Below, in pieces: positions 1-64,000 of a stretch of 64,000 nucleotides of DNA. The DNA is taken from sequence record PP712906.1; one strand, written 5' to 3'. Both the position numbers and the translations under genes were made by a program. Below the pieces are notes generated by a model. The model searched no databases. It had not been told where the DNA came from and saw only the letters and a list, made by a program, of their open reading frames with translations. How positions within the stretch are numbered: position 1 is the first letter of the stretch; each line of letters opens with the position of its first letter.

Positions 1-1
1 T

Positions 2-235
2 ACGCTTGTTCAGAACGAGAACGGCAATATTGCATGTCGTAACGTACAAGGTGACGTGTCAACGACTAATGGCGACATTGAATGTGACGATGTTAACGGT
101 TCAGTGTCATCAACGAACGGCGACATTGAATGTGACGATGTTAACGGTTCAGTGTCATCAACGAACGGCGACATTAAATGCTGTGATGTTGGCGGTAACG
201 TAAGCACAACCAACGGGGATATTATCCGAAAATGA
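2..235 (+). CDS. 3' end of beta-strand repeat protein (DUF4097/adhesin-like), 5' truncated
   Basis: Frame 2 is open from the window edge to TGA at 233-235. It encodes 16-aa repeats (NGDIECDDVNGSVSST). The ORF track misses it because the start lies outside the window. Confidence 0.65.
   Translation, partial: TLVQNENGNIACRNVQGDVSTTNGDIECDDVNGSVSSTNGDIECDDVNGSVSSTNGDIKCCDVGGNVSTTNGDIIRK
20..226 (+). repeat. 48-nt coding tandem repeat, about 4.3 periods
   Basis: The AAY-GGN-RAY-ATT unit starts at 20, 68, 116, 164 and 212. Confidence 0.9.
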
Positions 236-504
236 AAGATCAAACTCGAATCAAAGAAGTAATTGACGGCGCGATTGAGAAAATTGAATCACAATCGACA
301 CAAAGTTTCAGCGTGCAAGAATTTACGCCGTGTGATGTTGTCAATTACTTGCAGGAAATCGGCTACGAAGCCCATGATCTTGAGACAAACGGTTGGCAAG
401 TTGACTTCTGGCAAGATTTCAGCAAAGACGGCTGCAAGACACTTACCTTTTCAGGTAGCTGGTACTTTGGTCAAGCTACATTGAGTGAGGCATACAATGA
501 CTAA
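232..504 (+). CDS. hypothetical protein
   Basis: ORF with ATGA overlap to the upstream gene. Confidence 0.7.
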   Translation: MKDQTRIKEVIDGAIEKIESQSTQSFSVQEFTPCDVVNYLQEIGYEAHDLETNGWQVDFWQDFSKDGCKTLTFSGSWYFGQATLSEAYND

Positions 505-799
505 GCAAACAGATTTCTTTGATCGTGAAATCAAAGATGGTGACTTTGTTCTGCGTGCTAAGAACTCAGGTCGTACATACACCATGAGCGTGCTTCATGT
601 TGTTGACTTGCCGGACGGTAAGCGCAAGTATCTTGAACTGAGTCGTTGGGGTGGTAGCGGTATCAGTCGAAATGCCAAATTGCCTTGCGGTAGTTCATCT
701 ACTATCGTTGAAGCGTCACTTGTTGAAAGCAAATACCCTGAAGCGTATCGCGCTGCATTACAAGAAGCTGAACTTCTTCGCATGCCAATCCCGCAATAA
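497..799 (+). CDS. hypothetical protein
   Basis: ORF overlapping the upstream stop. ATG at 497 follows GAGG. Confidence 0.7.
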   Translation: MTKQTDFFDREIKDGDFVLRAKNSGRTYTMSVLHVVDLPDGKRKYLELSRWGGSGISRNAKLPCGSSSTIVEASLVESKYPEAYRAALQEAELLRMPIPQ

Positions 800-802
800 T
801 GC

Positions 803-830
803 TTGACACGTGTTGTCAGTCGTGTATAAT
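803..830 (+). promoter_or_regulatory. sigma70-like early promoter for the rII region
   Basis: TTGACA (803) - 16 bp - TATAAT (825). Confidence 0.7.
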
Positions 831-854
831 TCTCTGTAAACATAGGAGAGCAAT

Positions 855-992
855 ATGATTGACAACATGATAAAAGACATGATCGAGTCAGAAATTGATG
901 TTAATGACATCGTTGATTGTCTAGTTAACCAGTACAACGTATCTCACGATGAAGCACTTGAAGCGATTCACGAGGTACTTAACGAAATGTGA
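855..992 (+). CDS. small acidic hypothetical protein (45 aa)
   Basis: AGGAGAG RBS and ATG 855 to TGA 992, read by hand. Confidence 0.6.
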   Translation: MIDNMIKDMIESEIDVNDIVDCLVNQYNVSHDEALEAIHEVLNEM

Positions 993-999
993 GAAATAT

Positions 1000-3069
1000 A
1001 TGATTATCCATACCCCTGATAGCACAGTACAAACATCTGGCAAGATGCGCACTGCTGGATTTAATATGAAAGCAAGCGCAAAAGGCTTTCGTATTATCTC
1101 GACTACACTATACAAAGACCCAATTCTAGCTATTGTACGCGAATTGACGTGTAATGGTTGGGATGCGCATCAAATGAACAAAAATCTCGATACTCCGATT
1201 CAAGTACACTTACCGAATCAGTTCGAGCCGTGGTTTAGTGTGAAAGACTTCGGTTGTGGTATGAGCGACGACGAGATCTTTGGCGTGTACACGACTGTGT
1301 TTGATTCAACGAAAGATGACTCAAACGACGTGATTGGTGCAATGGGTCTAGGTTCAAAAACGCCATTTAGCTACAACAACGGTCAATCGTTCACTGTTAA
1401 GTCAACGAAGAATGGTCTGAAAGCGGTTTACTCGGCGTATCTAGACAAAGGTGAACCTGCAATCACATGTATGTCAGAGCCTGCGCCGACTGATGAACCA
1501 GACGGTGTTGAAGTCATCGTGCCAGTACGTAAAGAAGACTTCAATCGCTTTAAAGAAGCTGCAAATCAAGTAATGCCGTACTTTAAAGCACCTGCTGTTG
1601 AGACGAACATCACGCTTTCTGAGCGTAAATTCACTCACATGGACGGGTATTTCACTGAAAACAAGAAGAATTCATGGCGTTCTGGTGATGTATATGCAGT
1701 AATGGGCAACGTTTGTTATCCGTTGAGCGAAAGTCACATCAAAGACATTCAGCTTGTGCGTAATTACTTCAAGAACTCTGATCTATTCATTGAGTTTCCG
1801 ATTGGTGAGCTAGATGTAAGTGCGTCTCGTGAAGAGCTTCACTATGACGATTACACAATTGAAAACATCAACAAGCGTGTGAACTTAATCAACACGAAGT
1901 TCCTCGATGAAGCACAGAAATGGGTTGATGACCAGAAATTCTCGCACATCGGTGATGCGTACCGCGCTTGTGACAATCGCTTCAATGATGTTGTAATGAA
2001 GAAGCTGACATTTAATGGCGTGTCTGTAATGACTTACTCGCAAAATATGCTGAAAGATTTTGCGATTCTAGGTAAAGTTGTTCAACTTCGCCCTGAATAC
2101 AGCAACAAAGAAGGTGTTCAGCGTCGTACTAACTTTGCTCGTCCGTATGATCTTGTGAACCCTCGCAATGAATACGCGAAAAGTCCAATTCATATTATTG
2201 TCGATGATATGAAATCAGGTGGTGTTGCTATCGCGAAAGAATACGTTCGTGAAGAAGGTCAAGTGGTGTTTTATCATCACGATGATAAGCCGTCAACGAC
2301 TGCTGCACTTGCATTCTTTAAAGAACGACTACGTGATTGCGAATACAAAGTCCTGAAGACTTCTGAACTGAAAGCTAACTACACGCCACAGAAGAAGACT
2401 GTCAAGAAAAAACCAGTCTCACCGACTATTCGCTTGTATGAAATGCGAATCAACGAAGACGGTGTTCGTACAGTTCAAGCGTCTGACGTGAAGCGCGAAG
2501 TGCTGAAGAACGACGAACTGTATTACGTGAGTTTGTTCCGCGATTACATTGAGAAAACGCCAGAGTGTGGTCATGGTCTAGATTACCATCGTTCTCTTGG
2601 AATGATCGAAGAGATTATGCGTATCAAAGGTCTTGATGTTGTGTACATTGCACGACGTCCAGAGTACGTACACATCAAAGACAATAAAAACGCTGTGAAT
2701 ATCTTCGATATTAAGTTTAACAAGCGTGAGTTGCGTAGTAAAATTGACTGGAAATCATACACAGTTGATAACAATCTGTACGGCTATCGCAGTTCGCTAG
2801 AGAACACATGGGCTAACACTGCTGTTCGTGACCATTTCGGTTACTCGCAGTCTCGTAATACGTGCTGCCAGACGATTGATCGTCTATGTGATAACTTCCC
2901 TGCTGTTCGTGAAATTCGCAAAGCAGAGCAAGAAAAGCACTTGGAAAAGTTACAAACTATCCAAACTGCTCCGAAATACAAGTTGCTGTTTGATTTGGTA
3001 AGTTCAAACACCAACACTGAATCAACGCAAAAACTAATTAAACTCTTGAGAGGAAAACGCAATGGTTAA
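1000..3069 (+). CDS. rIIA: RIIA lysis-inhibition/membrane integrity protein (N-terminal GHKL ATPase fold)
   Basis: Motifs AIVRELTCNGWDAH, VKDFGCGMS and GAMGLGSKTPFSY; about 690 aa; directly followed by rIIB. Confidence 0.9.
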   Translation: MIIHTPDSTVQTSGKMRTAGFNMKASAKGFRIISTTLYKDPILAIVRELTCNGWDAHQMNKNLDTPIQVHLPNQFEPWFSVKDFGCGMSDDEIFGVYTTVFDSTKDDSNDVIGAMGLGSKTPFSYNNGQSFTVKSTKNGLKAVYSAYLDKGEPAITCMSEPAPTDEPDGVEVIVPVRKEDFNRFKEAANQVMPYFKAPAVETNITLSERKFTHMDGYFTENKKNSWRSGDVYAVMGNVCYPLSESHIKDIQLVRNYFKNSDLFIEFPIGELDVSASREELHYDDYTIENINKRVNLINTKFLDEAQKWVDDQKFSHIGDAYRACDNRFNDVVMKKLTFNGVSVMTYSQNMLKDFAILGKVVQLRPEYSNKEGVQRRTNFARPYDLVNPRNEYAKSPIHIIVDDMKSGGVAIAKEYVREEGQVVFYHHDDKPSTTAALAFFKERLRDCEYKVLKTSELKANYTPQKKTVKKKPVSPTIRLYEMRINEDGVRTVQASDVKREVLKNDELYYVSLFRDYIEKTPECGHGLDYHRSLGMIEEIMRIKGLDVVYIARRPEYVHIKDNKNAVNIFDIKFNKRELRSKIDWKSYTVDNNLYGYRSSLENTWANTAVRDHFGYSQSRNTCCQTIDRLCDNFPAVREIRKAEQEKHLEKLQTIQTAPKYKLLFDLVSSNTNTESTQKLIKLLRGKRNG

Positions 3070-4099
3070 TTTGCCACTCGAAACAAAACAGTCAATCGTT
3101 AAAGCATCTGCAAACGGCATGACACAGAAAGACAACGCGGCGAAGCATGGGACTTCGCCAACCACCCTGCGCCGTGTGCTTGCTGAACACCGTGAAGGCA
3201 AATTCAGCTTAAACACTGCCAAGCAAGTAGTTAAGCGCCCAGCTAAAGTGAAATCACTTTCGACCGACTTCAAAGCGAATCTAGACGAGTTGCTAGACGC
3301 TACTGGCACTAAAGAAGAGCCAAAGACGAAAGCGCCTGAGTCTGAAAAGACTCTTGACCAGAAGCTAGACGAAGCGATTGAAGACTTCGCTTACGTGATT
3401 ACGCCAGTTAACGTGTCATTCACGTTCAAAGGTCAGGCATTTTCTGCTGACATCACAGCTCCGAACTACAGCAAAATCGTTGCTGCATTGCTAGACAACG
3501 ACGGCGAGCTTGCAGTTTCATTGCTTGATGTTGCGAAAGGCATCGAAGAATTCATGCTTGGCAATGTAGTTGTTAAGGGTGGCGTGGTTAAGTACAAAGA
3601 TCTTGACATCGACGGTGGTATGACTGGTCGTATTCTTGAAGCAATGGAAGCTGGTGACAAGTCTCAAGTGACTAAGCTTGTTAAGTTCTTCGAAAATCTC
3701 ATTGAGAACCCATCACGTCGCGCTGTTGAAGAGCTTTACGGCTTCTTGGAAGCTGCTGACATCGAACTTACCGATGACGGTCACTTCCTAGCGTACAAAA
3801 AGATTCGCGACAACTACAAAGACATTCACAGTAACACTATGTGCAACAAGCCAGGCACTCGTGTGTGGATGCTACGTCACCAAGTGAACGACGACAAAGA
3901 TCAAACGTGTTCTGCTGGTCTTCATGTATGTTCGAAAGGCTACTTGCCACACTTTGGCAGTTCAGCGGGTACTCGCATCGTGCTTTGTAAAGTGAACCCA
4001 CGTGATGTTGTGTCTGTACCTACTGACTACAACAATACAAAATTAAGATGTAGCGAGTATCTAGTCTTGAAAGAACTAGACAAAAATACTTTGAAATAA
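3062..4099 (+). CDS. rIIB: RIIB protein
   Basis: N-terminal HTH, plus FFENLIENPS..VEELYGFL, DGHFLAYK, CSAGLHVCS and VNPRDVVSVPTDYNNTKLRC. Confidence 0.92.
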   Translation: MVNLPLETKQSIVKASANGMTQKDNAAKHGTSPTTLRRVLAEHREGKFSLNTAKQVVKRPAKVKSLSTDFKANLDELLDATGTKEEPKTKAPESEKTLDQKLDEAIEDFAYVITPVNVSFTFKGQAFSADITAPNYSKIVAALLDNDGELAVSLLDVAKGIEEFMLGNVVVKGGVVKYKDLDIDGGMTGRILEAMEAGDKSQVTKLVKFFENLIENPSRRAVEELYGFLEAADIELTDDGHFLAYKKIRDNYKDIHSNTMCNKPGTRVWMLRHQVNDDKDQTCSAGLHVCSKGYLPHFGSSAGTRIVLCKVNPRDVVSVPTDYNNTKLRCSEYLVLKELDKNTLK

Positions 4100-4106
4100 T
4101 GTAAAA

Positions 4107-4179
4107 AAAGGGTTGACTTCGGTCAGCCCTTTCTTGTATTATTCTCATATCGAAACGAAACACCGAAAGAGAGAATAAT
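4107..4179 (+). promoter_or_regulatory. terminator/early-promoter cassette copy 1
   Basis: GGGTTGAC-TTCG-GTCAGCCC-TTTCTT hairpin carrying TTGACT, then TATTAT at 4137, ATCGAAACGA leader and GAGAGA RBS. Confidence 0.85.
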
Positions 4180-4494
4180 ATGAAATCTGACCTACGCACT
4201 ATCCAAACTCTAGTAGAACAAAAAGATGTAGCAATCGTTGTTAAAGAACAGTATCGAAATGCACTTGCATTCGCATACGGCTGCATGACTGGCGTTCAGC
4301 GTCAAGTATACCGAGACTACCACATGAGCGTGCTGGTTGAGAGATTTGACCTTGAATTCTGTGAAGCAAACGAAGTTATCTTACCTTACGGTGAGTTGAA
4401 GTCTGCAATCAAATTCATCAAAGATAGCTTGAGCGCGTCTGACTATGACGAACTGAAAGCACTATTTCAATTCAACATTAAACTGCCAGAGTAA
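4180..4494 (+). CDS. hypothetical early protein
   Basis: ORF directly behind the promoter cassette. Confidence 0.75.
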   Translation: MKSDLRTIQTLVEQKDVAIVVKEQYRNALAFAYGCMTGVQRQVYRDYHMSVLVERFDLEFCEANEVILPYGELKSAIKFIKDSLSASDYDELKALFQFNIKLPE

Positions 4495-4499
4495 GAAGC

Positions 4500-5186
4500 A
4501 TGAAACGATTTAAGAAACACATTAAAAAGTATGACGAGCATGGCGTAGTTCAGTATAATATGCTGATGATATTCGCTTTGATAGTCACAATATCAATGTC
4601 AATCGCACTTGTTGCGTCAAATATTTTGTTTGCATTTGAGCTTTCAGCTAGTAACGCTAACATCAAAACACCTGGTGATGCATTCTGGACGGTTTGGATG
4701 GCTATGAGCACAATTGGATTTGGTGATCATTATCCCGTAACGACTGGTGGTAGATTTGTTATTGGTTCTATGTTTGTCGTTGGTGCGTCGCTGATTGGTC
4801 TTAACATCGGTATCGCGAATGCGTGGATTACATCTAAGTTCGACAAAAGCATACAGAATCGCGTGTTGAAGAGTCAAAACGATGCTCTATTGCAGAAATT
4901 AGATCGTCTTGAGACACATCTAGGCATCGATCAAGAGGTGTTGTTTTCGAAAGATGCTCATGGTATAGATACAATGATTGACCAGTATTTTGACAGCAAC
5001 GACAAAGCAGAGAGATTTGTTACACTCGGTCAAGATGATAGCGGTCGATATGTCGTGGCAATAAATCAGCAAATCATCGAAACACAAAAGACATCATTGA
5101 AATGGCACACGTTCATTAAAGAAGATGATGCGACGAAATTCTACAAAGACACAAGTGAACTATTCCACACGGAGCTATTCATATGA
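4500..5186 (+). CDS. 2-TM potassium channel (KcsA/Ion_trans_2-like)
   Basis: TM - pore helix FWTVWMAMS - filter TIGFGD - YPVTTGGR - TM, then a coiled-coil C-terminus. Confidence 0.88.
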   Translation: MKRFKKHIKKYDEHGVVQYNMLMIFALIVTISMSIALVASNILFAFELSASNANIKTPGDAFWTVWMAMSTIGFGDHYPVTTGGRFVIGSMFVVGASLIGLNIGIANAWITSKFDKSIQNRVLKSQNDALLQKLDRLETHLGIDQEVLFSKDAHGIDTMIDQYFDSNDKAERFVTLGQDDSGRYVVAINQQIIETQKTSLKWHTFIKEDDATKFYKDTSELFHTELFI

Positions 5187-5680
5187 TTCGTAATATCTTA
5201 TTTGCTGCTCTTGCAGCTATGACACTCGCAGCATGTGATAACAATTCTGCGACATTAGACACAAATGCTTACTATGCTGAACAAGAACAGCTATTAGTTG
5301 AAGCACCGACGACTGAAATGTTTGATACACAGCCACCAGTTGTTCAACCTGTACAACAACCTGTACAACAACCGGTGATTATTCAGCAAGACGACGGGTT
5401 TGATCTAGGTGACGCAGCGATTGGTTTTGTTGCTGCTGAATTGATAGATGAAGTTGGTGATGCTTTCGAATCGAAGCATAAGAAGACTTACGTCGCGCCA
5501 GTGAAACAGCCTGTAATTAAGAAAGTTACACCGTATCAAGCGCCTAAAAAGCCTGTAGTAGTTAAGCCAACTGTAGTCAAACCGAGCATAGTTGAGACGA
5601 AACCTGAGAAAAAAGAGGGTTTTTTCAAGAAAGCAGTCAAAAAGGTTAAAAAAGTTAAGCGTAGTAAACGCGGAAAATAA
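5183..5680 (+). CDS. lipoprotein, Pro/Val/Gln-rich and Lys-rich
   Basis: Lipobox TLAAC after a hydrophobic signal; PVVQPVQQPVQQPV repeats; KKVKKVK tail. Confidence 0.75.
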   Translation: MIRNILFAALAAMTLAACDNNSATLDTNAYYAEQEQLLVEAPTTEMFDTQPPVVQPVQQPVQQPVIIQQDDGFDLGDAAIGFVAAELIDEVGDAFESKHKKTYVAPVKQPVIKKVTPYQAPKKPVVVKPTVVKPSIVETKPEKKEGFFKKAVKKVKKVKRSKRGK

Positions 5681-5706
5681 AAAAGGGAGCGATTGCTCCC
5701 TTTTTT
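5681..5706. terminator. bidirectional intrinsic terminator
   Basis: AAAA-GGGAGC-GATT-GCTCCC-TTTTTT between convergent genes. Confidence 0.88.
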
Positions 5707-5707
5707 G

Positions 5708-6250
5708 CTATTTGTTTTTCGATAAAACATCGAGAATTCTAGCTAATTCAGATTCGATGTGCTCAAGCTCCATTAGATATTCATCTGATTGCTTGATGTC
5801 ACTACGTAGAAGACCTTTTGAAGTCGCAATATCAACGTCGCTATCTAGACTACTACGCAATTTACGTACCAAGAACAACGCACGATTCAAATCACGAGTG
5901 AATACGTTCACTGTCTTGTCGGTGATCTTGTCTTCTGGCATACTCTGATATTTGTTCAGTTTTCTCATGGTTTTCTTCAATTCTTTGAAGTCTTTACGCG
6001 CTTGACCGCCAGCGAATAACACGCCACCAATCAAACCATTAAGTCCCATTGAGATACCAGCCCATGCCGCTAATGGCAATGCGATAGAAAGCCCTGCTGT
6101 ACCCGGTGCTGCTGCAATTGAAGCACTTGCCATACCTACAAAGCCACCCACTGCTGCGCCGATTGCAGCACTATTCTTAGCCCATTGACCGATAGTTGCT
6201 TCTTTCAACTCATCTGAATTCTTGAATTCATCAAATGTCTTTAGTTCCAT
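5708..6250 (-). CDS. candidate capsid-internal protein with Gly/Ala-rich membrane segment
   Basis: AAGGTG RBS and ATG at 6250. N-terminus MELKTFDEF..LKE resembles the T4 capsid-targeting sequence. Carries a GxxxG-rich hydrophobic hairpin. Confidence 0.6.
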   Translation of the reverse strand: MELKTFDEFKNSDELKEATIGQWAKNSAAIGAAVGGFVGMASASIAAAPGTAGLSIALPLAAWAGISMGLNGLIGGVLFAGGQARKDFKELKKTMRKLNKYQSMPEDKITDKTVNVFTRDLNRALFLVRKLRSSLDSDVDIATSKGLLRSDIKQSDEYLMELEHIESELARILDVLSKNK

Positions 6251-6270
6251 TCTGTTCACCTTGATTCATG

Positions 6271-6357
6271 CTCATAAAAAACGAGGGAGCGACTATAAGT
6301 GGAACCAATACTCGCAGTGACCAATGCGATACATAGTCACTACCCTCGAAACTGAGA
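6271..6357 (-). ncRNA. candidate structured RNA or leader
   Basis: CGAGGG-U-AGUGACUAU pairs with AUAGUCGCU-CCCUCG. Inner UCGCA/UGCGA hairpin. Followed by U6. Confidence 0.4.
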
Positions 6358-6511
6358 AAAATGTTTATATGTTATATTTAGTGTTAGCTAGACACTCGTA
6401 TAGCAATTATCTCTAAGAAAAGTAGAAAAAAATGTTGACTAAAGTGTAAAATATCCTTATCATAGTGTATATTCTAATGAAACGTACAAAAATACAACAA
6501 AAGAGGTTAAC

Positions 6512-6979
6512 ATGACTCCAAAATCAATCATTCGTGCAGCAAATACTCGCGTGTCCGAGCTTCAAATCTTCAGTGGCGAGAACAGTACAGTCGTAGTTGG
6601 TGCACCAGGTAGTGGTAAAAACGCTATGCTGATGGGAATGCTCATGCAACGTGGTGTTGCTGACTGTACAATGATCGTTACAGAAATGCGTGCTGGTGAC
6701 ATGGCAGAGAAGCTAGGCACAGGTGCTCTTGTGGTCAATGGCGGTCTTGACCTCGAATCTCTTGTTGGTGCAGTTGCATTTGCGTGTACACAACCACGTT
6801 CTGACATCTTTATCGAACAAGTGTCACCGATTCTCGGTCACAATATTGTTGAGATTCTAGAGTCAATCGCTAAGCCATTCAACAAGCGTATCTACGTCGG
6901 TATGCAAGCTGTACGCAGTCATAGCGGTCTAGGTGATAACTATCAAACACAAATGATGAATACATTGAAACTGGGGTGA
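6512..6979 (+). CDS. small P-loop NTPase-like protein
   Basis: Walker A GAPGSGKN near the N-terminus. Confidence 0.6.
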   Translation: MTPKSIIRAANTRVSELQIFSGENSTVVVGAPGSGKNAMLMGMLMQRGVADCTMIVTEMRAGDMAEKLGTGALVVNGGLDLESLVGAVAFACTQPRSDIFIEQVSPILGHNIVEILESIAKPFNKRIYVGMQAVRSHSGLGDNYQTQMMNTLKLG

Positions 6980-6981
6980 TT

Positions 6982-8022
6982 ATGAACGTACTATTCACGA
7001 GTCTATTCGGCTCGAAACTATATGGCACAGACACGCCAGAGTCAGACACTGACTATAAAGCAGTCTATCTACCTGAGTTGCGAACTCTACTTCGTGGTGT
7101 TGCAATAAAAAACTCAGTGCATTCCACTGGCAAATCGTTCGAGAAGAACGGCGCAGACGATGAAGACTTCGAATACATCCCTGTTCAAGTGTTCATGCGT
7201 GACTTTCTCGGGGGTCAGTCATATGCAATCGAGTTAGCATTCAATGCACTACAGAACCCTGATGACTGTAAGCCAGAGTTCTACAACATGTGTAAAGAAA
7301 TGACTCGCAAGTACTTGACATCAAACGTCAAAGCAATGACTGGCTATGCGCTTAACCAAGCACAGAAGTACGGCATCAAAGGTACTCGACTGAACAGCCT
7401 TATGCAATTTGCACGTGCTGTAGAGACGCACAACGTCGATCCTAAAGCGAAGTTAGGTTCAAGCCCTGAGTTGTGTAAGCAACTATGGGAACTGTGTGCA
7501 GAAGACGCTCACGTGCGTTTTCAGTGGTATCATGGGCCCAAGACTAAAGACGCAAGCGACTTGAAAGACCCTGCGTTCAGTGTGCTTGAGAAAGTATTCG
7601 GTCTTGAGATCACGTTTGAAGAAGCTGCCGGTCGTCTTGAGAAGATGATGAGCAAATACGGCGCTCGTGCATACCAAGCGCGTGCTGCAAGCGGCTCAGA
7701 CTGGAAAGCAATCTCTCATGCTATGCGCGTGATCGATCAAGCAATCGACATACTGACAGTTGGTAAGCTTGAGTTTCCGTTGAAGCACGCTGCGTTCTAT
7801 CGTGACGTGAAACAAGGTAAATACAAGTGGGAATACGTGTCTGAAGTGCTGCAAGAGCGCCTTGAATTGCTCGAAAAAGCAAAAGATACAACGTCACTTC
7901 CACATCACACGCCTGATTTGGTTGCGAGATTTTACATCTGGTACGATGATTACCTTGATGAGTTTTATTTCCCTTGTGAAATGACTGATGAAGAAGTCAA
8001 ACAAATGCTAGGCGCGTACTAG
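6982..8022 (+). CDS. Pol-beta superfamily nucleotidyltransferase (T4 NrdC.11-like)
   Basis: FGSKLYGTDTPESDTDYKAVY (GS..DxD) and DWKAISHAMRV. Confidence 0.8.
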   Translation: MNVLFTSLFGSKLYGTDTPESDTDYKAVYLPELRTLLRGVAIKNSVHSTGKSFEKNGADDEDFEYIPVQVFMRDFLGGQSYAIELAFNALQNPDDCKPEFYNMCKEMTRKYLTSNVKAMTGYALNQAQKYGIKGTRLNSLMQFARAVETHNVDPKAKLGSSPELCKQLWELCAEDAHVRFQWYHGPKTKDASDLKDPAFSVLEKVFGLEITFEEAAGRLEKMMSKYGARAYQARAASGSDWKAISHAMRVIDQAIDILTVGKLEFPLKHAAFYRDVKQGKYKWEYVSEVLQERLELLEKAKDTTSLPHHTPDLVARFYIWYDDYLDEFYFPCEMTDEEVKQMLGAY

Positions 8023-8023
8023 T

Positions 8024-8031
8024 TATAAATA
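8024..8031 (+). promoter_or_regulatory. T4-type late promoter
   Basis: Exact TATAAATA, 25 nt upstream of the ATG at 8057. Confidence 0.8.
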
Positions 8032-8056
8032 CGTTAAACAAACAAAGAGGTTTAAC

Positions 8057-8308
8057 ATGCAAGGTTTTAACGATTATTTCAAGAAAGGTGAAGTCAAGCT
8101 GCAAGAAACTGAACAAGAGTTTCACGAGCGCGTTGTCAAGCATCGTAAAGTAGATGACAAACGTTATCCAGACTTATCTAAGGCTGGGCTAGAGGGTCCA
8201 TATACTGATCTTAATGGTAAAGTGTATTACTATGACCCACGTGAAGGCATGTACTACGATCCAGACACTGACATTTACATCACTGCAAAAGATTTACGTT
8301 TACCGTAA
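8057..8308 (+). CDS. small late protein
   Basis: Own late promoter, GAGG RBS and terminator; Tyr-rich YYYDPREGMYYDP. Confidence 0.8.
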   Translation: MQGFNDYFKKGEVKLQETEQEFHERVVKHRKVDDKRYPDLSKAGLEGPYTDLNGKVYYYDPREGMYYDPDTDIYITAKDLRLP

Positions 8309-8320
8309 CACAACGAACAC

Positions 8321-8344
8321 AAAGCGCCTACGGGCGCTTTTTTT
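8321..8344 (+). terminator. intrinsic terminator
   Basis: AAAGCGCC-TACG-GGCGCTTT-TTTT. Confidence 0.9.
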
Positions 8345-8365
8345 ATGCACGGAAGGTTATTAACA

Positions 8366-8740
8366 ATGATGTCACCGAGAGTACTCGTTTGCGGCGGTCG
8401 CAAATTTAATGATCGAAAACTTGTTTATGCTGCGCTCGACAAGCTATACAATAGCAATTATATCGGTCGAATGACTATTATCGAGGGCGGCGCATTAGGC
8501 GCGGATCGACTTGCGCAAGATTGGGCGAATCAAGCGCACATCGACGTTGACTTAATAACATGCGAAGCTGAATGGGAAAAGTATGGCGACTCTGCGGGCT
8601 ATCGACGCAACAAAGACATGGCTGATCTCAGACCAGACATTTGTTTGGCATTTAAAGGTGGTCGTGGCACTCAGAACATGATAGACATCTGTCGAGAACG
8701 TTCAATCAAAGTGCATACAATCAATTGGAAATATAGATGA
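8366..8740 (+). CDS. SLOG superfamily protein (YspA/DUF2493-like)
   Basis: RVLVCGGRKF, IIEGGALGADRLAQDWA, AGYRRNKDM and AFKGGRGTQNMI. Confidence 0.8.
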   Translation: MMSPRVLVCGGRKFNDRKLVYAALDKLYNSNYIGRMTIIEGGALGADRLAQDWANQAHIDVDLITCEAEWEKYGDSAGYRRNKDMADLRPDICLAFKGGRGTQNMIDICRERSIKVHTINWKYR

Positions 8741-8751
8741 GGAAAAGATAA

Positions 8752-10017
8752 GTGGGTTTAACTAATTGCCAACAAGGCGCTATGGATGCATTTCTTGAAT
8801 CAGACGGTCACATGACTATCTCTGGTCCCGCTGGCTCTGGTAAGACATTCTTGATGAAATCAATTCTCGAAGCTCTTGAGTCGAAAGGGAAGAATGTCAC
8901 AATGGTGACACCAACTCACCAAGCAAAGAACGTACTGCATAAAGCAACTGGTCAAGAAGTCTCGACTATTCACAGTTTGCTGAAGATTCACCCAGACACA
9001 TACGAAGATCAAAAGCACTTCACACAATCAGGCGAAGTTGAAGGTCTAGACGAAATCGACGTGCTTGTTGTCGAAGAAGCAAGTATGGTTGATGAAGAGC
9101 TATTTCAAATCACTGGTAGAACAATGCCACGCAAGTGTCGCATTCTAGCAGTTGGTGACAAATATCAGCTTCAGCCAGTTAAGCACGACCCTGGTGTTAT
9201 CTCACCATTCTTCACTAAGTTCACCACGTTTGAAATGAATGAAGTCGTGCGACAAGCGAAAGACAATCCGCTGATTCAAGTAGCAACTGAAGTACGAAAC
9301 GGTCAATGGCTACGCACTAACTGGTCGAAAGAACGTCGTCAAGGTGTGCTGCACGTGCCTAACGTGAACAAAATGCTAGACACATACTTGAGCAAAGTGA
9401 ACAGCCCTGAAGATCTGCTTGACTATCGCATTCTCGCGTACACAAACGATTGTGTTGATACGTTCAACGGCATCATTCGTGAACACGTGTACAACACGTC
9501 AGAGCCATTCATTCCCGGTGAATATCTCGTGACTCAAATGCCAGTAATGGTTTCAAACGGAAAATATCCTGTTTGTGTCATTGAAAATGGTGAAGTTGTT
9601 AAGATTCTAGACGTTCGCCAGAAGACTATCGACGGAATGCTACCAAAAGTAGACAATGAAGCGTTTGATGTTGCTGTGCTGACTGTTGAGAAAGAAGATG
9701 GCAACGTGTATGAGTTCACAGTACTGTGGGATGACCTACAGAAAGAGCGTTTTGCTCGTTACTTGTCTGTTGCTGCTGGTACTTACAAGTCAATGCGTGG
9801 TAATACAAAGCGTTACTGGCGTGCTTTCTGGGGTTTGAAAGAGCAAATGATTGAAACTAAGTCTCTTGGTGCGTCAACTGTTCACAAATCGCAAGGTACA
9901 ACTGTCAAAGGCGTGTGCTTGTACACTCAAGACATGGGATACGCTGAGCCAGAGATTCTACAGCAATTGGTCTACGTTGGGTTGACTCGACCTACTGATT
10001 GGGCATTATACAATTAA
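8752..10017 (+). CDS. dda: Dda-like SF1B DNA helicase
   Basis: GPAGSGKT, PTHQAK, STIHSLLK, VVEEASMVD, GDKYQLQPV, RQA and STVHKSQG..YVGLTR; GTG start. Confidence 0.93.
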   Translation: MGLTNCQQGAMDAFLESDGHMTISGPAGSGKTFLMKSILEALESKGKNVTMVTPTHQAKNVLHKATGQEVSTIHSLLKIHPDTYEDQKHFTQSGEVEGLDEIDVLVVEEASMVDEELFQITGRTMPRKCRILAVGDKYQLQPVKHDPGVISPFFTKFTTFEMNEVVRQAKDNPLIQVATEVRNGQWLRTNWSKERRQGVLHVPNVNKMLDTYLSKVNSPEDLLDYRILAYTNDCVDTFNGIIREHVYNTSEPFIPGEYLVTQMPVMVSNGKYPVCVIENGEVVKILDVRQKTIDGMLPKVDNEAFDVAVLTVEKEDGNVYEFTVLWDDLQKERFARYLSVAAGTYKSMRGNTKRYWRAFWGLKEQMIETKSLGASTVHKSQGTTVKGVCLYTQDMGYAEPEILQQLVYVGLTRPTDWALYN

Positions 10018-10030
10018 TTTCAAAAAGTAG

Positions 10031-10076
10031 TTGACAGAGCGTGTGAGTGGCTGTAATATGTCACTCAACGCCTAAC
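10031..10076 (+). promoter_or_regulatory. early promoter with the -10 box inside an inverted repeat (copy A)
   Basis: TTGACA - 17 - TAATAT; GAGTGGC...GTCACTC flanks the -10. Confidence 0.8.
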
Positions 10077-10095
10077 AAAACAAGAGAACAAAATC

Positions 10096-10425
10096 ATGAA
10101 ATTTAAACTACCAACGTTTACACGACCTAACTGGCTCGACAACACAATCATTCTTGCTGAAGAAGCAAAATCACATCCGCGCATCACTGCTGCTGTTCTT
10201 GTTGCTGTATTAGCAATGGGTTATGTGACTTACACCCGTGTGCCTGCAATTGCATCGTGTACGTGGACTGCTGTTGTTGATCAATCAGTGCCGTGGGACT
10301 TGTGGCGTCATAACATGTGGAACAACAACTGTCAGTACTACAATGGTACACGTTGGATTGCACTTGAAAAAGTCATGGACGTCGGTGCAGGTCACACTGA
10401 AGAGCTTGAGGATCTAGCACAATGA
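10096..10425 (+). CDS. hypothetical membrane-anchored protein
   Basis: ORF with one TM segment. Confidence 0.75.
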   Translation: MKFKLPTFTRPNWLDNTIILAEEAKSHPRITAAVLVAVLAMGYVTYTRVPAIASCTWTAVVDQSVPWDLWRHNMWNNNCQYYNGTRWIALEKVMDVGAGHTEELEDLAQ

Positions 10426-10601
10426 TCTTAGCAACGGCTGAAGAAGTGCAAGAATACTTAGACAAAGCGCGTGCATGGTTATGCACGCCGTCTGGTAGAA
10501 TGTTCAATGATTGTAAGTCTGTTGCTCGTACTGCATACGCTGAAGCACTAGCAAATGTAGACGGTAAAACTATCTACAATCTGAGACAAACAGAAAATTA
10601 A
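10422..10601 (+). CDS. small hypothetical protein (59 aa)
   Basis: ATGA overlap, read by hand (MILATAEEVQEYL...). Confidence 0.6.
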   Translation: MILATAEEVQEYLDKARAWLCTPSGRMFNDCKSVARTAYAEALANVDGKTIYNLRQTEN

Positions 10602-10668
10602 CAACATATTCATATTATATTAATGAATATTATATAACATTTCGATAAATACAAGTGAGTGAAATATA

Positions 10669-11430
10669 ATGAGTATTGCAACTACATCTGGTCATCGCTT
10701 TGGTATGCTTGTTGAATCAATTGCAACGGGCTTACGTGGTACTGTAATTGGTATCACACAATGTATCGCGGGGTGCGAACTGCTTGAAGTTCAGTCAAAA
10801 GACAACAAAGGCATCGCCCGAACACACGTTTTTAGCTCAAAACTGGTTGAAATTATCAATTCTGACCGTGTAGATGAGTACGAAGCTATCTTTGCCGAGA
10901 CTAATACGACTATGCCGATTCGTCTTGGTGATGAAGTAGAAGACACAGTTTCAGAAGCGAAAGGGATCGTAACTGAAATTCAATACTCAGTGAATGCAGC
11001 ACCGAATGTGCTTTTGATCAAGCCATACTCAGAGCATGAAACGAATATTTATGCATCTGCGCGGGTCATTAGCTGTAAGAAAACGGGTCACTCGATTCAC
11101 GATAAGATCATCAACAATCGTTTAAAACGTGAGCGTGATGAGCTTAAAGTGGAGCTGCTGCAAAAAGCTCGATGCATGGCAACTGGCGCGACTGGCTTAG
11201 TCACTGCCATTTTCAATCAAGCTAGTGGAACAGTCTCAGTTGGCATTCAGCCCGTGAGTAAAGAGGGACGACTACTCGATACTCATTATACTGACATTGA
11301 ATTAGTCGAAATCATCACTGAAGAAGCAAAGCAAATCGTTCAACCGAAAGAGACAAAGCTGAAGAAAAGTGGCTCACTGCGCTCTCATGAACTGTCTTCG
11401 CTGAAACGCAGTGGTATGCATACAGTGTAA
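10669..11430 (+). CDS. protein with three tandem SH3-like repeats
   Basis: Three copies of a (L/F)G..V.....G..G.V..I motif. Confidence 0.65.
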   Translation: MSIATTSGHRFGMLVESIATGLRGTVIGITQCIAGCELLEVQSKDNKGIARTHVFSSKLVEIINSDRVDEYEAIFAETNTTMPIRLGDEVEDTVSEAKGIVTEIQYSVNAAPNVLLIKPYSEHETNIYASARVISCKKTGHSIHDKIINNRLKRERDELKVELLQKARCMATGATGLVTAIFNQASGTVSVGIQPVSKEGRLLDTHYTDIELVEIITEEAKQIVQPKETKLKKSGSLRSHELSSLKRSGMHTV

Positions 11431-11493
11431 GAAAACAAACTCGCGTTACATATGTTGCACGTGTGCAGGTAATTTAGCACAAGGAAGCACATT

Positions 11494-11961
11494 ATGAAAA
11501 TCGCATTGTTATTATTGACTGTGGCTTTACTGCCACAAATAGCGAACGCTCACGTTCATGACGATTGGATGACAGTTCACCGCGTGGATGTTCGCACTCA
11601 TGAGCTAATACATACAGCAAGTACGACCTCAACCAATCATCTTGCTGTCCTCAGCATTGACTGTGATAAGTCAGTCACGTTATATGAAGCAAGAGACTAT
11701 TTGATTGCCTCGAATCCGGATGACGTTTGGTATTCTATCGACGGAAATCCATATGTGCGAATCAAAAACGATCAGCTTAAACATCAAGCGTCTGTTACTA
11801 CCTTTGTCGGTAGTATCAAAGCGATTGAGACACTTAAAACAGGCAATGAACTCGAATATGTTGTTAACAACAACGTTCGAGGAGTGAAATATTCGTATCA
11901 CTTCAGTCTGAAAGGAATGAATGATGCATACGAAGCATTAGGTGAATTATGTAAGTGGTAA
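11494..11961 (+). CDS. exported protein
   Basis: Signal peptide MKIALLLLTVALLPQIANA; AGGAAG RBS. Confidence 0.75.
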   Translation: MKIALLLLTVALLPQIANAHVHDDWMTVHRVDVRTHELIHTASTTSTNHLAVLSIDCDKSVTLYEARDYLIASNPDDVWYSIDGNPYVRIKNDQLKHQASVTTFVGSIKAIETLKTGNELEYVVNNNVRGVKYSYHFSLKGMNDAYEALGELCKW

Positions 11962-11965
11962 CACT

Positions 11966-12484
11966 ATGAAAATTATATTCTTGGATATTGACGGCGTTCT
12001 AAACAATGCTTTAGAAGCCGATGAGCACAAGGACGTGCTACTTAATGGTGAGTATCAGGGGATTTATTCTCCTCGATGCGTAGACCGCTTAAACGATCTC
12101 GTTGAAATGACTGACGCACGCATTGTCCTTACCAGTGTGTGGCGTTGTGGTCTGTCAATTGATGAGATCAACACAGTGCTTCGAGCCATGGGAGTCAACG
12201 CTGAATGCATTGGTAAAACCGATATGCTCGATCACAAATACTCATGGGCGTTTCGTGGCAATGAGATTCTTAAATGGATTCATGACAACGAAGAGCTTAT
12301 TGGTAAACGTAGATACGAGTATCGAAGCTATGTCATCTTAGATGATGACACTGATATGCTGTTATGGCAACGTCATAACTATGTAAACTGCGACCCTGAG
12401 ATTGGCATGACTGATCGCGTGGTCGCAAAAGCTGCTGCAATACTGAATAACGCACCTTGTACCGATACTGGTCAAGAGTTTTAA
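11966..12484 (+). CDS. HAD phosphatase, Swiss-army-knife RNA repair type (HAD_SAK_2-like)
   Basis: KIIFLDIDGVLN, IVLTSVWR, RGNEILKWI and YVILDDD. Confidence 0.82.
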   Translation: MKIIFLDIDGVLNNALEADEHKDVLLNGEYQGIYSPRCVDRLNDLVEMTDARIVLTSVWRCGLSIDEINTVLRAMGVNAECIGKTDMLDHKYSWAFRGNEILKWIHDNEELIGKRRYEYRSYVILDDDTDMLLWQRHNYVNCDPEIGMTDRVVAKAAAILNNAPCTDTGQEF

Positions 12485-12490
12485 AAGTAG

Positions 12491-12518
12491 TTGACACGCA
12501 CAATAAAAGATGTAATAA
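12491..12518 (+). promoter_or_regulatory. early promoter of natV
   Basis: AAAAGTAGTTGACA followed by a TAATAAT region, as in the other early promoters. Confidence 0.6.
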
Positions 12519-12557
12519 TCTAATCTCAATCAACAATGACAAAATGGGGAGCCCAAC

Positions 12558-13583
12558 ATGTCACACGCAATCTTTATCGGACGTTTTCGTCCATTCCACA
12601 ACGGTCATCTATCTGCAATCACTCAAGCATTCGACGCTCTTGACCTAGACAAGATGACTATCTTAATCGGTAGCTCTAACCGACATCGTTCAGTTAAAAA
12701 CCCATTCGTGTTCGAAGAAGTACGCGATATGATGGGTGTTGCATTGCCTGATCACATTCGAAGCAAAGTTCGCTTTGTTCCGCTTGGTGATTACGCGAAA
12801 GACGACGTTTGGCAGTCAAATGTTCGTTCTCGTGCAAGAGGCGCAACTCACATCGTTGGTTACGACAAAGACGAAAGCAGCTACTACCTCAAGCTATTCC
12901 CTGAGCTAAAGCTATTTCAACCTGAACCAGTGAAGATGTATAACAAAGTTATCTCTGCAACTGACTTCAGAGAACTGTACTTCAGCGAGATTCTACTGAA
13001 TCACCCTGTAATGTCTGGTCTTATCCCTAAAGAAACGATGATGTTTCTTGATAACTGGAGCAAAACAGAGTTTTTCACTGAAATGAAAGCTGAATACGAT
13101 AGCTCAGTGCGCGAAATCGAGAAGTTTAAAGACTATCCTTACCAAGGTCACTTGAATATCGCGTGTGCTGATAACGTTGTTACGTGTGCAGGTCATGTTC
13201 TTCTTGTTGAGCGTAAGTTCAACCCAGGCAAAGGCTGTTTAGCATTACCTGGCGGGCATAAGCATGAGAAAGAAACATTCTTAGATGCTGCGATTCGTGA
13301 ACTGCAAGAAGAAACTAATATCAAAGTACCTGAAAAAGTACTGCGTGGCTCGCTTGTGGGTGAAAAGATGTTCGATAATCCAAATCGCTCTTACCCTCAC
13401 ACTCGCATCACAATGGCATATCACTTGAAAGTGCAGCCAAACCCAGACAACACTTTCCCGAAAGTGAAACCTGCTGATGATGCTGTATCAGCGAAATGGT
13501 ATCCACTGAGTGAAGTGCGCGACATGCAAGAACGTTTGTATGACGATCACTACCAAATCATTCAGTATTTCACTGGCATCTAA
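12558..13583 (+). CDS. natV: bifunctional NMN adenylyltransferase / ADP-ribose Nudix hydrolase (NadM-Nudix)
   Basis: IGRFRPFHNGH and SATDFRE; Nudix box LPGGH..E....DAAIRELQEET; ADDA..AKW and DDHYQII. Confidence 0.93.
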   Translation: MSHAIFIGRFRPFHNGHLSAITQAFDALDLDKMTILIGSSNRHRSVKNPFVFEEVRDMMGVALPDHIRSKVRFVPLGDYAKDDVWQSNVRSRARGATHIVGYDKDESSYYLKLFPELKLFQPEPVKMYNKVISATDFRELYFSEILLNHPVMSGLIPKETMMFLDNWSKTEFFTEMKAEYDSSVREIEKFKDYPYQGHLNIACADNVVTCAGHVLLVERKFNPGKGCLALPGGHKHEKETFLDAAIRELQEETNIKVPEKVLRGSLVGEKMFDNPNRSYPHTRITMAYHLKVQPNPDNTFPKVKPADDAVSAKWYPLSEVRDMQERLYDDHYQIIQYFTGI

Positions 13584-13621
13584 TGACTAATGGGGCAGCA
13601 ATGCCCCTTTGAGGAAATATT

Positions 13622-13897
13622 ATGAACATCAATCTGCTTATTCGCAATGAAGTGAAGAACAACACGAGTCGTTACGCTACTGCATACGACATCATGGACG
13701 ATATGCTTGAGAAGTTCCCTCAAGCGCGTGCCTCTGCTGCGAAAAACGATGGAACAATGAAGAACAGCACACTGAGACGTGAAATCGCTCGTGCTCTTGA
13801 TAACTCAAGCAACTGGAAAGCAATCGGCAAGACCGAGACTGGTCGTAAACTATACGAACGCTTACCTAATGGCAATTCACTAGAGAACTTTGTATGA
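13622..13897 (+). CDS. hypothetical protein
   Basis: ORF with GAGG RBS. Confidence 0.7.
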   Translation: MNINLLIRNEVKNNTSRYATAYDIMDDMLEKFPQARASAAKNDGTMKNSTLRREIARALDNSSNWKAIGKTETGRKLYERLPNGNSLENFV

Positions 13898-14520
13898 ACG
13901 CATATGACTTAGTAAGAAAAATGCAAAAGGTTGTTAACTCTTGCGAGACAATTGAACAACTACGTAATGCAAGAAAGTATCTCATGCGCTGTCAAGACTA
14001 TGCACTAGATGGTGGCAATGACAATTACATCACTACTATCATGGTAGAAGTTGATGACTTAGATGAACGCATTACCAATAAGATCGTTGAGTTGTCTGAT
14101 ACTCGTGGCATGAACGCTATCGAAACTGGCATTATCAAAGTCGGCATTGATATTCATGGAGTCATTGACCAATCACCAGAGTTCTTCGCGCTGTTAAGCA
14201 AACTACCAGTTGAAGTGCATATCATCACTGGCATTAAAGAAGAACTCGACACTGATGTACCAGATGACTTAGAGTACGATCACTGGTTCTCGATCCATCA
14301 AGAGTGTGAAGATCGCGGCGTTGAAATCAAATACGACGAGAAAGGGCGCCCATGGGTTGATGATGAAATCTGGAACAACATGAAAGCTGAATACTGCCAA
14401 GAGAACAACATCAATATCATGATCGATGACTCACCAACGTATGCTAAAACATTCGAAGGTCTTGATACTTTCTATCTACAACTAACCAATACTGTTCGTG
14501 ATGAATGGAGACGCAAATGA
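13894..14520 (+). CDS. HAD-like protein with N-terminal extension
   Basis: VGIDIHGVID...IITG...IMIDDSP. Confidence 0.6.
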   Translation: MNAYDLVRKMQKVVNSCETIEQLRNARKYLMRCQDYALDGGNDNYITTIMVEVDDLDERITNKIVELSDTRGMNAIETGIIKVGIDIHGVIDQSPEFFALLSKLPVEVHIITGIKEELDTDVPDDLEYDHWFSIHQECEDRGVEIKYDEKGRPWVDDEIWNNMKAEYCQENNINIMIDDSPTYAKTFEGLDTFYLQLTNTVRDEWRRK

Positions 14521-14702
14521 AATCATTCGGAATTATAGACCGTGAAGGCAGACATCTACTTGAACTCGATGTTGACAATGAACTAAAAGTCATGGCAATC
14601 TTCTCTGAAATTGAAGATGCTCATCGTGTGCTGTACAAATTTGGCTTTGATAAGCAAGGCTTTCGCGTAATCGAACTAAAACCACTTGAGAAGAAAGTAT
14701 GA
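14517..14702 (+). CDS. hypothetical protein
   Basis: ATGA-coupled ORF. Confidence 0.65.
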   Translation: MKSFGIIDREGRHLLELDVDNELKVMAIFSEIEDAHRVLYKFGFDKQGFRVIELKPLEKKV

Positions 14703-14908
14703 ATGTAGCAAATGTAATGTCACAACACGCATCAATCCAATATGCGTTGATTAGCTATCTTGATGCTCAATACGACGGCGAAGGTCATATCGAATATGCT
14801 GAATACTTCGAAGACATTCAAGCGTGGGAAGTTCAATACTATGATGGTGAGTTCTTACATGAGCTAACCGTTACTGCACAAGCAATTGAGACATGGATGA
14901 ACAAATGA
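14699..14908 (+). CDS. small acidic protein, paralog 1
   Basis: ATGA-coupled; similar to the next two ORFs. Confidence 0.7.
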   Translation: MNVANVMSQHASIQYALISYLDAQYDGEGHIEYAEYFEDIQAWEVQYYDGEFLHELTVTAQAIETWMNK

Positions 14909-15111
14909 TTGACCAAACAATGTCAGACTACAGTCGCATCATGAATGCAATCGAAGAATATTTGGACTTACGTTCTTATCAATACACTGATGTCATTCAA
15001 TATGATAAAGAACGTAAAGGCTTTGATGTCGCGATTGTTGAAGAAACTGAAAACGGATCCGAATACCTAGATGTATTCGTGCCAAACGAAAGGCTAGAAA
15101 CATTCCTATGA
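14905..15111 (+). CDS. small acidic protein, paralog 2
   Basis: ATGA-coupled. Confidence 0.7.
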   Translation: MIDQTMSDYSRIMNAIEEYLDLRSYQYTDVIQYDKERKGFDVAIVEETENGSEYLDVFVPNERLETFL

Positions 15112-15341
15112 ATATAAACGATGTAATGATCTCGCACGAGCAAATCATGAAGTCATTGCATCGTGTCATAGAAAGTCGCACTGATAATCGCGTTGTCGAA
15201 ATCACTTACGATAAAGACAAAATGTATTTCATTGTGACTCTAAGCTCATCCGATGCCGTTGCTGATGAAATCTATCAATGGAACATGAAAGTCACCAACG
15301 AAACAATAGTCAATCAAATGCACATGGAGAAGTTCAGATGA
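15108..15341 (+). CDS. small protein, paralog 3
   Basis: ATGA-coupled. Confidence 0.7.
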   Translation: MNINDVMISHEQIMKSLHRVIESRTDNRVVEITYDKDKMYFIVTLSSSDAVADEIYQWNMKVTNETIVNQMHMEKFR

Positions 15342-15511
15342 AACTACCAGAATACTTGAGCCACGTTACTGTAAAAGAAAACGTAATCATAATCGACTCA
15401 GCAAGAGATAAAGCACTGGTCGTCGATTATCTAACATCAATCAAAGCACGCTTCCATATAGTTCAAAAGACTATTAGCCGCTGCGAAATCCACGTGAAGA
15501 GAACATCATGA
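15338..15511 (+). CDS. hypothetical protein
   Basis: ATGA-coupled on both sides. Confidence 0.6.
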   Translation: MKLPEYLSHVTVKENVIIIDSARDKALVVDYLTSIKARFHIVQKTISRCEIHVKRTS

Positions 15512-15837
15512 AAGAACTACTGAACACACTATCTAAAACTGAAATCGAAATCGCTAAACAGTTCGGTCTCGACCATCTATGGCACGGACTAGTAGACTGC
15601 ACTAATAGCGTATTCGCAGCCGATAACGATGATCTTCTAAAAGCACGTGACTTCCAATACGCTGATACAGAGAAAGCAATCACAGAAGGCGACTGCTATG
15701 GCATTGAAGTATACGGCACAAGCGTATGGCTATCAAAAGATGGTCAATACGTTTTGACTGTAGCTGATGACGGCTGTGGAAATCGAGACTTCTATATCTT
15801 CGATGCGTCTAAGCACTCAGATTGCGAAATGTACTAA
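15508..15837 (+). CDS. hypothetical protein
   Basis: ATGA-coupled ORF. Confidence 0.7.
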   Translation: MKELLNTLSKTEIEIAKQFGLDHLWHGLVDCTNSVFAADNDDLLKARDFQYADTEKAITEGDCYGIEVYGTSVWLSKDGQYVLTVADDGCGNRDFYIFDASKHSDCEMY

Positions 15838-15850
15838 AAACAAATAAAAA

Positions 15851-15915
15851 GGGTTGACAGATGTCAGCCCTTTCGCGTATCATACAACTACTGAAACGAA
15901 ACAAAGGAAAACATT
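15851..15915 (+). promoter_or_regulatory. terminator/early-promoter cassette
   Basis: GGGTTGAC-AGAT-GTCAGCCC-TTT; TATCAT at 15878. Confidence 0.8.
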
Positions 15916-16107
15916 ATGACCATCGTAACTATGCTAGGCGCAGTAATGTTCGTGATTATGCTACTCGTGCTAGTAAACGAAATGCATCCATTCATGTCAG
16001 AAGAAAACAAAACAATGGCACTGACGTTCGCCGTAGCTATCAGCTTAATCAATCTGTTCTTTATTACAAAGTACGCAAGCTTATTCCAATTACTACTGGA
16101 GAAATAA
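15916..16107 (+). CDS. small 2-TM membrane protein
   Basis: Hydrophobic ORF behind the cassette. Confidence 0.7.
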   Translation: MTIVTMLGAVMFVIMLLVLVNEMHPFMSEENKTMALTFAVAISLINLFFITKYASLFQLLLEK

Positions 16108-16110
16108 ATC

Positions 16111-16266
16111 ATGTCACTAACAGCTATGCTTCTGATATTACTATGCTGTGCAATACTAACTGGCATTAGTGTATTCAGCTTCATCAACAAACCAGGAATT
16201 TTTAGCTTACTGTTCTCATTCGTATTCGGCACAGTATCTTATATCATGCTAATGGCTATCGTATGA
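16111..16266 (+). CDS. small membrane protein (51 aa)
   Basis: Read by hand (MSLTAMLLILLCC...); GGAG RBS; ATGA overlap downstream. Confidence 0.55.
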   Translation: MSLTAMLLILLCCAILTGISVFSFINKPGIFSLLFSFVFGTVSYIMLMAIV

Positions 16267-16595
16267 GCGCAATGCTAATGATGCAAATCGGTGTATCTCT
16301 AATGATATTCGGCATCGCTCTACTCGTGCTCGGCAATATCACTATATGGTTTAAACGTAGAGAGAAAACTATGACACAAACAACTCAAACAATCCGCGCT
16401 GTCTGTATCGACAATCAATCAACTCGTATAGACAAACCAGAACCGCCTACTGGCTTGACAGAAGGCAAAGAGTATGTCGTTCACATGTATAACGTAAACG
16501 AACATATCAACAAACCACCTATGATTCGTATCACTAACGATCTAGGTCAACGAGCAAGCTATGTCGCTGCTCGATTCAATCTAATAGTAGGATAA
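16263..16595 (+). CDS. hypothetical membrane-anchored protein
   Basis: ORF with an N-terminal TM segment. Confidence 0.65.
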   Translation: MSAMLMMQIGVSLMIFGIALLVLGNITIWFKRREKTMTQTTQTIRAVCIDNQSTRIDKPEPPTGLTEGKEYVVHMYNVNEHINKPPMIRITNDLGQRASYVAARFNLIVG

Positions 16596-16598
16596 AAC

Positions 16599-16766
16599 AT
16601 GTTCGCACTATCACTCTTAATGCTTATTCTCGTTGTATATCTGTTTGTAACCGATAAAACAAAACGCACAATTCCTTTCATGATACTGCTAATAGCAACT
16701 GCGTTTAACTCTATCATACACTATTACCTCATGGATATTCTCTCATTGAGCGTTAGTCTATCGTAA
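16599..16766 (+). CDS. small membrane protein (55 aa)
   Basis: Read by hand (MFALSLLMLILVV...); AGGA RBS. Confidence 0.55.
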   Translation: MFALSLLMLILVVYLFVTDKTKRTIPFMILLIATAFNSIIHYYLMDILSLSVSLS

Positions 16767-16769
16767 TAG

Positions 16770-17160
16770 CTTCTATCAGATAGTACCTAAAAACCGCTTA
16801 GAATGCGATTCAGAACGTCTCAGAGCATGGTGCAATGCATATTGTTTTTAATATATCGCACCATGCCTCGTTAAAATCATCTTGGTAAGGAAAACCGTGT
16901 AAAAAGCCAGTTGGTCAGATACGGTAAGTTACTGAAAAAACTTCGGAAATACACGATTTTAATCAGTTGAAAGACTATGCTGCAACACGTGTGTAATATA
17001 GTGAAAAAATCGGTGAACCCTCATCGGCTCCTGTGTAGTAAAATGCAGTTGCGGATGGTACTCGCCTTATGAAAATCTAAATCGCTTCGCATCTTTCTGC
17101 TTGACAGCCAATGCCATTCTGTGAGAGAATGAGAAGAGATTTGAACCGCCGACGGAGGTA
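16770..17160. other. largest non-coding gap; candidate replication origin
   Basis: No credible ORF; hairpin GCATGGTGC/GCACCATGC; A-tracts; GC skew changes sign across the gap. Confidence 0.5.
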
Positions 17161-17163
17161 ATT

Positions 17164-17310
17164 GTGATTACATTGGCGTTATTTTATATGAGTCGCGACA
17201 TGCAATACAGTGAGCGACCAAGTGACTTGTATCTCGGTACATGTATTTTAGACTTTGCATTAATCATTACGTTGTTCTGTGGTGTAATGATGTTCACGGG
17301 GAATTGGTAA
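17164..17310 (+). CDS. small membrane protein (48 aa)
   Basis: GGAGGT RBS, GTG start, TAATG overlap with the next gene. Confidence 0.55.
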   Translation: MITLALFYMSRDMQYSERPSDLYLGTCILDFALIITLFCGVMMFTGNW

Positions 17311-17618
17311 TGAGACGATTTAAACTAGGTAATCTCTTACGCGGTGGCTTTGCTGGTGATTTTGAGACGATAGAAGAAGCATGGGAGAAGCTTGGTTCAC
17401 GCTTTCTACTGTCATTTCCGTGTGATGCATGGTCAAAAGAGCGTGGTGTTTACATCAATGAAGACGGCGGTCGGCATGTTTACATGTATGTAAAAGAAGA
17501 GAACAAGTATGGTCATCTTGATTGGGCTATGTGTAAAGGTGATGTGTTTTATATGAAAGACCGTGTGCCGGTTACTGCTGACGATTATGAATACTGTCGT
17601 GATGCTGAATTTTTCTAA
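17310..17618 (+). CDS. hypothetical protein
   Basis: Start reassigned to MRRFKLG. Confidence 0.7.
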   Translation: MRRFKLGNLLRGGFAGDFETIEEAWEKLGSRFLLSFPCDAWSKERGVYINEDGGRHVYMYVKEENKYGHLDWAMCKGDVFYMKDRVPVTADDYEYCRDAEFF

Positions 17619-17627
17619 GGGTTAAAG

Positions 17628-18233
17628 ATGAAAAGAGTTGAGTTACACAAGAAAGTGGTAGACAAGCAAGCTGTTCTTCCAGATCATTCTCATGTGCAAG
17701 TTGAGACGTATTACCACACGTACAAGGGTTACATGAATTATCTAACTGGTTTGCGTGGTGTAGATGGTGATCAGTATCTGCTTGTTACAGATGATGGTCG
17801 TTTTGTTCGAGTAGAAGAGAAGCATCTAAACGGTCAAGAGCAGAAACAGCGCAAGAACAGTGGTGGTTTAATTGATGTACGAGCGCGTTTGCAACTGCCA
17901 GCGAAAGATTGGGATTGGTATGACTGTATCTGGCGTAATGGTAAGATTGTTTACAAGTACCGCGAGACAGATTTCGTTACTGAAGAACACGAGTTAGTGG
18001 TTGGTGAGATAGTAGACATTTACGAGTCTAACGACTTTAATGGTGATTATCCGCATGATGCTACAGTGGTGTTATCTAGACCGAAGCAAATGGTACTTGA
18101 AGCATATGGTAAACTAGTAGTGTTTACAGTGCCGAAAGAGCCATGTGGTGATAGTTTAGTCTCTGATTGTGGTGATTATCGTATTGCTGGTAATTACGCC
18201 GCGAGTGAATACGACGAAGAACTGCATTCGTAA
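17628..18233 (+). CDS. hypothetical protein
   Basis: 201-aa ORF. Confidence 0.75.
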   Translation: MKRVELHKKVVDKQAVLPDHSHVQVETYYHTYKGYMNYLTGLRGVDGDQYLLVTDDGRFVRVEEKHLNGQEQKQRKNSGGLIDVRARLQLPAKDWDWYDCIWRNGKIVYKYRETDFVTEEHELVVGEIVDIYESNDFNGDYPHDATVVLSRPKQMVLEAYGKLVVFTVPKEPCGDSLVSDCGDYRIAGNYAASEYDEELHS

Positions 18234-18243
18234 TTGAAGAAAA

Positions 18244-18317
18244 GGGTTGACGCTTGTCAGCCCTTTCTTGTATTATCTCTATATCGAAACGACATCGACT
18301 AACAGAGAGAGAAAATT
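18244..18317 (+). promoter_or_regulatory. terminator/early-promoter cassette
   Basis: GGGTTGAC-GCTT-GTCAGCCC-TTTCTT; TATTAT at 18271; ATCGAAACGA. Confidence 0.85.
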
Positions 18318-18674
18318 ATGTTTAACGCTACTACTGTTCTGAATCAACTAACTGCTTCAAACCATGGTCATTCACGTCTTGTTGCCATGACTGGTGCTAA
18401 GAATATCATGCAATCTGTAGAAAATCGTTTTGTTTCTTTCAAGTTGCCGAAAGCAGTACGTGGTATTAACTACGTGAAAATCACTCTGACTGACGCTGAT
18501 TTGTATGATATTGAGTTTGGTAAGCAATCTAGCAAAGCTTGTCCAGACATGAAAGCAATTGGTATTAAAGTGATGATGCCGCATTACGCTCAGAAGAAAG
18601 TCGTAAATGGTGTATACAACGACATGCTAAAAGAGATTTTCGAGCAAGAAACTGGTCTTTATTTGTCACTTTAA
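18318..18674 (+). CDS. hypothetical early protein
   Basis: LVAMTGAKN...VKITLTDADLYDIEF, a motif I recall from other phage hypotheticals. Confidence 0.75.
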   Translation: MFNATTVLNQLTASNHGHSRLVAMTGAKNIMQSVENRFVSFKLPKAVRGINYVKITLTDADLYDIEFGKQSSKACPDMKAIGIKVMMPHYAQKKVVNGVYNDMLKEIFEQETGLYLSL

Positions 18675-18676
18675 GC

Positions 18677-18753
18677 AAAAAGTGGTTGCATGGTGTAGCC
18701 ACTTACTGTATTATCTCTATATCGAAACGAGAACGACTAACAGAGAGAACATT
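18677..18753 (+). promoter_or_regulatory. terminator/early-promoter cassette
   Basis: AAGTGGTTGCA-TGG-TGTAGCCACTT; TATTAT at 18709; ATCGAAACGAGA. Confidence 0.85.
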
Positions 18754-19035
18754 ATGTTTAACCAAGTAGAAAGCAAAATCCGTGAATTCAAGACACGCAT
18801 CGAAGCTAACGAAGAGCCGACTATCGTATGGCCCGAGTTAGCAGAGTACATCGAAACGCTATTGAAATTCGCTGGTGTTACTATTGGTTGGGGTGATTTC
18901 AATGAAATGATTATTGAACATATCTCTAGTTGGGAAGATGTATCGTGGGAATACACTGAAGCGCGTTACCAGCCAAACAACATTGAGCTTGTGAAGTCTA
19001 TTCTATTGCCATTTGCAGTGTTCAAAAACTACTAA
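18754..19035 (+). CDS. hypothetical early protein
   Basis: Start reassigned to the ATG after GAGAGAACATT. Confidence 0.75.
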   Translation: MFNQVESKIREFKTRIEANEEPTIVWPELAEYIETLLKFAGVTIGWGDFNEMIIEHISSWEDVSWEYTEARYQPNNIELVKSILLPFAVFKNY

Positions 19036-19058
19036 TTCGCCAAAAAAGAGAGAAAATT

Positions 19059-19448
19059 ATGCAAAATAACACCGAAATTCGCCGTGTAATCAGCGAAAAA
19101 GCACTTGAATTACGTCAAAACACCGAGATTTTGAGTGATGACGACTCTTACACGTGTCATATTCTTGAAGATCACGTTGCTGACACGCTTGGCGAGCATT
19201 GTCGCTTAGAAAGTATGCTTCTCATTCATGATCTTGGTATTGCTTTTTGTAAGCATGTACGCGCTGAACCAGAAGCTGTTTTCGGTCGTGAATTGAATTC
19301 AACCACGGTTGAATACATCGACGAGATACTTACACACAAGCTTACTGCATTTGTACATAGCATTTCGCGTTCATTTGACGATGACGAAGGTATTGAGTTT
19401 GCAGATGTGCGTAAAGCATGGTTAAAATTCTTGATTAATTCACTATAA
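19059..19448 (+). CDS. hypothetical protein, paralog of 19785-20198
   Basis: AFVHSISRS...RKAWLKFL. Confidence 0.75.
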   Translation: MQNNTEIRRVISEKALELRQNTEILSDDDSYTCHILEDHVADTLGEHCRLESMLLIHDLGIAFCKHVRAEPEAVFGRELNSTTVEYIDEILTHKLTAFVHSISRSFDDDEGIEFADVRKAWLKFLINSL

Positions 19449-19453
19449 AGTGC

Positions 19454-19524
19454 AAAAAGTGGTTGCGTGCTGTAGCCACTTTCTGTATTATCTCTATATC
19501 GAAACGAGATACAGAGAGAACATT
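19454..19524 (+). promoter_or_regulatory. terminator/early-promoter cassette
   Basis: 53 of 56 nt identical to the copy at 18677. Confidence 0.85.
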
Positions 19525-19773
19525 ATGAACTTAATCACACGCAGCAAAATCAATCACGATTCACTTTGGCTTAAAATCATTGCTTCTGACAAGAGCGAAG
19601 TAAAGCTATTCATCGGTCGTACTGGTGTAAAAATCAGTCACAAAACGACTGCTGCTTCAGCTACTGTTATTCGTGAAGTTGCGAACAACGTAAACAAAAT
19701 GTTCAATGAGCTATACAAGAGTGGTTTGCCTTACGGTCAAATCATTGAGAAAATCGAAGCCGCTTACAAATAA
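19525..19773 (+). CDS. hypothetical early protein
   Basis: Start reassigned to MNLITRS. Confidence 0.75.
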   Translation: MNLITRSKINHDSLWLKIIASDKSEVKLFIGRTGVKISHKTTAASATVIREVANNVNKMFNELYKSGLPYGQIIEKIEAAYK

Positions 19774-19784
19774 GAGATAAAAAT

Positions 19785-20198
19785 ATGTCTTACAATGTCG
19801 TGCCAGTTATTAAGAAAACAGCTTTAGCCATGTCTGAAGACGATTCACTCTTACGTGACACGTTCGCGTATAGCTGCTGTGTCGTCTGTGATAAGGCAGC
19901 ACTTGAAATCGACGATGAATTGCCAGAGAGTGATTATGCCGTAATCTGGACAACTTGCAATCGCTTTGTTGAAAAAGCAGGTGAAGCGTTCTTGCGTCGA
20001 GTAATTGCCGATACCAAGTCTGTCCTTGGCTTTGATATACCGCAATTGGTTAAAAACGAGATTCTAGAAGATCTTGAATACGATATGGTTGGTGCTTTTG
20101 TTCATACACTAGCGCGTTCATACGGGCCGTTGAATGAAGAGCATTTTGTACTTGCTCGTAAAGCATGGCTGCAATTTTTATCAAAATATGAGGGTTAG
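19785..20198 (+). CDS. hypothetical protein, paralog of 19059-19448
   Basis: AFVHTLARS...RKAWLQFL. Confidence 0.75.
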   Translation: MSYNVVPVIKKTALAMSEDDSLLRDTFAYSCCVVCDKAALEIDDELPESDYAVIWTTCNRFVEKAGEAFLRRVIADTKSVLGFDIPQLVKNEILEDLEYDMVGAFVHTLARSYGPLNEEHFVLARKAWLQFLSKYEG

Positions 20199-20200
20199 AA

Positions 20201-20551
20201 ATGACTTTAGCTGAATTAGCAGTAGACCATCCGTATTACTGTGCTGACTGTAATTACTACAGTCGCGAAGCTGGTGCAACTTACGACACAATGAAAGAGT
20301 TTTTAGACGAGTTCGAAGACGCTGACGTTGACTACAACCTTGTTTTTCGTTGGGATGTAAAGCCGATTTTAGACGATGAACACGACAAGCCAACTGGTGA
20401 GTTTTACGCTGAAGTCTTTATCATGCAGCAACGCAAAGGTATTTTCGCGCCGTTTTACATTCGTTCTATTACGGAAGATGACGTGCCGCGTTTTGTCGAG
20501 TACTTGAAGCCGCATAAAGAACGTCTTGAGCAAATCTGGATGCCGCTATGA
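20201..20551 (+). CDS. hypothetical protein
   Basis: ORF with GAGG RBS; DHPYYCADCNYYS. Confidence 0.75.
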   Translation: MTLAELAVDHPYYCADCNYYSREAGATYDTMKEFLDEFEDADVDYNLVFRWDVKPILDDEHDKPTGEFYAEVFIMQQRKGIFAPFYIRSITEDDVPRFVEYLKPHKERLEQIWMPL

Positions 20552-20796
20552 TTCTGAATATCTTAATGTGGTACTTCGGGATTGCACTTGTGTACTTTCT
20601 TTACTGTGAAGCACACGACTGGATTTTGTACTTCAAGAACGGTCGTCGTGCAGACAACAAGTTCCCGATTACACACTCTGGCACTCATACGCTTTATTTG
20701 TTTATGGGTTTATTATGGTTCCCTTTGATGTTACTCTTGTTAAAGTGTGAACTTGAACAGCGATTTAAAATGGTGAAACTATGGCTGAAGAAGTAA
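20548..20796 (+). CDS. membrane protein
   Basis: Two hydrophobic segments; ATGA overlap. Confidence 0.65.
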   Translation: MILNILMWYFGIALVYFLYCEAHDWILYFKNGRRADNKFPITHSGTHTLYLFMGLLWFPLMLLLLKCELEQRFKMVKLWLKK

Positions 20797-21092
20797 AAGA
20801 CTATGATCGCGCAGTTGTCGTGATCAACTACAAGAGTGGTAGAGCCGTTGCGTTTTGGGTTTATTCCTTTACGCATGAAGAAACGATGCGTGGCGCGTCT
20901 GTTGAGTGGCATTCAGCGACCAATCCGCTTGATGAAAAAGAGAGTAATGAACTTCGTGAGCGTTTAGCACGTCAGAACATTGCATTGTTAGAAGACCCAG
21001 TTCGACTCGCTACCGACGTTTCAGACATTGAAAGTATCTGGGTAGCAGAGCGTTATCTAGGTCAAGATGGGGAAATTCCAGAAGATGAGTGA
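20781..21092 (+). CDS. hypothetical protein
   Basis: ORF in operon. Confidence 0.65.
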   Translation: MAEEVKDYDRAVVVINYKSGRAVAFWVYSFTHEETMRGASVEWHSATNPLDEKESNELRERLARQNIALLEDPVRLATDVSDIESIWVAERYLGQDGEIPEDE

Positions 21093-21315
21093 TTTAATTG
21101 CAGGTATTGTCGGCGTGTTCGTCGTCCTTTTCATGGCAATTGTCGGTCTAGTGTGGTCGATTATTGAGTTTATCATTGGTGTGCTTGTGCTACTAGGGGC
21201 AGTAGTAGTGGGTATTATCGCGACTGTACTAGGCGCTGCAATTGCAACGATTGCATGGCCATTTGTAGAAGCGCGAAAAGCTTACAAAGAACACCGTCGC
21301 AAGAAGAATGATTAA
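21085..21315 (+). CDS. membrane protein
   Basis: Very hydrophobic ORF with a basic tail. Confidence 0.7.
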   Translation: MSDLIAGIVGVFVVLFMAIVGLVWSIIEFIIGVLVLLGAVVVGIIATVLGAAIATIAWPFVEARKAYKEHRRKKND

Positions 21316-22060
21316 TCTAAGATCATTGATTGCCAGAGTCAAACAAGAACGTGATGGCCCCGTAATGGATGAATGTCGCTGTACTGTATGTCATAAAGAC
21401 TTTGCAGTTGCAGATTGCATTCATGATTACGGGCATCATGACGGTTGGGAAATGCCGCCTTATACTGAAATTCAATGTCCCGAATGTGAATGTGGCGGTT
21501 GTATTGAAGATTTCTGGTCGAGCGATAAAGCCGTTCTTGAATATGGTGAATATCTTCAAGAGCACGAATCGAGTCGATTTGAAGAATACAAGTCGTATTT
21601 CCCAGATGTGTATGGAGAGACAAAAATGATTTACCGTTTCTGGAAAACACCCGATAATATCTGTCTCATTGAAATGACAGACGACCATGCCAACGAAGGC
21701 ACACGAGCTTACATGACCGATATGCATGATCTATACAATGAAAATCATGGTCGTTATATGCTTCTTGGTAACGTTCATTCTTGGGGTACGATTGACTTCA
21801 CCACTTACGATATCCGTGAGTTACGTTGTCTCGGTTCGATTGAAACTGAAGAACTGACGCTTTCGGCACAAGATAAATCAGTCTTGTCTCGGACGGTTGG
21901 TAAAGAAGGGTTCGATTACGCCATGTTGCATTACAGCGATTACCAGTCTGTAGAGTATAATGTCGTCGAGTCAAGAGAGTTTCACGCGCTGAGAAACAAC
22001 TTGATTAACGCACGAACTGAACTCGAAACGTGGTTACAGCTACAAGGGATAGTAGAATGA
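21308..22060 (+). CDS. hypothetical protein with N-terminal Zn-ribbon (possible fusion)
   Basis: CxCxxC...CPECECGGC; internal GGAG-ATG at 21626. Confidence 0.65.
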   Translation: MINLRSLIARVKQERDGPVMDECRCTVCHKDFAVADCIHDYGHHDGWEMPPYTEIQCPECECGGCIEDFWSSDKAVLEYGEYLQEHESSRFEEYKSYFPDVYGETKMIYRFWKTPDNICLIEMTDDHANEGTRAYMTDMHDLYNENHGRYMLLGNVHSWGTIDFTTYDIRELRCLGSIETEELTLSAQDKSVLSRTVGKEGFDYAMLHYSDYQSVEYNVVESREFHALRNNLINARTELETWLQLQGIVE

Positions 22061-22242
22061 ACGTAGGTGATGTTGTTAAAGTCACTGCTGCGCCAGCTAG
22101 TCGTTATCACAACATCGACGGTCAGCCAGTGACTATAATTGCAATTACTGAACATGACAACAAGCCGTTGTACGTGTTCTTTCATGGCGGTCAGAACGGC
22201 ACTGGTTATGGTGCAATGCAAGAACACGGGTTTAAACGATGA
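22057..22242 (+). CDS. small KOW/SH3-like protein
   Basis: MNVGDVVKV; ATGA-coupled. Confidence 0.6.
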   Translation: MNVGDVVKVTAAPASRYHNIDGQPVTIIAITEHDNKPLYVFFHGGQNGTGYGAMQEHGFKR

Positions 22243-22390
22243 ACAAAATGTACGCCGTCCGTTCTTCTCTATACGGGTTGTTATGGAAAGTCGTTATCTT
22301 CGCGGACAACTACGACCGCAGAACTGTTTCATATCATTTCACTTACAACGGGGCTTATGAGCTTTGTCGTAAGCTAAACGAGGAAAGGCA

Positions 22391-22858
22391 ATGATACAGG
22401 TACAACAAGTTTCACTAGACATTGACCAATGGCTTGAATATGCTTTGCAGAAATTCGAAGACGCGAAATCGCAATATCTCAAAGCCGTTGCTAAAGCGAA
22501 TGCATTCTCATGGGAGAAAGAAGAACCAGTTCTGGTGAAAACGTTCTTCATGGAATACGGCGGTGAAAGCGATCCTCGTTATCTGCTTGAGTTCTGGTCT
22601 GAAGTCAATGCATATATTGACGAGCACACGAGCGACAACTGGCAGTTTTGCTATATTGAAGAAAACGAGTATGACGCCAACGATGACCCGTATGAAGATT
22701 ATGAAATGCTATCGACTTCTATTGCAGTATATGCAACGGTCAAAGGCGACGATTACACGCAGTCTGAAGAGTATCGAGCATTGAAAGATGACGTTGATCT
22801 CTGTCTAGAGCATCTATTAGAATGCAAGGAAAATTTCAAACGGGAGTTTAACAAATGA
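22391..22858 (+). CDS. acidic hypothetical protein
   Basis: ORF with GAGG RBS. Confidence 0.75.
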   Translation: MIQVQQVSLDIDQWLEYALQKFEDAKSQYLKAVAKANAFSWEKEEPVLVKTFFMEYGGESDPRYLLEFWSEVNAYIDEHTSDNWQFCYIEENEYDANDDPYEDYEMLSTSIAVYATVKGDDYTQSEEYRALKDDVDLCLEHLLECKENFKREFNK

Positions 22859-23181
22859 GCCAAATGGAATACAATAAAGGCGTATTGCATCCAACTAGCA
22901 AGTCGATTGAAGAACTAGCTGAAGAGCTTGTGACAGATTTACCAAGCTATTACGATTCTAAAGTCGAATATCTCTTGGATAATCACGTCGATTATGGGCT
23001 AGTTTTGGTTTGTGACAAGCCTTACACTGTCACTTTTGAAGCCGAACGCGAAGACCTATATCATCTTGCACGTGCTGACGTTCAAGAAAACGGTGATATT
23101 CATTTCGAGACGTATCACTATAACGGTGGTGCTCATTGGACTGAAGTAGTAGAAGATGCATTACGTGAGGTTAAGCAATGA
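22855..23181 (+). CDS. hypothetical protein
   Basis: ATGA-coupled. Confidence 0.75.
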   Translation: MSQMEYNKGVLHPTSKSIEELAEELVTDLPSYYDSKVEYLLDNHVDYGLVLVCDKPYTVTFEAEREDLYHLARADVQENGDIHFETYHYNGGAHWTEVVEDALREVKQ

Positions 23182-23350
23182 TCATTCTTGAGTTCATTTT
23201 TACTCTATTAGCCGCATACGCAGGGAACTACATCGGTCGCTATATCTCGGTGAATAATGGCACATACACTAAGCCGAATCCGTTTGCGTTTGAAAATCTC
23301 AATCACGAAGTCAATTGGGTATTGGCGATTGTACTAATGGTGATTATCTA

Positions 23351-23935
23351 ATGGCAAAACTTTACTACAATTATTCCGCTATGAACGCGGGTAAATCTGC
23401 ACAGTTGTTACAAGCTGCTCATAACTACGAACAGACTGGTTCTACTGTGTGGTATTTTAACTACTATCAAGACGACCGTTTTGGTGGTGTTGGGAAGATC
23501 TCTAGCCGTATTGGCTTAGAGCATGACGCTGTGCTATACAGTGAAGAGTTCGATTTCATTGACTATGCTTTATTTGAGCGAGTTCCAGCCGCGATTTTCG
23601 TCGATGAATGTCAGTTCCTTACTGAGAAACAAGTACTTCAGCTTGCTACGCTGGTGGATCAGTACAACATACCAGTGCTTTGTTACGGTATACGTAACGA
23701 TTACATGGGTAATTTGTTTGCGGGTTCTGCTGCGTTGATGTGTCATGCCGATGAGATTCGAGAAATCAAAGCTATGTGCTCAGTCGAGGGTTGTCATAAG
23801 AAAGCAACTCATATCGGGTTGTACATCGGCGGTGAGCGTGTAACACAAGGTGAACAGACATATATTGGTGATACTGATTACCGTAGTATGTGTCGTAAGC
23901 ATTTTCTAAGGGATGCAAATGGACAGAGTACTTGA
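23351..23935 (+). CDS. tk: thymidine kinase
   Basis: YSAMNAGKS, FVDECQFL, VLCYGIRNDY, LFAGS, C..C Zn site and YRSMCRKH. Confidence 0.95.
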   Translation: MAKLYYNYSAMNAGKSAQLLQAAHNYEQTGSTVWYFNYYQDDRFGGVGKISSRIGLEHDAVLYSEEFDFIDYALFERVPAAIFVDECQFLTEKQVLQLATLVDQYNIPVLCYGIRNDYMGNLFAGSAALMCHADEIREIKAMCSVEGCHKKATHIGLYIGGERVTQGEQTYIGDTDYRSMCRKHFLRDANGQST

Positions 23936-24221
23936 ATTGGAGTCGCAGATTGCGGCTCTTCAACGGGAATTACAAGACGAGCGTAACCGATGTCGTCATA
24001 CTCGCGTTACATATGAGTTCAAGTCGAATACGGGTAATTATGATCCGCATTCAGATTGCTACTGGAATGAAGTGCAGTGTATTGACTGCGGTTCTCGTAT
24101 GCACTTCGACTCAGATGATGACAATGATAATTATCGCCTTGCTGGTGTAATCGGTTCTGAAGGTAAAGTTGAGAAACACGATTACGAAACATATTTGAAA
24201 GTGAAAAAGGAACTAGAATGA
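23919..24221 (+). CDS. hypothetical protein (Cys/His motif)
   Basis: CRH...CIDCG. Confidence 0.7.
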   Translation: MDRVLELESQIAALQRELQDERNRCRHTRVTYEFKSNTGNYDPHSDCYWNEVQCIDCGSRMHFDSDDDNDNYRLAGVIGSEGKVEKHDYETYLKVKKELE

Positions 24222-24568
24222 AGTACGTACGTTATACTGAATTCAATGACCACGAAGGTGAGACATGGCATCGTTTTATCCCGATGACAGATCCGTGTTT
24301 AGACAAGTTTCTAGATGTCATGAAGCTAGTTGAAGATGACCCCGAAGAAGCGTATTCGATTGAAGTCGATGCCAACGGAAAGCTTGTCCAATACGATGAG
24401 TCATACGTAAAAGTGCTAGTGGACGAAGCAGCCATGTATATGAGCGGTTACATGAACATGTATGCCGTATGTAATATTAACGAAAAGCTATTCGAATGGG
24501 TTGCCGATGTCGATAATGACGTTGAAGCCGTTTGCGAAATGCTATACAAAATGGGGTGGGCGAAATGA
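24218..24568 (+). CDS. hypothetical protein
   Basis: ATGA-coupled. Confidence 0.75.
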   Translation: MKYVRYTEFNDHEGETWHRFIPMTDPCLDKFLDVMKLVEDDPEEAYSIEVDANGKLVQYDESYVKVLVDEAAMYMSGYMNMYAVCNINEKLFEWVADVDNDVEAVCEMLYKMGWAK

Positions 24569-24888
24569 GCCAAGCACTATATGACGCAGTAAAAGCGTAC
24601 AACGACGAACATGGTTATTCAAACGAGCCAGATTCGATGTACGAGACGTTTGTAGAATGCCTAAGCAAACGCATTGTACAAGAAGAAACCGAATCTGAGC
24701 ATCGTTGGTATGATGTTCGTTCTGTGGTACATGCTGTTGACATCGACGGCGTAGAGCGTTACTTCCAGACCTTTGATTATCACATTACTGGTGATAACTG
24801 TACCAGAGACATGGATTTAGACATGCCGACGCTTGATGATGTAACAGAAGTTCATCCGCATCAAGTAACCATGACTGTTTACAAGTAA
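24565..24888 (+). CDS. hypothetical protein
   Basis: ATGA-coupled. Confidence 0.75.
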   Translation: MSQALYDAVKAYNDEHGYSNEPDSMYETFVECLSKRIVQEETESEHRWYDVRSVVHAVDIDGVERYFQTFDYHITGDNCTRDMDLDMPTLDDVTEVHPHQVTMTVYK

Positions 24889-24890
24889 CG

Positions 24891-24913
24891 AAAGCCCCTT
24901 AATTGGGGCTTTT
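24891..24913. terminator. intrinsic terminator (repeated sequence)
   Basis: AAAGCCCC-TTAATT-GGGGCTTTT; same sequence at 44069 and 60665. Confidence 0.85.
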
Positions 24914-24933
24914 TGACATTTAAGGAAAATGAA

Positions 24934-25482
24934 ATGAAGAAAGTGTGTGGCGTCGGTATAAACGACATCAAGAACTCTAATAAACAAAAATTCAAACGAG
25001 TATGGGCATCTATGCTTGAACGAGCATATTCCACAATATGGGCTAGTAAACACCCAACATACAACAACGTTACTGTTTGTGACGATTGGCATGTGTTATC
25101 GTCGTTCAAGACGTGGTTTGATATGCACTACGTGGATGGTTGGCAACTTGACAAAGATCTAATAGACCCCGATTCTAAAATCTATTCGCCAGAAACGTGC
25201 GCGTTTGTACCGCAGTATTTGAACAAGTTAGAAACTGACAGTGCAGGTATAAGAGGAGAATACCCAAAGGGAGTTCACTTCCACAAAAAAGCACAGAAGT
25301 ATAAAGCTCAAATTACAGTAGACAACAAGCCAGTTCATCTAGGTCTATTTGATACTGTTGATGATGCTCATGATGCATACCAAATAGCCAAGTCGGAACA
25401 CGTGTTAAACGTCGTAATACCACGAGCGATTGCCGACGGTGTTGATTCTAGAGTCATAGAATCTTTGCGTTCTCGATATTAA
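24934..25482 (+). CDS. free-standing HNH-type endonuclease with C-terminal AP2 domain
   Basis: GVGIND, VTVCDDW..FKTWF, WQLDKDL, YSPETCAFVP; AP2-like PKGVHF..KYKAQI..HLGLF..AH.AY. Confidence 0.8.
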   Translation: MKKVCGVGINDIKNSNKQKFKRVWASMLERAYSTIWASKHPTYNNVTVCDDWHVLSSFKTWFDMHYVDGWQLDKDLIDPDSKIYSPETCAFVPQYLNKLETDSAGIRGEYPKGVHFHKKAQKYKAQITVDNKPVHLGLFDTVDDAHDAYQIAKSEHVLNVVIPRAIADGVDSRVIESLRSRY

Positions 25483-25506
25483 TTTTAAGTTTTTTGCAAA
25501 AAATGG

Positions 25507-25585
25507 TTGCATGGCGAATGGCAATTTCCTATTATAGCTACATCGAAACGCACAACGCGCTAGACCAAAATAGAGAGATAACAAA
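25507..25585 (+). promoter_or_regulatory. early promoter with ATCGAAACG leader (weak hairpin)
   Basis: TTGCAT - 17 - TATTAT. Confidence 0.7.
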
Positions 25586-26200
25586 ATGCCAAGCAATCTA
25601 AACAACATCAAAATCAAAGACATTCGCGAATTCGGTATCAGCACTATTTCATACAAAGATTTCACTATCTTTGCTACTGAAGAAGCTGACGAGATTGTTC
25701 TACGCGCTGCTGTAGAATACGATGAGAACTCAGACGCTCACGTATCAGTTACTGAAGTGTGTGGTGACACTCTGAAAGAAGCGAAAGCTTACCTACAAGC
25801 TGAATTGAACGACGTTGAGCACACTGCTGGTCAGATTGCTGAAATGGCGATTGCACTTGACTTCACTGGTCAATACGACGTTCTAGTTGAGAAATTCAAC
25901 GCGCCAAAAGCGAAGCCAGTAGCAGTAGTCGCTCCTGTAGCTAAAGTATCTGCTCTAGTAGAAGAGACTAAGCCTGAGCCAAAAGCTGAAGCGCCTAAGA
26001 AGACTAACGCACGCGGTGCTGCTGCACGTGAGCTAGTCGCTGAGAAAGCAACTGAAGTTCTCGGTCTGACTGACATCACTTTCGAGCAGCGTGGCAAATA
26101 CAAAGACTGGTACATCATGGGTACTGACGCTGAAGGCGAAGCATTTGAGCAACGTCTAGACGTATTCAAGAAGAAACTAGTAGTAATGGGAGCATTGTAA
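25586..26200 (+). CDS. hypothetical early protein
   Basis: 204-aa ORF with an Ala/Pro/Lys linker. Confidence 0.8.
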   Translation: MPSNLNNIKIKDIREFGISTISYKDFTIFATEEADEIVLRAAVEYDENSDAHVSVTEVCGDTLKEAKAYLQAELNDVEHTAGQIAEMAIALDFTGQYDVLVEKFNAPKAKPVAVVAPVAKVSALVEETKPEPKAEAPKKTNARGAAARELVAEKATEVLGLTDITFEQRGKYKDWYIMGTDAEGEAFEQRLDVFKKKLVVMGAL

Positions 26201-26379
26201 TGGTTAATCAAGTACGACGTATCAATGGTGATGATTACATTGTCAAGTCTCACCGTGACAACAAGTGTGAAGTACAAAAGCTTTCACATATTGAATTAGT
26301 TCTTGACACGTACGACGTTCACGAGCTAGAATCTTTCGAACTTATTACAACACTATCTGATACTTTTTAAGGACATATT

Positions 26380-26940
26380 ATGAACATCAAAGCAGGTCAA
26401 ATCGTAGTTTCAACGGCAACATCACACAAGTCAGTTGGCAAGAATGGCGAGTACGGATTGGTCATGCACGCCAACAACACTCTAGCAATCGTATATTGGC
26501 CAAACGCAGGTCGTTGTGTCAAACAGTTTTTCAAAAATGCGACTATTGCATATGCGCCGTCTAGAACTACGTTTAATACCAATATCAATCGCGATAAAGC
26601 CGAAGCTGCATACGCACAATACAAAAACGATACTAAACCAGCAAAACGCAAACAAGAAAGTGAAGATAATAGTCAACCGTCATTGAATACGCCGATGGGA
26701 TATGCAGTTGCGTTGATGCGCAATGACTTATCAGCACGAGAACTAATTTCGATGCATGATGGTCTTATTTCGTCTGAGCAAATGTATTTGAGACACGTTG
26801 AGCGAGTTACTGGCGAATCAGCCTCGATTCACAGTGCGAAGATACAGTTACAGAAAACACTGCGTGCTCAAGAGCTATCAGAAATCGACGCAGAGATTAA
26901 GCGCCTTGAGCAACTAAAAGCACAACTTGCAAACAAATAA
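26380..26940 (+). CDS. hypothetical protein
   Basis: AAGGA RBS; C-terminal coiled coil. Confidence 0.75.
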   Translation: MNIKAGQIVVSTATSHKSVGKNGEYGLVMHANNTLAIVYWPNAGRCVKQFFKNATIAYAPSRTTFNTNINRDKAEAAYAQYKNDTKPAKRKQESEDNSQPSLNTPMGYAVALMRNDLSARELISMHDGLISSEQMYLRHVERVTGESASIHSAKIQLQKTLRAQELSEIDAEIKRLEQLKAQLANK

Positions 26941-26972
26941 AACTTTATACCCAAACTTGAGAGAAAAACATT

Positions 26973-27530
26973 ATGAACAAATCAGTACAACTAGTAATCG
27001 CATTCGCTGGAACTTACATGCCAACTGCATACGAACTTGGTCAGAACTTCTATGATGAAAGCAAAAGCAAGACATATATTGACTCGGTGCGTCGTCAATG
27101 TGCTAAAGAGCTTGAAGAAGGCGTGAAAGCGGGATTGCTAACTCGTGTTAAAGGTAAGAAGTATGCAGGTTCAACTAAGTTCGCGCATCGTTACACATGT
27201 CGTAAGTACGCTGATAAGATTGGTCTAAAGAACGTACCTTACCGTGACGGTCGTAATGCTCCACCACGCACTGGCATTATTGCACTGATTGAAAAATGCG
27301 TTGCTGAAATGATCATTGACAAAACGTACCGTCACAAGAAGTTCACTTCAAACGAAGTTGGTATCGCTACTGTTATTCAATACATTCGCGAAGGAAAAAC
27401 ACCGGCTGCACGCAAGATCTTGAGCAGTCACGCGAACACATATGAAAAGAACGTGAAGTACGTTGTTCGCAATCACCGTGGTGTCCTTGATGACAAAGGG
27501 CTTAACTTACGCGACTTAGTGAAAGCATAA
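26973..27530 (+). CDS. basic hypothetical protein
   Basis: GAGAG RBS; Lys/Arg-rich. Confidence 0.75.
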   Translation: MNKSVQLVIAFAGTYMPTAYELGQNFYDESKSKTYIDSVRRQCAKELEEGVKAGLLTRVKGKKYAGSTKFAHRYTCRKYADKIGLKNVPYRDGRNAPPRTGIIALIEKCVAEMIIDKTYRHKKFTSNEVGIATVIQYIREGKTPAARKILSSHANTYEKNVKYVVRNHRGVLDDKGLNLRDLVKA

Positions 27531-27603
27531 TGCAACCAAAGTGCATTACTATCTGACACTTTGGAAAGATGATTTCCCATTAATTCAAAAATAACCAAAA
27601 AAA

Positions 27604-27671
27604 GGGTTGCTTCGGCAGCCCTTTTCTCGTATTATAGCTTTATCGAAACGAGATACGAAAGAGAGAACATT
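27604..27671 (+). promoter_or_regulatory. terminator/early-promoter cassette
   Basis: GGGTTGC-TTCG-GCAGCCC-TTTT; TATTAT at 27630; ATCGAAACGAGATACG. Confidence 0.85.
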
Positions 27672-27914
27672 ATGACTTCAGTAATCAACGAAAAATTCCT
27701 AGCAGTGATTCACGCAGCACAAGACGCAGTTGTTGCTGAAAATGCTTCTTTCGATTACGTAGCATCTAACGCTGAGATCGCAACTGACATTTGGCACAAT
27801 CACATGACTCCATTCGAGCGTCTAGAGTTTGTTCAGTTGTTCACTAACGAGTCTCTAGTGATTGAACGCCGTTACGACCTTGCGCTTTGGTTAATTGAAA
27901 ATTCTTTGAAATAA
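27672..27914 (+). CDS. hypothetical early protein
   Basis: ORF behind the cassette. Confidence 0.75.
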   Translation: MTSVINEKFLAVIHAAQDAVVAENASFDYVASNAEIATDIWHNHMTPFERLEFVQLFTNESLVIERRYDLALWLIENSLK

Positions 27915-27917
27915 TGC

Positions 27918-27946
27918 TTGACGAGTTTCACCAAAAAGCCGATAAT
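27918..27946 (+). promoter_or_regulatory. early promoter
   Basis: TTGACG - 17 - GATAAT. Confidence 0.65.
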
Positions 27947-27972
27947 AGCTACATCAAAACGAGGAGAACATT

Positions 27973-28263
27973 ATGAACTACACAACTGAAACAATCAAAG
28001 CATGTCTTGAACTAGTTGCAACTTTGAAATCAGACAAGATCACAAAAGGCAACGTAGAGAAGCTACGCGCTGCATATCGTGCGCAAGCTGACCAAGAAGT
28101 GTCTATTGCTATGTCTTCTATCTGTTCTATTGCAGAGCGTCATTTAGACCGCAAAGCAGCGAATCGTCCTGCAATGAGCAAGTGTGCTGAGTCTTACTTG
28201 AACTTTGATTGGCGTACAATCCCGGGTTGTGTTGGTTTTTCACGTGAAGTACTAGAGGTGTAA
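27973..28263 (+). CDS. hypothetical early protein
   Basis: GAGGAG RBS. Confidence 0.75.
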   Translation: MNYTTETIKACLELVATLKSDKITKGNVEKLRAAYRAQADQEVSIAMSSICSIAERHLDRKAANRPAMSKCAESYLNFDWRTIPGCVGFSREVLEV

Positions 28264-28264
28264 C

Positions 28265-28546
28265 ATGGTTAGTCTTTTAAAAGCAGTTAATAGCGAGTTC
28301 ACGAGCTATACAGGTCGTGTGCTGCCTGATGCGATTGCAAGTAAAGTCGCTCGTACATGTGAGCGAGAATATTGGGCTACGTTTTACATGCACGATTGCA
28401 CGTCACTAGACACCGCTGATCGTGATGTAGCTTTCGATCTCATTGCAAACGAGCTTGGTCTAGAAGATGGTTGGCCAATGTACGGATCGTCTGACGAGTA
28501 CAAAACAAAGTTTCAACAAGAACTTGAGAAATTGGAGTTAGCATGA
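28265..28546 (+). CDS. hypothetical protein
   Basis: GAGGTG RBS. Confidence 0.75.
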   Translation: MVSLLKAVNSEFTSYTGRVLPDAIASKVARTCEREYWATFYMHDCTSLDTADRDVAFDLIANELGLEDGWPMYGSSDEYKTKFQQELEKLELA

Positions 28547-28827
28547 GTCTAATAGGTAAAATCAAAGAATTTCTGTTCCCGACGATCACGCCGCCAGCAA
28601 TTGGTGATAAATTTCGTCAAATCGAGAAGAATTGGGTTGACGTTGATCGCGATTCAACTATAATCGTAATCACTAACGTATCGAAAGATGGTCGATACAT
28701 CAAATACGAGTTTACACAGATTGAAGGTAAGCCTGTAGCAGTCACACACGTTGGTAGAACATCATCAAGTGTTTCATATGAGTTCCCGACGCATCAACTT
28801 TATAGACTATTCGAGAAAGTAGAATGA
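28543..28827 (+). CDS. SH3-like protein, paralog family 1 of 3
   Basis: IGDKF...IVITNVSKDGRYIKY. Confidence 0.7.
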   Translation: MSLIGKIKEFLFPTITPPAIGDKFRQIEKNWVDVDRDSTIIVITNVSKDGRYIKYEFTQIEGKPVAVTHVGRTSSSVSYEFPTHQLYRLFEKVE

Positions 28828-29240
28828 CACGAATCAATTGTATGCCGGTTGAAACGCTCTCAGACAAGCATTTGCTTGCAGAGTACAAAGAGATAACCAG
28901 ACCGTTTAACAAGGTTGAGAAGCGCATACAAGCGCATACAATGGGTGATGTGAGCATTCCTGAGCACTACGTACTTGGTACAGGTCACGAAACGTTCTTT
29001 TTTGATAAGTTGCATTATCTTTACGTTCGTTATCGTGACTTGTGTGAAGAACTATTGCACCGCGGTGTGAATATCAACGTTGAACAGTTCGATGAAATCT
29101 GCGAATGGATTGAGAACACGTTTGTTGACACGCCGTATTGGAACTATTGGACACCGCGCCCAGAAGACATGTATTTGAACATGGCGCGACTTGTGAAGCG
29201 CAGCAACTTTGATGCTGCAAAAGCTGAAGCACTAAACTGA
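28824..29240 (+). CDS. denV: endonuclease V, pyrimidine-dimer DNA glycosylase
   Basis: MTRIN...L.DKHLLAEYKE..R...YVLGTGHETFFFDKL matches the T4 DenV pattern. Confidence 0.92.
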   Translation: MTRINCMPVETLSDKHLLAEYKEITRPFNKVEKRIQAHTMGDVSIPEHYVLGTGHETFFFDKLHYLYVRYRDLCEELLHRGVNINVEQFDEICEWIENTFVDTPYWNYWTPRPEDMYLNMARLVKRSNFDAAKAEALN

Positions 29241-29250
29241 GGAAATTATT

Positions 29251-29682
29251 ATGACACTAGCACATTTTCCACAAGACGAATTGCCTGAGCGTTTTGATTT
29301 TAAAATGCCTGACGAGCCTGAAACTCGAAAGACGCATTGCAAAGTAACTGAAGAGAAAGACAAGAACATCTTCAAGATCATCATGTTCTGGTTCTTCATG
29401 TCGATATTTGCAATCGGTGTAGCAGCGTTCTTTGGGTTTTTCAGCAAGATAGAAATCGGTGATCGTTATTACCTTCTGCAAGACGTGGGATGGGAACGCT
29501 CTCAGAGTGTATTATTCGGTATTGAAATCACAGACGTGAATTACGCAGCCGAGCGAGTACGGTACAAGTACATCAACTTAGATGCTGTAGATGAGAAAGA
29601 AATGGCGTTTAGTGCTTTGAAACGTTCTTACGTACCGGCTGACAGTGTTGAAATCAATCACTCTATGGAGAAAACAAAATGA
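29251..29682 (+). CDS. membrane-anchored SH3-like protein, paralog 2 of 3
   Basis: TM then IGDRY...IEITDV....VRYKY. Confidence 0.7.
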   Translation: MTLAHFPQDELPERFDFKMPDEPETRKTHCKVTEEKDKNIFKIIMFWFFMSIFAIGVAAFFGFFSKIEIGDRYYLLQDVGWERSQSVLFGIEITDVNYAAERVRYKYINLDAVDEKEMAFSALKRSYVPADSVEINHSMEKTK

Positions 29683-30032
29683 CAGCGACCAAATTCGTAG
29701 GCTCAATCGTAGCTGTATGGCTTGGTATTATATTTCTCGTAGCCATGAACATCACTGGGTATTCGTTATTCAAACCAGACATTAAAGTTGGTGACGTATA
29801 TCAGTCTGTCAAAGAAGCAGAATTTGCCAGTGACCCCGATGAAGTAACGATCATCGAAATCACTGAAATCAGCAAAGACGGCGATGACGTTCGTTACATT
29901 TACAAAATGATAGACAACAAGGCGTATGAAAACGACGATCCATATCATTGGAAAATGAAAAAGCGTTATATCTACCGTTACTATGAGAAACTTGATTATG
30001 AAAGCAACGCAAAAACAGATCGAACTATGTAA
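29679..30032 (+). CDS. membrane-anchored SH3-like protein, paralog 3 of 3
   Basis: TM then VGDVY...IEITEISKDGDDVRYIY. Confidence 0.7.
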   Translation: MTATKFVGSIVAVWLGIIFLVAMNITGYSLFKPDIKVGDVYQSVKEAEFASDPDEVTIIEITEISKDGDDVRYIYKMIDNKAYENDDPYHWKMKKRYIYRYYEKLDYESNAKTDRTM

Positions 30033-30222
30033 CTTACTCATTGACAACGGTGCTCCGTTTGAACTAAAACACCCACACGAAGATTCCATCGAAGCTGCTG
30101 ATCAGTTCATCAAAGCGAATCGTCATTATCTACAGCGTGGTATCGTCAAGCACGAGAACTATTATCACAAAGCAGTTGAGAACGGTTTGATGCCTGAAGA
30201 CATCGGTGTGTGGAATATGTAA
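29998..30222 (+). CDS. hypothetical protein
   Basis: Probable start MKATQKQ. Confidence 0.6.
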   Translation: MKATQKQIELCNLLIDNGAPFELKHPHEDSIEAADQFIKANRHYLQRGIVKHENYYHKAVENGLMPEDIGVWNM

Positions 30223-30285
30223 AAAGTGGTTGCAATGCCGAATCAGATGCGTATAATGAACTCATCAACTAAAGAGAGACACGTT

Positions 30286-30474
30286 ATGATTTTGAAATAC
30301 ATCATAATGCAATATGACGAAAAAGACGTGACGTATCATGATGAGTCTGTTTTCGACTATCAACCAATATTCGTATCGTATGATTCTGCTGAGGCAATTG
30401 CCAAACTTGAATTGATGCGAAGATCTGAAACTAAAACACGTTGGTTTGCTTGCCACGTTGAGGAAGAGAAATGA
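30286..30474 (+). CDS. hypothetical protein
   Basis: Behind the TTGCAA...TATAAT promoter (30230-30257) and a GAGAG RBS. Confidence 0.65.
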   Translation: MILKYIIMQYDEKDVTYHDESVFDYQPIFVSYDSAEAIAKLELMRRSETKTRWFACHVEEEK

Positions 30475-30681
30475 GCTTTAAAACACGAGTACAAATTTGG
30501 CGCGTCGCACGAGTCATTGTGATGTTCACTTACAATCTCTCGGTCGCTATCTCGCGTAGCTTCTAACACACGAGGGATGGTATGCAGTTCACGCTATCCC
30601 TAAACGACTTATCACCAATGGGATTCGACGAGTTCAACAAAGCCGTCGATAAAGTCAGGGAAGAATCAGAGGAAGAAAATT

Positions 30682-30906
30682 ATGAAAGTAGTATACGAAA
30701 ATGCGACAAAGCACGAGAAAGGTCTGCTTGTTTACTTGCATTTCAATGACGAGACTGAATATCGTGTTGGTAAGAATGGCACTGTTCAGCGTGGTAAGTC
30801 GTTTCACGGCAAAGTAAAGCGCGGTGAAAAGGTCTACGCAAACGAACATGTTGTCGGTCACAAAAGCAACACGCTTGAAGAAGCGAACAAGCGAGTATTC
30901 AAATGA
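30682..30906 (+). CDS. hypothetical protein
   Basis: GAGGA RBS. Confidence 0.7.
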   Translation: MKVVYENATKHEKGLLVYLHFNDETEYRVGKNGTVQRGKSFHGKVKRGEKVYANEHVVGHKSNTLEEANKRVFK

Positions 30907-31286
30907 ACGATAACGAACTAAAAGGCTTACCAACTGACATCGACTTGCTAGAAACAGCAATTCAGTTGCTCAAAGCAAAACCTTATGATCAGCGCCGTTT
31001 AGAGCATTTAGCAAATGTCATGACTCGCGTTCAGCCTCAAGTGCTCAAGCGAAAAGCTGAACTTGATTGCTGGGCAGTGAAGCCATTCACCAGAATGGAC
31101 ATGAAAAAGCTACAAATCGTACCAACGAACGGTGTGTTTTACCAAGATCAATTGATTCACACGTACGATAAAGACGCTCAAGCGTTTCACATGCTTGATT
31201 ATTTCAAAGAGAACGACATCAAATCATACGGTGAGTTTCTTGACCATCTTAGCGAATTGGAGAATAAAGTATGCACGCAGGTGTAA
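30903..31286 (+). CDS. hypothetical protein
   Basis: ATGA-coupled. Confidence 0.7.
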   Translation: MNDNELKGLPTDIDLLETAIQLLKAKPYDQRRLEHLANVMTRVQPQVLKRKAELDCWAVKPFTRMDMKKLQIVPTNGVFYQDQLIHTYDKDAQAFHMLDYFKENDIKSYGEFLDHLSELENKVCTQV

Positions 31287-32251
31287 TTGGCAAGTTCAAC
31301 AACTATCATCAAGGTCATTTCAAACTGATCAAGTTCGCGCTATCGCTTGCAGACAAAGTAACTGTTTTGCTTTGCACTGAAGACAGCGATCCAATTCCAG
31401 TTGAAACACGCATGAAATGGATGCACCAAGATTTCGGTAATCGTATTCGCATTAGTGTAATCTGCCCGAGTGATGAAAATCTCTCGAACAAATCAGAGTC
31501 TGATCGCGAAGTATCAAAGCAGTGGGCTGCTTTTATCGACGAGCGTTACCCTGAAATTGATGCATTCGTTGGTTCTGAGCAATACATCAATTACTGTGCT
31601 GAGTACGGTAACTTTGACGGAATCATTTACGATGAAGCGCGAGAAATCACACCTTGCTCAAGCACTTCGGTTCGCGAGAACGATTCTCACGAGTTCTACA
31701 GCCCGAGCGCACAACAAGACCGAGTACGTCGAATTGCATTCATCGGTCCCGAGTCTTGTGGTAAGTCATGGAACGCAGCATCAATCGCAGCCGCTAACGG
31801 TTATGAACTTGTACTCGAAGCAGCACGCGACATCATGAGCGACAATCACTACACTGAACACGATGTTCTTGAGTTCGCGATTGCACAAACTGCACGAATC
31901 GAAGCAACCGGTAAAGAAAGTGACACTGTAATCGTTGATTCTTCAGCTATTACGTCGGCAGTTTACAGTCAGTTTCAATTCAATCAATCATCGGTTCTTC
32001 TGAATGCATTAGCTGCTTTTGAAAACATTGATGCTTATGTACTCTTCCGACCAAACTGTGAGTTTGTTCAAGACGGGACTCGTACACAGACGCAAGAAGA
32101 CCGCGAACGCTGGTTTGAACTTGCAAAGTCTATGCTTCTTCGATTGAACAAGCCATTCTTGATTGTTCAGAAAGGCAATGATTGGGAAGAACGTTTACAC
32201 GAAACGGCAAGTCATGTTTCACTACTGAGAGATAAAGTAAAATGGGTATAA
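31271..32251 (+). CDS. nadR: NadR-like NMN adenylyltransferase / ribosylnicotinamide kinase (no HTH)
   Basis: GKFNNYHQGH (HxGH) domain plus P-loop GPESCGKS; FVQDGTR. Confidence 0.88.
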   Translation: MHAGVIGKFNNYHQGHFKLIKFALSLADKVTVLLCTEDSDPIPVETRMKWMHQDFGNRIRISVICPSDENLSNKSESDREVSKQWAAFIDERYPEIDAFVGSEQYINYCAEYGNFDGIIYDEAREITPCSSTSVRENDSHEFYSPSAQQDRVRRIAFIGPESCGKSWNAASIAAANGYELVLEAARDIMSDNHYTEHDVLEFAIAQTARIEATGKESDTVIVDSSAITSAVYSQFQFNQSSVLLNALAAFENIDAYVLFRPNCEFVQDGTRTQTQEDRERWFELAKSMLLRLNKPFLIVQKGNDWEERLHETASHVSLLRDKVKWV

Positions 32252-32333
32252 TCTGGATTTCAAATATTGCGATTGTCGTCGCGACGTTACTTGTGACATT
32301 CATCATCAAGTGTGTGTTCATGGTCGACATTGG

Positions 32334-32579
32334 ATGGAACGTTACTTAGACAAACTACAACGCTTTAAGTACCGTCATTTGTTCACTCGTGAAGTTCATG
32401 AATATTTCGAAGACCACAAACACGACGATATGCCATTCTGGTGTTTTTCGTTCATCATTCTTGATATAGTATGTTTGGGAGTATTGTGGTTAATCGCACA
32501 CTTTGCGCCAGTTGTTGCAGTGGTTGTATTACTGCTTGCTCTAATTCGAATCATTGTGATTAAGGTGAAAAAATGTTAG
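32334..32579 (+). CDS. membrane protein
   Basis: Two C-terminal TM segments. Confidence 0.65.
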   Translation: MERYLDKLQRFKYRHLFTREVHEYFEDHKHDDMPFWCFSFIILDIVCLGVLWLIAHFAPVVAVVVLLLALIRIIVIKVKKC

Positions 32580-32917
32580 TCAAGACGATTTCTTCAATCC
32601 TTCTACTGGCGTGGTTAATCAACTTAGCTATACCAGTAGTTCTATCACTCGGCGGGTCATTGATCAACTTCATGTTCCGCAGTGAAATCCCGTTTGTTAA
32701 ATGGGCTGAATCATACCAAGAGTTCAAATATGGATGGCTATTTGGGCCATACATGGAAGGTGACGATCACGCAATTGCGTTTTTCATGCTTGATTTGATT
32801 GTAGGATTCATAGTAACATTAATCAGCTTGTGGCTGATTGAGCAAAGCATCGTCGTGTGGCTGATTATCGCCATGCCATTCATTGTCCGATTCATTACAG
32901 GGTTGATTAAAAAATGA
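32573..32917 (+). CDS. membrane protein
   Basis: Hydrophobic ORF; AAGGTG RBS. Confidence 0.7.
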   Translation: MLVKTISSILLLAWLINLAIPVVLSLGGSLINFMFRSEIPFVKWAESYQEFKYGWLFGPYMEGDDHAIAFFMLDLIVGFIVTLISLWLIEQSIVVWLIIAMPFIVRFITGLIKK

Positions 32918-33180
32918 GTTTAGCAAATTACACCGAGAACGCTCTTCGCGAAGAACTACAACGTCGCGAAGCTGAACGCGAACTACTTGGTAGCATTCAA
33001 GTAGTACTTGACAAGACACCGGTTCAAGAAGTTGAAACACGACTAGTCAATTTGGCTAAATCATACCTCGAAGATGAATTGCAAGATCGAGAAATCGACA
33101 CGCAATATGCATATGAAGAGATTATGATGCTCGTATACGGTAAAGACGTGTTTGATAAACTGAATCGTCTTCGTCGCTAA
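32914..33180 (+). CDS. hypothetical protein
   Basis: ATGA-coupled. Confidence 0.75.
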   Translation: MSLANYTENALREELQRREAERELLGSIQVVLDKTPVQEVETRLVNLAKSYLEDELQDREIDTQYAYEEIMMLVYGKDVFDKLNRLRR

Positions 33181-33204
33181 CAATTACTTTGAGAGAAATA
33201 TATC

Positions 33205-33870
33205 ATGTTTGATTTACTGTTTAACATTAACCACACTGTGTTTTCAATTGGTGATTATGCAGTGTCTGGTCTAGAACTCTGGGCAACTCTTACTGGTTTG
33301 ATTTGTGTCATCATGGCACGAATGAATATGAAGCACAACTTCACAGTCGGCATTGTGAACTGTATCGGGTTCGCAATTCTGTTCTTCCAGATTCAGTTGT
33401 ATAGTGACGTGCTCTTGCAGGGGTTCTTCATTGCAATGTCGATCTTCGGCTTCTATCAATGGAACAAGCAAGGTACAGATGAAGTCAAAATCCGTTACTT
33501 GAAGATGCGTAAATTCGCAGGTTCGATTATAGCGACGTTGATTGGTACTGCGGCACTCGCGTACTTCATCGACCCGATTATGAACTTCAGTGGTTCACTG
33601 CTTGTTACCGATTACGTACACGCCCCTGCTGAACTCGCTGTGCAAGATGCATTCACGACTGTAGCAAGTATCATGGCATTTATGCTCATGATTCAGCGTA
33701 AAGTCGAAGCATGGTGGTACTGGGTTGCAGTAAACGTAGTGTGCATTGTGAACTACAGCACGCAGGGCGTAATTGTAGTTGCTGCTGAATACTGCATTTT
33801 CCTAGCAAACGCGCTTTATGCAATCGTAATCTGGCATAAAGAAGGCATGAAAAACGAGGCACAAGCATGA
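33205..33870 (+). CDS. pnuC: nicotinamide riboside transporter
   Basis: Multi-TM; ELWA..TGLICV, LYSDVLLQ.FF, GFYQW, DAFTTVAS and RKVEAWWYW. Confidence 0.92.
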   Translation: MFDLLFNINHTVFSIGDYAVSGLELWATLTGLICVIMARMNMKHNFTVGIVNCIGFAILFFQIQLYSDVLLQGFFIAMSIFGFYQWNKQGTDEVKIRYLKMRKFAGSIIATLIGTAALAYFIDPIMNFSGSLLVTDYVHAPAELAVQDAFTTVASIMAFMLMIQRKVEAWWYWVAVNVVCIVNYSTQGVIVVAAEYCIFLANALYAIVIWHKEGMKNEAQA

Positions 33871-34115
33871 GTACATGGGACGAAGTGAAAGACGCTGTAA
33901 ACGGCGTCTTCAAAACAACTGGTGAATTCACAAAACGATTCCCAGATACTGACGTTGTAGCAGTTGTCTTTGATAACGCACTACCGCAAGCACTAGACAA
34001 AGCGTTGCAGCTTGCATTCATTCACAATCTCGACCGTAACAGCGTTGATTGTCAAGTCATGTTAAACGGTTACGAGCAACTAAAAACAAAAGGTTGGATT
34101 GGCGATGGTTGTTAA
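33867..34115 (+). CDS. hypothetical protein
   Basis: ATGA-coupled. Confidence 0.7.
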   Translation: MSTWDEVKDAVNGVFKTTGEFTKRFPDTDVVAVVFDNALPQALDKALQLAFIHNLDRNSVDCQVMLNGYEQLKTKGWIGDGC

Positions 34116-34392
34116 AGGGTTACCTGTTTATCTAGTCGGCGCACCGTGCATCATGATTGATGCGCAAACCAAAGCACCGCTCAACGGCACTGAAGGTGAT
34201 GTCGAAAAGCAAGTATTGGAAATGCGAAGCTTCTTGAGCAAGCCGAACTGGTGGCTTGAGAAAGTACTTGAAGAACTCGCTGACGGTGCGATTCAAGAAG
34301 GCGCAACTGCCCTGTACTTGTATGACGTTGATCATCACGCAGAAATCCCGGGTACTGGTATCATTTACAGAATTCGCGGGGCGTGGGCATGA
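34105..34392 (+). CDS. hypothetical protein
   Basis: Overlapping ORF in operon. Confidence 0.65.
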   Translation: MVVKGLPVYLVGAPCIMIDAQTKAPLNGTEGDVEKQVLEMRSFLSKPNWWLEKVLEELADGAIQEGATALYLYDVDHHAEIPGTGIIYRIRGAWA

Positions 34393-34886
34393 CATATCGA
34401 AAGTTCAACTTACGTGAGAACTTCGAACACTGTACTGAAGAGCAAATGACCGATTTACATTTCGTCTTTGATAAAGTCGAACCTTATTGGCGAGATTGCA
34501 AAATGCTAACCGAAGAGCAACGTTTTCGTTTAGCTCAGTGTCATGCAATGGCGGTTGTTCGAACGTTGAAGAACGCGATTATCGACGGCAAGCGTAATCG
34601 TATTATGAATCGACTACGACAAGAAGAAGCGGATCGACTATACAATGGCGATCAATCAAAGCTATACTTGTACTACCCGCACCACTTAGTTGATGAAGAG
34701 TATCCGTTTCGCGCTGAATGGTGGGTAAGCTATTGCGAACAAGATATTGAAAACATCGAAATCGCGCTTCAGAAAAGTCGCTATAGTGAAGGTCGCTTTA
34801 TGAGCCGTGACCGTTATCACCTTGAAACGATGATGGAAGTTTTTGATGTAGTACGTGAAAAACTTGAAAGAAGATTCTTGATGTAG
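34389..34886 (+). CDS. hypothetical protein
   Basis: ATGA-coupled. Confidence 0.75.
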   Translation: MTYRKFNLRENFEHCTEEQMTDLHFVFDKVEPYWRDCKMLTEEQRFRLAQCHAMAVVRTLKNAIIDGKRNRIMNRLRQEEADRLYNGDQSKLYLYYPHHLVDEEYPFRAEWWVSYCEQDIENIEIALQKSRYSEGRFMSRDRYHLETMMEVFDVVREKLERRFLM

Positions 34887-34926
34887 CGATTTGATTCGTG
34901 TATACTCTTAAAAAAAGGAGTATCAC

Positions 34927-35121
34927 ATGAACCAAGTACCAGATTTAATCTTCCATCTAATGAACGACAATGAAATCATCACAATGTGTTTCATTGTCGT
35001 TCTAACACTCGTGATAATGCACGCGATTACGTTTAAGAATTGCGCTGTGTTATTCATTTCATCATTCATTCACGGCATCATGACGTTTGTTGCCTTATTC
35101 TATACGCCTATGGGAGGCTAA
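34927..35121 (+). CDS. small membrane protein
   Basis: AAGGAG RBS; 2 TM segments. Confidence 0.7.
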   Translation: MNQVPDLIFHLMNDNEIITMCFIVVLTLVIMHAITFKNCAVLFISSFIHGIMTFVALFYTPMGG

Positions 35122-35122
35122 T

Positions 35123-35392
35123 ATGAGCGCACCTAGTACTGCACATTTCTTCGCTGTTCATGAGAATGGCGAGCGAGAACATTTAGGTCATATTTTCTGC
35201 AACTGTGGTTGGTTCTTTCATGAAGAACACTTCTTGGCTGATATTGCAGACGACATCGAACGCAGTCAGATTCTAAACGGCACTATGAAGAAAGGGGTTG
35301 AATGGGATTATGTCGTTGCATACGGGATGGCATGGTCAAAAGAGACTGTTATGAGCCACTTACCAGAACTCGCACTCGTGAGAGGTGAGTAA
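35123..35392 (+). CDS. hypothetical protein
   Basis: GGAGG RBS. Confidence 0.7.
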   Translation: MSAPSTAHFFAVHENGEREHLGHIFCNCGWFFHEEHFLADIADDIERSQILNGTMKKGVEWDYVVAYGMAWSKETVMSHLPELALVRGE

Positions 35393-35610
35393 TGTTAGAT
35401 GCATTGCATTTCACTATCATTAAATCGCCATTGTTATTCACCATCATTGCGATTATTCTAGCCGCGCTCATCATGGGAATTTGTGAATCGCTAGATGAGA
35501 TTGTTTACAACGAAGATGCTGGTATTGTCATCCCTATCTTATTGGCGTTCATTGTCGCATTCGGTTCTATCGTGTATTGCGGCATTTTCTATGAACCATC
35601 ATACTTCTAA
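35392..35610 (+). CDS. small membrane protein
   Basis: TAATG overlap; 2 TM segments. Confidence 0.7.
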   Translation: MLDALHFTIIKSPLLFTIIAIILAALIMGICESLDEIVYNEDAGIVIPILLAFIVAFGSIVYCGIFYEPSYF

Positions 35611-35631
35611 GACGCTTCGGCGTCTTTTTTT
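35609..35631 (+). terminator. intrinsic terminator
   Basis: AAGACGC-TTCG-GCGTCTT-TTTT. Confidence 0.9.
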
Positions 35632-35660
35632 GTATCTGAGAAAAATATTTGAAAAAGTGG

Positions 35661-35723
35661 TTGCATTGCATGTCGTTTATGCCTAATATAGCTTCATCGA
35701 AACGAGATACGAAAGAGAACATT
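35661..35723 (+). promoter_or_regulatory. early promoter with ATCGAAACGAGATACG leader
   Basis: TTGCAT - 17 - TAATAT. Confidence 0.8.
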
Positions 35724-36110
35724 ATGAAAACTCATCTACGCGACAATGCAGTAACAAGCACGACTCACATTGAACTTGAAATCACGACACCTGTTCTTGG
35801 TTGGTTCAACAATGAATTCAATCAAGCTGACGGTTGGGTGATTGTTGCACTTGACGAGTTCGAAAAAGCGTTTCTTGAGAATGCATCAATCGATCACTCT
35901 CGCGTGTATCGTGTAATGAACGATGACCGCACCAGCTTGTGTCGCATCGACGTTGAAAAAGAGACATATGCTTTTCTTGACAACGCTGAACTAATGGAAA
36001 CTGGCATGTACAAGTTCGAGCGTCCTGCGAAATACCGCTCACTGTACATTGACAGCAAGAATGAACTATTCAACCAAGGGAAAAAACATGTTAAAGTTAA
36101 CTGTATTTGA
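35724..36110 (+). CDS. hypothetical early protein
   Basis: Start reassigned to MKTHL. Confidence 0.75.
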   Translation: MKTHLRDNAVTSTTHIELEITTPVLGWFNNEFNQADGWVIVALDEFEKAFLENASIDHSRVYRVMNDDRTSLCRIDVEKETYAFLDNAELMETGMYKFERPAKYRSLYIDSKNELFNQGKKHVKVNCI

Positions 36111-36318
36111 TATTGAAACAATTGTACAGGTCGGTATGCCGATTCGAGTGCAGAATGTGCGCACCGAAGAAGTATTTACGACGCATGTCGGCTTGATTCG
36201 CGGTCACTTCGTTGCAGTGTATGACGATGACAGCATTTACATTTTCACTGACGGCACTCGCTTAGATGAAACTGAGCTATTTCGTCTAGCTGACAACGCA
36301 ACCCTAACACACATTTAA
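36088..36318 (+). CDS. hypothetical protein
   Basis: Probable start MLKLTV. Confidence 0.65.
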   Translation: MLKLTVFDIETIVQVGMPIRVQNVRTEEVFTTHVGLIRGHFVAVYDDDSIYIFTDGTRLDETELFRLADNATLTHI

Positions 36319-36328
36319 GGAAAACATC

Positions 36329-36568
36329 ATGTTTGGTTTTGTAGAAGATATTTTTGACAGCGCAGTTAACACAGTAGACGACTTTATCAACGATCCGATT
36401 GGTCAGACTGTGCATCATGCAACTTCACCTATTCGCGACGCTGCCGAGATCATCGACGGTCTAACTGAAGGCGAAATCAGAGGCATGGCTATTGCACGAC
36501 TAGGGGCAGATGTCGCGGCTGGCATGGCAATTTCTGAAATCATCGAAGTACTTGAGTTGGGAGAATAA
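36329..36568 (+). CDS. small acidic hypothetical protein
   Basis: AAGGA RBS. Confidence 0.7.
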   Translation: MFGFVEDIFDSAVNTVDDFINDPIGQTVHHATSPIRDAAEIIDGLTEGEIRGMAIARLGADVAAGMAISEIIEVLELGE

Positions 36569-36569
36569 T

Positions 36570-36839
36570 ATGAAACAAAGTATCTGGCTACCACATGTAA
36601 CGTTAACTTACTTTCATGCATTCTTATTATTAGTCAACTTGTGGACTGCTTCGGGAATCTACGAACATTCTGTACCAATGCTAATCGGTCTAATACCTGG
36701 CATGGCTATCGGTCTGAGCGTCATGCTTGTAGTGAATCTGTATGAAAAGAACTCAGAAACGTTTATCGCAGACGTTAAAAAGCCAATTCAACTACTTCTT
36801 ACCAAGATTCGCGGTAAGATAGGTAAGAAAGATGTCTAA
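36570..36839 (+). CDS. membrane protein
   Basis: GGAG RBS; 2 TM segments. Confidence 0.65.
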   Translation: MKQSIWLPHVTLTYFHAFLLLVNLWTASGIYEHSVPMLIGLIPGMAIGLSVMLVVNLYEKNSETFIADVKKPIQLLLTKIRGKIGKKDV

Positions 36840-36988
36840 AGCAATCTTCACGCTATTTCGAATAGTATCAATCTACGGGGTTGGTGTGGTGACACCGACT
36901 CTATATGCAAGCAACCCGTTGACAGTTATCGCGCCAGCTATGGTCGTTATCGGATTTGGAATTTCACTAATCTCGGATGTAGTATCAA

Positions 36989-37726
36989 ATGAAAAAAACT
37001 AAAATCACAGCACAAGTCGGTATGATGTCTCTTTGTGGTGTATCAGGTTCATTCCCATTCTCACACGGTAATTACTGTAGCAACACACAAGGCTATTACT
37101 TTGTCAATCTATGGGCCGAGAATCTTAAACATCTAGTAGCTAACGATTACTTGCCCGACGGGCAAATCGAAGTGTTACTGTTTAGAGATAATAAGCGCCA
37201 GAACTACGTTTATGCCTACGTTATTGACGAGCGTGTGCCGAAAGAAGCACTCCATGCGCCATACTTCTGTGGTATTGCGACCTCAGTTGAGATCATGCGC
37301 TACCATCATCAAACGCCAGACGATAAATGTCTATGCTATTCTGAAGACCACAGATTGCTTAGTATGCGTTCGCAAGACATGAAAGGTCGTTCAGTACGGC
37401 ATTGCCCTGAGTGTGACACTCGCTACACGATTCAGCTACCAAGGCGCAACGATGTCTTTCGTGTTCAGACGTTCTCCGAGGATGGTTGGCACAATTGGAA
37501 TCTGTTCTATCACAAAGACGGTGTTTTCTACACAATTCCCGAAAACGAGCCGGTAGCTGCCGAAGACATCATCAAGGTCGACGCGAAACCTGTCAGTAAC
37601 TTCGGTACTGGCGAAGAACAGCAAGCGGCAATCTCGCTTGAAGAGTTCAACTTCAGCGGCGTTGTTGAGAAAGCTGTCCCGAAAATCGAGAATGGTCAGA
37701 CTCGATATGAAGTTGTACAAAAATAG
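36989..37726 (+). CDS. hypothetical protein
   Basis: 245-aa ORF with CLC...CPEC. Confidence 0.75.
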   Translation: MKKTKITAQVGMMSLCGVSGSFPFSHGNYCSNTQGYYFVNLWAENLKHLVANDYLPDGQIEVLLFRDNKRQNYVYAYVIDERVPKEALHAPYFCGIATSVEIMRYHHQTPDDKCLCYSEDHRLLSMRSQDMKGRSVRHCPECDTRYTIQLPRRNDVFRVQTFSEDGWHNWNLFYHKDGVFYTIPENEPVAAEDIIKVDAKPVSNFGTGEEQQAAISLEEFNFSGVVEKAVPKIENGQTRYEVVQK

Positions 37727-37799
37727 TACAAAAATCGGCGTTCCTGCGGAGCTGAGTGTCTGGCGACACTGTATCAGCTCCTTGGGTATTGAGGTACTT

Positions 37800-38117
37800 A
37801 TGGTATTCACTGAAGAGCAGCTTGTTCAAATCGAGCACAACTACTCGCATATTGATACTGTCAATCTTGCAGATAGAAAGGGCGTGCCACAAGCGAAGTA
37901 TGTCATAGAGATACGACAAGGCACGTATACTAAATTCAAAACATCTTGGTTAAGTCAAGATTCATGCGAAGAACGAGATATTGACCCAGAGCTAGTCGGC
38001 TACTGGATTCTATCTCACGAAATCGACCCTTATTGGTACTCAGTTCAAGAATGTTTGAAAGAGTATGAGTGGGAACGAGCACACGAAGTAACAGTCACAA
38101 CATGGGAAGCAATTTAA
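37800..38117 (+). CDS. hypothetical protein
   Basis: GAGGT RBS before the ATG at 37800. Confidence 0.7.
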   Translation: MVFTEEQLVQIEHNYSHIDTVNLADRKGVPQAKYVIEIRQGTYTKFKTSWLSQDSCEERDIDPELVGYWILSHEIDPYWYSVQECLKEYEWERAHEVTVTTWEAI

Positions 38118-38491
38118 TGAGCACAAATTCAAGCATTAGTATTACACAAGAAAACGGTCACGTTCGTTCAATCTACTGTCACTGGGATGGTGGTATGTGG
38201 ACGGGTGGCGTAGCTGAAACCCTGATCGAGAACTATCGCACCGAAGCTGAAGTCAATGCACTGATCGATCAAGGTGGATGTAGCTCACTTGGCGGTACAA
38301 TCGAAGATAGCGTTTTCTACGCACGTGACCGCGGTGAAGAACTCGAAATCTACATCGACAACATCCCAGAGCAAGAATACAACTACATGTTCCGCGACGG
38401 AAAGTGGTTTGTATGTTGCCCTGAAACGAATTGGGAAGATGTCGTTCTAACAAATGAACTTCGTGTTGAACTTGAAAACTGTGAAGAGTAG
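38117..38491 (+). CDS. conserved phage hypothetical protein
   Basis: MST.S.I...SIYCHWDG...EYNYMF motif. Confidence 0.75.
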   Translation: MSTNSSISITQENGHVRSIYCHWDGGMWTGGVAETLIENYRTEAEVNALIDQGGCSSLGGTIEDSVFYARDRGEELEIYIDNIPEQEYNYMFRDGKWFVCCPETNWEDVVLTNELRVELENCEE

Positions 38492-38493
38492 TC

Positions 38494-38856
38494 ATGCCAG
38501 AATATAAACCCGCAGAAACAATCAAAGACCCTTCAGGTCGAGAATATCAGATCGGCGCGTATTATAAAGTGCGCTGCACTGACAATGGGCCGTTCGGTTA
38601 TGGTGAAACTAAAATCGTCCCAATGACTGAAAATTTTGATTTTGCATATCACACAGTCGAAGAAGTTCACGGTGTTTTTGGTACAATTCGCAAGCCACCA
38701 CCGAAACTAATCGAAGGTAGAGCATATATGTTCTACATGTGCGATTCTAACGAGCGTAGCGTGGGTATATGGGGCGGAATAGACAAAGGCTTTATATGCG
38801 GTCCCGTTAATCTTAAAATGTCTCAAATCGACGCACAGACGCTCTCAGAGGTATAG
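38494..38856 (+). CDS. hypothetical protein
   Basis: ORF in operon. Confidence 0.7.
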   Translation: MPEYKPAETIKDPSGREYQIGAYYKVRCTDNGPFGYGETKIVPMTENFDFAYHTVEEVHGVFGTIRKPPPKLIEGRAYMFYMCDSNERSVGIWGGIDKGFICGPVNLKMSQIDAQTLSEV

Positions 38857-39026
38857 ATGAAATGTGAAATCTGTGGACACCCCGACGGGTACAGTGACGG
38901 TGTTGGTATGATTCTGTGCAATGACTGCTACAGTGCAGCAAGAAAGCCATTAATCGGTTACACTGAAGACAATCAGCCAGTTATTGTGCCACCGTCACTT
39001 GTAGACAAAATCAAAAAACTTTTCGA

Positions 39027-39097
39027 AAAGGGTTGACTACGGTCAGCCCTTTCTTGTATTATTCTCATATCGAAACGAAACACGAAAAGAGAACATT
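39027..39097 (+). promoter_or_regulatory. terminator/early-promoter cassette
   Basis: 57 of 58 nt identical to the copy at 4107 (loop TACG versus TTCG). Confidence 0.88.
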
Positions 39098-39388
39098 ATG
39101 ATTACACTATCTACTAACAAAGAACAACTAGCTATCTTCTGCGTACTTGATTCAGCACTTAGTGCTCCAATCATGAACTTCGTTGAAACGAAGACAGTTC
39201 TAGACATGACTGTGTATCATCTTGTATTATCTCGCGAAGATGTTCTTGCACTAGCAAAAGCAGTTGAAGCAAGTGACTTTGATCACGAAGATGAGTTCGG
39301 TCTTATCTTTAACGAAACAATGTCAGAACTGCTTTTTGAAATCTACGAAGAAAACGACACAGAATCTGTTCACGGTATCGCACTATAA
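39098..39388 (+). CDS. hypothetical early protein
   Basis: ORF behind the cassette. Confidence 0.75.
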   Translation: MITLSTNKEQLAIFCVLDSALSAPIMNFVETKTVLDMTVYHLVLSREDVLALAKAVEASDFDHEDEFGLIFNETMSELLFEIYEENDTESVHGIAL

Positions 39389-39398
39389 GGAGCGCATT

Positions 39399-39851
39399 AT
39401 GATTTACCCATTATCACCTGTACTTTGGTCTTTTCAAGATGTTGAACGCGAAACAGGTCTTCGCATTTGGGAAGAAATGATCTCTAACGTCGAAGGTACT
39501 GGCATTCGTCTGTTTGCTGCGAAGTACAATCAATTTGTATTCGACGCTGTTCACCCTAAAGTACCGCTGTGCGATCACTTTAACGTACTGCCGCCTCTTG
39601 ATGCAACAATCAACTTTCATAGCAATAGCTATACGATTGTTATCATCACTGAAGATTCATTCGATGTGCTCTTCTCAGAGCGTGCAAGCGAACGCACAAT
39701 CGCAGACGTTGAACGTATCATTAATGATGCCGCAGAGAGTTGGAACGAACATCGTCTTTGTACTCACGAGCAGCGTTATACAATCGAGTGGTGCAGTGCT
39801 ATTCAAGACTACATCATTAATACAGTCACGTTTGATCGCAAGTGGAGCTAA
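39399..39851 (+). CDS. hypothetical protein
   Basis: AAGGAG RBS before the ATG at 39399. Confidence 0.75.
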   Translation: MIYPLSPVLWSFQDVERETGLRIWEEMISNVEGTGIRLFAAKYNQFVFDAVHPKVPLCDHFNVLPPLDATINFHSNSYTIVIITEDSFDVLFSERASERTIADVERIINDAAESWNEHRLCTHEQRYTIEWCSAIQDYIINTVTFDRKWS

Positions 39852-39853
39852 TC

Positions 39854-40120
39854 ATGGAATACATGTCTTTCATTGCGTTTATTGGTTTTGTTGCATATGC
39901 AATATACATTCTAGTAAGAAAAGAACCTTGCAAGCACGACTGGATTACTATCAAAGACGAGACGACAAAATCTCGCGGTGAAATATACGGCGAAATGACT
40001 GGCAAAGTTCCGTCACCTCGTAACTCGTATCACATGGAAGAGCTTACAAAGCGCAAACGTATCATCATTTTAAGCTGCTGCAAGTGCGGTAAGCTAGACA
40101 AAACAGTGGAGCATATCTAA
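39854..40120 (+). CDS. membrane-anchored protein with CxH/CCxCG motif
   Basis: N-terminal TM; PCKHDW...CCKCGK. Confidence 0.7.
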   Translation: MEYMSFIAFIGFVAYAIYILVRKEPCKHDWITIKDETTKSRGEIYGEMTGKVPSPRNSYHMEELTKRKRIIILSCCKCGKLDKTVEHI

Positions 40121-40398
40121 TGCAGTACACACTTGATTTACTCAATGAAAAGCTTGAATCTCTCAAGTCAGAACAATTTGGTTGGGTTGTTGCATTACCT
40201 AAAAAACAAGGTGATGACATTGCAACTGTTCAGAAAATCATTACTGACATTGCAGTTCAGATTACATCAATCGAGCACGATATTAAACTAATCGAAGCAG
40301 CACGCGGTCTAAATGCAAGAGTAGTTAAGCAAATCGTTGATGAGCATTACCGCGAACATTACAAACTTGACGAAAACGACAACTTCATCGGAGATTAA
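40120..40398 (+). CDS. hypothetical protein
   Basis: TAATG-coupled. Confidence 0.7.
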   Translation: MQYTLDLLNEKLESLKSEQFGWVVALPKKQGDDIATVQKIITDIAVQITSIEHDIKLIEAARGLNARVVKQIVDEHYREHYKLDENDNFIGD

Positions 40399-40399
40399 C

Positions 40400-41224
40400 A
40401 TGGAAATTGAAATCGAGCGCAAATGGCTAGTTACTGCTGAACAGTATCGTGAATTCGTAAACTGGATGCATTATCGCGATAACGGCGCCACTTCAATGAA
40501 CATCTTTCAGCGTTATTTCAAGAAAGATGAGATCTCATTCGTCGATGGCTCGTTTTACATCAACAGTCGAGTGAAAGAAGGTCGCGGTTATTTGATTAAA
40601 GCACCGAAAGACTGTCCTGATCTAACTGGCGTGAATCTACGCAAGCTAGGTGCGCGTATGCGACTAACCACGTCTGAGATCTTCTTTGACAAGCTTGAAT
40701 TCACAATCAAGATCCCACACGGCGACGGCATTGCCAAGCGTGAAATCAACATCCCGCTTGAGTCTGGTTATGCAGACTTGATCACAGATTCGATTGCGAA
40801 AGATGACAAGCTAAATCGCAATACAACCGAAGTCGTCCCGACGGGATTGATTAAAAAGGTTCGTTGGTCAGGTGAAGTTGACGACGTACATTACGATGCT
40901 GACCGTTTCACGAATCGACCTTTTTACATCATCGAAGCTGAATTCAAAGATGAAGCTGAAGCTGAAGCATTCGTTACACCGTTTGAGTTCATTCGCGAGG
41001 TGACGGAAGACAAGCGATTCAGCAACAAGCGAATGGCATGGAATCACGATGCCGCAGACGGGTTGGCTAGTAATATTCGTCTTTATGTCGAGAAGCTTGA
41101 GAAAGAAGCGAATGCATTGCGAAGTGATACGCTAGTATCAATGCGCGAAAGCGTAACGAACGAAATCATGGCAGAACGTTACGAGAAAATTGCTCGTGAT
41201 CTAAAACACATTGTAGGTGCGTAA
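40400..41224 (+). CDS. CYTH (triphosphate tunnel metalloenzyme) domain protein
   Basis: N-terminal EIERKWLV, ARMR, FTIK, K.R, IIEAEF, EVTEDKRFSN. Confidence 0.82.
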   Translation: MEIEIERKWLVTAEQYREFVNWMHYRDNGATSMNIFQRYFKKDEISFVDGSFYINSRVKEGRGYLIKAPKDCPDLTGVNLRKLGARMRLTTSEIFFDKLEFTIKIPHGDGIAKREINIPLESGYADLITDSIAKDDKLNRNTTEVVPTGLIKKVRWSGEVDDVHYDADRFTNRPFYIIEAEFKDEAEAEAFVTPFEFIREVTEDKRFSNKRMAWNHDAADGLASNIRLYVEKLEKEANALRSDTLVSMRESVTNEIMAERYEKIARDLKHIVGA

Positions 41225-41706
41225 TGAAAGTATATGCAATTCACATTAACAACTTAACAACTGGTATGATGTGCGGGTCACCACTCGCACAAGGTTGTTT
41301 CAATCTAATCGTTGACCGTCTACCGAGAGAAGCAGTGTATGAACGTCACGGTCGCTTTCTGATTAGCAACACAGACGGCGTTTGGCGTCACTTTACAATC
41401 GGCGAACAAGGCGGATTTGCAGGTCGTACGTTCAAACTACGCATGAAGGGTGGTACTGTATTCAAGAACAAAGGTTATCATTATGAAGAATTCAAAGGTA
41501 ATCTGTGGGATACTGCTGCTGGATTGCAAAAGTGTATGGAACTTGCTGGCGGTCCCTTGATGAGCGTTTCATTGCGTAGTTGTCGAGACAATGGCTGTTT
41601 CATTGGTGGATATTACTTCAGTCAAGAAGAAGTTCTTTTGAAGTTCAGTCACTTGATTCGTTTTGCACCTTCGACTCAAAACAGCGCGATTACATTCGGT
41701 GAGTAA
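41224..41706 (+). CDS. hypothetical protein
   Basis: TAATG-coupled. Confidence 0.75.
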   Translation: MKVYAIHINNLTTGMMCGSPLAQGCFNLIVDRLPREAVYERHGRFLISNTDGVWRHFTIGEQGGFAGRTFKLRMKGGTVFKNKGYHYEEFKGNLWDTAAGLQKCMELAGGPLMSVSLRSCRDNGCFIGGYYFSQEEVLLKFSHLIRFAPSTQNSAITFGE

Positions 41707-41708
41707 AA

Positions 41709-42341
41709 ATGAAGATCAATAAATTTCAAGTAGACGGCAAGCCATTCTTGATGATTGATGACTTTCTACCTAGTGAAGTTGTTGATGAAATCGAGGACAC
41801 GTTAAAATCAATCAACGATTGGGATCACGCCGACAACATCTTTGACTTCAATACGATTGTCAAAGACAAAACCGCGATACTGCAAGGTGACCAATATCGC
41901 TTGCGAACTGGTGTGTTAGCTGAACTTGCCGAATCGACGCTCGACCGAATTCTTGAAATACTCGAAACTGAATTCGGATGCAAGTACGATAAAGACGTTC
42001 TTCGTAAAATCAACGAATGGGAATATGCGTTTCGTTTCAATACATCGTATTATGAAAAAGTAAACGATGAAATGCTGTTTCATTATGACAGCAAAGGCGT
42101 AACATTCATGTATATGCCATGCGACCAGCATGACGACGGTACGTATTTCTTCGCTGACGGTGATCGTGACAAGCACGTATACACTCTGAAGCATAAGCGC
42201 GGGTCAGTTGCGATATTCAATGCAAGTGATATTATGCATTGCAGCGCGAAGCCGTCACCGCTTGATGACTACCGATACACTATGGTATGGCAGTTTGTAT
42301 TCCCGTCTCATCTTAAACCAATTAGAGAAGTAATCGCATGA
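41709..42341 (+). CDS. 2OG-Fe(II) oxygenase
   Basis: HYD (HxD), DGTYF, distal H in IMHCS, R in YRYTMVWQF. Confidence 0.85.
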   Translation: MKINKFQVDGKPFLMIDDFLPSEVVDEIEDTLKSINDWDHADNIFDFNTIVKDKTAILQGDQYRLRTGVLAELAESTLDRILEILETEFGCKYDKDVLRKINEWEYAFRFNTSYYEKVNDEMLFHYDSKGVTFMYMPCDQHDDGTYFFADGDRDKHVYTLKHKRGSVAIFNASDIMHCSAKPSPLDDYRYTMVWQFVFPSHLKPIREVIA

Positions 42342-42952
42342 AATACGAAAAACTTCAAATCGACGGGTGCGCGTTTGTATTGATTGAAGATCTATTGCCA
42401 GAAGATTTGGTTGAAAAACTTGATAAAGCAATGAAGAAAGAACTTGCATGGCAACACGACGACAACATTTTTAAGTTTTGCCATTACGTTAAAGATCGTT
42501 CAGCAACTCTTCAAGGTGATATGTTTGAACTTGCCGATGATCCAGAGTTGACTGAACTTTCAGAACAGCTACTACAACACGTTTTGGATTTCATCAAAGC
42601 TGAGTTCAATCACGAGTTCACGATTGAAGAACTAAAGCCGATATTTTCTCGCGAACGAATTCACCGATACAAACCGCATTACTACGACAATGCAAAAGGT
42701 AACTTGCTGTATCATAAAGATGCGTGGATGACTATTTTCTACATGCCAGATGCGTATGCAGATGAAGGCACTCATTTTTATGCAAATGAAGACCCAGAAC
42801 AGCTTGTTTACACGCTGAAGCACAAACGTGGTATGATTGCGTTATTCAACGGTGACATTCTACACGCACCAGCTAAGATGTCAGAAACAGACACAAATAG
42901 AATTGTGTTGACTATGCAATATCATACTCATATTCAAGACATAATCTCATAG
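42338..42952 (+). CDS. 2OG-Fe(II) oxygenase (paralog)
   Basis: HKD, EGTHF, ILHAP, NRIVLTMQY. Confidence 0.85.
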   Translation: MKYEKLQIDGCAFVLIEDLLPEDLVEKLDKAMKKELAWQHDDNIFKFCHYVKDRSATLQGDMFELADDPELTELSEQLLQHVLDFIKAEFNHEFTIEELKPIFSRERIHRYKPHYYDNAKGNLLYHKDAWMTIFYMPDAYADEGTHFYANEDPEQLVYTLKHKRGMIALFNGDILHAPAKMSETDTNRIVLTMQYHTHIQDIIS

Positions 42953-42959
42953 GTGAAAC

Positions 42960-43487
42960 ATGGACAGTCACAGAGCAGAAATCATCCGTTTGAAACGACG
43001 TGTGTCTAAGCTAGAAGAATTGGTGAAAACTCTCATGAATCGTGACGTTACACCCCGTAACGTTTTCGATGAAGAAGACGAGCACATTTCATTACATCCC
43101 GTTGATGACACATTCGATATGTTTCGAATCAAGCGTGAGCTATTGCAAGCAATGTCTCAACAATCTGTGCGTTATCTCGACATTACGTTCGAGAATTATC
43201 CTGACGTAGCACGACACAAAGTGTATCAGAATCATCTAATGCAAGATGTCGGTATGTCAGATGCCGACCGCAAGAAACTTGCAAAGACTCGTTACATGAT
43301 TGCCGATGAAATGTCAGTGGGTGATGAGTTCGAATGTCCTGGATGTGGTGAGAAAGTCATTAAGAAATCTTACCAGCATCGTTTCTGTGGTGTGAAGAAA
43401 CAAGGTCAGAGCAATTGCAAAGATTTTATAAACAATTGGTTTAACCCAAAGCGTTTAGAACGCACACTTGAATGGCTTGAAAAATGA
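42960..43487 (+). CDS. hypothetical protein with C-terminal Zn finger
   Basis: CPGCG..KKSYQHRFC......C. Confidence 0.75.
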   Translation: MDSHRAEIIRLKRRVSKLEELVKTLMNRDVTPRNVFDEEDEHISLHPVDDTFDMFRIKRELLQAMSQQSVRYLDITFENYPDVARHKVYQNHLMQDVGMSDADRKKLAKTRYMIADEMSVGDEFECPGCGEKVIKKSYQHRFCGVKKQGQSNCKDFINNWFNPKRLERTLEWLEK

Positions 43488-43732
43488 AGACAAGAATAGT
43501 AAGATTCGAAGACGGTACGGGAAAATCACTGTATCGCATACAGTTCAAGAATTGGTATTGGCCATTCTGGACATTTTACAAACGAATGAATGATGCAGGA
43601 AGTGAAGGCATTGTTGAGTGCGAGACTATTGAAGATGCAATTAAATGTCTTCAATGCGACGCTCAACGAGAACTTCACCGTCATCGTGAGTTCAAAGAAG
43701 TTGTGGGAAGTTATGATGATCAAATCTGTTAA
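43484..43732 (+). CDS. hypothetical protein
   Basis: ATGA-coupled. Confidence 0.7.
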   Translation: MKTRIVRFEDGTGKSLYRIQFKNWYWPFWTFYKRMNDAGSEGIVECETIEDAIKCLQCDAQRELHRHREFKEVVGSYDDQIC

Positions 43733-44066
43733 AGCTTTATTCAGCAAACGCAAATGGAATGTTGTAGGTCGTTCTGAAAATCTCGATTTATGGACAGTGA
43801 CTACTCGCAGACCACAAGTGAAATGTCGATTACTATTGAAAGAAGATCAGCACGGGAATCGTGATTATGAACTTGACATGCTCGACGACTCTCCTGTTAA
43901 TTACAATAGTTCAATTCGCTATTGCATGATTGACCAAATCATCCCGCGTGAATACATTCACAAGTTCTTGAAAGGTTGGTCAGTAGACAAAATCAACCGC
44001 ATTTACGGGAAGACTGTCTTTACCATTGAGAAAACGCCATACGAGTCTTTCAAAGACTGGCGTTAA
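43713..44066 (+). CDS. hypothetical protein
   Basis: Probable start MMIKSV. Confidence 0.65.
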   Translation: MMIKSVKALFSKRKWNVVGRSENLDLWTVTTRRPQVKCRLLLKEDQHGNRDYELDMLDDSPVNYNSSIRYCMIDQIIPREYIHKFLKGWSVDKINRIYGKTVFTIEKTPYESFKDWR

Positions 44067-44068
44067 TA

Positions 44069-44093
44069 AAAGCCCCTTAATTGGGGCTTTTTT
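44069..44093 (+). terminator. intrinsic terminator (repeated sequence)
   Basis: AAAGCCCCTTAATTGGGGCTTTTTT. Confidence 0.88.
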
Positions 44094-44122
44094 AGGTTTG
44101 ATGAAAATAATTGAAAAAGTTA

Positions 44123-44186
44123 TTGACGAGTGTTTAGAATTTGCCTAATATGTGTCTATCGAAACGAAACAACGAAAGAGAAAATT
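44123..44186 (+). promoter_or_regulatory. early promoter with ATCGAAACGA leader
   Basis: TTGACG - 17 - TAATAT. Confidence 0.8.
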
Positions 44187-44516
44187 ATGACTACAATCAC
44201 ATTTACGAGCGACACTCACTTCGGTCACGCTTCTGTATCATCAAATGATTTAGTGACTAAGCTGTTCAAAGAGATTCTTCGCAAGAACAACATTAGTTAT
44301 CGCAAATTGTACCGCGAGAAACGCACGTCAGCGCATCGTAGCAACATTGACGGTAAGAGCGTACGATTCGTCGGAGTTCGTCATACAATCGCTGAGAAGA
44401 CGATAGAGAAGGTTCTACGCGAGTTTAACGCTATCATGCCAGATACTTACGTGGCTGAGTACAACAAGCCATGGTCTCGTTATGCATGTGCATCATTTCA
44501 AATTTTTAAGAAGTAG
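44187..44516 (+). CDS. hypothetical early protein
   Basis: Start reassigned to MTTITF. Confidence 0.7.
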   Translation: MTTITFTSDTHFGHASVSSNDLVTKLFKEILRKNNISYRKLYREKRTSAHRSNIDGKSVRFVGVRHTIAEKTIEKVLREFNAIMPDTYVAEYNKPWSRYACASFQIFKK

Positions 44517-44519
44517 ATT

Positions 44520-44867
44520 ATGATTAAAAAAGACGTTAGTCGCCTCACGGTAGGCGACATCAATTACGACACCGATTGGACGAGTACTATCATCTTAGAT
44601 GAAGGCGTCTACAAACTTTCAGGTGTTCAAAAAGACGGTGAGAAACTGCCTGACTTTGAGCACGAAGAACTTGAGCACGTGATCGCGGTTGTTAATCAAT
44701 CAATCGCTGATAGAACAAGCGGATCATTCATGCGACAGTTCAATCGCCACATTGTCATTGAATCGACAAACAGCTTGCTGCATGTTCGCTTAGGTTACGG
44801 TTCGTATGATAGTAAATCACCAATGCATTACTTGCACGAGATTAAAATCGAGGTTAAAAATGACTAA
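44520..44867 (+). CDS. hypothetical protein
   Basis: ORF in operon. Confidence 0.7.
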   Translation: MIKKDVSRLTVGDINYDTDWTSTIILDEGVYKLSGVQKDGEKLPDFEHEELEHVIAVVNQSIADRTSGSFMRQFNRHIVIESTNSLLHVRLGYGSYDSKSPMHYLHEIKIEVKND

Positions 44868-45294
44868 AGGTTGGTCAGATTACGAGCTTGAAGGTCGCTC
44901 AAAACAAGAACCTGTTCGACACAAGATGCAAGATTCAGTCGATGAAATGTGTCGTATTATGCGAGACGAGCATGATCGTTTCAGCGTCTCAACTCACACG
45001 GTTGATTTCGACAATGGGATTGAGTTATGGCGCACCGATATGACTTGCATTTGGACTGGTAGAACTACTCAAAAGGTATTCACATGGGAACAAGCAAAAC
45101 AGCTACGTGATGCATATGACGACGGTATGCAGACTAAGAAGACTAAAGCACAAGAAGAAATCGAACGCAAATTCTTGCGCAAAAAACAACGTCCTCAAGA
45201 GCCAGTAGCTGAGAAAAACAGTGATCGTGGCATTGGCGTTGAAATGGTTGGTATTAAGAAGTCAGATAAACGCTGGTGGGAGTTTTGGAAATGA
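44860..45294 (+). CDS. hypothetical protein
   Basis: GAGG RBS; ends in KRWWEFWK. Confidence 0.7.
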   Translation: MTKGWSDYELEGRSKQEPVRHKMQDSVDEMCRIMRDEHDRFSVSTHTVDFDNGIELWRTDMTCIWTGRTTQKVFTWEQAKQLRDAYDDGMQTKKTKAQEEIERKFLRKKQRPQEPVAEKNSDRGIGVEMVGIKKSDKRWWEFWK

Positions 45295-45755
45295 AATCAC
45301 AAGAAGAATTTGCACGTCATGCAATGCGCGTAAGAGCAGTAGTTGGCTTGTTTGATACAGACATTAGCTTCCAAGAAGCATTAAACGATGATTTGTCTCA
45401 TCGTGGTCAGCGTGTCATGTCAGCGTTACCAGACAACATTCAGTTCATGTGGCAGAAACGCGACGAAATGAACGAAAAGATTTTAGCTGAAATCAGTTGC
45501 ATCGAAAAGCGCATTGACAAAACGCTATGCGAAATCAACGATCCGTTACATGCAATCGGAAAATACGTAGCGAAGAAATCAGGCAAGCCTTTTAAAGGCG
45601 GCGAAGATATTGTCAAAGTAACGGGTATTACAAGACACCCTCACGTCGATGGGTATGCGTTTACTTACAACTACTCAGAAGAAGACGGTAAATTGGCACA
45701 ATCATACATTCACACGGCTATGGTAATTATCAACTATTCTAGTTTGAAATTATGA
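45291..45755 (+). CDS. hypothetical protein
   Basis: ATGA-coupled. Confidence 0.7.
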   Translation: MKSQEEFARHAMRVRAVVGLFDTDISFQEALNDDLSHRGQRVMSALPDNIQFMWQKRDEMNEKILAEISCIEKRIDKTLCEINDPLHAIGKYVAKKSGKPFKGGEDIVKVTGITRHPHVDGYAFTYNYSEEDGKLAQSYIHTAMVIINYSSLKL

Positions 45756-46222
45756 TCATTTATGAAAACGGGATCCCCGTCAAGACTCACGAACATCAAC
45801 CAGAGAGTAAAACAATGTTAGAAAAAGTAAACGAATTTGTAAAAGCAAAGCCACTTGTATCACTTGCACTTGCCGTTGCAATCGGTGTAATTGGTACTAA
45901 AGTGATTCAATCTGACCCACTTGCTGAAAAACCGCTATTGAAATACCGTGTCGTGTACGAATACAACAAAGATTACGGTCGTGATTGTGGTGATTTAGGC
46001 GACGGTTACTACTGGTACACGCAAGAACTCAACGAAGGCACCATCTTCGATAACTGGAAGCCAAGTGGTTGGTGTGCAGAAACTGAATCGGGTGCGCGTG
46101 AGTTGGCAGAAAGCGCGATTAAAAAGCGCATCGAGACTGAAAACTCGAAAGCGCGTGTATATCAAGCATGGGCAACTAAGGAAGACTCGGTACGTTTCGA
46201 GCCTCTAAAGGTGACTGAATGA
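45752..46222 (+). CDS. membrane-anchored hypothetical protein
   Basis: One TM segment; ATGA-coupled. Confidence 0.7.
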   Translation: MIIYENGIPVKTHEHQPESKTMLEKVNEFVKAKPLVSLALAVAIGVIGTKVIQSDPLAEKPLLKYRVVYEYNKDYGRDCGDLGDGYYWYTQELNEGTIFDNWKPSGWCAETESGARELAESAIKKRIETENSKARVYQAWATKEDSVRFEPLKVTE

Positions 46223-46548
46223 TCTCACTAGGTACATTGATTGCACTGTTCGCAGTGCATTTCATTGCAGATTTCTTCGTACAAACTGAACATCAAGCAA
46301 TGAACAAGAGCAAAGACATCTGGCCATTAGCTAGACACTGCCTAACATACGCACTGTGCTTCTTGCCATTTGGTATCCTGTTCGCAATCGTAACTGGTAT
46401 ACTGCACATGGTTGTCGATTACATGACTTCAAGGATGACAAGCTCACTTTGGGCGAAAGGTGAAACTCGTAAGTTCTTCCAAGCCATCGGGTTCGATCAG
46501 TTCTTACATGCAGTTAGTTTAGTAACGATGTACGTAATTTTGAATTAA
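46219..46548 (+). CDS. DUF3307-like membrane protein
   Basis: HFIADFFVQT, HCLTY, HMVVDY, FDQFLH. Confidence 0.8.
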   Translation: MISLGTLIALFAVHFIADFFVQTEHQAMNKSKDIWPLARHCLTYALCFLPFGILFAIVTGILHMVVDYMTSRMTSSLWAKGETRKFFQAIGFDQFLHAVSLVTMYVILN

Positions 46549-46556
46549 TTAAAGAA

Positions 46557-46630
46557 AAGTGGTTGCTCTATGCAGCCACTTTCTGTATTATAGCTACATC
46601 AAGTGACGAGTTAAACAAAAAGAGAACATT
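46557..46630 (+). promoter_or_regulatory. terminator/early-promoter cassette
   Basis: AAAGTGGTTGC-TCTAT-GCAGCCACTTT; TATTAT at 46586. Confidence 0.8.
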
Positions 46631-46879
46631 ATGAAAATCAATCTTCGCAAACTTCTAATGTGGTGGGACGAAAACGAACAAGTTGCTGGCGAGTTCACGA
46701 ACTTCGTGCTTGAGTATGCAATGAAAGCTGGTAGTGACAACTTCATTTCAGATTATGCAACTTATCTTCGTGATTCTGGCAAGTACACTGTGCCAAATCT
46801 AGCTGACTTAGAATCTCTTCTTCGTCATGCGGGATTGAAATCCGAGTTTGATGGCCGTCACACTCGAATCGTTCTATAA
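46631..46879 (+). CDS. hypothetical early protein
   Basis: ORF behind the cassette. Confidence 0.75.
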   Translation: MKINLRKLLMWWDENEQVAGEFTNFVLEYAMKAGSDNFISDYATYLRDSGKYTVPNLADLESLLRHAGLKSEFDGRHTRIVL

Positions 46880-46888
46880 GAGGTCAAT

Positions 46889-47308
46889 ATGTTAAAGAAA
46901 ATATGGCAAGCATTATTTCCAGACCCTGAATGGAAAGTAGCCGCATACACAGCTCAGAAGTCGTTCGATGTATCTAGCTCTTGGTGTAATAAAGGGGTTA
47001 TTAAGTGTCGTGCAGTTATTCTAGTAGACAAGCATGACCGCCGACAAGTTAGAGTAGTATTCGATGAGTACGATTATGGTCGAGAAATATCAGCGTACAA
47101 TGAGAACTTAATTCGAAAAATCTTATCGAGTAATAGTCTGGCATTGATTCGAGGCTCGATGAGTACTAGAAAGTTGAATAGCTATGATGGATTTGATCTG
47201 TGCGAACACCACGAAGCATTCTACGATTGGGAAACATTCAAGAATAACTTCATTTATGGTGAAGTTGATTTATGCGGGAACTTAATTGAGAAAAGCGAAG
47301 CGGAATAG
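46889..47308 (+). CDS. hypothetical protein
   Basis: GAGGT RBS. Confidence 0.75.
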   Translation: MLKKIWQALFPDPEWKVAAYTAQKSFDVSSSWCNKGVIKCRAVILVDKHDRRQVRVVFDEYDYGREISAYNENLIRKILSSNSLALIRGSMSTRKLNSYDGFDLCEHHEAFYDWETFKNNFIYGEVDLCGNLIEKSEAE

Positions 47309-47338
47309 CCAACTGAGGCGGAAAAATTCCGCATCATC

Positions 47339-47388
47339 TTAGTAGAATTAGTAGTTTTAGTGAAGTTAGTAATATTAGGAGTATTAGA
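47339..47388 (+). repeat. six TTAG at exact 9-nt spacing in a gene leader
   Basis: TTAG at 47339, 47348, 47357, 47366, 47375 and 47384. Confidence 0.85.
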
Positions 47389-48084
47389 ATGAAAAAGCTC
47401 GTACTTGTAGCTGCCGCTGCTGTAGCTCTTGTTGGATGTGGTGATTTGCCACGCCTGGAAACTAAGACAGACAAGAAATTCACCACGGTTAATGCAGTTG
47501 TGAACAAAAAAGAGCGTGAAATGATTAACTACTGGATGGCAGATGCTGACGGTAGTAACTATCTTTACAACAAGCTTTGGACTGCTCTTGCTACTCGTAA
47601 CAAATACGGTTCTAATGCTGTGCGTCGTTCAGATGATGAAGTTCCGTTCTGTGATGTCATTGTAGCTCTTGCTAAATCTGAAGAAGATATTCGAAGCACG
47701 TACGAGCGTACATTTAATAATCAGTGGCGAACTCAATACGGCATTAGTCTTAATCAGCAATGTGGCTATACTCCACCAGAAACACTCGAAGAGCAAGCAG
47801 AGCGCGTTGAGAAACTTGAAATGCAAGCTGATTTGAAAAAGCGTGAGCAACAAGCACAGAGTATTGAAACGCTTGATGACGTTGCCGACGCGACGACTGA
47901 GCTACTTGATCCGCATGAGTACGACTATCTGATCGAATCGGCACGCGAGTGTAATCGAGCCAAAACCAAATTGCTTGAACTAACGCAAGCAGGCAAACCT
48001 TTGACACAAGCTGACGGCTCAGATGCACGTAAGCTAATTATCGAATGCAAAATGCATAAACTTGAAGTTGAATTGAATAAGTGA
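47389..48084 (+). CDS. lipoprotein, paralog of 59929-60648
   Basis: Lipobox LVGC; shared VPFCDVI, QW..QYGI.L..QC, CNRAK and KLEVELNK. Confidence 0.8.
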   Translation: MKKLVLVAAAAVALVGCGDLPRLETKTDKKFTTVNAVVNKKEREMINYWMADADGSNYLYNKLWTALATRNKYGSNAVRRSDDEVPFCDVIVALAKSEEDIRSTYERTFNNQWRTQYGISLNQQCGYTPPETLEEQAERVEKLEMQADLKKREQQAQSIETLDDVADATTELLDPHEYDYLIESARECNRAKTKLLELTQAGKPLTQADGSDARKLIIECKMHKLEVELNK

Positions 48085-48091
48085 GAAAAAC

Positions 48092-48874
48092 ATGTTGAGA
48101 ACAAATATTGCGATTGAAGAACTGAAAATCCGAATGCATCCGTTCGATCAAGTTGCGAACGCAAACAACGACGATAGCTCAGTTCGCGACTGGCGCCAAA
48201 TCCCTGACGTTGCTAATGACAATATCTTGAAGAACTCGGTTCTACCGTCGTGGGTAATTCGAGAGTTTCACTGGCGTGATATTTCATTCAATCAACCATC
48301 AATGGGTGATCTGCCCGTTGAGTACAAAACAGAAGCAGGTGAAATCGGTAAATGTCAATCGCATTATCTCGGTGAACTTGATGATTGCAAGTTCTGGCGC
48401 CCTGATATTGTATCTTTGAATGCTCAATTCATTGATTCAAAAGACGTTGATAAAGCACTTGCAGAATTGCAAGCCGTTGATGTGTTTGACGCTTCACAAG
48501 GATTCGCTGACGGTCGACCTGACCCGGTTAGTCACAATGAACACGGTATAACCGATGATGAGCTTGAAGCTGCAATCGTCGAAGCTGAAATGGCAGCGGC
48601 TGTGGATGCTTTAAAAGTTGAGTCGCAATCGTTGTTCGATCCAGATCATGTTTATTACATGAATGAAAAGTATTATATTATCGGTGACGATCCGTTTGAC
48701 GAAAATTACTGCTATGCGTTGAATGCTGCAAAATACCCACAGCGTATTGCAAAATCCCAACTCGTAACCGATGAGCAATACAAAGAAGCTGAAGTTTTGA
48801 AGAATCAGTTCCCGCAGATGTGGACTGCTCAAGATTACGCAAAGCTTGCTAAGTTCATTCGCAGCAAAAAGTAG
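48092..48874 (+). CDS. acidic hypothetical protein
   Basis: 260-aa ORF. Confidence 0.75.
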   Translation: MLRTNIAIEELKIRMHPFDQVANANNDDSSVRDWRQIPDVANDNILKNSVLPSWVIREFHWRDISFNQPSMGDLPVEYKTEAGEIGKCQSHYLGELDDCKFWRPDIVSLNAQFIDSKDVDKALAELQAVDVFDASQGFADGRPDPVSHNEHGITDDELEAAIVEAEMAAAVDALKVESQSLFDPDHVYYMNEKYYIIGDDPFDENYCYALNAAKYPQRIAKSQLVTDEQYKEAEVLKNQFPQMWTAQDYAKLAKFIRSKK

Positions 48875-48880
48875 TTTCCG

Positions 48881-48911
48881 ATGCGGGTTGTTACGACATC
48901 CCGCATAAATA
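48881..48911 (+). promoter_or_regulatory. hairpin abutting a late-promoter-like CATAAATA
   Basis: ATGCGGG-T-TGT-TACG-ACA-T-CCCGCAT; CATAAATA at 48904-48911 is one mismatch from TATAAATA. Confidence 0.55.
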
Positions 48912-48943
48912 GTTCTATATGGACTAACAAGGAAATTACGACA

Positions 48944-49474
48944 ATGCCAACTCCTACAACAGGTGCGATTTCAATCGGTACCGTTCGTGATTATTTCAGT
49001 AGAACCGGCGCTGCTTCATTGTCTCAGTACTACAGAGGCGGCGGTATTGTTCCTGATATTACTGAAAATGCTCACGTACCAACTTCAGGCGCGATTAGCT
49101 TGAATGACTTGCGCGGTGTATATCGCTTGTCAACGTATACGACATCATTTACGACAACATACAACACCACTGTATCAACATCGAATACGACTTCGCGTAG
49201 TACATCAAGAAGTACAACTAGAAGTACTGCATACAGTACAACTCGCTCGACTGCGTATACTACTAGTTGGACAACTAGCCGAACTACGTCGGTGACTAAA
49301 GGTTCGTATTCGACATCATACACGACTTCTCGTGCTACATCACGTTCAACATCATATAGCACGACACGTTCAACAGCTTATACGTCTACGTGGACAACAT
49401 CATGGACAACCACGTACAACACAACAGTATCAACATCAAACACAACTTCGCGAAGCACGCAAGTTGCAGTTTAA
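48944..49474 (+). CDS. Thr/Ser-rich fibre/adhesin-like protein with tetrapeptide repeats
   Basis: AAGGA RBS and ATG at 48944. N-domain with two GAIS motifs, then 13 + 13 [YWFRVN]-[STN]-T-[STA] repeats around VTKGS. Confidence 0.85.
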   Translation: MPTPTTGAISIGTVRDYFSRTGAASLSQYYRGGGIVPDITENAHVPTSGAISLNDLRGVYRLSTYTTSFTTTYNTTVSTSNTTSRSTSRSTTRSTAYSTTRSTAYTTSWTTSRTTSVTKGSYSTSYTTSRATSRSTSYSTTRSTAYTSTWTTSWTTTYNTTVSTSNTTSRSTQVAV

Positions 49475-49486
49475 CAGGGTTAAATT

Positions 49487-49705
49487 ATGAGCTACAATGA
49501 AGAACACGAGAACCGAATCAACGAGCTTGAGAACAAGGTTTCAAAGCTTGAGTCGATAATTGAAAATCTGGTCGAGTCAATGACTTCGAACAGCGAAGCT
49601 ATTATCGAACATATTGCATCACTTGAGACCGAGAGGGATTCGATTCTTGCATCATATGATGACAAACTTAATGAGATCGTGACCAAATATGAACCCAAGC
49701 AATAG
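49487..49705 (+). CDS. small coiled-coil protein
   Basis: Heptad pattern INELENKVSKLESIIENL. Confidence 0.75.
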   Translation: MSYNEEHENRINELENKVSKLESIIENLVESMTSNSEAIIEHIASLETERDSILASYDDKLNEIVTKYEPKQ

Positions 49706-50543
49706 AGAAATGACTGGGTTCAATAACATTTCTCGCACCGGTAAGTTGAAATTACAATCCGATGCAGACAACGTCCGTGCCATGTGTATGGACGTTGTTC
49801 GTTTATTGAACTCTAAAAATATACCATCTAACTTCGACATCAATCACAATGACGGTGGTAACATCGGCGTGCATGAATGGGTGTCACAAATCCGCTTCAT
49901 TCACTTGAAATACATGAACGTTAATTTCCAAACGAAGATTTTCAAGCATGCCTATCATAACACTGAAAACGTCGTTGACTATTTTGACACGTTCAAACAT
50001 TCTGACAAATATCATCTATCAGCGAAGCCTAGATTTTTAGAATATGAAAACGTCGTATTTCTATGTGGATCGAATGTACTTGAATTGGCAATTGACTTTG
50101 ACAAGATTGATACGCTGGTCGAACATTATCCCGATTTAGTGATCAAACCACACCCGATTACGACGCTGTATTACATCAATATGCTTAAAACTCGATATGG
50201 ATCGAAGCGCGTGCTTTCTCAGAAGATCAGCGGTGTTGATGTTCTTAAATCTGCTAAACGTGTTTGGCTACCTTCAACGTCTGAGTTCTGGTTTAGTGCC
50301 TTGAACTACGACAAAGAAATCGGGTTTATCTCTAAAGATGGTTTCTGTGGAACGTACACGTCAATCATCAACGCAGTATGGGAATTGCATGAAGAAACCG
50401 GTGATCCATTGAAAGATATTGTGAATAAAATTATCTCGTCACCTTACTCAGGTCTGTATGGTAGTATGGCAGACTTTGAAGAGCATCACGAGAAATACTG
50501 TAATGTGATTCTAGAACTAGGGGGTAATTTCGATAATGTATGA
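49689..50543 (+). CDS. KpsC/KpsS-like (GT-B) polysaccharide transferase
   Basis: LVIKPHP motif, then LKSAKRVWLPSTSEFWFSALNYDK, the typical layout of beta-Kdo/capsule-modification transferases. Confidence 0.6.
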   Translation: MNPSNREMTGFNNISRTGKLKLQSDADNVRAMCMDVVRLLNSKNIPSNFDINHNDGGNIGVHEWVSQIRFIHLKYMNVNFQTKIFKHAYHNTENVVDYFDTFKHSDKYHLSAKPRFLEYENVVFLCGSNVLELAIDFDKIDTLVEHYPDLVIKPHPITTLYYINMLKTRYGSKRVLSQKISGVDVLKSAKRVWLPSTSEFWFSALNYDKEIGFISKDGFCGTYTSIINAVWELHEETGDPLKDIVNKIISSPYSGLYGSMADFEEHHEKYCNVILELGGNFDNV

Positions 50544-51168
50544 TTATGTAATTCACACTTCGATTAGTGACAAAAGTCAGCTAAACCAACTAGTGATGTT
50601 TGTCGGGTCTTTCATCGAGACGCACAAAAAAGGTCGCGTGGTCTGCGTGACTGATCTTGAACTTGATTTCACGATGCCTCGACTGTCATTTGAGAAAAAA
50701 CTACCCGAAGAGTACGTTTTCATTTCAGTTGACAATCTATTTTTACAAAAAACATACGGCGTTGTTAGCTACATTGACAGTGGTACTTGGCGATGTACTT
50801 GGCAAAAGAATGATCATGATGATTTCGTCATTAAAAAGCATGGCGAAAGAAGCGGGTTGATTCACCCTGATATTGCAATTGCAAATTACAATGTTTCGAG
50901 ACATGGCGATCTCGACATGTATTACAACGCGCTTCGTTACATTGAGAGCGCAATCACGATCAACTGCAAAGACTTTGCCCCTGCTGCTGAGAATAAAATC
51001 AACAGCTTTTACACGCTTGTATTTCCATGGGAGATTTATTTTCACGTTATGATCACTTACCAAGAGTATATTGATTCTGAATACGTTGAGCGAGTTCGCG
51101 CTAACTGTCATAAGTTCGCACACTCGGTTTATTACAGAAAATCAGGGTTGTTACGTGATGGGTTATGA
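50536..51168 (+). CDS. divergent GT-A-like (nucleotide-sugar transferase) protein
   Basis: QLVMFVGSF..., VCVTD, FISVDNLFL resemble the GT8-type layout; weak. Confidence 0.35.
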   Translation: MYDYVIHTSISDKSQLNQLVMFVGSFIETHKKGRVVCVTDLELDFTMPRLSFEKKLPEEYVFISVDNLFLQKTYGVVSYIDSGTWRCTWQKNDHDDFVIKKHGERSGLIHPDIAIANYNVSRHGDLDMYYNALRYIESAITINCKDFAPAAENKINSFYTLVFPWEIYFHVMITYQEYIDSEYVERVRANCHKFAHSVYYRKSGLLRDGL

Positions 51169-51841
51169 TGAGATAATTTTAGTATCTGGTCTTGATAGTT
51201 TAGTTCTATATGAATTTCTTGAACGAAAGCCACACCCTGTTTACTTTAAATGGGGTTTTGCTATCGACGACATTGAAATGGCTGCTTTGCCTGAAGAAAC
51301 AACTATCATAGAAATGCCAGAGATTTTGCATTTGAAACATGATCCGTATGAGTTCAAGACACCAAGAAATCCCGATTTAATTGGTCGGAATACGTTGATG
51401 TTTAACTCAGTTTTCCATGCATTCAGACCAAACGTAATTTATCGCGGGATGTTGAAAGGTGATGATTTCTATTACGACGCATCGCCTACGCATTCAGATG
51501 AAATCGCAGCTATGTGGTCGAAAATGCTGAATAAAGAGTGTCGAATTGAACAACCGTTTAAAGACAAAACGAAACGTGACATAATGCAAATGGCGGTCGA
51601 ATACGGTATTGATGCGAATTCATTACAGCATTGTTACAATCGAGAACACAACTGCGGTCGATGTAGCAAGTGTGTGGATGCACATGTTAATTCTATGTAC
51701 ACCGACAACCCAGACATCATGTGGCTGAAACGAATAGTTAATGACTCGGGTATGGCATCATTGGCTAATCACATGTTTGGTGTTGATACAGTTGACAGAA
51801 TAAAGGAATTTCTAGATGAATTTGATCGAACAGACTGCTGA
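51158..51841 (+). CDS. QueC-like PP-loop ATP pyrophosphatase with Zn site
   Basis: ILVSGLDS, GRNTLM, YYDAS, PFKDKTK.DI and HCY...CGRCSKC. Confidence 0.8.
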   Translation: MGYDEIILVSGLDSLVLYEFLERKPHPVYFKWGFAIDDIEMAALPEETTIIEMPEILHLKHDPYEFKTPRNPDLIGRNTLMFNSVFHAFRPNVIYRGMLKGDDFYYDASPTHSDEIAAMWSKMLNKECRIEQPFKDKTKRDIMQMAVEYGIDANSLQHCYNREHNCGRCSKCVDAHVNSMYTDNPDIMWLKRIVNDSGMASLANHMFGVDTVDRIKEFLDEFDRTDC

Positions 51842-52709
51842 TAAATTCGAGCATAGTTACCGAGAAGACGTTCAAGGCGTACAGTGGTATTTCGGTAGTC
51901 GAACGCATGATTTTTATCTGTATGGAATAGACTCTCTTATTGATAAAGTCAAAGACTGTGATTTTATTGAAATCAAGCATGTTCAAGAGGGTACGCTGGT
52001 TAAACGAGGCGAAGCTGCGGTCACGGTTACGATTACAGATCATAGTCGTATCGCATATGGGAACATGATTGAAACATTGTTGTACAATGAGTTGTGGTAT
52101 TCGAGCACGGTCGGTACGATTTTACACCGTTGTCTTGATGTGTTGCATGAAAACGGCTATGACGCTCGTTCAGCATACCCTCAAATCGGACGGGCGAGTT
52201 CAACGCCAGAACAGTCAGCTAAAGCAAGGGATGTGTTCGCACGTATATTTTATCAATCGTCGAATGAGAAAATACCCGTTGCGATGCACAGTGATATTTT
52301 AATCAACGGTGAGGAATATTGCATGGAACATTATAACGGCATCATGATTGATACTTTCGATAAGCAAGCTTGCATTGACTTGATCAACAAGAAAGACTTT
52401 CGAGGGACTGTGATGGTTGACTCTCAGCCAATAATTGAAACAATTGAGAGAGTTCTAGCTGAAACAAAATGCTTTGTTGCACAAGCTGAAAGTGTTACAC
52501 TCGATGAGTGGATAGAGATAGTGCGACATTTTAAAGGCAATAAGCGAATTTTCTACGGGATTGGTAGCTTTGCATTTAGCAATATATCACGAGACACATT
52601 TGGTTTGATTTACAAAGTGTGTGCAGTTAAGAAAAACGACAACTGGATCGGAGTTTCAAAGATGACGACAGGTAAACAAACATCGGCTGGTTATAAGGTT
52701 ATAGGTTAG
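51816..52709 (+). CDS. divergent, shortened Nampt/NAPRT-family phosphoribosyltransferase
   Basis: Aligns by eye to nadV in this window: HVQEGT vs AVKEGT, IETLL..LWYSSTVGT vs LETFI..LWYPTTVAT, MHS vs EHS, IDTFD vs MDSYD, RDT..K vs RDT..K. Confidence 0.8.
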   Translation: MNLIEQTADKFEHSYREDVQGVQWYFGSRTHDFYLYGIDSLIDKVKDCDFIEIKHVQEGTLVKRGEAAVTVTITDHSRIAYGNMIETLLYNELWYSSTVGTILHRCLDVLHENGYDARSAYPQIGRASSTPEQSAKARDVFARIFYQSSNEKIPVAMHSDILINGEEYCMEHYNGIMIDTFDKQACIDLINKKDFRGTVMVDSQPIIETIERVLAETKCFVAQAESVTLDEWIEIVRHFKGNKRIFYGIGSFAFSNISRDTFGLIYKVCAVKKNDNWIGVSKMTTGKQTSAGYKVIG

Positions 52710-52711
52710 TT

Positions 52712-53701
52712 ATGAATTATTGTATAGCGCCGTTTACATCGCCGTCTATTACACCAGACGGTTTTAAAATTTGCAGCATGCCAGGTCAGAAAGTATACCC
52801 TGATATTTCATTCTGGAATAGTGATGAAGTGATCAAGATTCGCGAACAGATTATCGCTGGTGAAATTCCTGAATCGTGCAAGGCATGTCGTAGTATGCGT
52901 GACGGGTTGATTGTGTCAAAAGAAAAACCAACTGATACTCATGTTGACTTGAATTTCAAAGCTCTTTACATTGCGCGGTCGAACAAGTGTGAATATGCTT
53001 GTGAAATGTGCAGTTCATCAATCTCACATAGCTATGACAAGAAATACAATGACGGTAAGTTGGGGATTATTGAGAATGACTTTGATGTTATTCCGTATCT
53101 GCACGAAACACAAGCCGTTGCTATTTCGGGCGGGAACCCTGTCATTGACAAAAAGGTTGCAGAGATTCTTGAGAATCTAGACCCTGACGTGGTAGAACGT
53201 TTCATTATTACTTCAAATGGGACAGTCTTTCCAGACAGATTCTTGAATGCAATTAAGAGATTGAAATGTGACGCGACTTTGATATTCTCTATGGACGGAC
53301 CGAAAGAGTTTAATGAAGTGGTTCGATCTGGTGCGAAGCAAGAGAGAATCTATCGCACCATTAATCGAGTTCTTGACGAGATTGAAGATTACCCAAACTT
53401 GCATGTGGCAATTGAGTATACTTTCACGAATAAGTCAATTCATCACTACGTTGATTTGTATGATGAAATGCTCTTCGAGATCAACCCGAAGCATTTGAAA
53501 AACAACTCAGTTAAAGTGATTGCGAATATGTGTACATACCCGCATCACCTTAGCGTTACAACTGTTCCCAAAACCGTCATTGATGACATATTGTTCAATC
53601 AGTTGCCGTATTTGAGACAGCAACCCAGCCCATTGTCAAATCAATTCAAACTTGGCTATGATAAGTTTTTGACTCAGTATCACAACAGCGTGATTATGTG
53701 A
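52712..53701 (+). CDS. radical SAM enzyme with N-terminal SPASM/twitch-like domain
   Basis: C..PF...C...WNS..IRE..G..P.SCKAC; SNKCEYACEMC; SGGNP; TSNGT; SMDG. Confidence 0.9.
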   Translation: MNYCIAPFTSPSITPDGFKICSMPGQKVYPDISFWNSDEVIKIREQIIAGEIPESCKACRSMRDGLIVSKEKPTDTHVDLNFKALYIARSNKCEYACEMCSSSISHSYDKKYNDGKLGIIENDFDVIPYLHETQAVAISGGNPVIDKKVAEILENLDPDVVERFIITSNGTVFPDRFLNAIKRLKCDATLIFSMDGPKEFNEVVRSGAKQERIYRTINRVLDEIEDYPNLHVAIEYTFTNKSIHHYVDLYDEMLFEINPKHLKNNSVKVIANMCTYPHHLSVTTVPKTVIDDILFNQLPYLRQQPSPLSNQFKLGYDKFLTQYHNSVIM

Positions 53702-54818
53702 TCAGATCATACGCTTTGATATGTGAGTAAAACTCTGGACACGCAGACGATAAATTAGTTTTCGTCTTCGTGTCTATTCTTTTGTTAAGAACAAAGAATT
53801 CAGGGTTGAATTTACAAACACTGTGTTCCAGAGTAAGACATTCAGCAACGTGTTTAAATGGTCTAGCCAAATCCTCACGCCCATCTTTTAAATACGCTTC
53901 TTCTTTCACTTTGAATCTTGATAATAGCTGGTCTCGAAATGCAACTGGAATGTTGTAAATTGAGTATGGATTATCAGGCTCACCGACGACATGCACAGAC
54001 AAACGTACACGTTTACCATCATAAAGCGAATCAAAATCTGAAACCAATGTTTCAAGATGTTCAAGAGTCACGTTTGACACGGTCGCAGTGATAACTACAT
54101 CAAAGTGTTGCTTGATGACTTCAATGTTTGATTTGACTTTTTTGATGTCTGCAAACAATCGAATATAATCTTGGTATTCTCGTAGACCGTCGATTGATAC
54201 GAACACCGTTGATGCATTAGCTTCTTTAAGCGATTTGATGAGATCTGAGCCATCGGCTAACACTAGTGATGAGCCATTCGTGAAAATATTCACTGCGGCT
54301 TTAATGTCGCCTACGTTGCGAAGAACTTCAGGAGCATTTGACGAGCGGGTAATTTCACCGCCTAGAATTGTCAATGACGAAAGTCCTTTGCTGATTGTGT
54401 TGATTGTCGTACTCAAATCATTGAATCGAGTACTTGAATCTTCTTCATTGAACAATCTAGCCTTCAAGTCTGATAATTTGCTGTAGCAGTAACGACAAGC
54501 TTGATTACATTCATTACTAGGGAATACTTGTAGCCAGCGAACTGAATCAGCGGGCATAATAGGTGAAACTTCAGAATCGTGTTCTGTTAGACGCTGTGGG
54601 TCATTATCAGTAATGCACATTTGACATGCCTTTGACAGCTTGCTCATGTCGTGGTTTAGCATTGCTTCACGATAAGCGACAAGCTTTTCATCATTCCAAG
54701 CGTCTGCTAGTGTTTTTTCATCAGTAAACCATTCATAATCAGCCGAACAGCAAAACGTAATTTGATTGTTTGCTCGTGTGATGAACTGCTTGAACGGCAT
54801 ATAACATAGTGGTTTCAT
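53694..54818 (-). CDS. radical SAM enzyme with N-terminal SPASM/twitch-like domain
   Basis: C.MPF...FCC...AWND..REAM..CQMC; SNECNQACRYC; LGGEI; FTNGS; SIDG. Confidence 0.9.
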   Translation of the reverse strand: MKPLCYMPFKQFITRANNQITFCCSADYEWFTDEKTLADAWNDEKLVAYREAMLNHDMSKLSKACQMCITDNDPQRLTEHDSEVSPIMPADSVRWLQVFPSNECNQACRYCYSKLSDLKARLFNEEDSSTRFNDLSTTINTISKGLSSLTILGGEITRSSNAPEVLRNVGDIKAAVNIFTNGSSLVLADGSDLIKSLKEANASTVFVSIDGLREYQDYIRLFADIKKVKSNIEVIKQHFDVVITATVSNVTLEHLETLVSDFDSLYDGKRVRLSVHVVGEPDNPYSIYNIPVAFRDQLLSRFKVKEEAYLKDGREDLARPFKHVAECLTLEHSVCKFNPEFFVLNKRIDTKTKTNLSSACPEFYSHIKAYDLIT

Positions 54819-54828
54819 GTTTCTGTCC

Positions 54829-55401
54829 TTAGTTAAAAATGCTACTTGTATATATAGCAGTCTTCAGGGCATTGAAATGATCGTCAACTCTATTCACGTG
54901 TATGCATTCAATGTCAAATCTTTCTTGGATTTCTCGGATGTTGTCTAGTGAGTCGTCGATGAAGTATTTCACCTCATGCAGTTCACACAGCTTCTCGACA
55001 TACTTTGCCTTCGAGTCGAAGTACTCAATCGAAATCACCTCACTTATCATCCCTGGGAATAACGCATTTAGATTATACACGCGATTTGACCATGAAGTTC
55101 TACTCATGCTGAACTTGGTTAGTGCAATGATGTTATATCGGTCTGAGAGTTCGCGTAACGCATCGTAAGCGTCTTCATATGCGGGTATGTACTTTGCACA
55201 CTCATGTTCATTGTATGCGCCTATAAGCTTTCCTAGTTGCATGTCACTCACGTTAATAAATAAAGAGCGTGCATCGGTATCAGTATTTGAACCGTTGATA
55301 TTCAAATTATCAAGCATGCCTAATTGCATCATGAAGAATGGCAAGTTGGCTTTCCAGTTAAGCAAAACCCCGTCTACATCTATGATGATCGTCTTTTTCA
55401 T
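54829..55401 (-). CDS. HAD hydrolase, T4 gp30.2-like
   Basis: IIIDVDGVLLNW...LPFF; NR.YNLNALFPG; FIDD. Confidence 0.8.
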   Translation of the reverse strand: MKKTIIIDVDGVLLNWKANLPFFMMQLGMLDNLNINGSNTDTDARSLFINVSDMQLGKLIGAYNEHECAKYIPAYEDAYDALRELSDRYNIIALTKFSMSRTSWSNRVYNLNALFPGMISEVISIEYFDSKAKYVEKLCELHEVKYFIDDSLDNIREIQERFDIECIHVNRVDDHFNALKTAIYTSSIFN

Positions 55402-55442
55402 TACTACCTCGAAAAAAATTAAAATTTTTCGAAAAAAAGTAT

Positions 55443-55470
55443 TGACACTTAGTTTCGTTCATGTAATACT
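55443..55470 (+). promoter_or_regulatory. early promoter
   Basis: TTGACA followed by TAATACT, preceded by A-tracts (UP-like). Confidence 0.65.
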
Positions 55471-55534
55471 TATCTCAACTTAACGAAACAAGTTAAACAA
55501 ACAAGACAACATTTAATCAAAAAAGGAAATACAC

Positions 55535-55771
55535 ATGAAAAACTTCAAATCAATCGCAACTGCACTTCTTCTAACTATGACTTTCTCTGCTGGTGCTTTC
55601 GCACACGGCTCAGGCGGTACGCTAGGTGGTAACCTTGGCATCGAAATGTGCAAAATCGGAGCAATCAACTGCGGCTTCCCTAAACAAGAAGTTAAAGTTG
55701 AAAAAGAAGCACCAAAAGCTGAAAAGGCTGAGGTGAAAGAAGTTAAGCTGGCAACTGATCTGACAGCTTAA
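55535..55771 (+). CDS. small exported protein
   Basis: Signal peptide ending AFA; mature HGSGG...CKIGAINC; own promoter and terminator. Confidence 0.8.
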   Translation: MKNFKSIATALLLTMTFSAGAFAHGSGGTLGGNLGIEMCKIGAINCGFPKQEVKVEKEAPKAEKAEVKEVKLATDLTA

Positions 55772-55775
55772 TTGA

Positions 55776-55801
55776 AATGTGCAGATTCGTCTGCACATTT
55801 T
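55776..55801 (+). terminator. intrinsic terminator
   Basis: AAATGTGCAGA-TTCG-TCTGCACATTT-T. Confidence 0.9.
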
Positions 55802-55870
55802 GTTTAATAACGACTCACCAAGACATATACTAAAGTCTCACACAATCAAGCATAAAATGGGAGCCATACA

Positions 55871-57364
55871 ATGCTAAATCTTAATCAAAATATCGCAATC
55901 GCAACTGACAGCTACAAAGTTTCACACTGGTCTCAATTCCCTCGTGGTCTAGAGTACAGCCAATATTACGTCGAAAGCCGGGGTGGTAAGTTCGACAAAA
56001 TTATGGTCGATGGTATGGCATACATGTGTCGTATTCTCGAAAAAGGTGTTTCGATGAACGATGTCAAGCGTGCGAAACGTCTGTTCAAAAAGCACTTCGG
56101 TTCTGAAGTCTTCAATGACAAGGGTTGGGACATCATCGTTAACGAACTGAAAGGCAAACTGCCTATTAAGATTCGTGCGGTCAAAGAAGGTACTGTAGTA
56201 CCAGTTAAACACCCTATCTTGACGATTGAGAACACTGATCCACGTTTTGGTTGGCTGCCTGGCTATCTTGAAACGTTCATCTTGCGTGCTCTTTGGTACC
56301 CGACGACTGTAGCAACGATCTCGTTCGAAGTGAAGAAAATCATTCGCCAATTCATGAAGAAAACGGTTGATGATGAACGCATTGCAGAACAAGAGCCATT
56401 CAAACTTCACGACTTTGGTTCTCGTGGTGTATCAAGTGGCGAATCTGCGGCTATCGGCGGCTCTGCTCACTTGAAAAACTTCTTGGGTACTGACACTGTA
56501 GAAGCACTTGTTGCAGTTGAAGAACTTTACGCTGAAGATGTTGAAGACTTCATTGCAGGATTCTCAATCCCTGCACGTGAACACTCAACAACTACAATCT
56601 ACAAAGAAGCTGGTGAAGACCAAGCATTCTTGAACTCTATTGAGCAATGGGGTGCTGCATTATACGCTTGTGTAATGGACAGCTACGACTACGAAGCAGC
56701 AATGAATCGTGTCTCGACTGGTCGCTTCAAAGAGCTAATCATCAGCAAAGGCGGTACGTTTGTTGCTCGTCCTGACTCTGGTGTGCCTGTAGATGTAGTA
56801 ATGAAAGGTCTTGAGATTCTTGGTAAAAACGTTGGTTATACAATCAACAGCAAGGGTTACAAAGTATTGCACCCTAGCTACCGTATCATTCAAGGTGACG
56901 GCGTGAACATCGAAGAAATTCGTCGAATCTTGTCTTACATGGAAAGTAAAGGCTGGTCGGCAGAAAATATTGCATTCGGTATGGGTGGCGGGTTGCTTCA
57001 ACAACTTGACCGTGATACTCAACGCTTTGCAATGAAAATGTCAGCGGCAATCATCAACGGCGAATACGTTAGCGTGTTCAAAATGCCGAAGACTGATCCG
57101 ACAAAAGCATCAAAAGCAGGTTTCTTGGATTTGATTGCAGTTGATGCAGACAATCCGAACCCAGCGGCTCGTGGTTACGTGACGTTCTCTTCTGAAGATT
57201 ACGACAATCGCGTACACCCGAAAAGCGTGATGCAGACAATCTTCGAAGACGGTGTAACAGTTGCCGACTTCTCACTAGAAGAAGCGCGTAAACTGTCTGA
57301 CGTACAAGCTGACTTCCTGAACGAAGGTGAATGGAAAATCGCGAAAAAGATTCAAACTGCGTAA
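55871..57364 (+). CDS. nadV: nicotinamide phosphoribosyltransferase
   Basis: TDSYKVSH, LHDFGSRG, FLGTDT, PAREHS, DSYD, RPDSG, IIQGDG, FGMGGGLLQ and RDT..FAMK. Confidence 0.96.
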   Translation: MLNLNQNIAIATDSYKVSHWSQFPRGLEYSQYYVESRGGKFDKIMVDGMAYMCRILEKGVSMNDVKRAKRLFKKHFGSEVFNDKGWDIIVNELKGKLPIKIRAVKEGTVVPVKHPILTIENTDPRFGWLPGYLETFILRALWYPTTVATISFEVKKIIRQFMKKTVDDERIAEQEPFKLHDFGSRGVSSGESAAIGGSAHLKNFLGTDTVEALVAVEELYAEDVEDFIAGFSIPAREHSTTTIYKEAGEDQAFLNSIEQWGAALYACVMDSYDYEAAMNRVSTGRFKELIISKGGTFVARPDSGVPVDVVMKGLEILGKNVGYTINSKGYKVLHPSYRIIQGDGVNIEEIRRILSYMESKGWSAENIAFGMGGGLLQQLDRDTQRFAMKMSAAIINGEYVSVFKMPKTDPTKASKAGFLDLIAVDADNPNPAARGYVTFSSEDYDNRVHPKSVMQTIFEDGVTVADFSLEEARKLSDVQADFLNEGEWKIAKKIQTA

Positions 57365-57398
57365 AATGTGACATTGATCACTAAAAATCGTAAATTTA

Positions 57399-57471
57399 GG
57401 GTTGCTTCGGCAGCCCTTTTTTCGTATTATAGCTACATCGAAACGAGATACGAAAACAAAGAGAGAACATT
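57399..57471 (+). promoter_or_regulatory. terminator/early-promoter cassette
   Basis: GGGTTGC-TTCG-GCAGCCC-TTTTTT; TATTAT at 57425; ATCGAAACGAGATACG. Confidence 0.88.
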
Positions 57472-57798
57472 ATGCAACTAACTACTAACATGACTAAAGC
57501 GCAAAAAACTAAAGTTGTTGAAGGTTTCAACTTCGAGCGTGAAACAGGTCAAGGTCAATATAAGTTCCGTAACGGTTCTTATGCTATGGAAGGATCAGAT
57601 GTTGCACGTCGATTCAATCTAATCTCTACTATCGTGACTGGTAAGCCAGCGATTATTCCTGAAGCGACAGTTGCTGATTTTGACCGCATTGTTCTTATGC
57701 AAGCAATGACTGATCAGTTCTTAACAATGAGTTCTGGTAAAGCTTCTCTTGAAGAATCTAACGAATTTGGTAAAAAAGTGCTTGCACACTTCGCTTAA
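57472..57798 (+). CDS. hypothetical early protein
   Basis: ORF behind the cassette. Confidence 0.75.
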   Translation: MQLTTNMTKAQKTKVVEGFNFERETGQGQYKFRNGSYAMEGSDVARRFNLISTIVTGKPAIIPEATVADFDRIVLMQAMTDQFLTMSSGKASLEESNEFGKKVLAHFA

Positions 57799-57839
57799 TT
57801 CAATTAGAATACTTACATCAACTGAGAAGAGAGAACATT

Positions 57840-58082
57840 ATGAAAGCAACTATCCCACAACTTAAAAAGAAAATCAATTCACTTGCTGACAAATACGGTT
57901 ACGCTTTTGACAAAAACGCACCGTACTACGTAAATGACGGTCGCATCAAAGCAATCGAAGCTGCAATCATTACTGTCAAAGAAGACGGTGAAGCGAATCC
58001 TACTCGTCGTTATGAGATCAGCGAAAAGCAGCTTGTGTCACTGAACAACTGGGTTCGTGATTTGAAACACAAATATCTGTGA
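57840..58082 (+). CDS. hypothetical protein
   Basis: GAGAGAACATTATG start. Confidence 0.75.
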   Translation: MKATIPQLKKKINSLADKYGYAFDKNAPYYVNDGRIKAIEAAIITVKEDGEANPTRRYEISEKQLVSLNNWVRDLKHKYL

Positions 58083-58088
58083 GGTAGT

Positions 58089-58328
58089 ATGTACGCAATA
58101 CAAGCAACTAGTCATTTCGTTCAATTCGTTCTAAAGAGCGTGAGCGTAAATGGCTTCCCGAAATACGTGCCAATGTATACGTTTAATTTGGGAATCATAA
58201 CAACATTCGCAACTCTTGAAGAATGTCAAAAGTTCATCGACGAGTACGATCCCAACCCCGACGCATGTCTGCCATGGCGTGCATATAAACTACACGATCT
58301 TGAAATCGCTCAACTGGAGACAAAATAA
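58089..58328 (+). CDS. hypothetical protein
   Basis: GAGGT RBS. Confidence 0.7.
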   Translation: MYAIQATSHFVQFVLKSVSVNGFPKYVPMYTFNLGIITTFATLEECQKFIDEYDPNPDACLPWRAYKLHDLEIAQLETK

Positions 58329-59596
58329 TGGGTTCATTTAACACTACTTGCGCAATCACTCGTACACCAATTCAAGAAGGCGGTCTTGCGCGTGTCTTTT
58401 TCTTAGAAATGGACGCATTTGCAACAAACTATTACGGTCGTCAAGGTCTGTTTAAGAACATCATGATGGGATGTGGTTGCTACCCATGGGATAATTTCAA
58501 GATCATCGGTTACCCGCTGCTCGGCAAATATGCAGATTACAACAATTACGAGTTTGAAGATGCAGATATGGCTAATATGACGCTGGCTGCAATCAACAAA
58601 CGATACGTACCAAATCGAGTAGCTGAAGGTAAGACGCTTGAAGATTACAATGAATATCATGATTACATGGAAATCGACGAGATTTCAGACATGAGTCAGC
58701 TTCAAGATATGGAACACAGTGGTTCGCTTCGAGTTAAAGGTGCGCATGGTAATGTAACTGCGGTTGTTAAAATGGCAATGCATGAAGAAGTGTACCAAAT
58801 GATGCTTGAAGGTAACGTGACTGAGGGTTGGGGTGATGATGCGAAGACGTATTCATTTGCCGACGACTTGAAACGTCTCACAGACAAGTACAGTGGTTCA
58901 GTATCTGGTTTTGATGCATTAACCGAGAAACAACAGAAGCGAATGATTGACATGCGTGATGAGCTTTACGCTAAGGCTGACGCAGGCGAAATCAATGAAC
59001 GCACTGGCGAACCATATACTCGTGAAGAGGCTGATAAGAGCTTCAACCAAATGGTTGAGTGGCTTGCTGAAGATCGTTTTGAGCTTGGTGACGAACGCGC
59101 TGAATGGTTTGCACATTCATCCCATTACCGAGATATGGCAGATCTTAAAGACAATCAAGAACTAGTTCACAAACTAGCTGAAGCAGTCGTGGGTGCAAAA
59201 TGGTGTGCTCGTTGGATGATGTGTAATAACTATGAATTCGCGCCAGTGATGACATGCGGTCAAGATTACGATACTGCTTCTCATGCGTCGCGACTTCGTA
59301 AGCTTGCTGACATCATCGAGTCGAAGAAAAACAAATATCACTACGAAGAGCACGTTGAACTTGATGTAGTTCGTTCTGAGCGCGTTGAACTATCTCTAAG
59401 TAATCTAAAAGAGCGTTTTGCTGATTGGTACGATGAAGATGAACAAGAATATCAAGATCTACTGTCAGCGATTGAAAGTGTAAAAGAACAATCAAGCTTT
59501 GTTTACGGTGATGGTTCTATTTTCGATAAATTCGTTGAAGAATACGACGTTCTACGTGATGTTGAAGAAAATACACAAATTCATTTCAAAAAGTAG
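58328..59596 (+). CDS. acidic hypothetical protein (422 aa)
   Basis: MGSFNTTCAITRTPI N-terminus; TAATG-coupled. Confidence 0.8.
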   Translation: MGSFNTTCAITRTPIQEGGLARVFFLEMDAFATNYYGRQGLFKNIMMGCGCYPWDNFKIIGYPLLGKYADYNNYEFEDADMANMTLAAINKRYVPNRVAEGKTLEDYNEYHDYMEIDEISDMSQLQDMEHSGSLRVKGAHGNVTAVVKMAMHEEVYQMMLEGNVTEGWGDDAKTYSFADDLKRLTDKYSGSVSGFDALTEKQQKRMIDMRDELYAKADAGEINERTGEPYTREEADKSFNQMVEWLAEDRFELGDERAEWFAHSSHYRDMADLKDNQELVHKLAEAVVGAKWCARWMMCNNYEFAPVMTCGQDYDTASHASRLRKLADIIESKKNKYHYEEHVELDVVRSERVELSLSNLKERFADWYDEDEQEYQDLLSAIESVKEQSSFVYGDGSIFDKFVEEYDVLRDVEENTQIHFKK

Positions 59597-59642
59597 TTGA
59601 CAAGGTGCGTGAGTGGCTGTAATATGTCACTCAACGCCTAAC
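59597..59642 (+). promoter_or_regulatory. early promoter with the -10 box inside an inverted repeat (copy B)
   Basis: TTGACA - 17 - TAATAT; 34 nt identical to 10043-10076. Confidence 0.8.
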
Positions 59643-59656
59643 GAGAGAACAATATT

Positions 59657-59917
59657 ATGAAAGATGAAATTACGCTACACATTAAGAATCATTGGTTGCA
59701 CCGTCGCGCATATTTCGTACTTTACAATAAGCCGATGAAATTCAGAAAGAAAGCATTGGCTGAGTGGGAAGAAAAACGTAGTGAATTTTGGTACGTAGTT
59801 CAACGACTCAATCCTGAGTTTTTCGAGCAATGTCCTGACGGTATGCAACCGTATTTGACTTGCGCACCAGTGGCTCGCAATTGCACACAACACTTCTACA
59901 TCAAATTTGACAAATAA
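59657..59917 (+). CDS. hypothetical protein
   Basis: ORF behind the promoter. Confidence 0.7.
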   Translation: MKDEITLHIKNHWLHRRAYFVLYNKPMKFRKKALAEWEEKRSEFWYVVQRLNPEFFEQCPDGMQPYLTCAPVARNCTQHFYIKFDK

Positions 59918-59928
59918 GAGAGAACATC

Positions 59929-60648
59929 ATGAAAAAATTAATCGCAATCGTAGCACTAGCAGCATCAGTAGCAATGACTGGTTGTACTGACACCATCGAC
60001 AATTCAGCAACTGATCAGCTAAAAGCAGCTATGCCAGTTCTTTCTCAAACTGAAAAAGATATGCTGAATGTATTCGCTGCTCCGAACTTCTTGAGCCGTT
60101 ACGACAACATGTATGCAGAAGTGGTCAAAAATCGCGTACACTTCGGTCAGAAGCCGATTCCACGAGCAGATACAGAAGTGCCTTTCTGTGATGTAATCGA
60201 CGCTGTAATCGCAGCAGAGCGAGAAAACAATCTAACAGAACGTGATTACTCACTGAGCAATCAATGGAAGCTGAAATACGGCATCACACTTCTTGAGCAA
60301 TGTAATCAATCAGACCGTGCTCGTATTGAAATGCAGGTCGCGAAAGCAAAAGCCGATGCCGAAGCAGCTAAAGATCGCGTAGTCATCGAAGAGCAAGAAT
60401 TCAGCAAGAAAGAAATCAAAGCTGAGAAAATCATCGAAGACACAGTTGTAATCAAAGATGATGTTCTACTATCACCTGAACTTGTTCGCGAACTACGTGG
60501 TTCAGTTAAAGACTGTAATCGAGCTAAAGTCAAGCTAATGAGTGTAGTCGATGCTGGTGAGCAACTAACTACAAAGCACTATGACGAGGTGAAAGGTCTA
60601 GTTCTACAGTGTGAAATGTTGAAACTAGAAGTTGAACTCAACAAATAA
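59929..60648 (+). CDS. lipoprotein, paralog of 47389-48084
   Basis: Lipobox MTGC; shared Cys pattern. Confidence 0.8.
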   Translation: MKKLIAIVALAASVAMTGCTDTIDNSATDQLKAAMPVLSQTEKDMLNVFAAPNFLSRYDNMYAEVVKNRVHFGQKPIPRADTEVPFCDVIDAVIAAERENNLTERDYSLSNQWKLKYGITLLEQCNQSDRARIEMQVAKAKADAEAAKDRVVIEEQEFSKKEIKAEKIIEDTVVIKDDVLLSPELVRELRGSVKDCNRAKVKLMSVVDAGEQLTTKHYDEVKGLVLQCEMLKLEVELNK

Positions 60649-60662
60649 CAGGTCTTGAAAAG

Positions 60663-60688
60663 AAAAAGCCCCTTAATTGGGGCTTTTT
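60663..60688. terminator. bidirectional intrinsic terminator (repeated sequence)
   Basis: AAAAAGCCCCTTAATTGGGGCTTTTT between convergent operons. Confidence 0.9.
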
Positions 60689-60692
60689 CTTT

Positions 60693-61745
60693 TCAATTTA
60701 CCATTTTGATTTGAATTTGATTGTCCATGTAAGCCATTTTCTTTTCAAATTCAACATCATATTCTGGTCGATGTTCGTATTCGACTGAAAGCATTTGCTT
60801 CAGACAACGGTACAATTCCGACTTGTAATACCCTTCTTTCATTCCCTTCATCTGTTCATATTGCTTTTTCATAGCAGCTTTGATTATCTTCGGGTCCATG
60901 AATTTGATTGACATTTCTCGCGGTGCTTTTACTGTGCCAAAGTCAACAAACACCTGAGCCTTTTCAGCTACTTGAATGAAGTCATAAATCGTGTCATAAC
61001 TCATTCGACTTAGCGTGTGGTGCATACAAACATGTTTGCTATGTTCTTTTAGCAACGGTACATTTGCAAGCATCAAGTCGTGGTCGATGTTCTGACGAAT
61101 GTATTCGTTGCGCTCTTTTCCGCCGTCACATGAAATTGTAAACACTAGACGATGTTTGTACTTTTTACATATGGCTAGAATCTTCTTCGCAAGTGGCGTA
61201 TGCAACACAGTACCATTTGTCAGAATGTAAACTTCCGCATTTGTTTCTTCCATGACTTCAGTCAGAACTTCGACTGTTCTCTTGTCCATGAACGGTTCGC
61301 CGCCGTATAGCACAACAGTTTCAACACCCTTCGGGATACTGAAATCGAGTTGTGTGTAATCGTAGTGGTCGTCAATGTCATACAAGTCCATGTATGTTTT
61401 GCTATTCTTGCCATAGCACATTCGACACGCTAGGTTACATTTGTTTGACATCAATATTTGAATTGTTCTAGGATGCTCTTCGAGTGCTTCATATTCGAAG
61501 TACTTCTGATCAGACAATTCGCCATAACTCATGCATTCTTTGCAGTATTCTGGTAAAGTGTCATACTCAAACATTTTGGCACGATGTTCATTGATTATGT
61601 CACTGTGCCACCAGTCTTCAACGTTCGGGAATGGTTCACTTAGCTGAGAACAGCAAATGTGATACCCATCCGGTTTTGCGTCACGTGTATTAAAGGGAGA
61701 GCCACAAAGTGGTCTCTTCCCGTCTTTAAATCCGAATTTATCCAT
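60693..61745 (-). CDS. radical SAM enzyme with N-terminal SPASM/twitch-like domain
   Basis: C.SPF...ICC...WWHS..RAKM...PEYCKEC; SNKCNLACRMC; YGGEPF; LTNGT; SCDG. Confidence 0.92.
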   Translation of the reverse strand: MDKFGFKDGKRPLCGSPFNTRDAKPDGYHICCSQLSEPFPNVEDWWHSDIINEHRAKMFEYDTLPEYCKECMSYGELSDQKYFEYEALEEHPRTIQILMSNKCNLACRMCYGKNSKTYMDLYDIDDHYDYTQLDFSIPKGVETVVLYGGEPFMDKRTVEVLTEVMEETNAEVYILTNGTVLHTPLAKKILAICKKYKHRLVFTISCDGGKERNEYIRQNIDHDLMLANVPLLKEHSKHVCMHHTLSRMSYDTIYDFIQVAEKAQVFVDFGTVKAPREMSIKFMDPKIIKAAMKKQYEQMKGMKEGYYKSELYRCLKQMLSVEYEHRPEYDVEFEKKMAYMDNQIQIKMVN

Positions 61746-62017
61746 TAATCTAGCTCATCAAGAAGTGATTGAAATTCTTCGTCGCGTTCAGCGTCGATTG
61801 TACCAGTCATCAACTCTGTTAGAGTCTTCAACGACTTGATCTCTGGTGGTTGAGGGCGTAGATCTTCGAGAATGTGAATGATTGACTCGACCGGGAGATC
61901 GTGATTTACAATCTCGTCTGGCAGGTGGTGTTTGTAAACGCAGTCGTCGCCCCAATCAATAACTACTGCATGTTCCCATTTGTCGATTTCTAGTATTTTA
62001 AAATTTGGTTTCATCAT
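61745..62017 (-). CDS. small acidic hypothetical protein
   Basis: ATGA/TAATG-coupled between the GT and the radical SAM gene. Confidence 0.75.
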   Translation of the reverse strand: MMKPNFKILEIDKWEHAVVIDWGDDCVYKHHLPDEIVNHDLPVESIIHILEDLRPQPPEIKSLKTLTELMTGTIDAERDEEFQSLLDELD

Positions 62018-63015
62018 AAGCCCCAGAGTTCTTTCCAATGTGTTTTAGCATCTTGTCGATACTTCTCAATGTCAAATTTTTGATATTTCTGTTCGATTGC
62101 ATCATCAATGACGCGGATCAACGTATCATTGTTTATATCAGCACGAATCACTGGGAAAATAAAATCCCTTGTGTAAGGTGCGTCATGCTGAACAATACAA
62201 GGTATGTACTGACATGCTTCTAATAACGCATATGGCATAATCTCGATTCTAGACATATGAAGCAAAACTTTACTTTTCATCATATGTGCTATGACTCGCT
62301 CACGCCGCTGACAAGTTTCGACTATACAATCAACACCATTCGGGATTCTTATTGGTTCGGTTGTGAATAGACGAATTTTAAGACCGCTGTATGCAAGCGC
62401 GTTTAGCATTTCGGGTATCTGCTTACGTTTGTATGCACCTGACACGATAATCACGTCAGACGCTTCAGCAGCGTCAATATCAGCTTGTGATATAGACGGA
62501 AGCTCAAATGGTTCAAATGCAGTCACATGTTTGCCACCAATTACTTCTCGACCCCATTGTGCAATCCCGTTCGATTGAGCAATGTTAGTGACTAATGACG
62601 TTGACATCATGTGTCGCCATTGAGGTAAGTTGTAAATTTGATGAATGTCCATGTATTCGCGATATGAATCTGGTACTATCAAGTCACCGAAATGATGTTG
62701 GTTGTAACAACGGCGCTTCGCTTCGATACATGCGCGGAGTGCTTCATATGAATGCGTGTAGATAATCGCTTCGCTATCAATCGCGTTGATAACCATTGCG
62801 TTTGCCTTGTAGTCTTTATAAGACCGTTTCGTTAAAATGAAGTCACACCCGAAATCCCATTTGCTCACGTGTGGACACGATTCGTCTCCGAGTACAATAA
62901 CTTTGACATCACAGTTTAGTGATTGCATTAAACGAACGTGATCTTGAATGAATGTGTAAATACCGCCGCCAATTCCCAACATAAAGTCAGTTACTACGTA
63001 GCGAACTTTTTTCAT
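62014..63015 (-). CDS. GT-B glycosyltransferase (GT4-like)
   Basis: N-terminal GGGIYTF; C-terminal S..EIMPYALLEA (Ex7E) motif. Confidence 0.8.
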   Translation of the reverse strand: MKKVRYVVTDFMLGIGGGIYTFIQDHVRLMQSLNCDVKVIVLGDESCPHVSKWDFGCDFILTKRSYKDYKANAMVINAIDSEAIIYTHSYEALRACIEAKRRCYNQHHFGDLIVPDSYREYMDIHQIYNLPQWRHMMSTSLVTNIAQSNGIAQWGREVIGGKHVTAFEPFELPSISQADIDAAEASDVIIVSGAYKRKQIPEMLNALAYSGLKIRLFTTEPIRIPNGVDCIVETCQRRERVIAHMMKSKVLLHMSRIEIMPYALLEACQYIPCIVQHDAPYTRDFIFPVIRADINNDTLIRVIDDAIEQKYQKFDIEKYRQDAKTHWKELWGL

Positions 63016-63084
63016 AAAAAGTGTTGACTCCTACTGTGTTTGTCTGTAGACTAATTGTATCTCAAGCAGACTGGGAATTAAACA

Positions 63085-63291
63085 ATGCGACTATTATCTC
63101 AAGACCTAGTTCGCTTACGTGTAGAAGAGCTACCGTTCGTGAATTTAAGTGTTGAAACGCAGATCAAAATATGCGATTATCTCAACACGCTCGACGATGA
63201 GACTATTTACTCGCTTGAGAAGCATACTGAGACACCGCAAGGTGCAAGAAAACTATTAAACTTTTTATTAAAGAAGATTGGAGACACATAA
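63085..63291 (+). CDS. hypothetical protein
   Basis: Behind TTGACT (63024); divergent from the GT gene. Confidence 0.65.
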   Translation: MRLLSQDLVRLRVEELPFVNLSVETQIKICDYLNTLDDETIYSLEKHTETPQGARKLLNFLLKKIGDT

Positions 63292-63292
63292 T

Positions 63293-63769
63293 ATGGCATA
63301 TGAATCAGTTTTTAACGGTACAAACCGTTACAAAGTTCTACGTGAAGGTCGTGAATACATCAACAAAGTTGCACATCGTCATGGCGCAGTTGACAAAGGT
63401 ATTTACGTCACTATGGACTATCACGTGATTGATCGCATCATGGATCATTCGTTCCCTGCACGTGTATTTGAAATCATCGTTGGTCGATTGATCAAAAATC
63501 ACCAAGACGAGATTTTGAAAATCGCGAATATGCCAGCAGAAGAACGACCGAAGCACATCAATGTGTACGGCAACAAGCCAGATTCACCGTACATGGTTGG
63601 CATTACAATCAACAAAGCGCAAACAGGTAAAGTTTATGTGAACTTGAGAACGTGCTATAAAGAACGCAACAGCAAATACCGTCAACGCATCATCGAAGCA
63701 TACAAGATTCGTGTAAAATCTTCTTCAGAACTTGAAGGCGCAGAAAGTGAGGTTGATTCAGATCAATAA
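63293..63769 (+). CDS. hypothetical protein
   Basis: GGAG RBS; start MAYES. Confidence 0.7.
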   Translation: MAYESVFNGTNRYKVLREGREYINKVAHRHGAVDKGIYVTMDYHVIDRIMDHSFPARVFEIIVGRLIKNHQDEILKIANMPAEERPKHINVYGNKPDSPYMVGITINKAQTGKVYVNLRTCYKERNSKYRQRIIEAYKIRVKSSSELEGAESEVDSDQ

Positions 63770-63801
63770 ATAGAAAACAATTAACAAACGAGGGAATTTT
63801 G

Positions 63802-64000
63802 ATGCTTGTAGTGAAGTCTTCTGGCATTACAGAAGAATTTGAAGAAAGTAAATTGATGCGCGTACTTAGTGACGCATGTAAGAATACGACAATTGATCCA
63901 CATCAATTACTTGCCCGCGTGAAAGCTCAACTTAGCGACGGGATGACGAGCAAAGACATTCAAAAGGCAGCGATCAAAATCGCTGCCGATAGCATTTCAG
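63802..64000 (+). CDS. nrdA: aerobic ribonucleotide reductase alpha subunit, 5' part (ATP cone)
   Basis: MLVVKSSG..EEF...KLMRVLS.AC..T.IDP...DGMTSKDIQ..AIK.AADSIS matches the T4 NrdA N-terminus; runs off the window. Confidence 0.85.
   Translation, partial: MLVVKSSGITEEFEESKLMRVLSDACKNTTIDPHQLLARVKAQLSDGMTSKDIQKAAIKIAADSIS

Follow-up and report, generated by a model that had tools for sequence, protein, structure and literature searches.

Radical SAM genes in the genome of Vibrio phage TCU-VP03-AIR1

The window analysed comprises the first 64 kb of the genome of Vibrio phage TCU-VP03-AIR1 (PP712906.1), a KVP40-like phage. Three ORFs for radical SAM enzymes, here termed rSAM1, rSAM2 and rSAM3 (copies 1 to 3), were identified, all of them inside 9 kb (Table 1). 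As delimited in an initial sequence-only reading of this DNA, these ORFs were found to be open and complete and to coincide with annotated CDS of PP712906.1. Copy 3 carries the GenBank name QueE (7-carboxy-7-deazaguanine synthase) in that record. The ORF of rSAM2 is convergent with that of rSAM1, the two overlapping by eight bases.

Table 1. Features of the radical SAM region, with positions given for the 64 kb window
Feature	Position	Strand	Remarks
CATAAATA	48904..48911	+	Differs from the T4-type late-promoter box by one base; its end lies 32 nt upstream of the repeat-protein start codon
Thr/Ser tetrapeptide-repeat protein	48944..49474	+	First gene of cassette A; 50% Ser+Thr; N-terminal adaptor
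72-aa small protein	49487..49705	+	Heptad-like sequence; kept in the L007, L023 and L105 cassettes
284-aa protein	49689..50543	+	Sub-threshold Pfam GT52 match (E 6e-4); TM 0.57 between its Atlas structure and the KpsS/LipB family
210-aa protein	50536..51168	+	Function not assigned; stays with cassette A
Diverged QueC-like PP-loop ATPase	51158..51841	+	Distinct from the canonical QueC of the phage
Short Nampt-like phosphoribosyltransferase paralogue	51816..52709	+	Directly upstream of rSAM1
rSAM1 (copy 1), 329 aa	52712..53701	+	Orthologue of KVP40.0260; closes cassette A
rSAM1 N-terminal twitch domain	52712..52936	+	Cys 4, 21, 56, 59
rSAM1 CxxxCxxC SAM-cluster motif	52988..53011	+	Cys 93, 97, 100
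rSAM2 (copy 2), 374 aa	53694..54818	-	Orthologue of KVP40.0261
rSAM2 CxxxCxxC motif	54486..54509	-	Cys 104, 108, 111
rSAM2 N-terminal twitch domain	54564..54818	-	Cys 5, 23, 24, 65, 68
HAD-like homologue of T4 30.2	54829..55401	-	Upstream of rSAM2, same strand
rSAM3 (copy 3), 350 aa	60693..61745	-	Orthologue of KVP40.0272; closes cassette C
rSAM3 CxxxCxxC motif	61416..61439	-	Cys 103, 107, 110
rSAM3 N-terminal twitch domain (residues 9-88)	61482..61721	-	Cys 14, 31, 32, 68, 71
90-aa acidic protein	61745..62017	-	Between the 333-aa gene and rSAM3; 80% identical in phage nt-1
333-aa protein	62014..63015	-	Opens cassette C; Atlas features 0.98, ten best matches all GT4

Cassette A was found to consist, in order, of genes for the Thr/Ser-repeat fibre-like protein, the 72-aa protein, a GT-B-like protein (284 aa), the 210-aa protein, the QueC-like ATPase, the Nampt-like transferase and rSAM1, while cassette C consists of a GT4-like gene (333 aa), the 90-aa gene and rSAM3. 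Unit B is rSAM2, and its pairing with the HAD-like gene is not conserved elsewhere. The repeat protein, in which aromatic residues and Arg are abundant and regularly spaced, is a candidate target of cassette A, with homologues opening similar cassettes in L007, L023 and L105. The motif ATAAATA was observed six times in the window, with 11.8 occurrences expected. The 72-aa protein, judged by eye, is probably a coiled coil.

The 284-aa protein is probably a GT-B-type transferase, an assignment to be taken as a lead only; it had no match among PDB sequences, and its family recurs in L007, L010, L018, L023, L025, L105 and L106. The 333-aa protein is, likewise as a lead, probably a GT4-type transferase. 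The KVP40 record lists a PF00534 match for this protein; no significant Pfam match was obtained in this analysis, and none among PDB sequences. Its homologues adjoin members of the radical SAM family in L019, L022, L014, L016 and K566.

Family membership and conserved motifs

Profile and motif matches establish all three gene products as putative, functional-looking radical SAM enzymes of an N-terminal-twitch family (NF033640-like, PHROG 14086). The NCBIfam model NF033640 (N_Twi_rSAM) was matched by rSAM1, rSAM2 and rSAM3 with E-values of 3.4e-34, 5e-37 and 6.5e-39, and its 398 positions were covered almost entirely (3-330, 2-396 and 4-381, respectively), the phage proteins being shorter than the model at 329-374 aa. 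The corresponding scores of 118.6, 127.9 and 134.1 bits all lie below the curated cut-off of 170, as they do in KVP40, and NCBI's rule would thus not name these proteins members of NF033640. PHROG 14086 matched all three copies (E 1e-147 to 1e-174), and scores for Pfam Radical_SAM (PF04055) of 37.8, 45.4 and 51.1 bits exceeded the gathering threshold of 29.5. The family is already named in databases; a literature search found no paper on it (NF033640/PHROG 14086) and no biochemical characterisation of its members.

In all three copies a front pattern of C-x16-17-C(C)-x34-40-CxxC precedes CxxxCxxC by approximately 30-35 residues. The sequence-only reading had described an N-terminal Cys/PF/W/R motif ahead of the core, and three-way alignment bore this out with four invariant Cys (C4, C21, C56 and C59 in copy-1 numbering) along with PF behind the first Cys, W35 and R44; within the core, CxxxCxxC (C93, C97, C100) and GG 140-141 are invariant. 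Of the C(C) pair in that description, the second Cys is absent from copy 1; at the position given as GGE/NP, copy 1 has GGNP, copy 2 GGEI and copy 3 GGEP. All 106 relatives collected matched NF033640 at E <= 1e-10 and share invariant C14, C31, C68, C71, C103, C107, C110, G148, G149, S205 and R217 (rSAM3 numbering). With NF033640 the phage enzymes have in common the twitch Cys pattern, followed by the CxxxCxxC core and then a helical C-terminal part. The paralogy of the three copies is real but old, with copies 2 and 3 showing 22% and 26% identity to copy 1 and pairwise identities spanning 22-26%.

The N-terminal twitch-type domain

The front domain occupies residues 1-90, ahead of the core, in all three copies, an order that, as had been noted from the sequence, is inverted relative to canonical enzymes with a C-terminal SPASM/twitch domain. 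Its initial designation as SPASM/twitch holds insofar as it is a SPASM-type domain, but not as a full two-cluster SPASM; with four to five Cys and one predicted cluster it is probably a twitch. The seven-Cys SPASM motif, including CxxCx5Cx3C, is absent, there being just four to five Cys before the core, with none forming a conserved cluster behind it. Pfam SPASM did not reach E 0.01 in any of the three copies; it was matched in 35/106 relatives, N-terminal of the core wherever a position was given. The four invariant Cys of this front domain of approximately 80 residues should hold one auxiliary [4Fe-4S] cluster.

An AlphaFold2 model of rSAM3 was obtained with a pLDDT of 94.5, and its front domain modelled by itself (pLDDT 83.7) was predicted to form a hairpin and helices. 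The best structural match of the isolated domain was the twitch region (residues 162-244) of BtrN, ranking first of 48,161 chains, although the similarity is weak in absolute terms (Z 3.5, with 71 residues aligned at an rmsd of 2.8 A); Foldseek also placed BtrN first, with an E-value of 2.6. The literature classes BtrN among the twitch enzymes, with one auxiliary cluster (PMC10337720, PMC10114670).

Relation to characterised radical SAM enzymes

BtrN (PDB 4M7S/4M7T), of butirosin synthesis, is the archetypal twitch radical SAM dehydrogenase, acting on a sugar-like substrate carbon. Its one auxiliary cluster site, made of two Cys around a hairpin and a CxxC, has a predicted counterpart in the phage enzymes. 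The BtrN twitch, however, lies behind the core rather than in front, and sequence similarity between the cores is marginal (E 0.0097). BlsE (PDB 7VOB), a cytosylglucuronate decarboxylase of the radical SAM type with a nucleoside sugar as its substrate, ranked second among Foldseek matches (E 1.2e-7, 216 columns at an rmsd of 3.7 A) and also gave a weak sequence match. It offers an earlier example of radical chemistry directed at an activated sugar, although the core alone is shared and the same reaction is not implied.

The best matches of the core in both sequence and fold were SPASM/twitch peptide maturases (CteB 5WGG, SkfB 6EFN, SuiB 5V1T and anSME 4K36), its closest sequence relatives with structures being the peptide maturases 8vpo (E 1.4e-13), CteB and SkfB. 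The auxiliary-cluster domain detected in relatives of the phage enzymes also belongs to the same Pfam family. The TM-score of the core to these maturases is nevertheless only about 0.4, and the phage enzymes differ from them in the lack of an RRE and of the seven-Cys two-cluster motif and in their inverted domain order; their genomic partners are putative transferases, while those of peptide maturases are leader peptides. In agreement with the initial observation that no RiPP-like precursor is evident, no PqqD-like (RRE) domain was identified with Pfam, and the neighbouring products (72-333 aa) include none of leader-core type.

The distinction originally drawn from QueE and from the NrdG activase was upheld. 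QueE models scored 26-36 bits, where the equivalog cut-offs are 206-260, and NrdG models scored 17.6 and 29.3 bits, with cut-offs at 126 and 131. Another QueE-like gene is present in the phage (KVP40.0284), and the reductase genes nearby are the aerobic nrdA/nrdB.

Distribution of the cassettes among phages and bacteria

D-series Vibrio phages retain cassette A as a block, as do the metagenomic contigs L007-L009, at protein identities of 34-61%; in these contigs the QueC-like ATPase is fused to the rSAM1 orthologue. The earlier suggestion that the repeat protein or its glycan is the target is reasonable for copy 1: three diverged phage groups retain the whole stretch that runs from the repeat-protein gene to rSAM1. 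Similar repeat proteins were found to head operons of transferases and radical SAM enzymes in unrelated phage contigs. Locus L105 carries, in a single run on the + strand, genes for two Thr/Ser/Trp-repeat proteins, the small protein, GT-B-like and GT2-like proteins, two GT8 proteins, a radical SAM enzyme and a further GT8 protein, an arrangement resembled by those of L023, L025, L018 and L106. Among the best 150 relatives, five are GT8-twitch-radical SAM fusions (P0037, P0043, P0045, P0048 and P0172; GT8 E-values down to 6e-19), and in L014 and L023 the family genes lie among tail-fibre genes.

Phage nt-1 has, of the three copies, only rSAM3 with its two partner genes. The cassette-A enzymes and the repeat protein are absent, with an FG-GAP protein there instead, the N-terminus of which, by eye, resembles the repeat-protein adaptor. 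Relatives of rSAM3 occupy similar cassettes in other phages. In L007, copy 1 occurs without copy 2 within the 17.7 kb examined, and K566 has four family members. At 76/78 more distant viral loci, and also in bacteria, the genes form paralogue arrays without the transferase families modelled here. The partners in these arrays include Asp/Asn beta-hydroxylases, B12-radical SAM proteins and QueC-like proteins, a mix as much in keeping with peptide chemistry as with sugar chemistry.

Possible functions of the radical SAM enzymes

The sequence-only reading had proposed that three radical steps follow one another on a single substrate. The placement of all three genes within 9 kb would be in keeping with this, as would the adjacency of rSAM1 and rSAM2 in the KVP40 group and in D-series phages. 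Against it stand the three transcription units on both strands, the three old and separate clades, all of which have nearer relatives in other phages than within this genome, and the independent occurrence of the copies. In addition to nt-1 with rSAM3 alone, phage D525 has a frame-shifted rSAM2-like gene and yet an intact rSAM1 orthologue (334 aa), and copy number varies from 1 to 4 across related phages. Consecutive steps on the same substrate are consequently very improbable, and as far as gene order and phylogeny can establish it, the three copies represent anciently diverged subfamilies in separate cassettes and not one pathway.

The most likely function of these enzymes, held tentatively and at somewhat below even confidence, would be radical tailoring of phage-made glycans. 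Each enzyme would cleave SAM reductively and abstract a hydrogen atom from one of the carbons of a sugar, which would belong either to a glycan built by the phage or to the activated precursor of that glycan. The twitch cluster would accept the electron or hold the substrate, as in BtrN-type twitch enzymes that oxidise sugar-like substrates, and the sugar would emerge oxidised, epimerised or deoxygenated. The glycan of cassette A would decorate the Thr/Ser-repeat protein, and cassette C would act on a different acceptor. In favour of a sugar substrate are the GT8 fusions among relatives, the transferase-rich runs of L105 and similar loci and the 333-aa homologues beside family members; in favour of the repeat protein as target are the retention of cassette A as a block, the joint absence of its enzymes and the repeat protein from nt-1 and the tail-fibre surroundings in L014 and L023. 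Counting against glycan tailoring are the peptide maturases as the nearest structure-bearing relatives of the core, the QueC-like and Nampt-like partners of rSAM1, which are not typical glycan enzymes, the status of both the 284-aa and 333-aa transferase assignments as leads, the distant arrays without modelled transferase families and the weakness of the BtrN match; a search for expression data likewise yielded none.

The main rival is direct, RiPP-like modification of the repeat protein, in which hydrogen would be abstracted from Thr, Ser, Trp, Tyr or Arg to give cross-links, epimerised residues or similar, with the transferases acting separately. The resemblance of the core to SPASM/twitch peptide maturases, seen also with the PapB, WgkB and YhhB models, points in this direction, as do the regularly spaced aromatic residues and Arg of the repeat proteins, the beta-hydroxylases and B12-radical SAM proteins of the distant arrays, and the epimerase EpeE/YydG among weak matches. 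We regard it as somewhat unlikely given the lack of an RRE and of a short leader-type precursor, the repeated covalent fusion to GT8 transferases, the position of the L105 radical SAM enzyme as the sole non-transferase enzyme of a five-transferase operon, and the retention of rSAM3 in nt-1 without any repeat protein. A role in small-molecule or nucleotide chemistry appears unlikely. By this account rSAM1, the QueC-like ATPase and the Nampt-like phosphoribosyltransferase would make a modified base, nucleotide or cofactor for DNA or tRNA modification or for NAD-related metabolism, with no relation to the repeat protein. The fusion of a QueC-like enzyme to an rSAM1 orthologue in P0028 (E 7e-83), the Nampt-like gene adjoining in every case, the recurrence of QueC-like genes in distant arrays, nadV in the same region and an extra nucleotidyltransferase-like gene in D-series phages and L007 (a weak precomputed NTP_transf_3 match) are consistent with it. 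It would account for copy 1 only, however, and the phage has separate canonical QueC (183 bits), QueD-like and QueE-like genes, no TGT/DpdA was found by Pfam, the QueC-like gene aligns to only half of the QueC model, and the enzymes move as one block with the repeat-protein and transferase-like genes. Remodelling of the host envelope, whereby the cassettes, above all C, would modify the sugars of host lipopolysaccharide or capsule in the course of infection (blocking superinfection, for instance) with no decoration of phage proteins, is decidedly unlikely. A PagP-like lipid A acyltransferase is present in the same region of related phages, a lipoprotein-like protein opens the K566 slot ahead of three radical SAM genes, and cassette C is without an obvious phage acceptor, all of which would agree with such remodelling together with the few nucleotide-sugar enzymes among bacterial neighbours. 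The recurrent phage neighbours are, by contrast, repeat-protein and tail-fibre genes, and neither flippase genes nor genes for membrane-anchored transferases were seen within the cassettes.

Glycan tailoring, the preferred function, has a partial parallel in mycobacteriophages, in which phage-encoded transferases glycosylate phage virion proteins. Those systems likewise have transferase genes beside structural genes and Ser/Thr-rich acceptor regions, and they differ in host, phage type and acceptor proteins; they are not known to include a radical SAM enzyme. On a broader scale it is possible, if doubtful, that the N-terminal-twitch enzymes do the tailoring in a phage system, widespread and so far undescribed, that glycosylates small Thr/Ser/Trp-repeat fibre proteins. 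On an appendage of the virion, their radical step may give rise to an unusual sugar or to a cross-link, either between sugar and protein or within the protein. By this account, enzymes of the type would also have multiplied to form large tandem arrays in jumbo phages, T4-like phages and predatory Bdellovibrionota.

Identity of the radical SAM enzymes

Bases 52000-62000 of the window were found to be 100% identical, at the same coordinates, to Vibrio phage TCU-VP03-AIR1 (PP712906.1) and 99% identical to Vibrio phage KVP40. The ORFs of the three enzymes under study (rSAM1, rSAM2 and rSAM3, or copies 1 to 3) are intact and encode proteins of 329, 374 and 350 aa, respectively. All three are annotated as radical SAM proteins in PP712906.1, with one wrongly named 7-carboxy-7-deazaguanine synthase, and their counterparts on KVP40 (KVP40.0260, KVP40.0261 and KVP40.0272) originally received the names 'moaA/nifB/pqqE family' or 'heme biosynthesis domain protein'. 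Identities as QueE, NrdG or a MoaA/NifB/PqqE protein were rejected, as the models of QueE, NrdG and MoaA scored far under their cut-offs; the misleading annotations given above are corrected here, and the exclusion of QueE and NrdG agrees with the sequence-only reading.

That reading had also described a shared set of motifs in the three copies, which was confirmed. Alignment of the three showed four invariant cysteines before the core (C4, C21, C56 and C59 in copy 1) along with invariant PF, W35 and R44, followed C-terminally in all copies by CxxxCxxC and then a GG motif. Each copy passed the Pfam Radical_SAM model, was a member of PHROG 14086 (E 1e-147 to 1e-174) and matched almost the whole of NCBIfam NF033640 ('N_Twi_rSAM, twitch domain-containing radical SAM protein'; E 3e-34 to 7e-39), with scores of 119-134 bits that lie below the curated 170 bits. 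The inverted domain order is a property of a family already named in a database.

The front domain

A profile of the three sequences searched against 1.84 billion representatives gave 20,562 matches at E <= 0.001, with 33 at E <= 1e-30. In 110 relatives of 320-425 aa and the three proteins of the window, the cysteines usually follow the pattern C-x17-CC-x35-CxxC, situated approximately 35 residues ahead of CxxxCxxC. These cysteines lie in front of the core in every relative examined, and four are invariant in an alignment of 106 sequences (103 of the 110 relatives plus the window proteins). The Pfam SPASM model matched 35 of the 106, N-terminal of the core wherever a position was printed. The front domain has just four or five cysteines, which allow one auxiliary cluster; a full SPASM domain would need two and was rejected. 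Of the 'SPASM/twitch' assignment made previously, an N-terminal twitch is favoured and the full two-cluster SPASM is not supported.

The AlphaFold2 model of copy 3 was confident (pLDDT 94.5, pTM 0.92), its core resembling SkfB, BlsE, CteB, SuiB, viperins and anSME with TM scores of only about 0.4. Residues 9-88 of this copy were also modelled alone (100 sequences, pLDDT 83.7) and compared with 48,161 chains, of which only three reached Z 2. The best match of the phage front domain was the twitch region of BtrN (residues 162-244; rmsd 2.8 Å over 71 residues), at a weak Z of 3.5, and Foldseek returned nothing significant for this domain, with BtrN ranked first. BtrN serves as the reference for twitch enzymes and holds a single auxiliary cluster (PMC10337720, PMC10114670). 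We read the front domain as a twitch domain relocated to the N-terminus, a reading with good support from sequence and weak support from structure taken alone.

Genomic arrangement and relationship of the three copies

The genes are distributed over three transcription units (see table): cassette A, which is tightly packed, the rSAM2 unit and cassette C.

Coordinates of the features described (window positions unless a phage or contig is named)
Feature	Location	Strand	Remark
Candidate promoter box CATAAATA	48904-48911	+	ahead of repeat-protein gene
Cassette A	48944-53701	+	tightly packed transcription unit
rSAM1	52712-53701	+	in cassette A
rSAM2 unit		-	own transcription unit, downstream of T4 30.2-like gene
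rSAM2	53694-54818	-	
Cassette C	63015-60693	-	own transcription unit
rSAM3	60693-61745	-	in cassette C
Slot between 260-aa gene and nadV	48092-55401		
Same slot, nt-1	L021:19616-20824		
Same slot, K566	L022:7195-14191		
PagP-like gene, nt-1	L021:17445-17966		
PagP-like gene, K566	L022:18715-19164		
rSAM2-like gene, D525	L011:9273-10095		in two frames
Fusion region, T4-like metagenomic phage	L019:1280-12302		
QueC, QueD-like and QueE-like genes, KVP40	69710-74325 and 153732-154613		

Pairwise identity among the copies is 22-26%, and each has nearer relatives in other phage contigs than within its own genome. A FastTree phylogeny of 120 sequences, which carried long-branch warnings, placed them in three separate clades (SH-like support 96, 99 and 95); for these reasons recent duplication within the phage was rejected. 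In 40 records of Vibrio phages, between 1 and 4 places were matched per record. Phage nt-1 possesses cassette C only (71-89% identity) and has no homologue of the Thr/Ser-repeat protein of cassette A. The rSAM2-like gene of phage D525 lies in two frames beside an intact rSAM1 orthologue of 334 aa; the split points to a frameshift or pseudogene. It had been proposed that the three paralogues catalyse consecutive radical steps on the same substrate. The divergence, separate clades, three transcription units and independent distribution, with cassette C alone in nt-1 and the disrupted gene in D525, make a single three-step pathway unlikely, and we regard action of all three on one substrate as highly improbable.

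Scanning for sigma-70 promoters and terminators gave counts at chance level, and no exact TATAAATA was found near the genes. ATAAATA occurs only 6 times in the 64 kb, where 11.8 copies would be expected. The + strand has five copies, among them those at 48904-48911, 8025, 10645 and 63766, and three of the five are situated 17-32 nt upstream of a start codon, namely that of the repeat-protein gene, of the ORF at 10669 and of nrdA (start per the PP712906.1 record). These start-proximal copies may be late-type promoters.

Cassette partners and fusions

Cassette A encodes the repeat protein (Thr/Ser tetrapeptide), proteins of 72, 284 and 210 aa, a QueC-like and a Nampt-like enzyme, and rSAM1. D-series Vibrio phages and the metagenomic contigs L007, L008 and L009 retain the block, with protein identities of 34-61%, and in these contigs the QueC-like enzyme and rSAM1 form a single polypeptide (P0028). 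The canonical QueC of the phage is encoded elsewhere. KVP40 has QueD-like and QueE-like genes besides its canonical QueC (183 bits), and Pfam detected no TGT/DpdA in it.

Weak Pfam hits and Atlas similarity provide a lead that the 284-aa protein and the 333-aa protein of cassette C are transferases (of GT-B and GT4 type, respectively); PDB sequence searches with profiles of both families gave no usable match. Homologues of the former occur on L018, L023, L025, L105 and L106, and those of the latter flank family members in L019, phage K566, L014 and L016. GT8-twitch-radical SAM fusions were identified in five of the 150 best relatives, surrounded by further GT8 genes. The clearest case of an operon joining repeat protein, transferase and radical SAM enzyme is contig L105, with two Thr/Ser/Trp-repeat proteins, the small protein seen in cassette A, GT-B-like and GT2-like proteins, two GT8, a radical SAM protein and a further GT8 on one strand. 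In L023 the same set immediately follows tail-fibre genes. In L014, two family members and a weak 333-aa homologue are flanked by tail-fibre genes on one side and a fibre assembly gene on the other.

Phages differ in what they carry between the 260-aa gene and nadV. KVP40-type phages have the repeat protein and its enzymes in this slot. K566 has three radical SAM genes there, together with a 333-aa homologue and a lipoprotein-like protein of 475 aa, and nt-1 has only an FG-GAP repeat protein without enzymes. By eye, the N-terminus of that FG-GAP protein resembles the adaptor at the N-terminus of the repeat protein. An annotated PagP-like lipid A acyltransferase is found near nadV in nt-1 and K566 and is absent there in the window. 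On L019, from a T4-like metagenomic phage, a GT8-radical SAM fusion and two further family members are closely preceded by genes for the phage's own SAM synthetase, an ADP-ribosylglycohydrolase and a Nudix/NMN-adenylyltransferase-like protein.

Distribution of the wider family

Among 78 IMG/VR loci, the transferase set was found in only the two nearest (29-32% identity). Many of the 76 more distant loci (L107-L182) are arrays of 5-10 radical SAM hits in less than 17 kb; most partners there are without a Pfam hit, those nameable being Asp/Asn beta-hydroxylase (5), B12-binding radical SAM (5), QueC-like (2) and a carbamoyltransferase. The best prokaryote loci (L026-L103) derive mostly from Bdellovibrionota MAGs, in which the family forms tandem arrays. 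In approximately 95 loci, 183 distinct twitch-plus-CxxxCxxC units were counted, with up to seven within 15 kb (e.g. L039 and L040); of 134 nearest neighbours, 46 were radical SAM proteins and a few were nucleotide-sugar enzymes. Single polypeptides of 790-1076 aa with two Radical SAM stretches and a SPASM-type hit by Pfam were also identified (P0033, P0035, P0036, P0052, P0054 and P0060), and other hits of the profile search had three matched stretches. One study reports 12 radical SAM genes in the genome of a marine T4-like phage (PMC5332604). The distant viral and Bdellovibrionota arrays indicate that the wider family is not tied to transferases, and it may carry out peptide chemistry.

Proposed function

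The analysis demonstrates the two cluster motifs, the placement in the family, and the structure and conservation of the cassettes. In the mechanism we propose, SAM would be cleaved and hydrogen abstracted from a carbon of a sugar, either in a glycan made by the phage or in a precursor of that glycan, and the twitch cluster would accept the electron or anchor the substrate. Cassette A would target the glycan on its repeat protein, and cassette C would act on another acceptor. Such radical tailoring, with the repeat-protein glycan as the cassette A target, is our preferred reading, held tentatively.

Modification of the repeat protein directly by the radical SAM enzymes is a rather less probable alternative. 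Small-molecule or nucleotide chemistry involving the QueC-like and Nampt-like enzymes of cassette A appears improbable, and remodelling of the host envelope slightly more so.

The architecture itself is already catalogued (NF033640, PHROG 14086), as an enzyme type without an assigned reaction, and no papers on it were found in the literature searched; the link of the family to operons of repeat proteins and transferases seems undescribed. The recurrent GT8 and QueC-like fusions and the operons headed by Thr/Ser/Trp-repeat proteins supply concrete candidate substrates, and the three genes are easy to delete and express, KVP40 being a classical model phage that is in culture. If glycan tailoring is the correct reading, radical chemistry would join phage protein glycosylation, and a handle would be gained on a family highly multiplied in marine phages and predatory bacteria.
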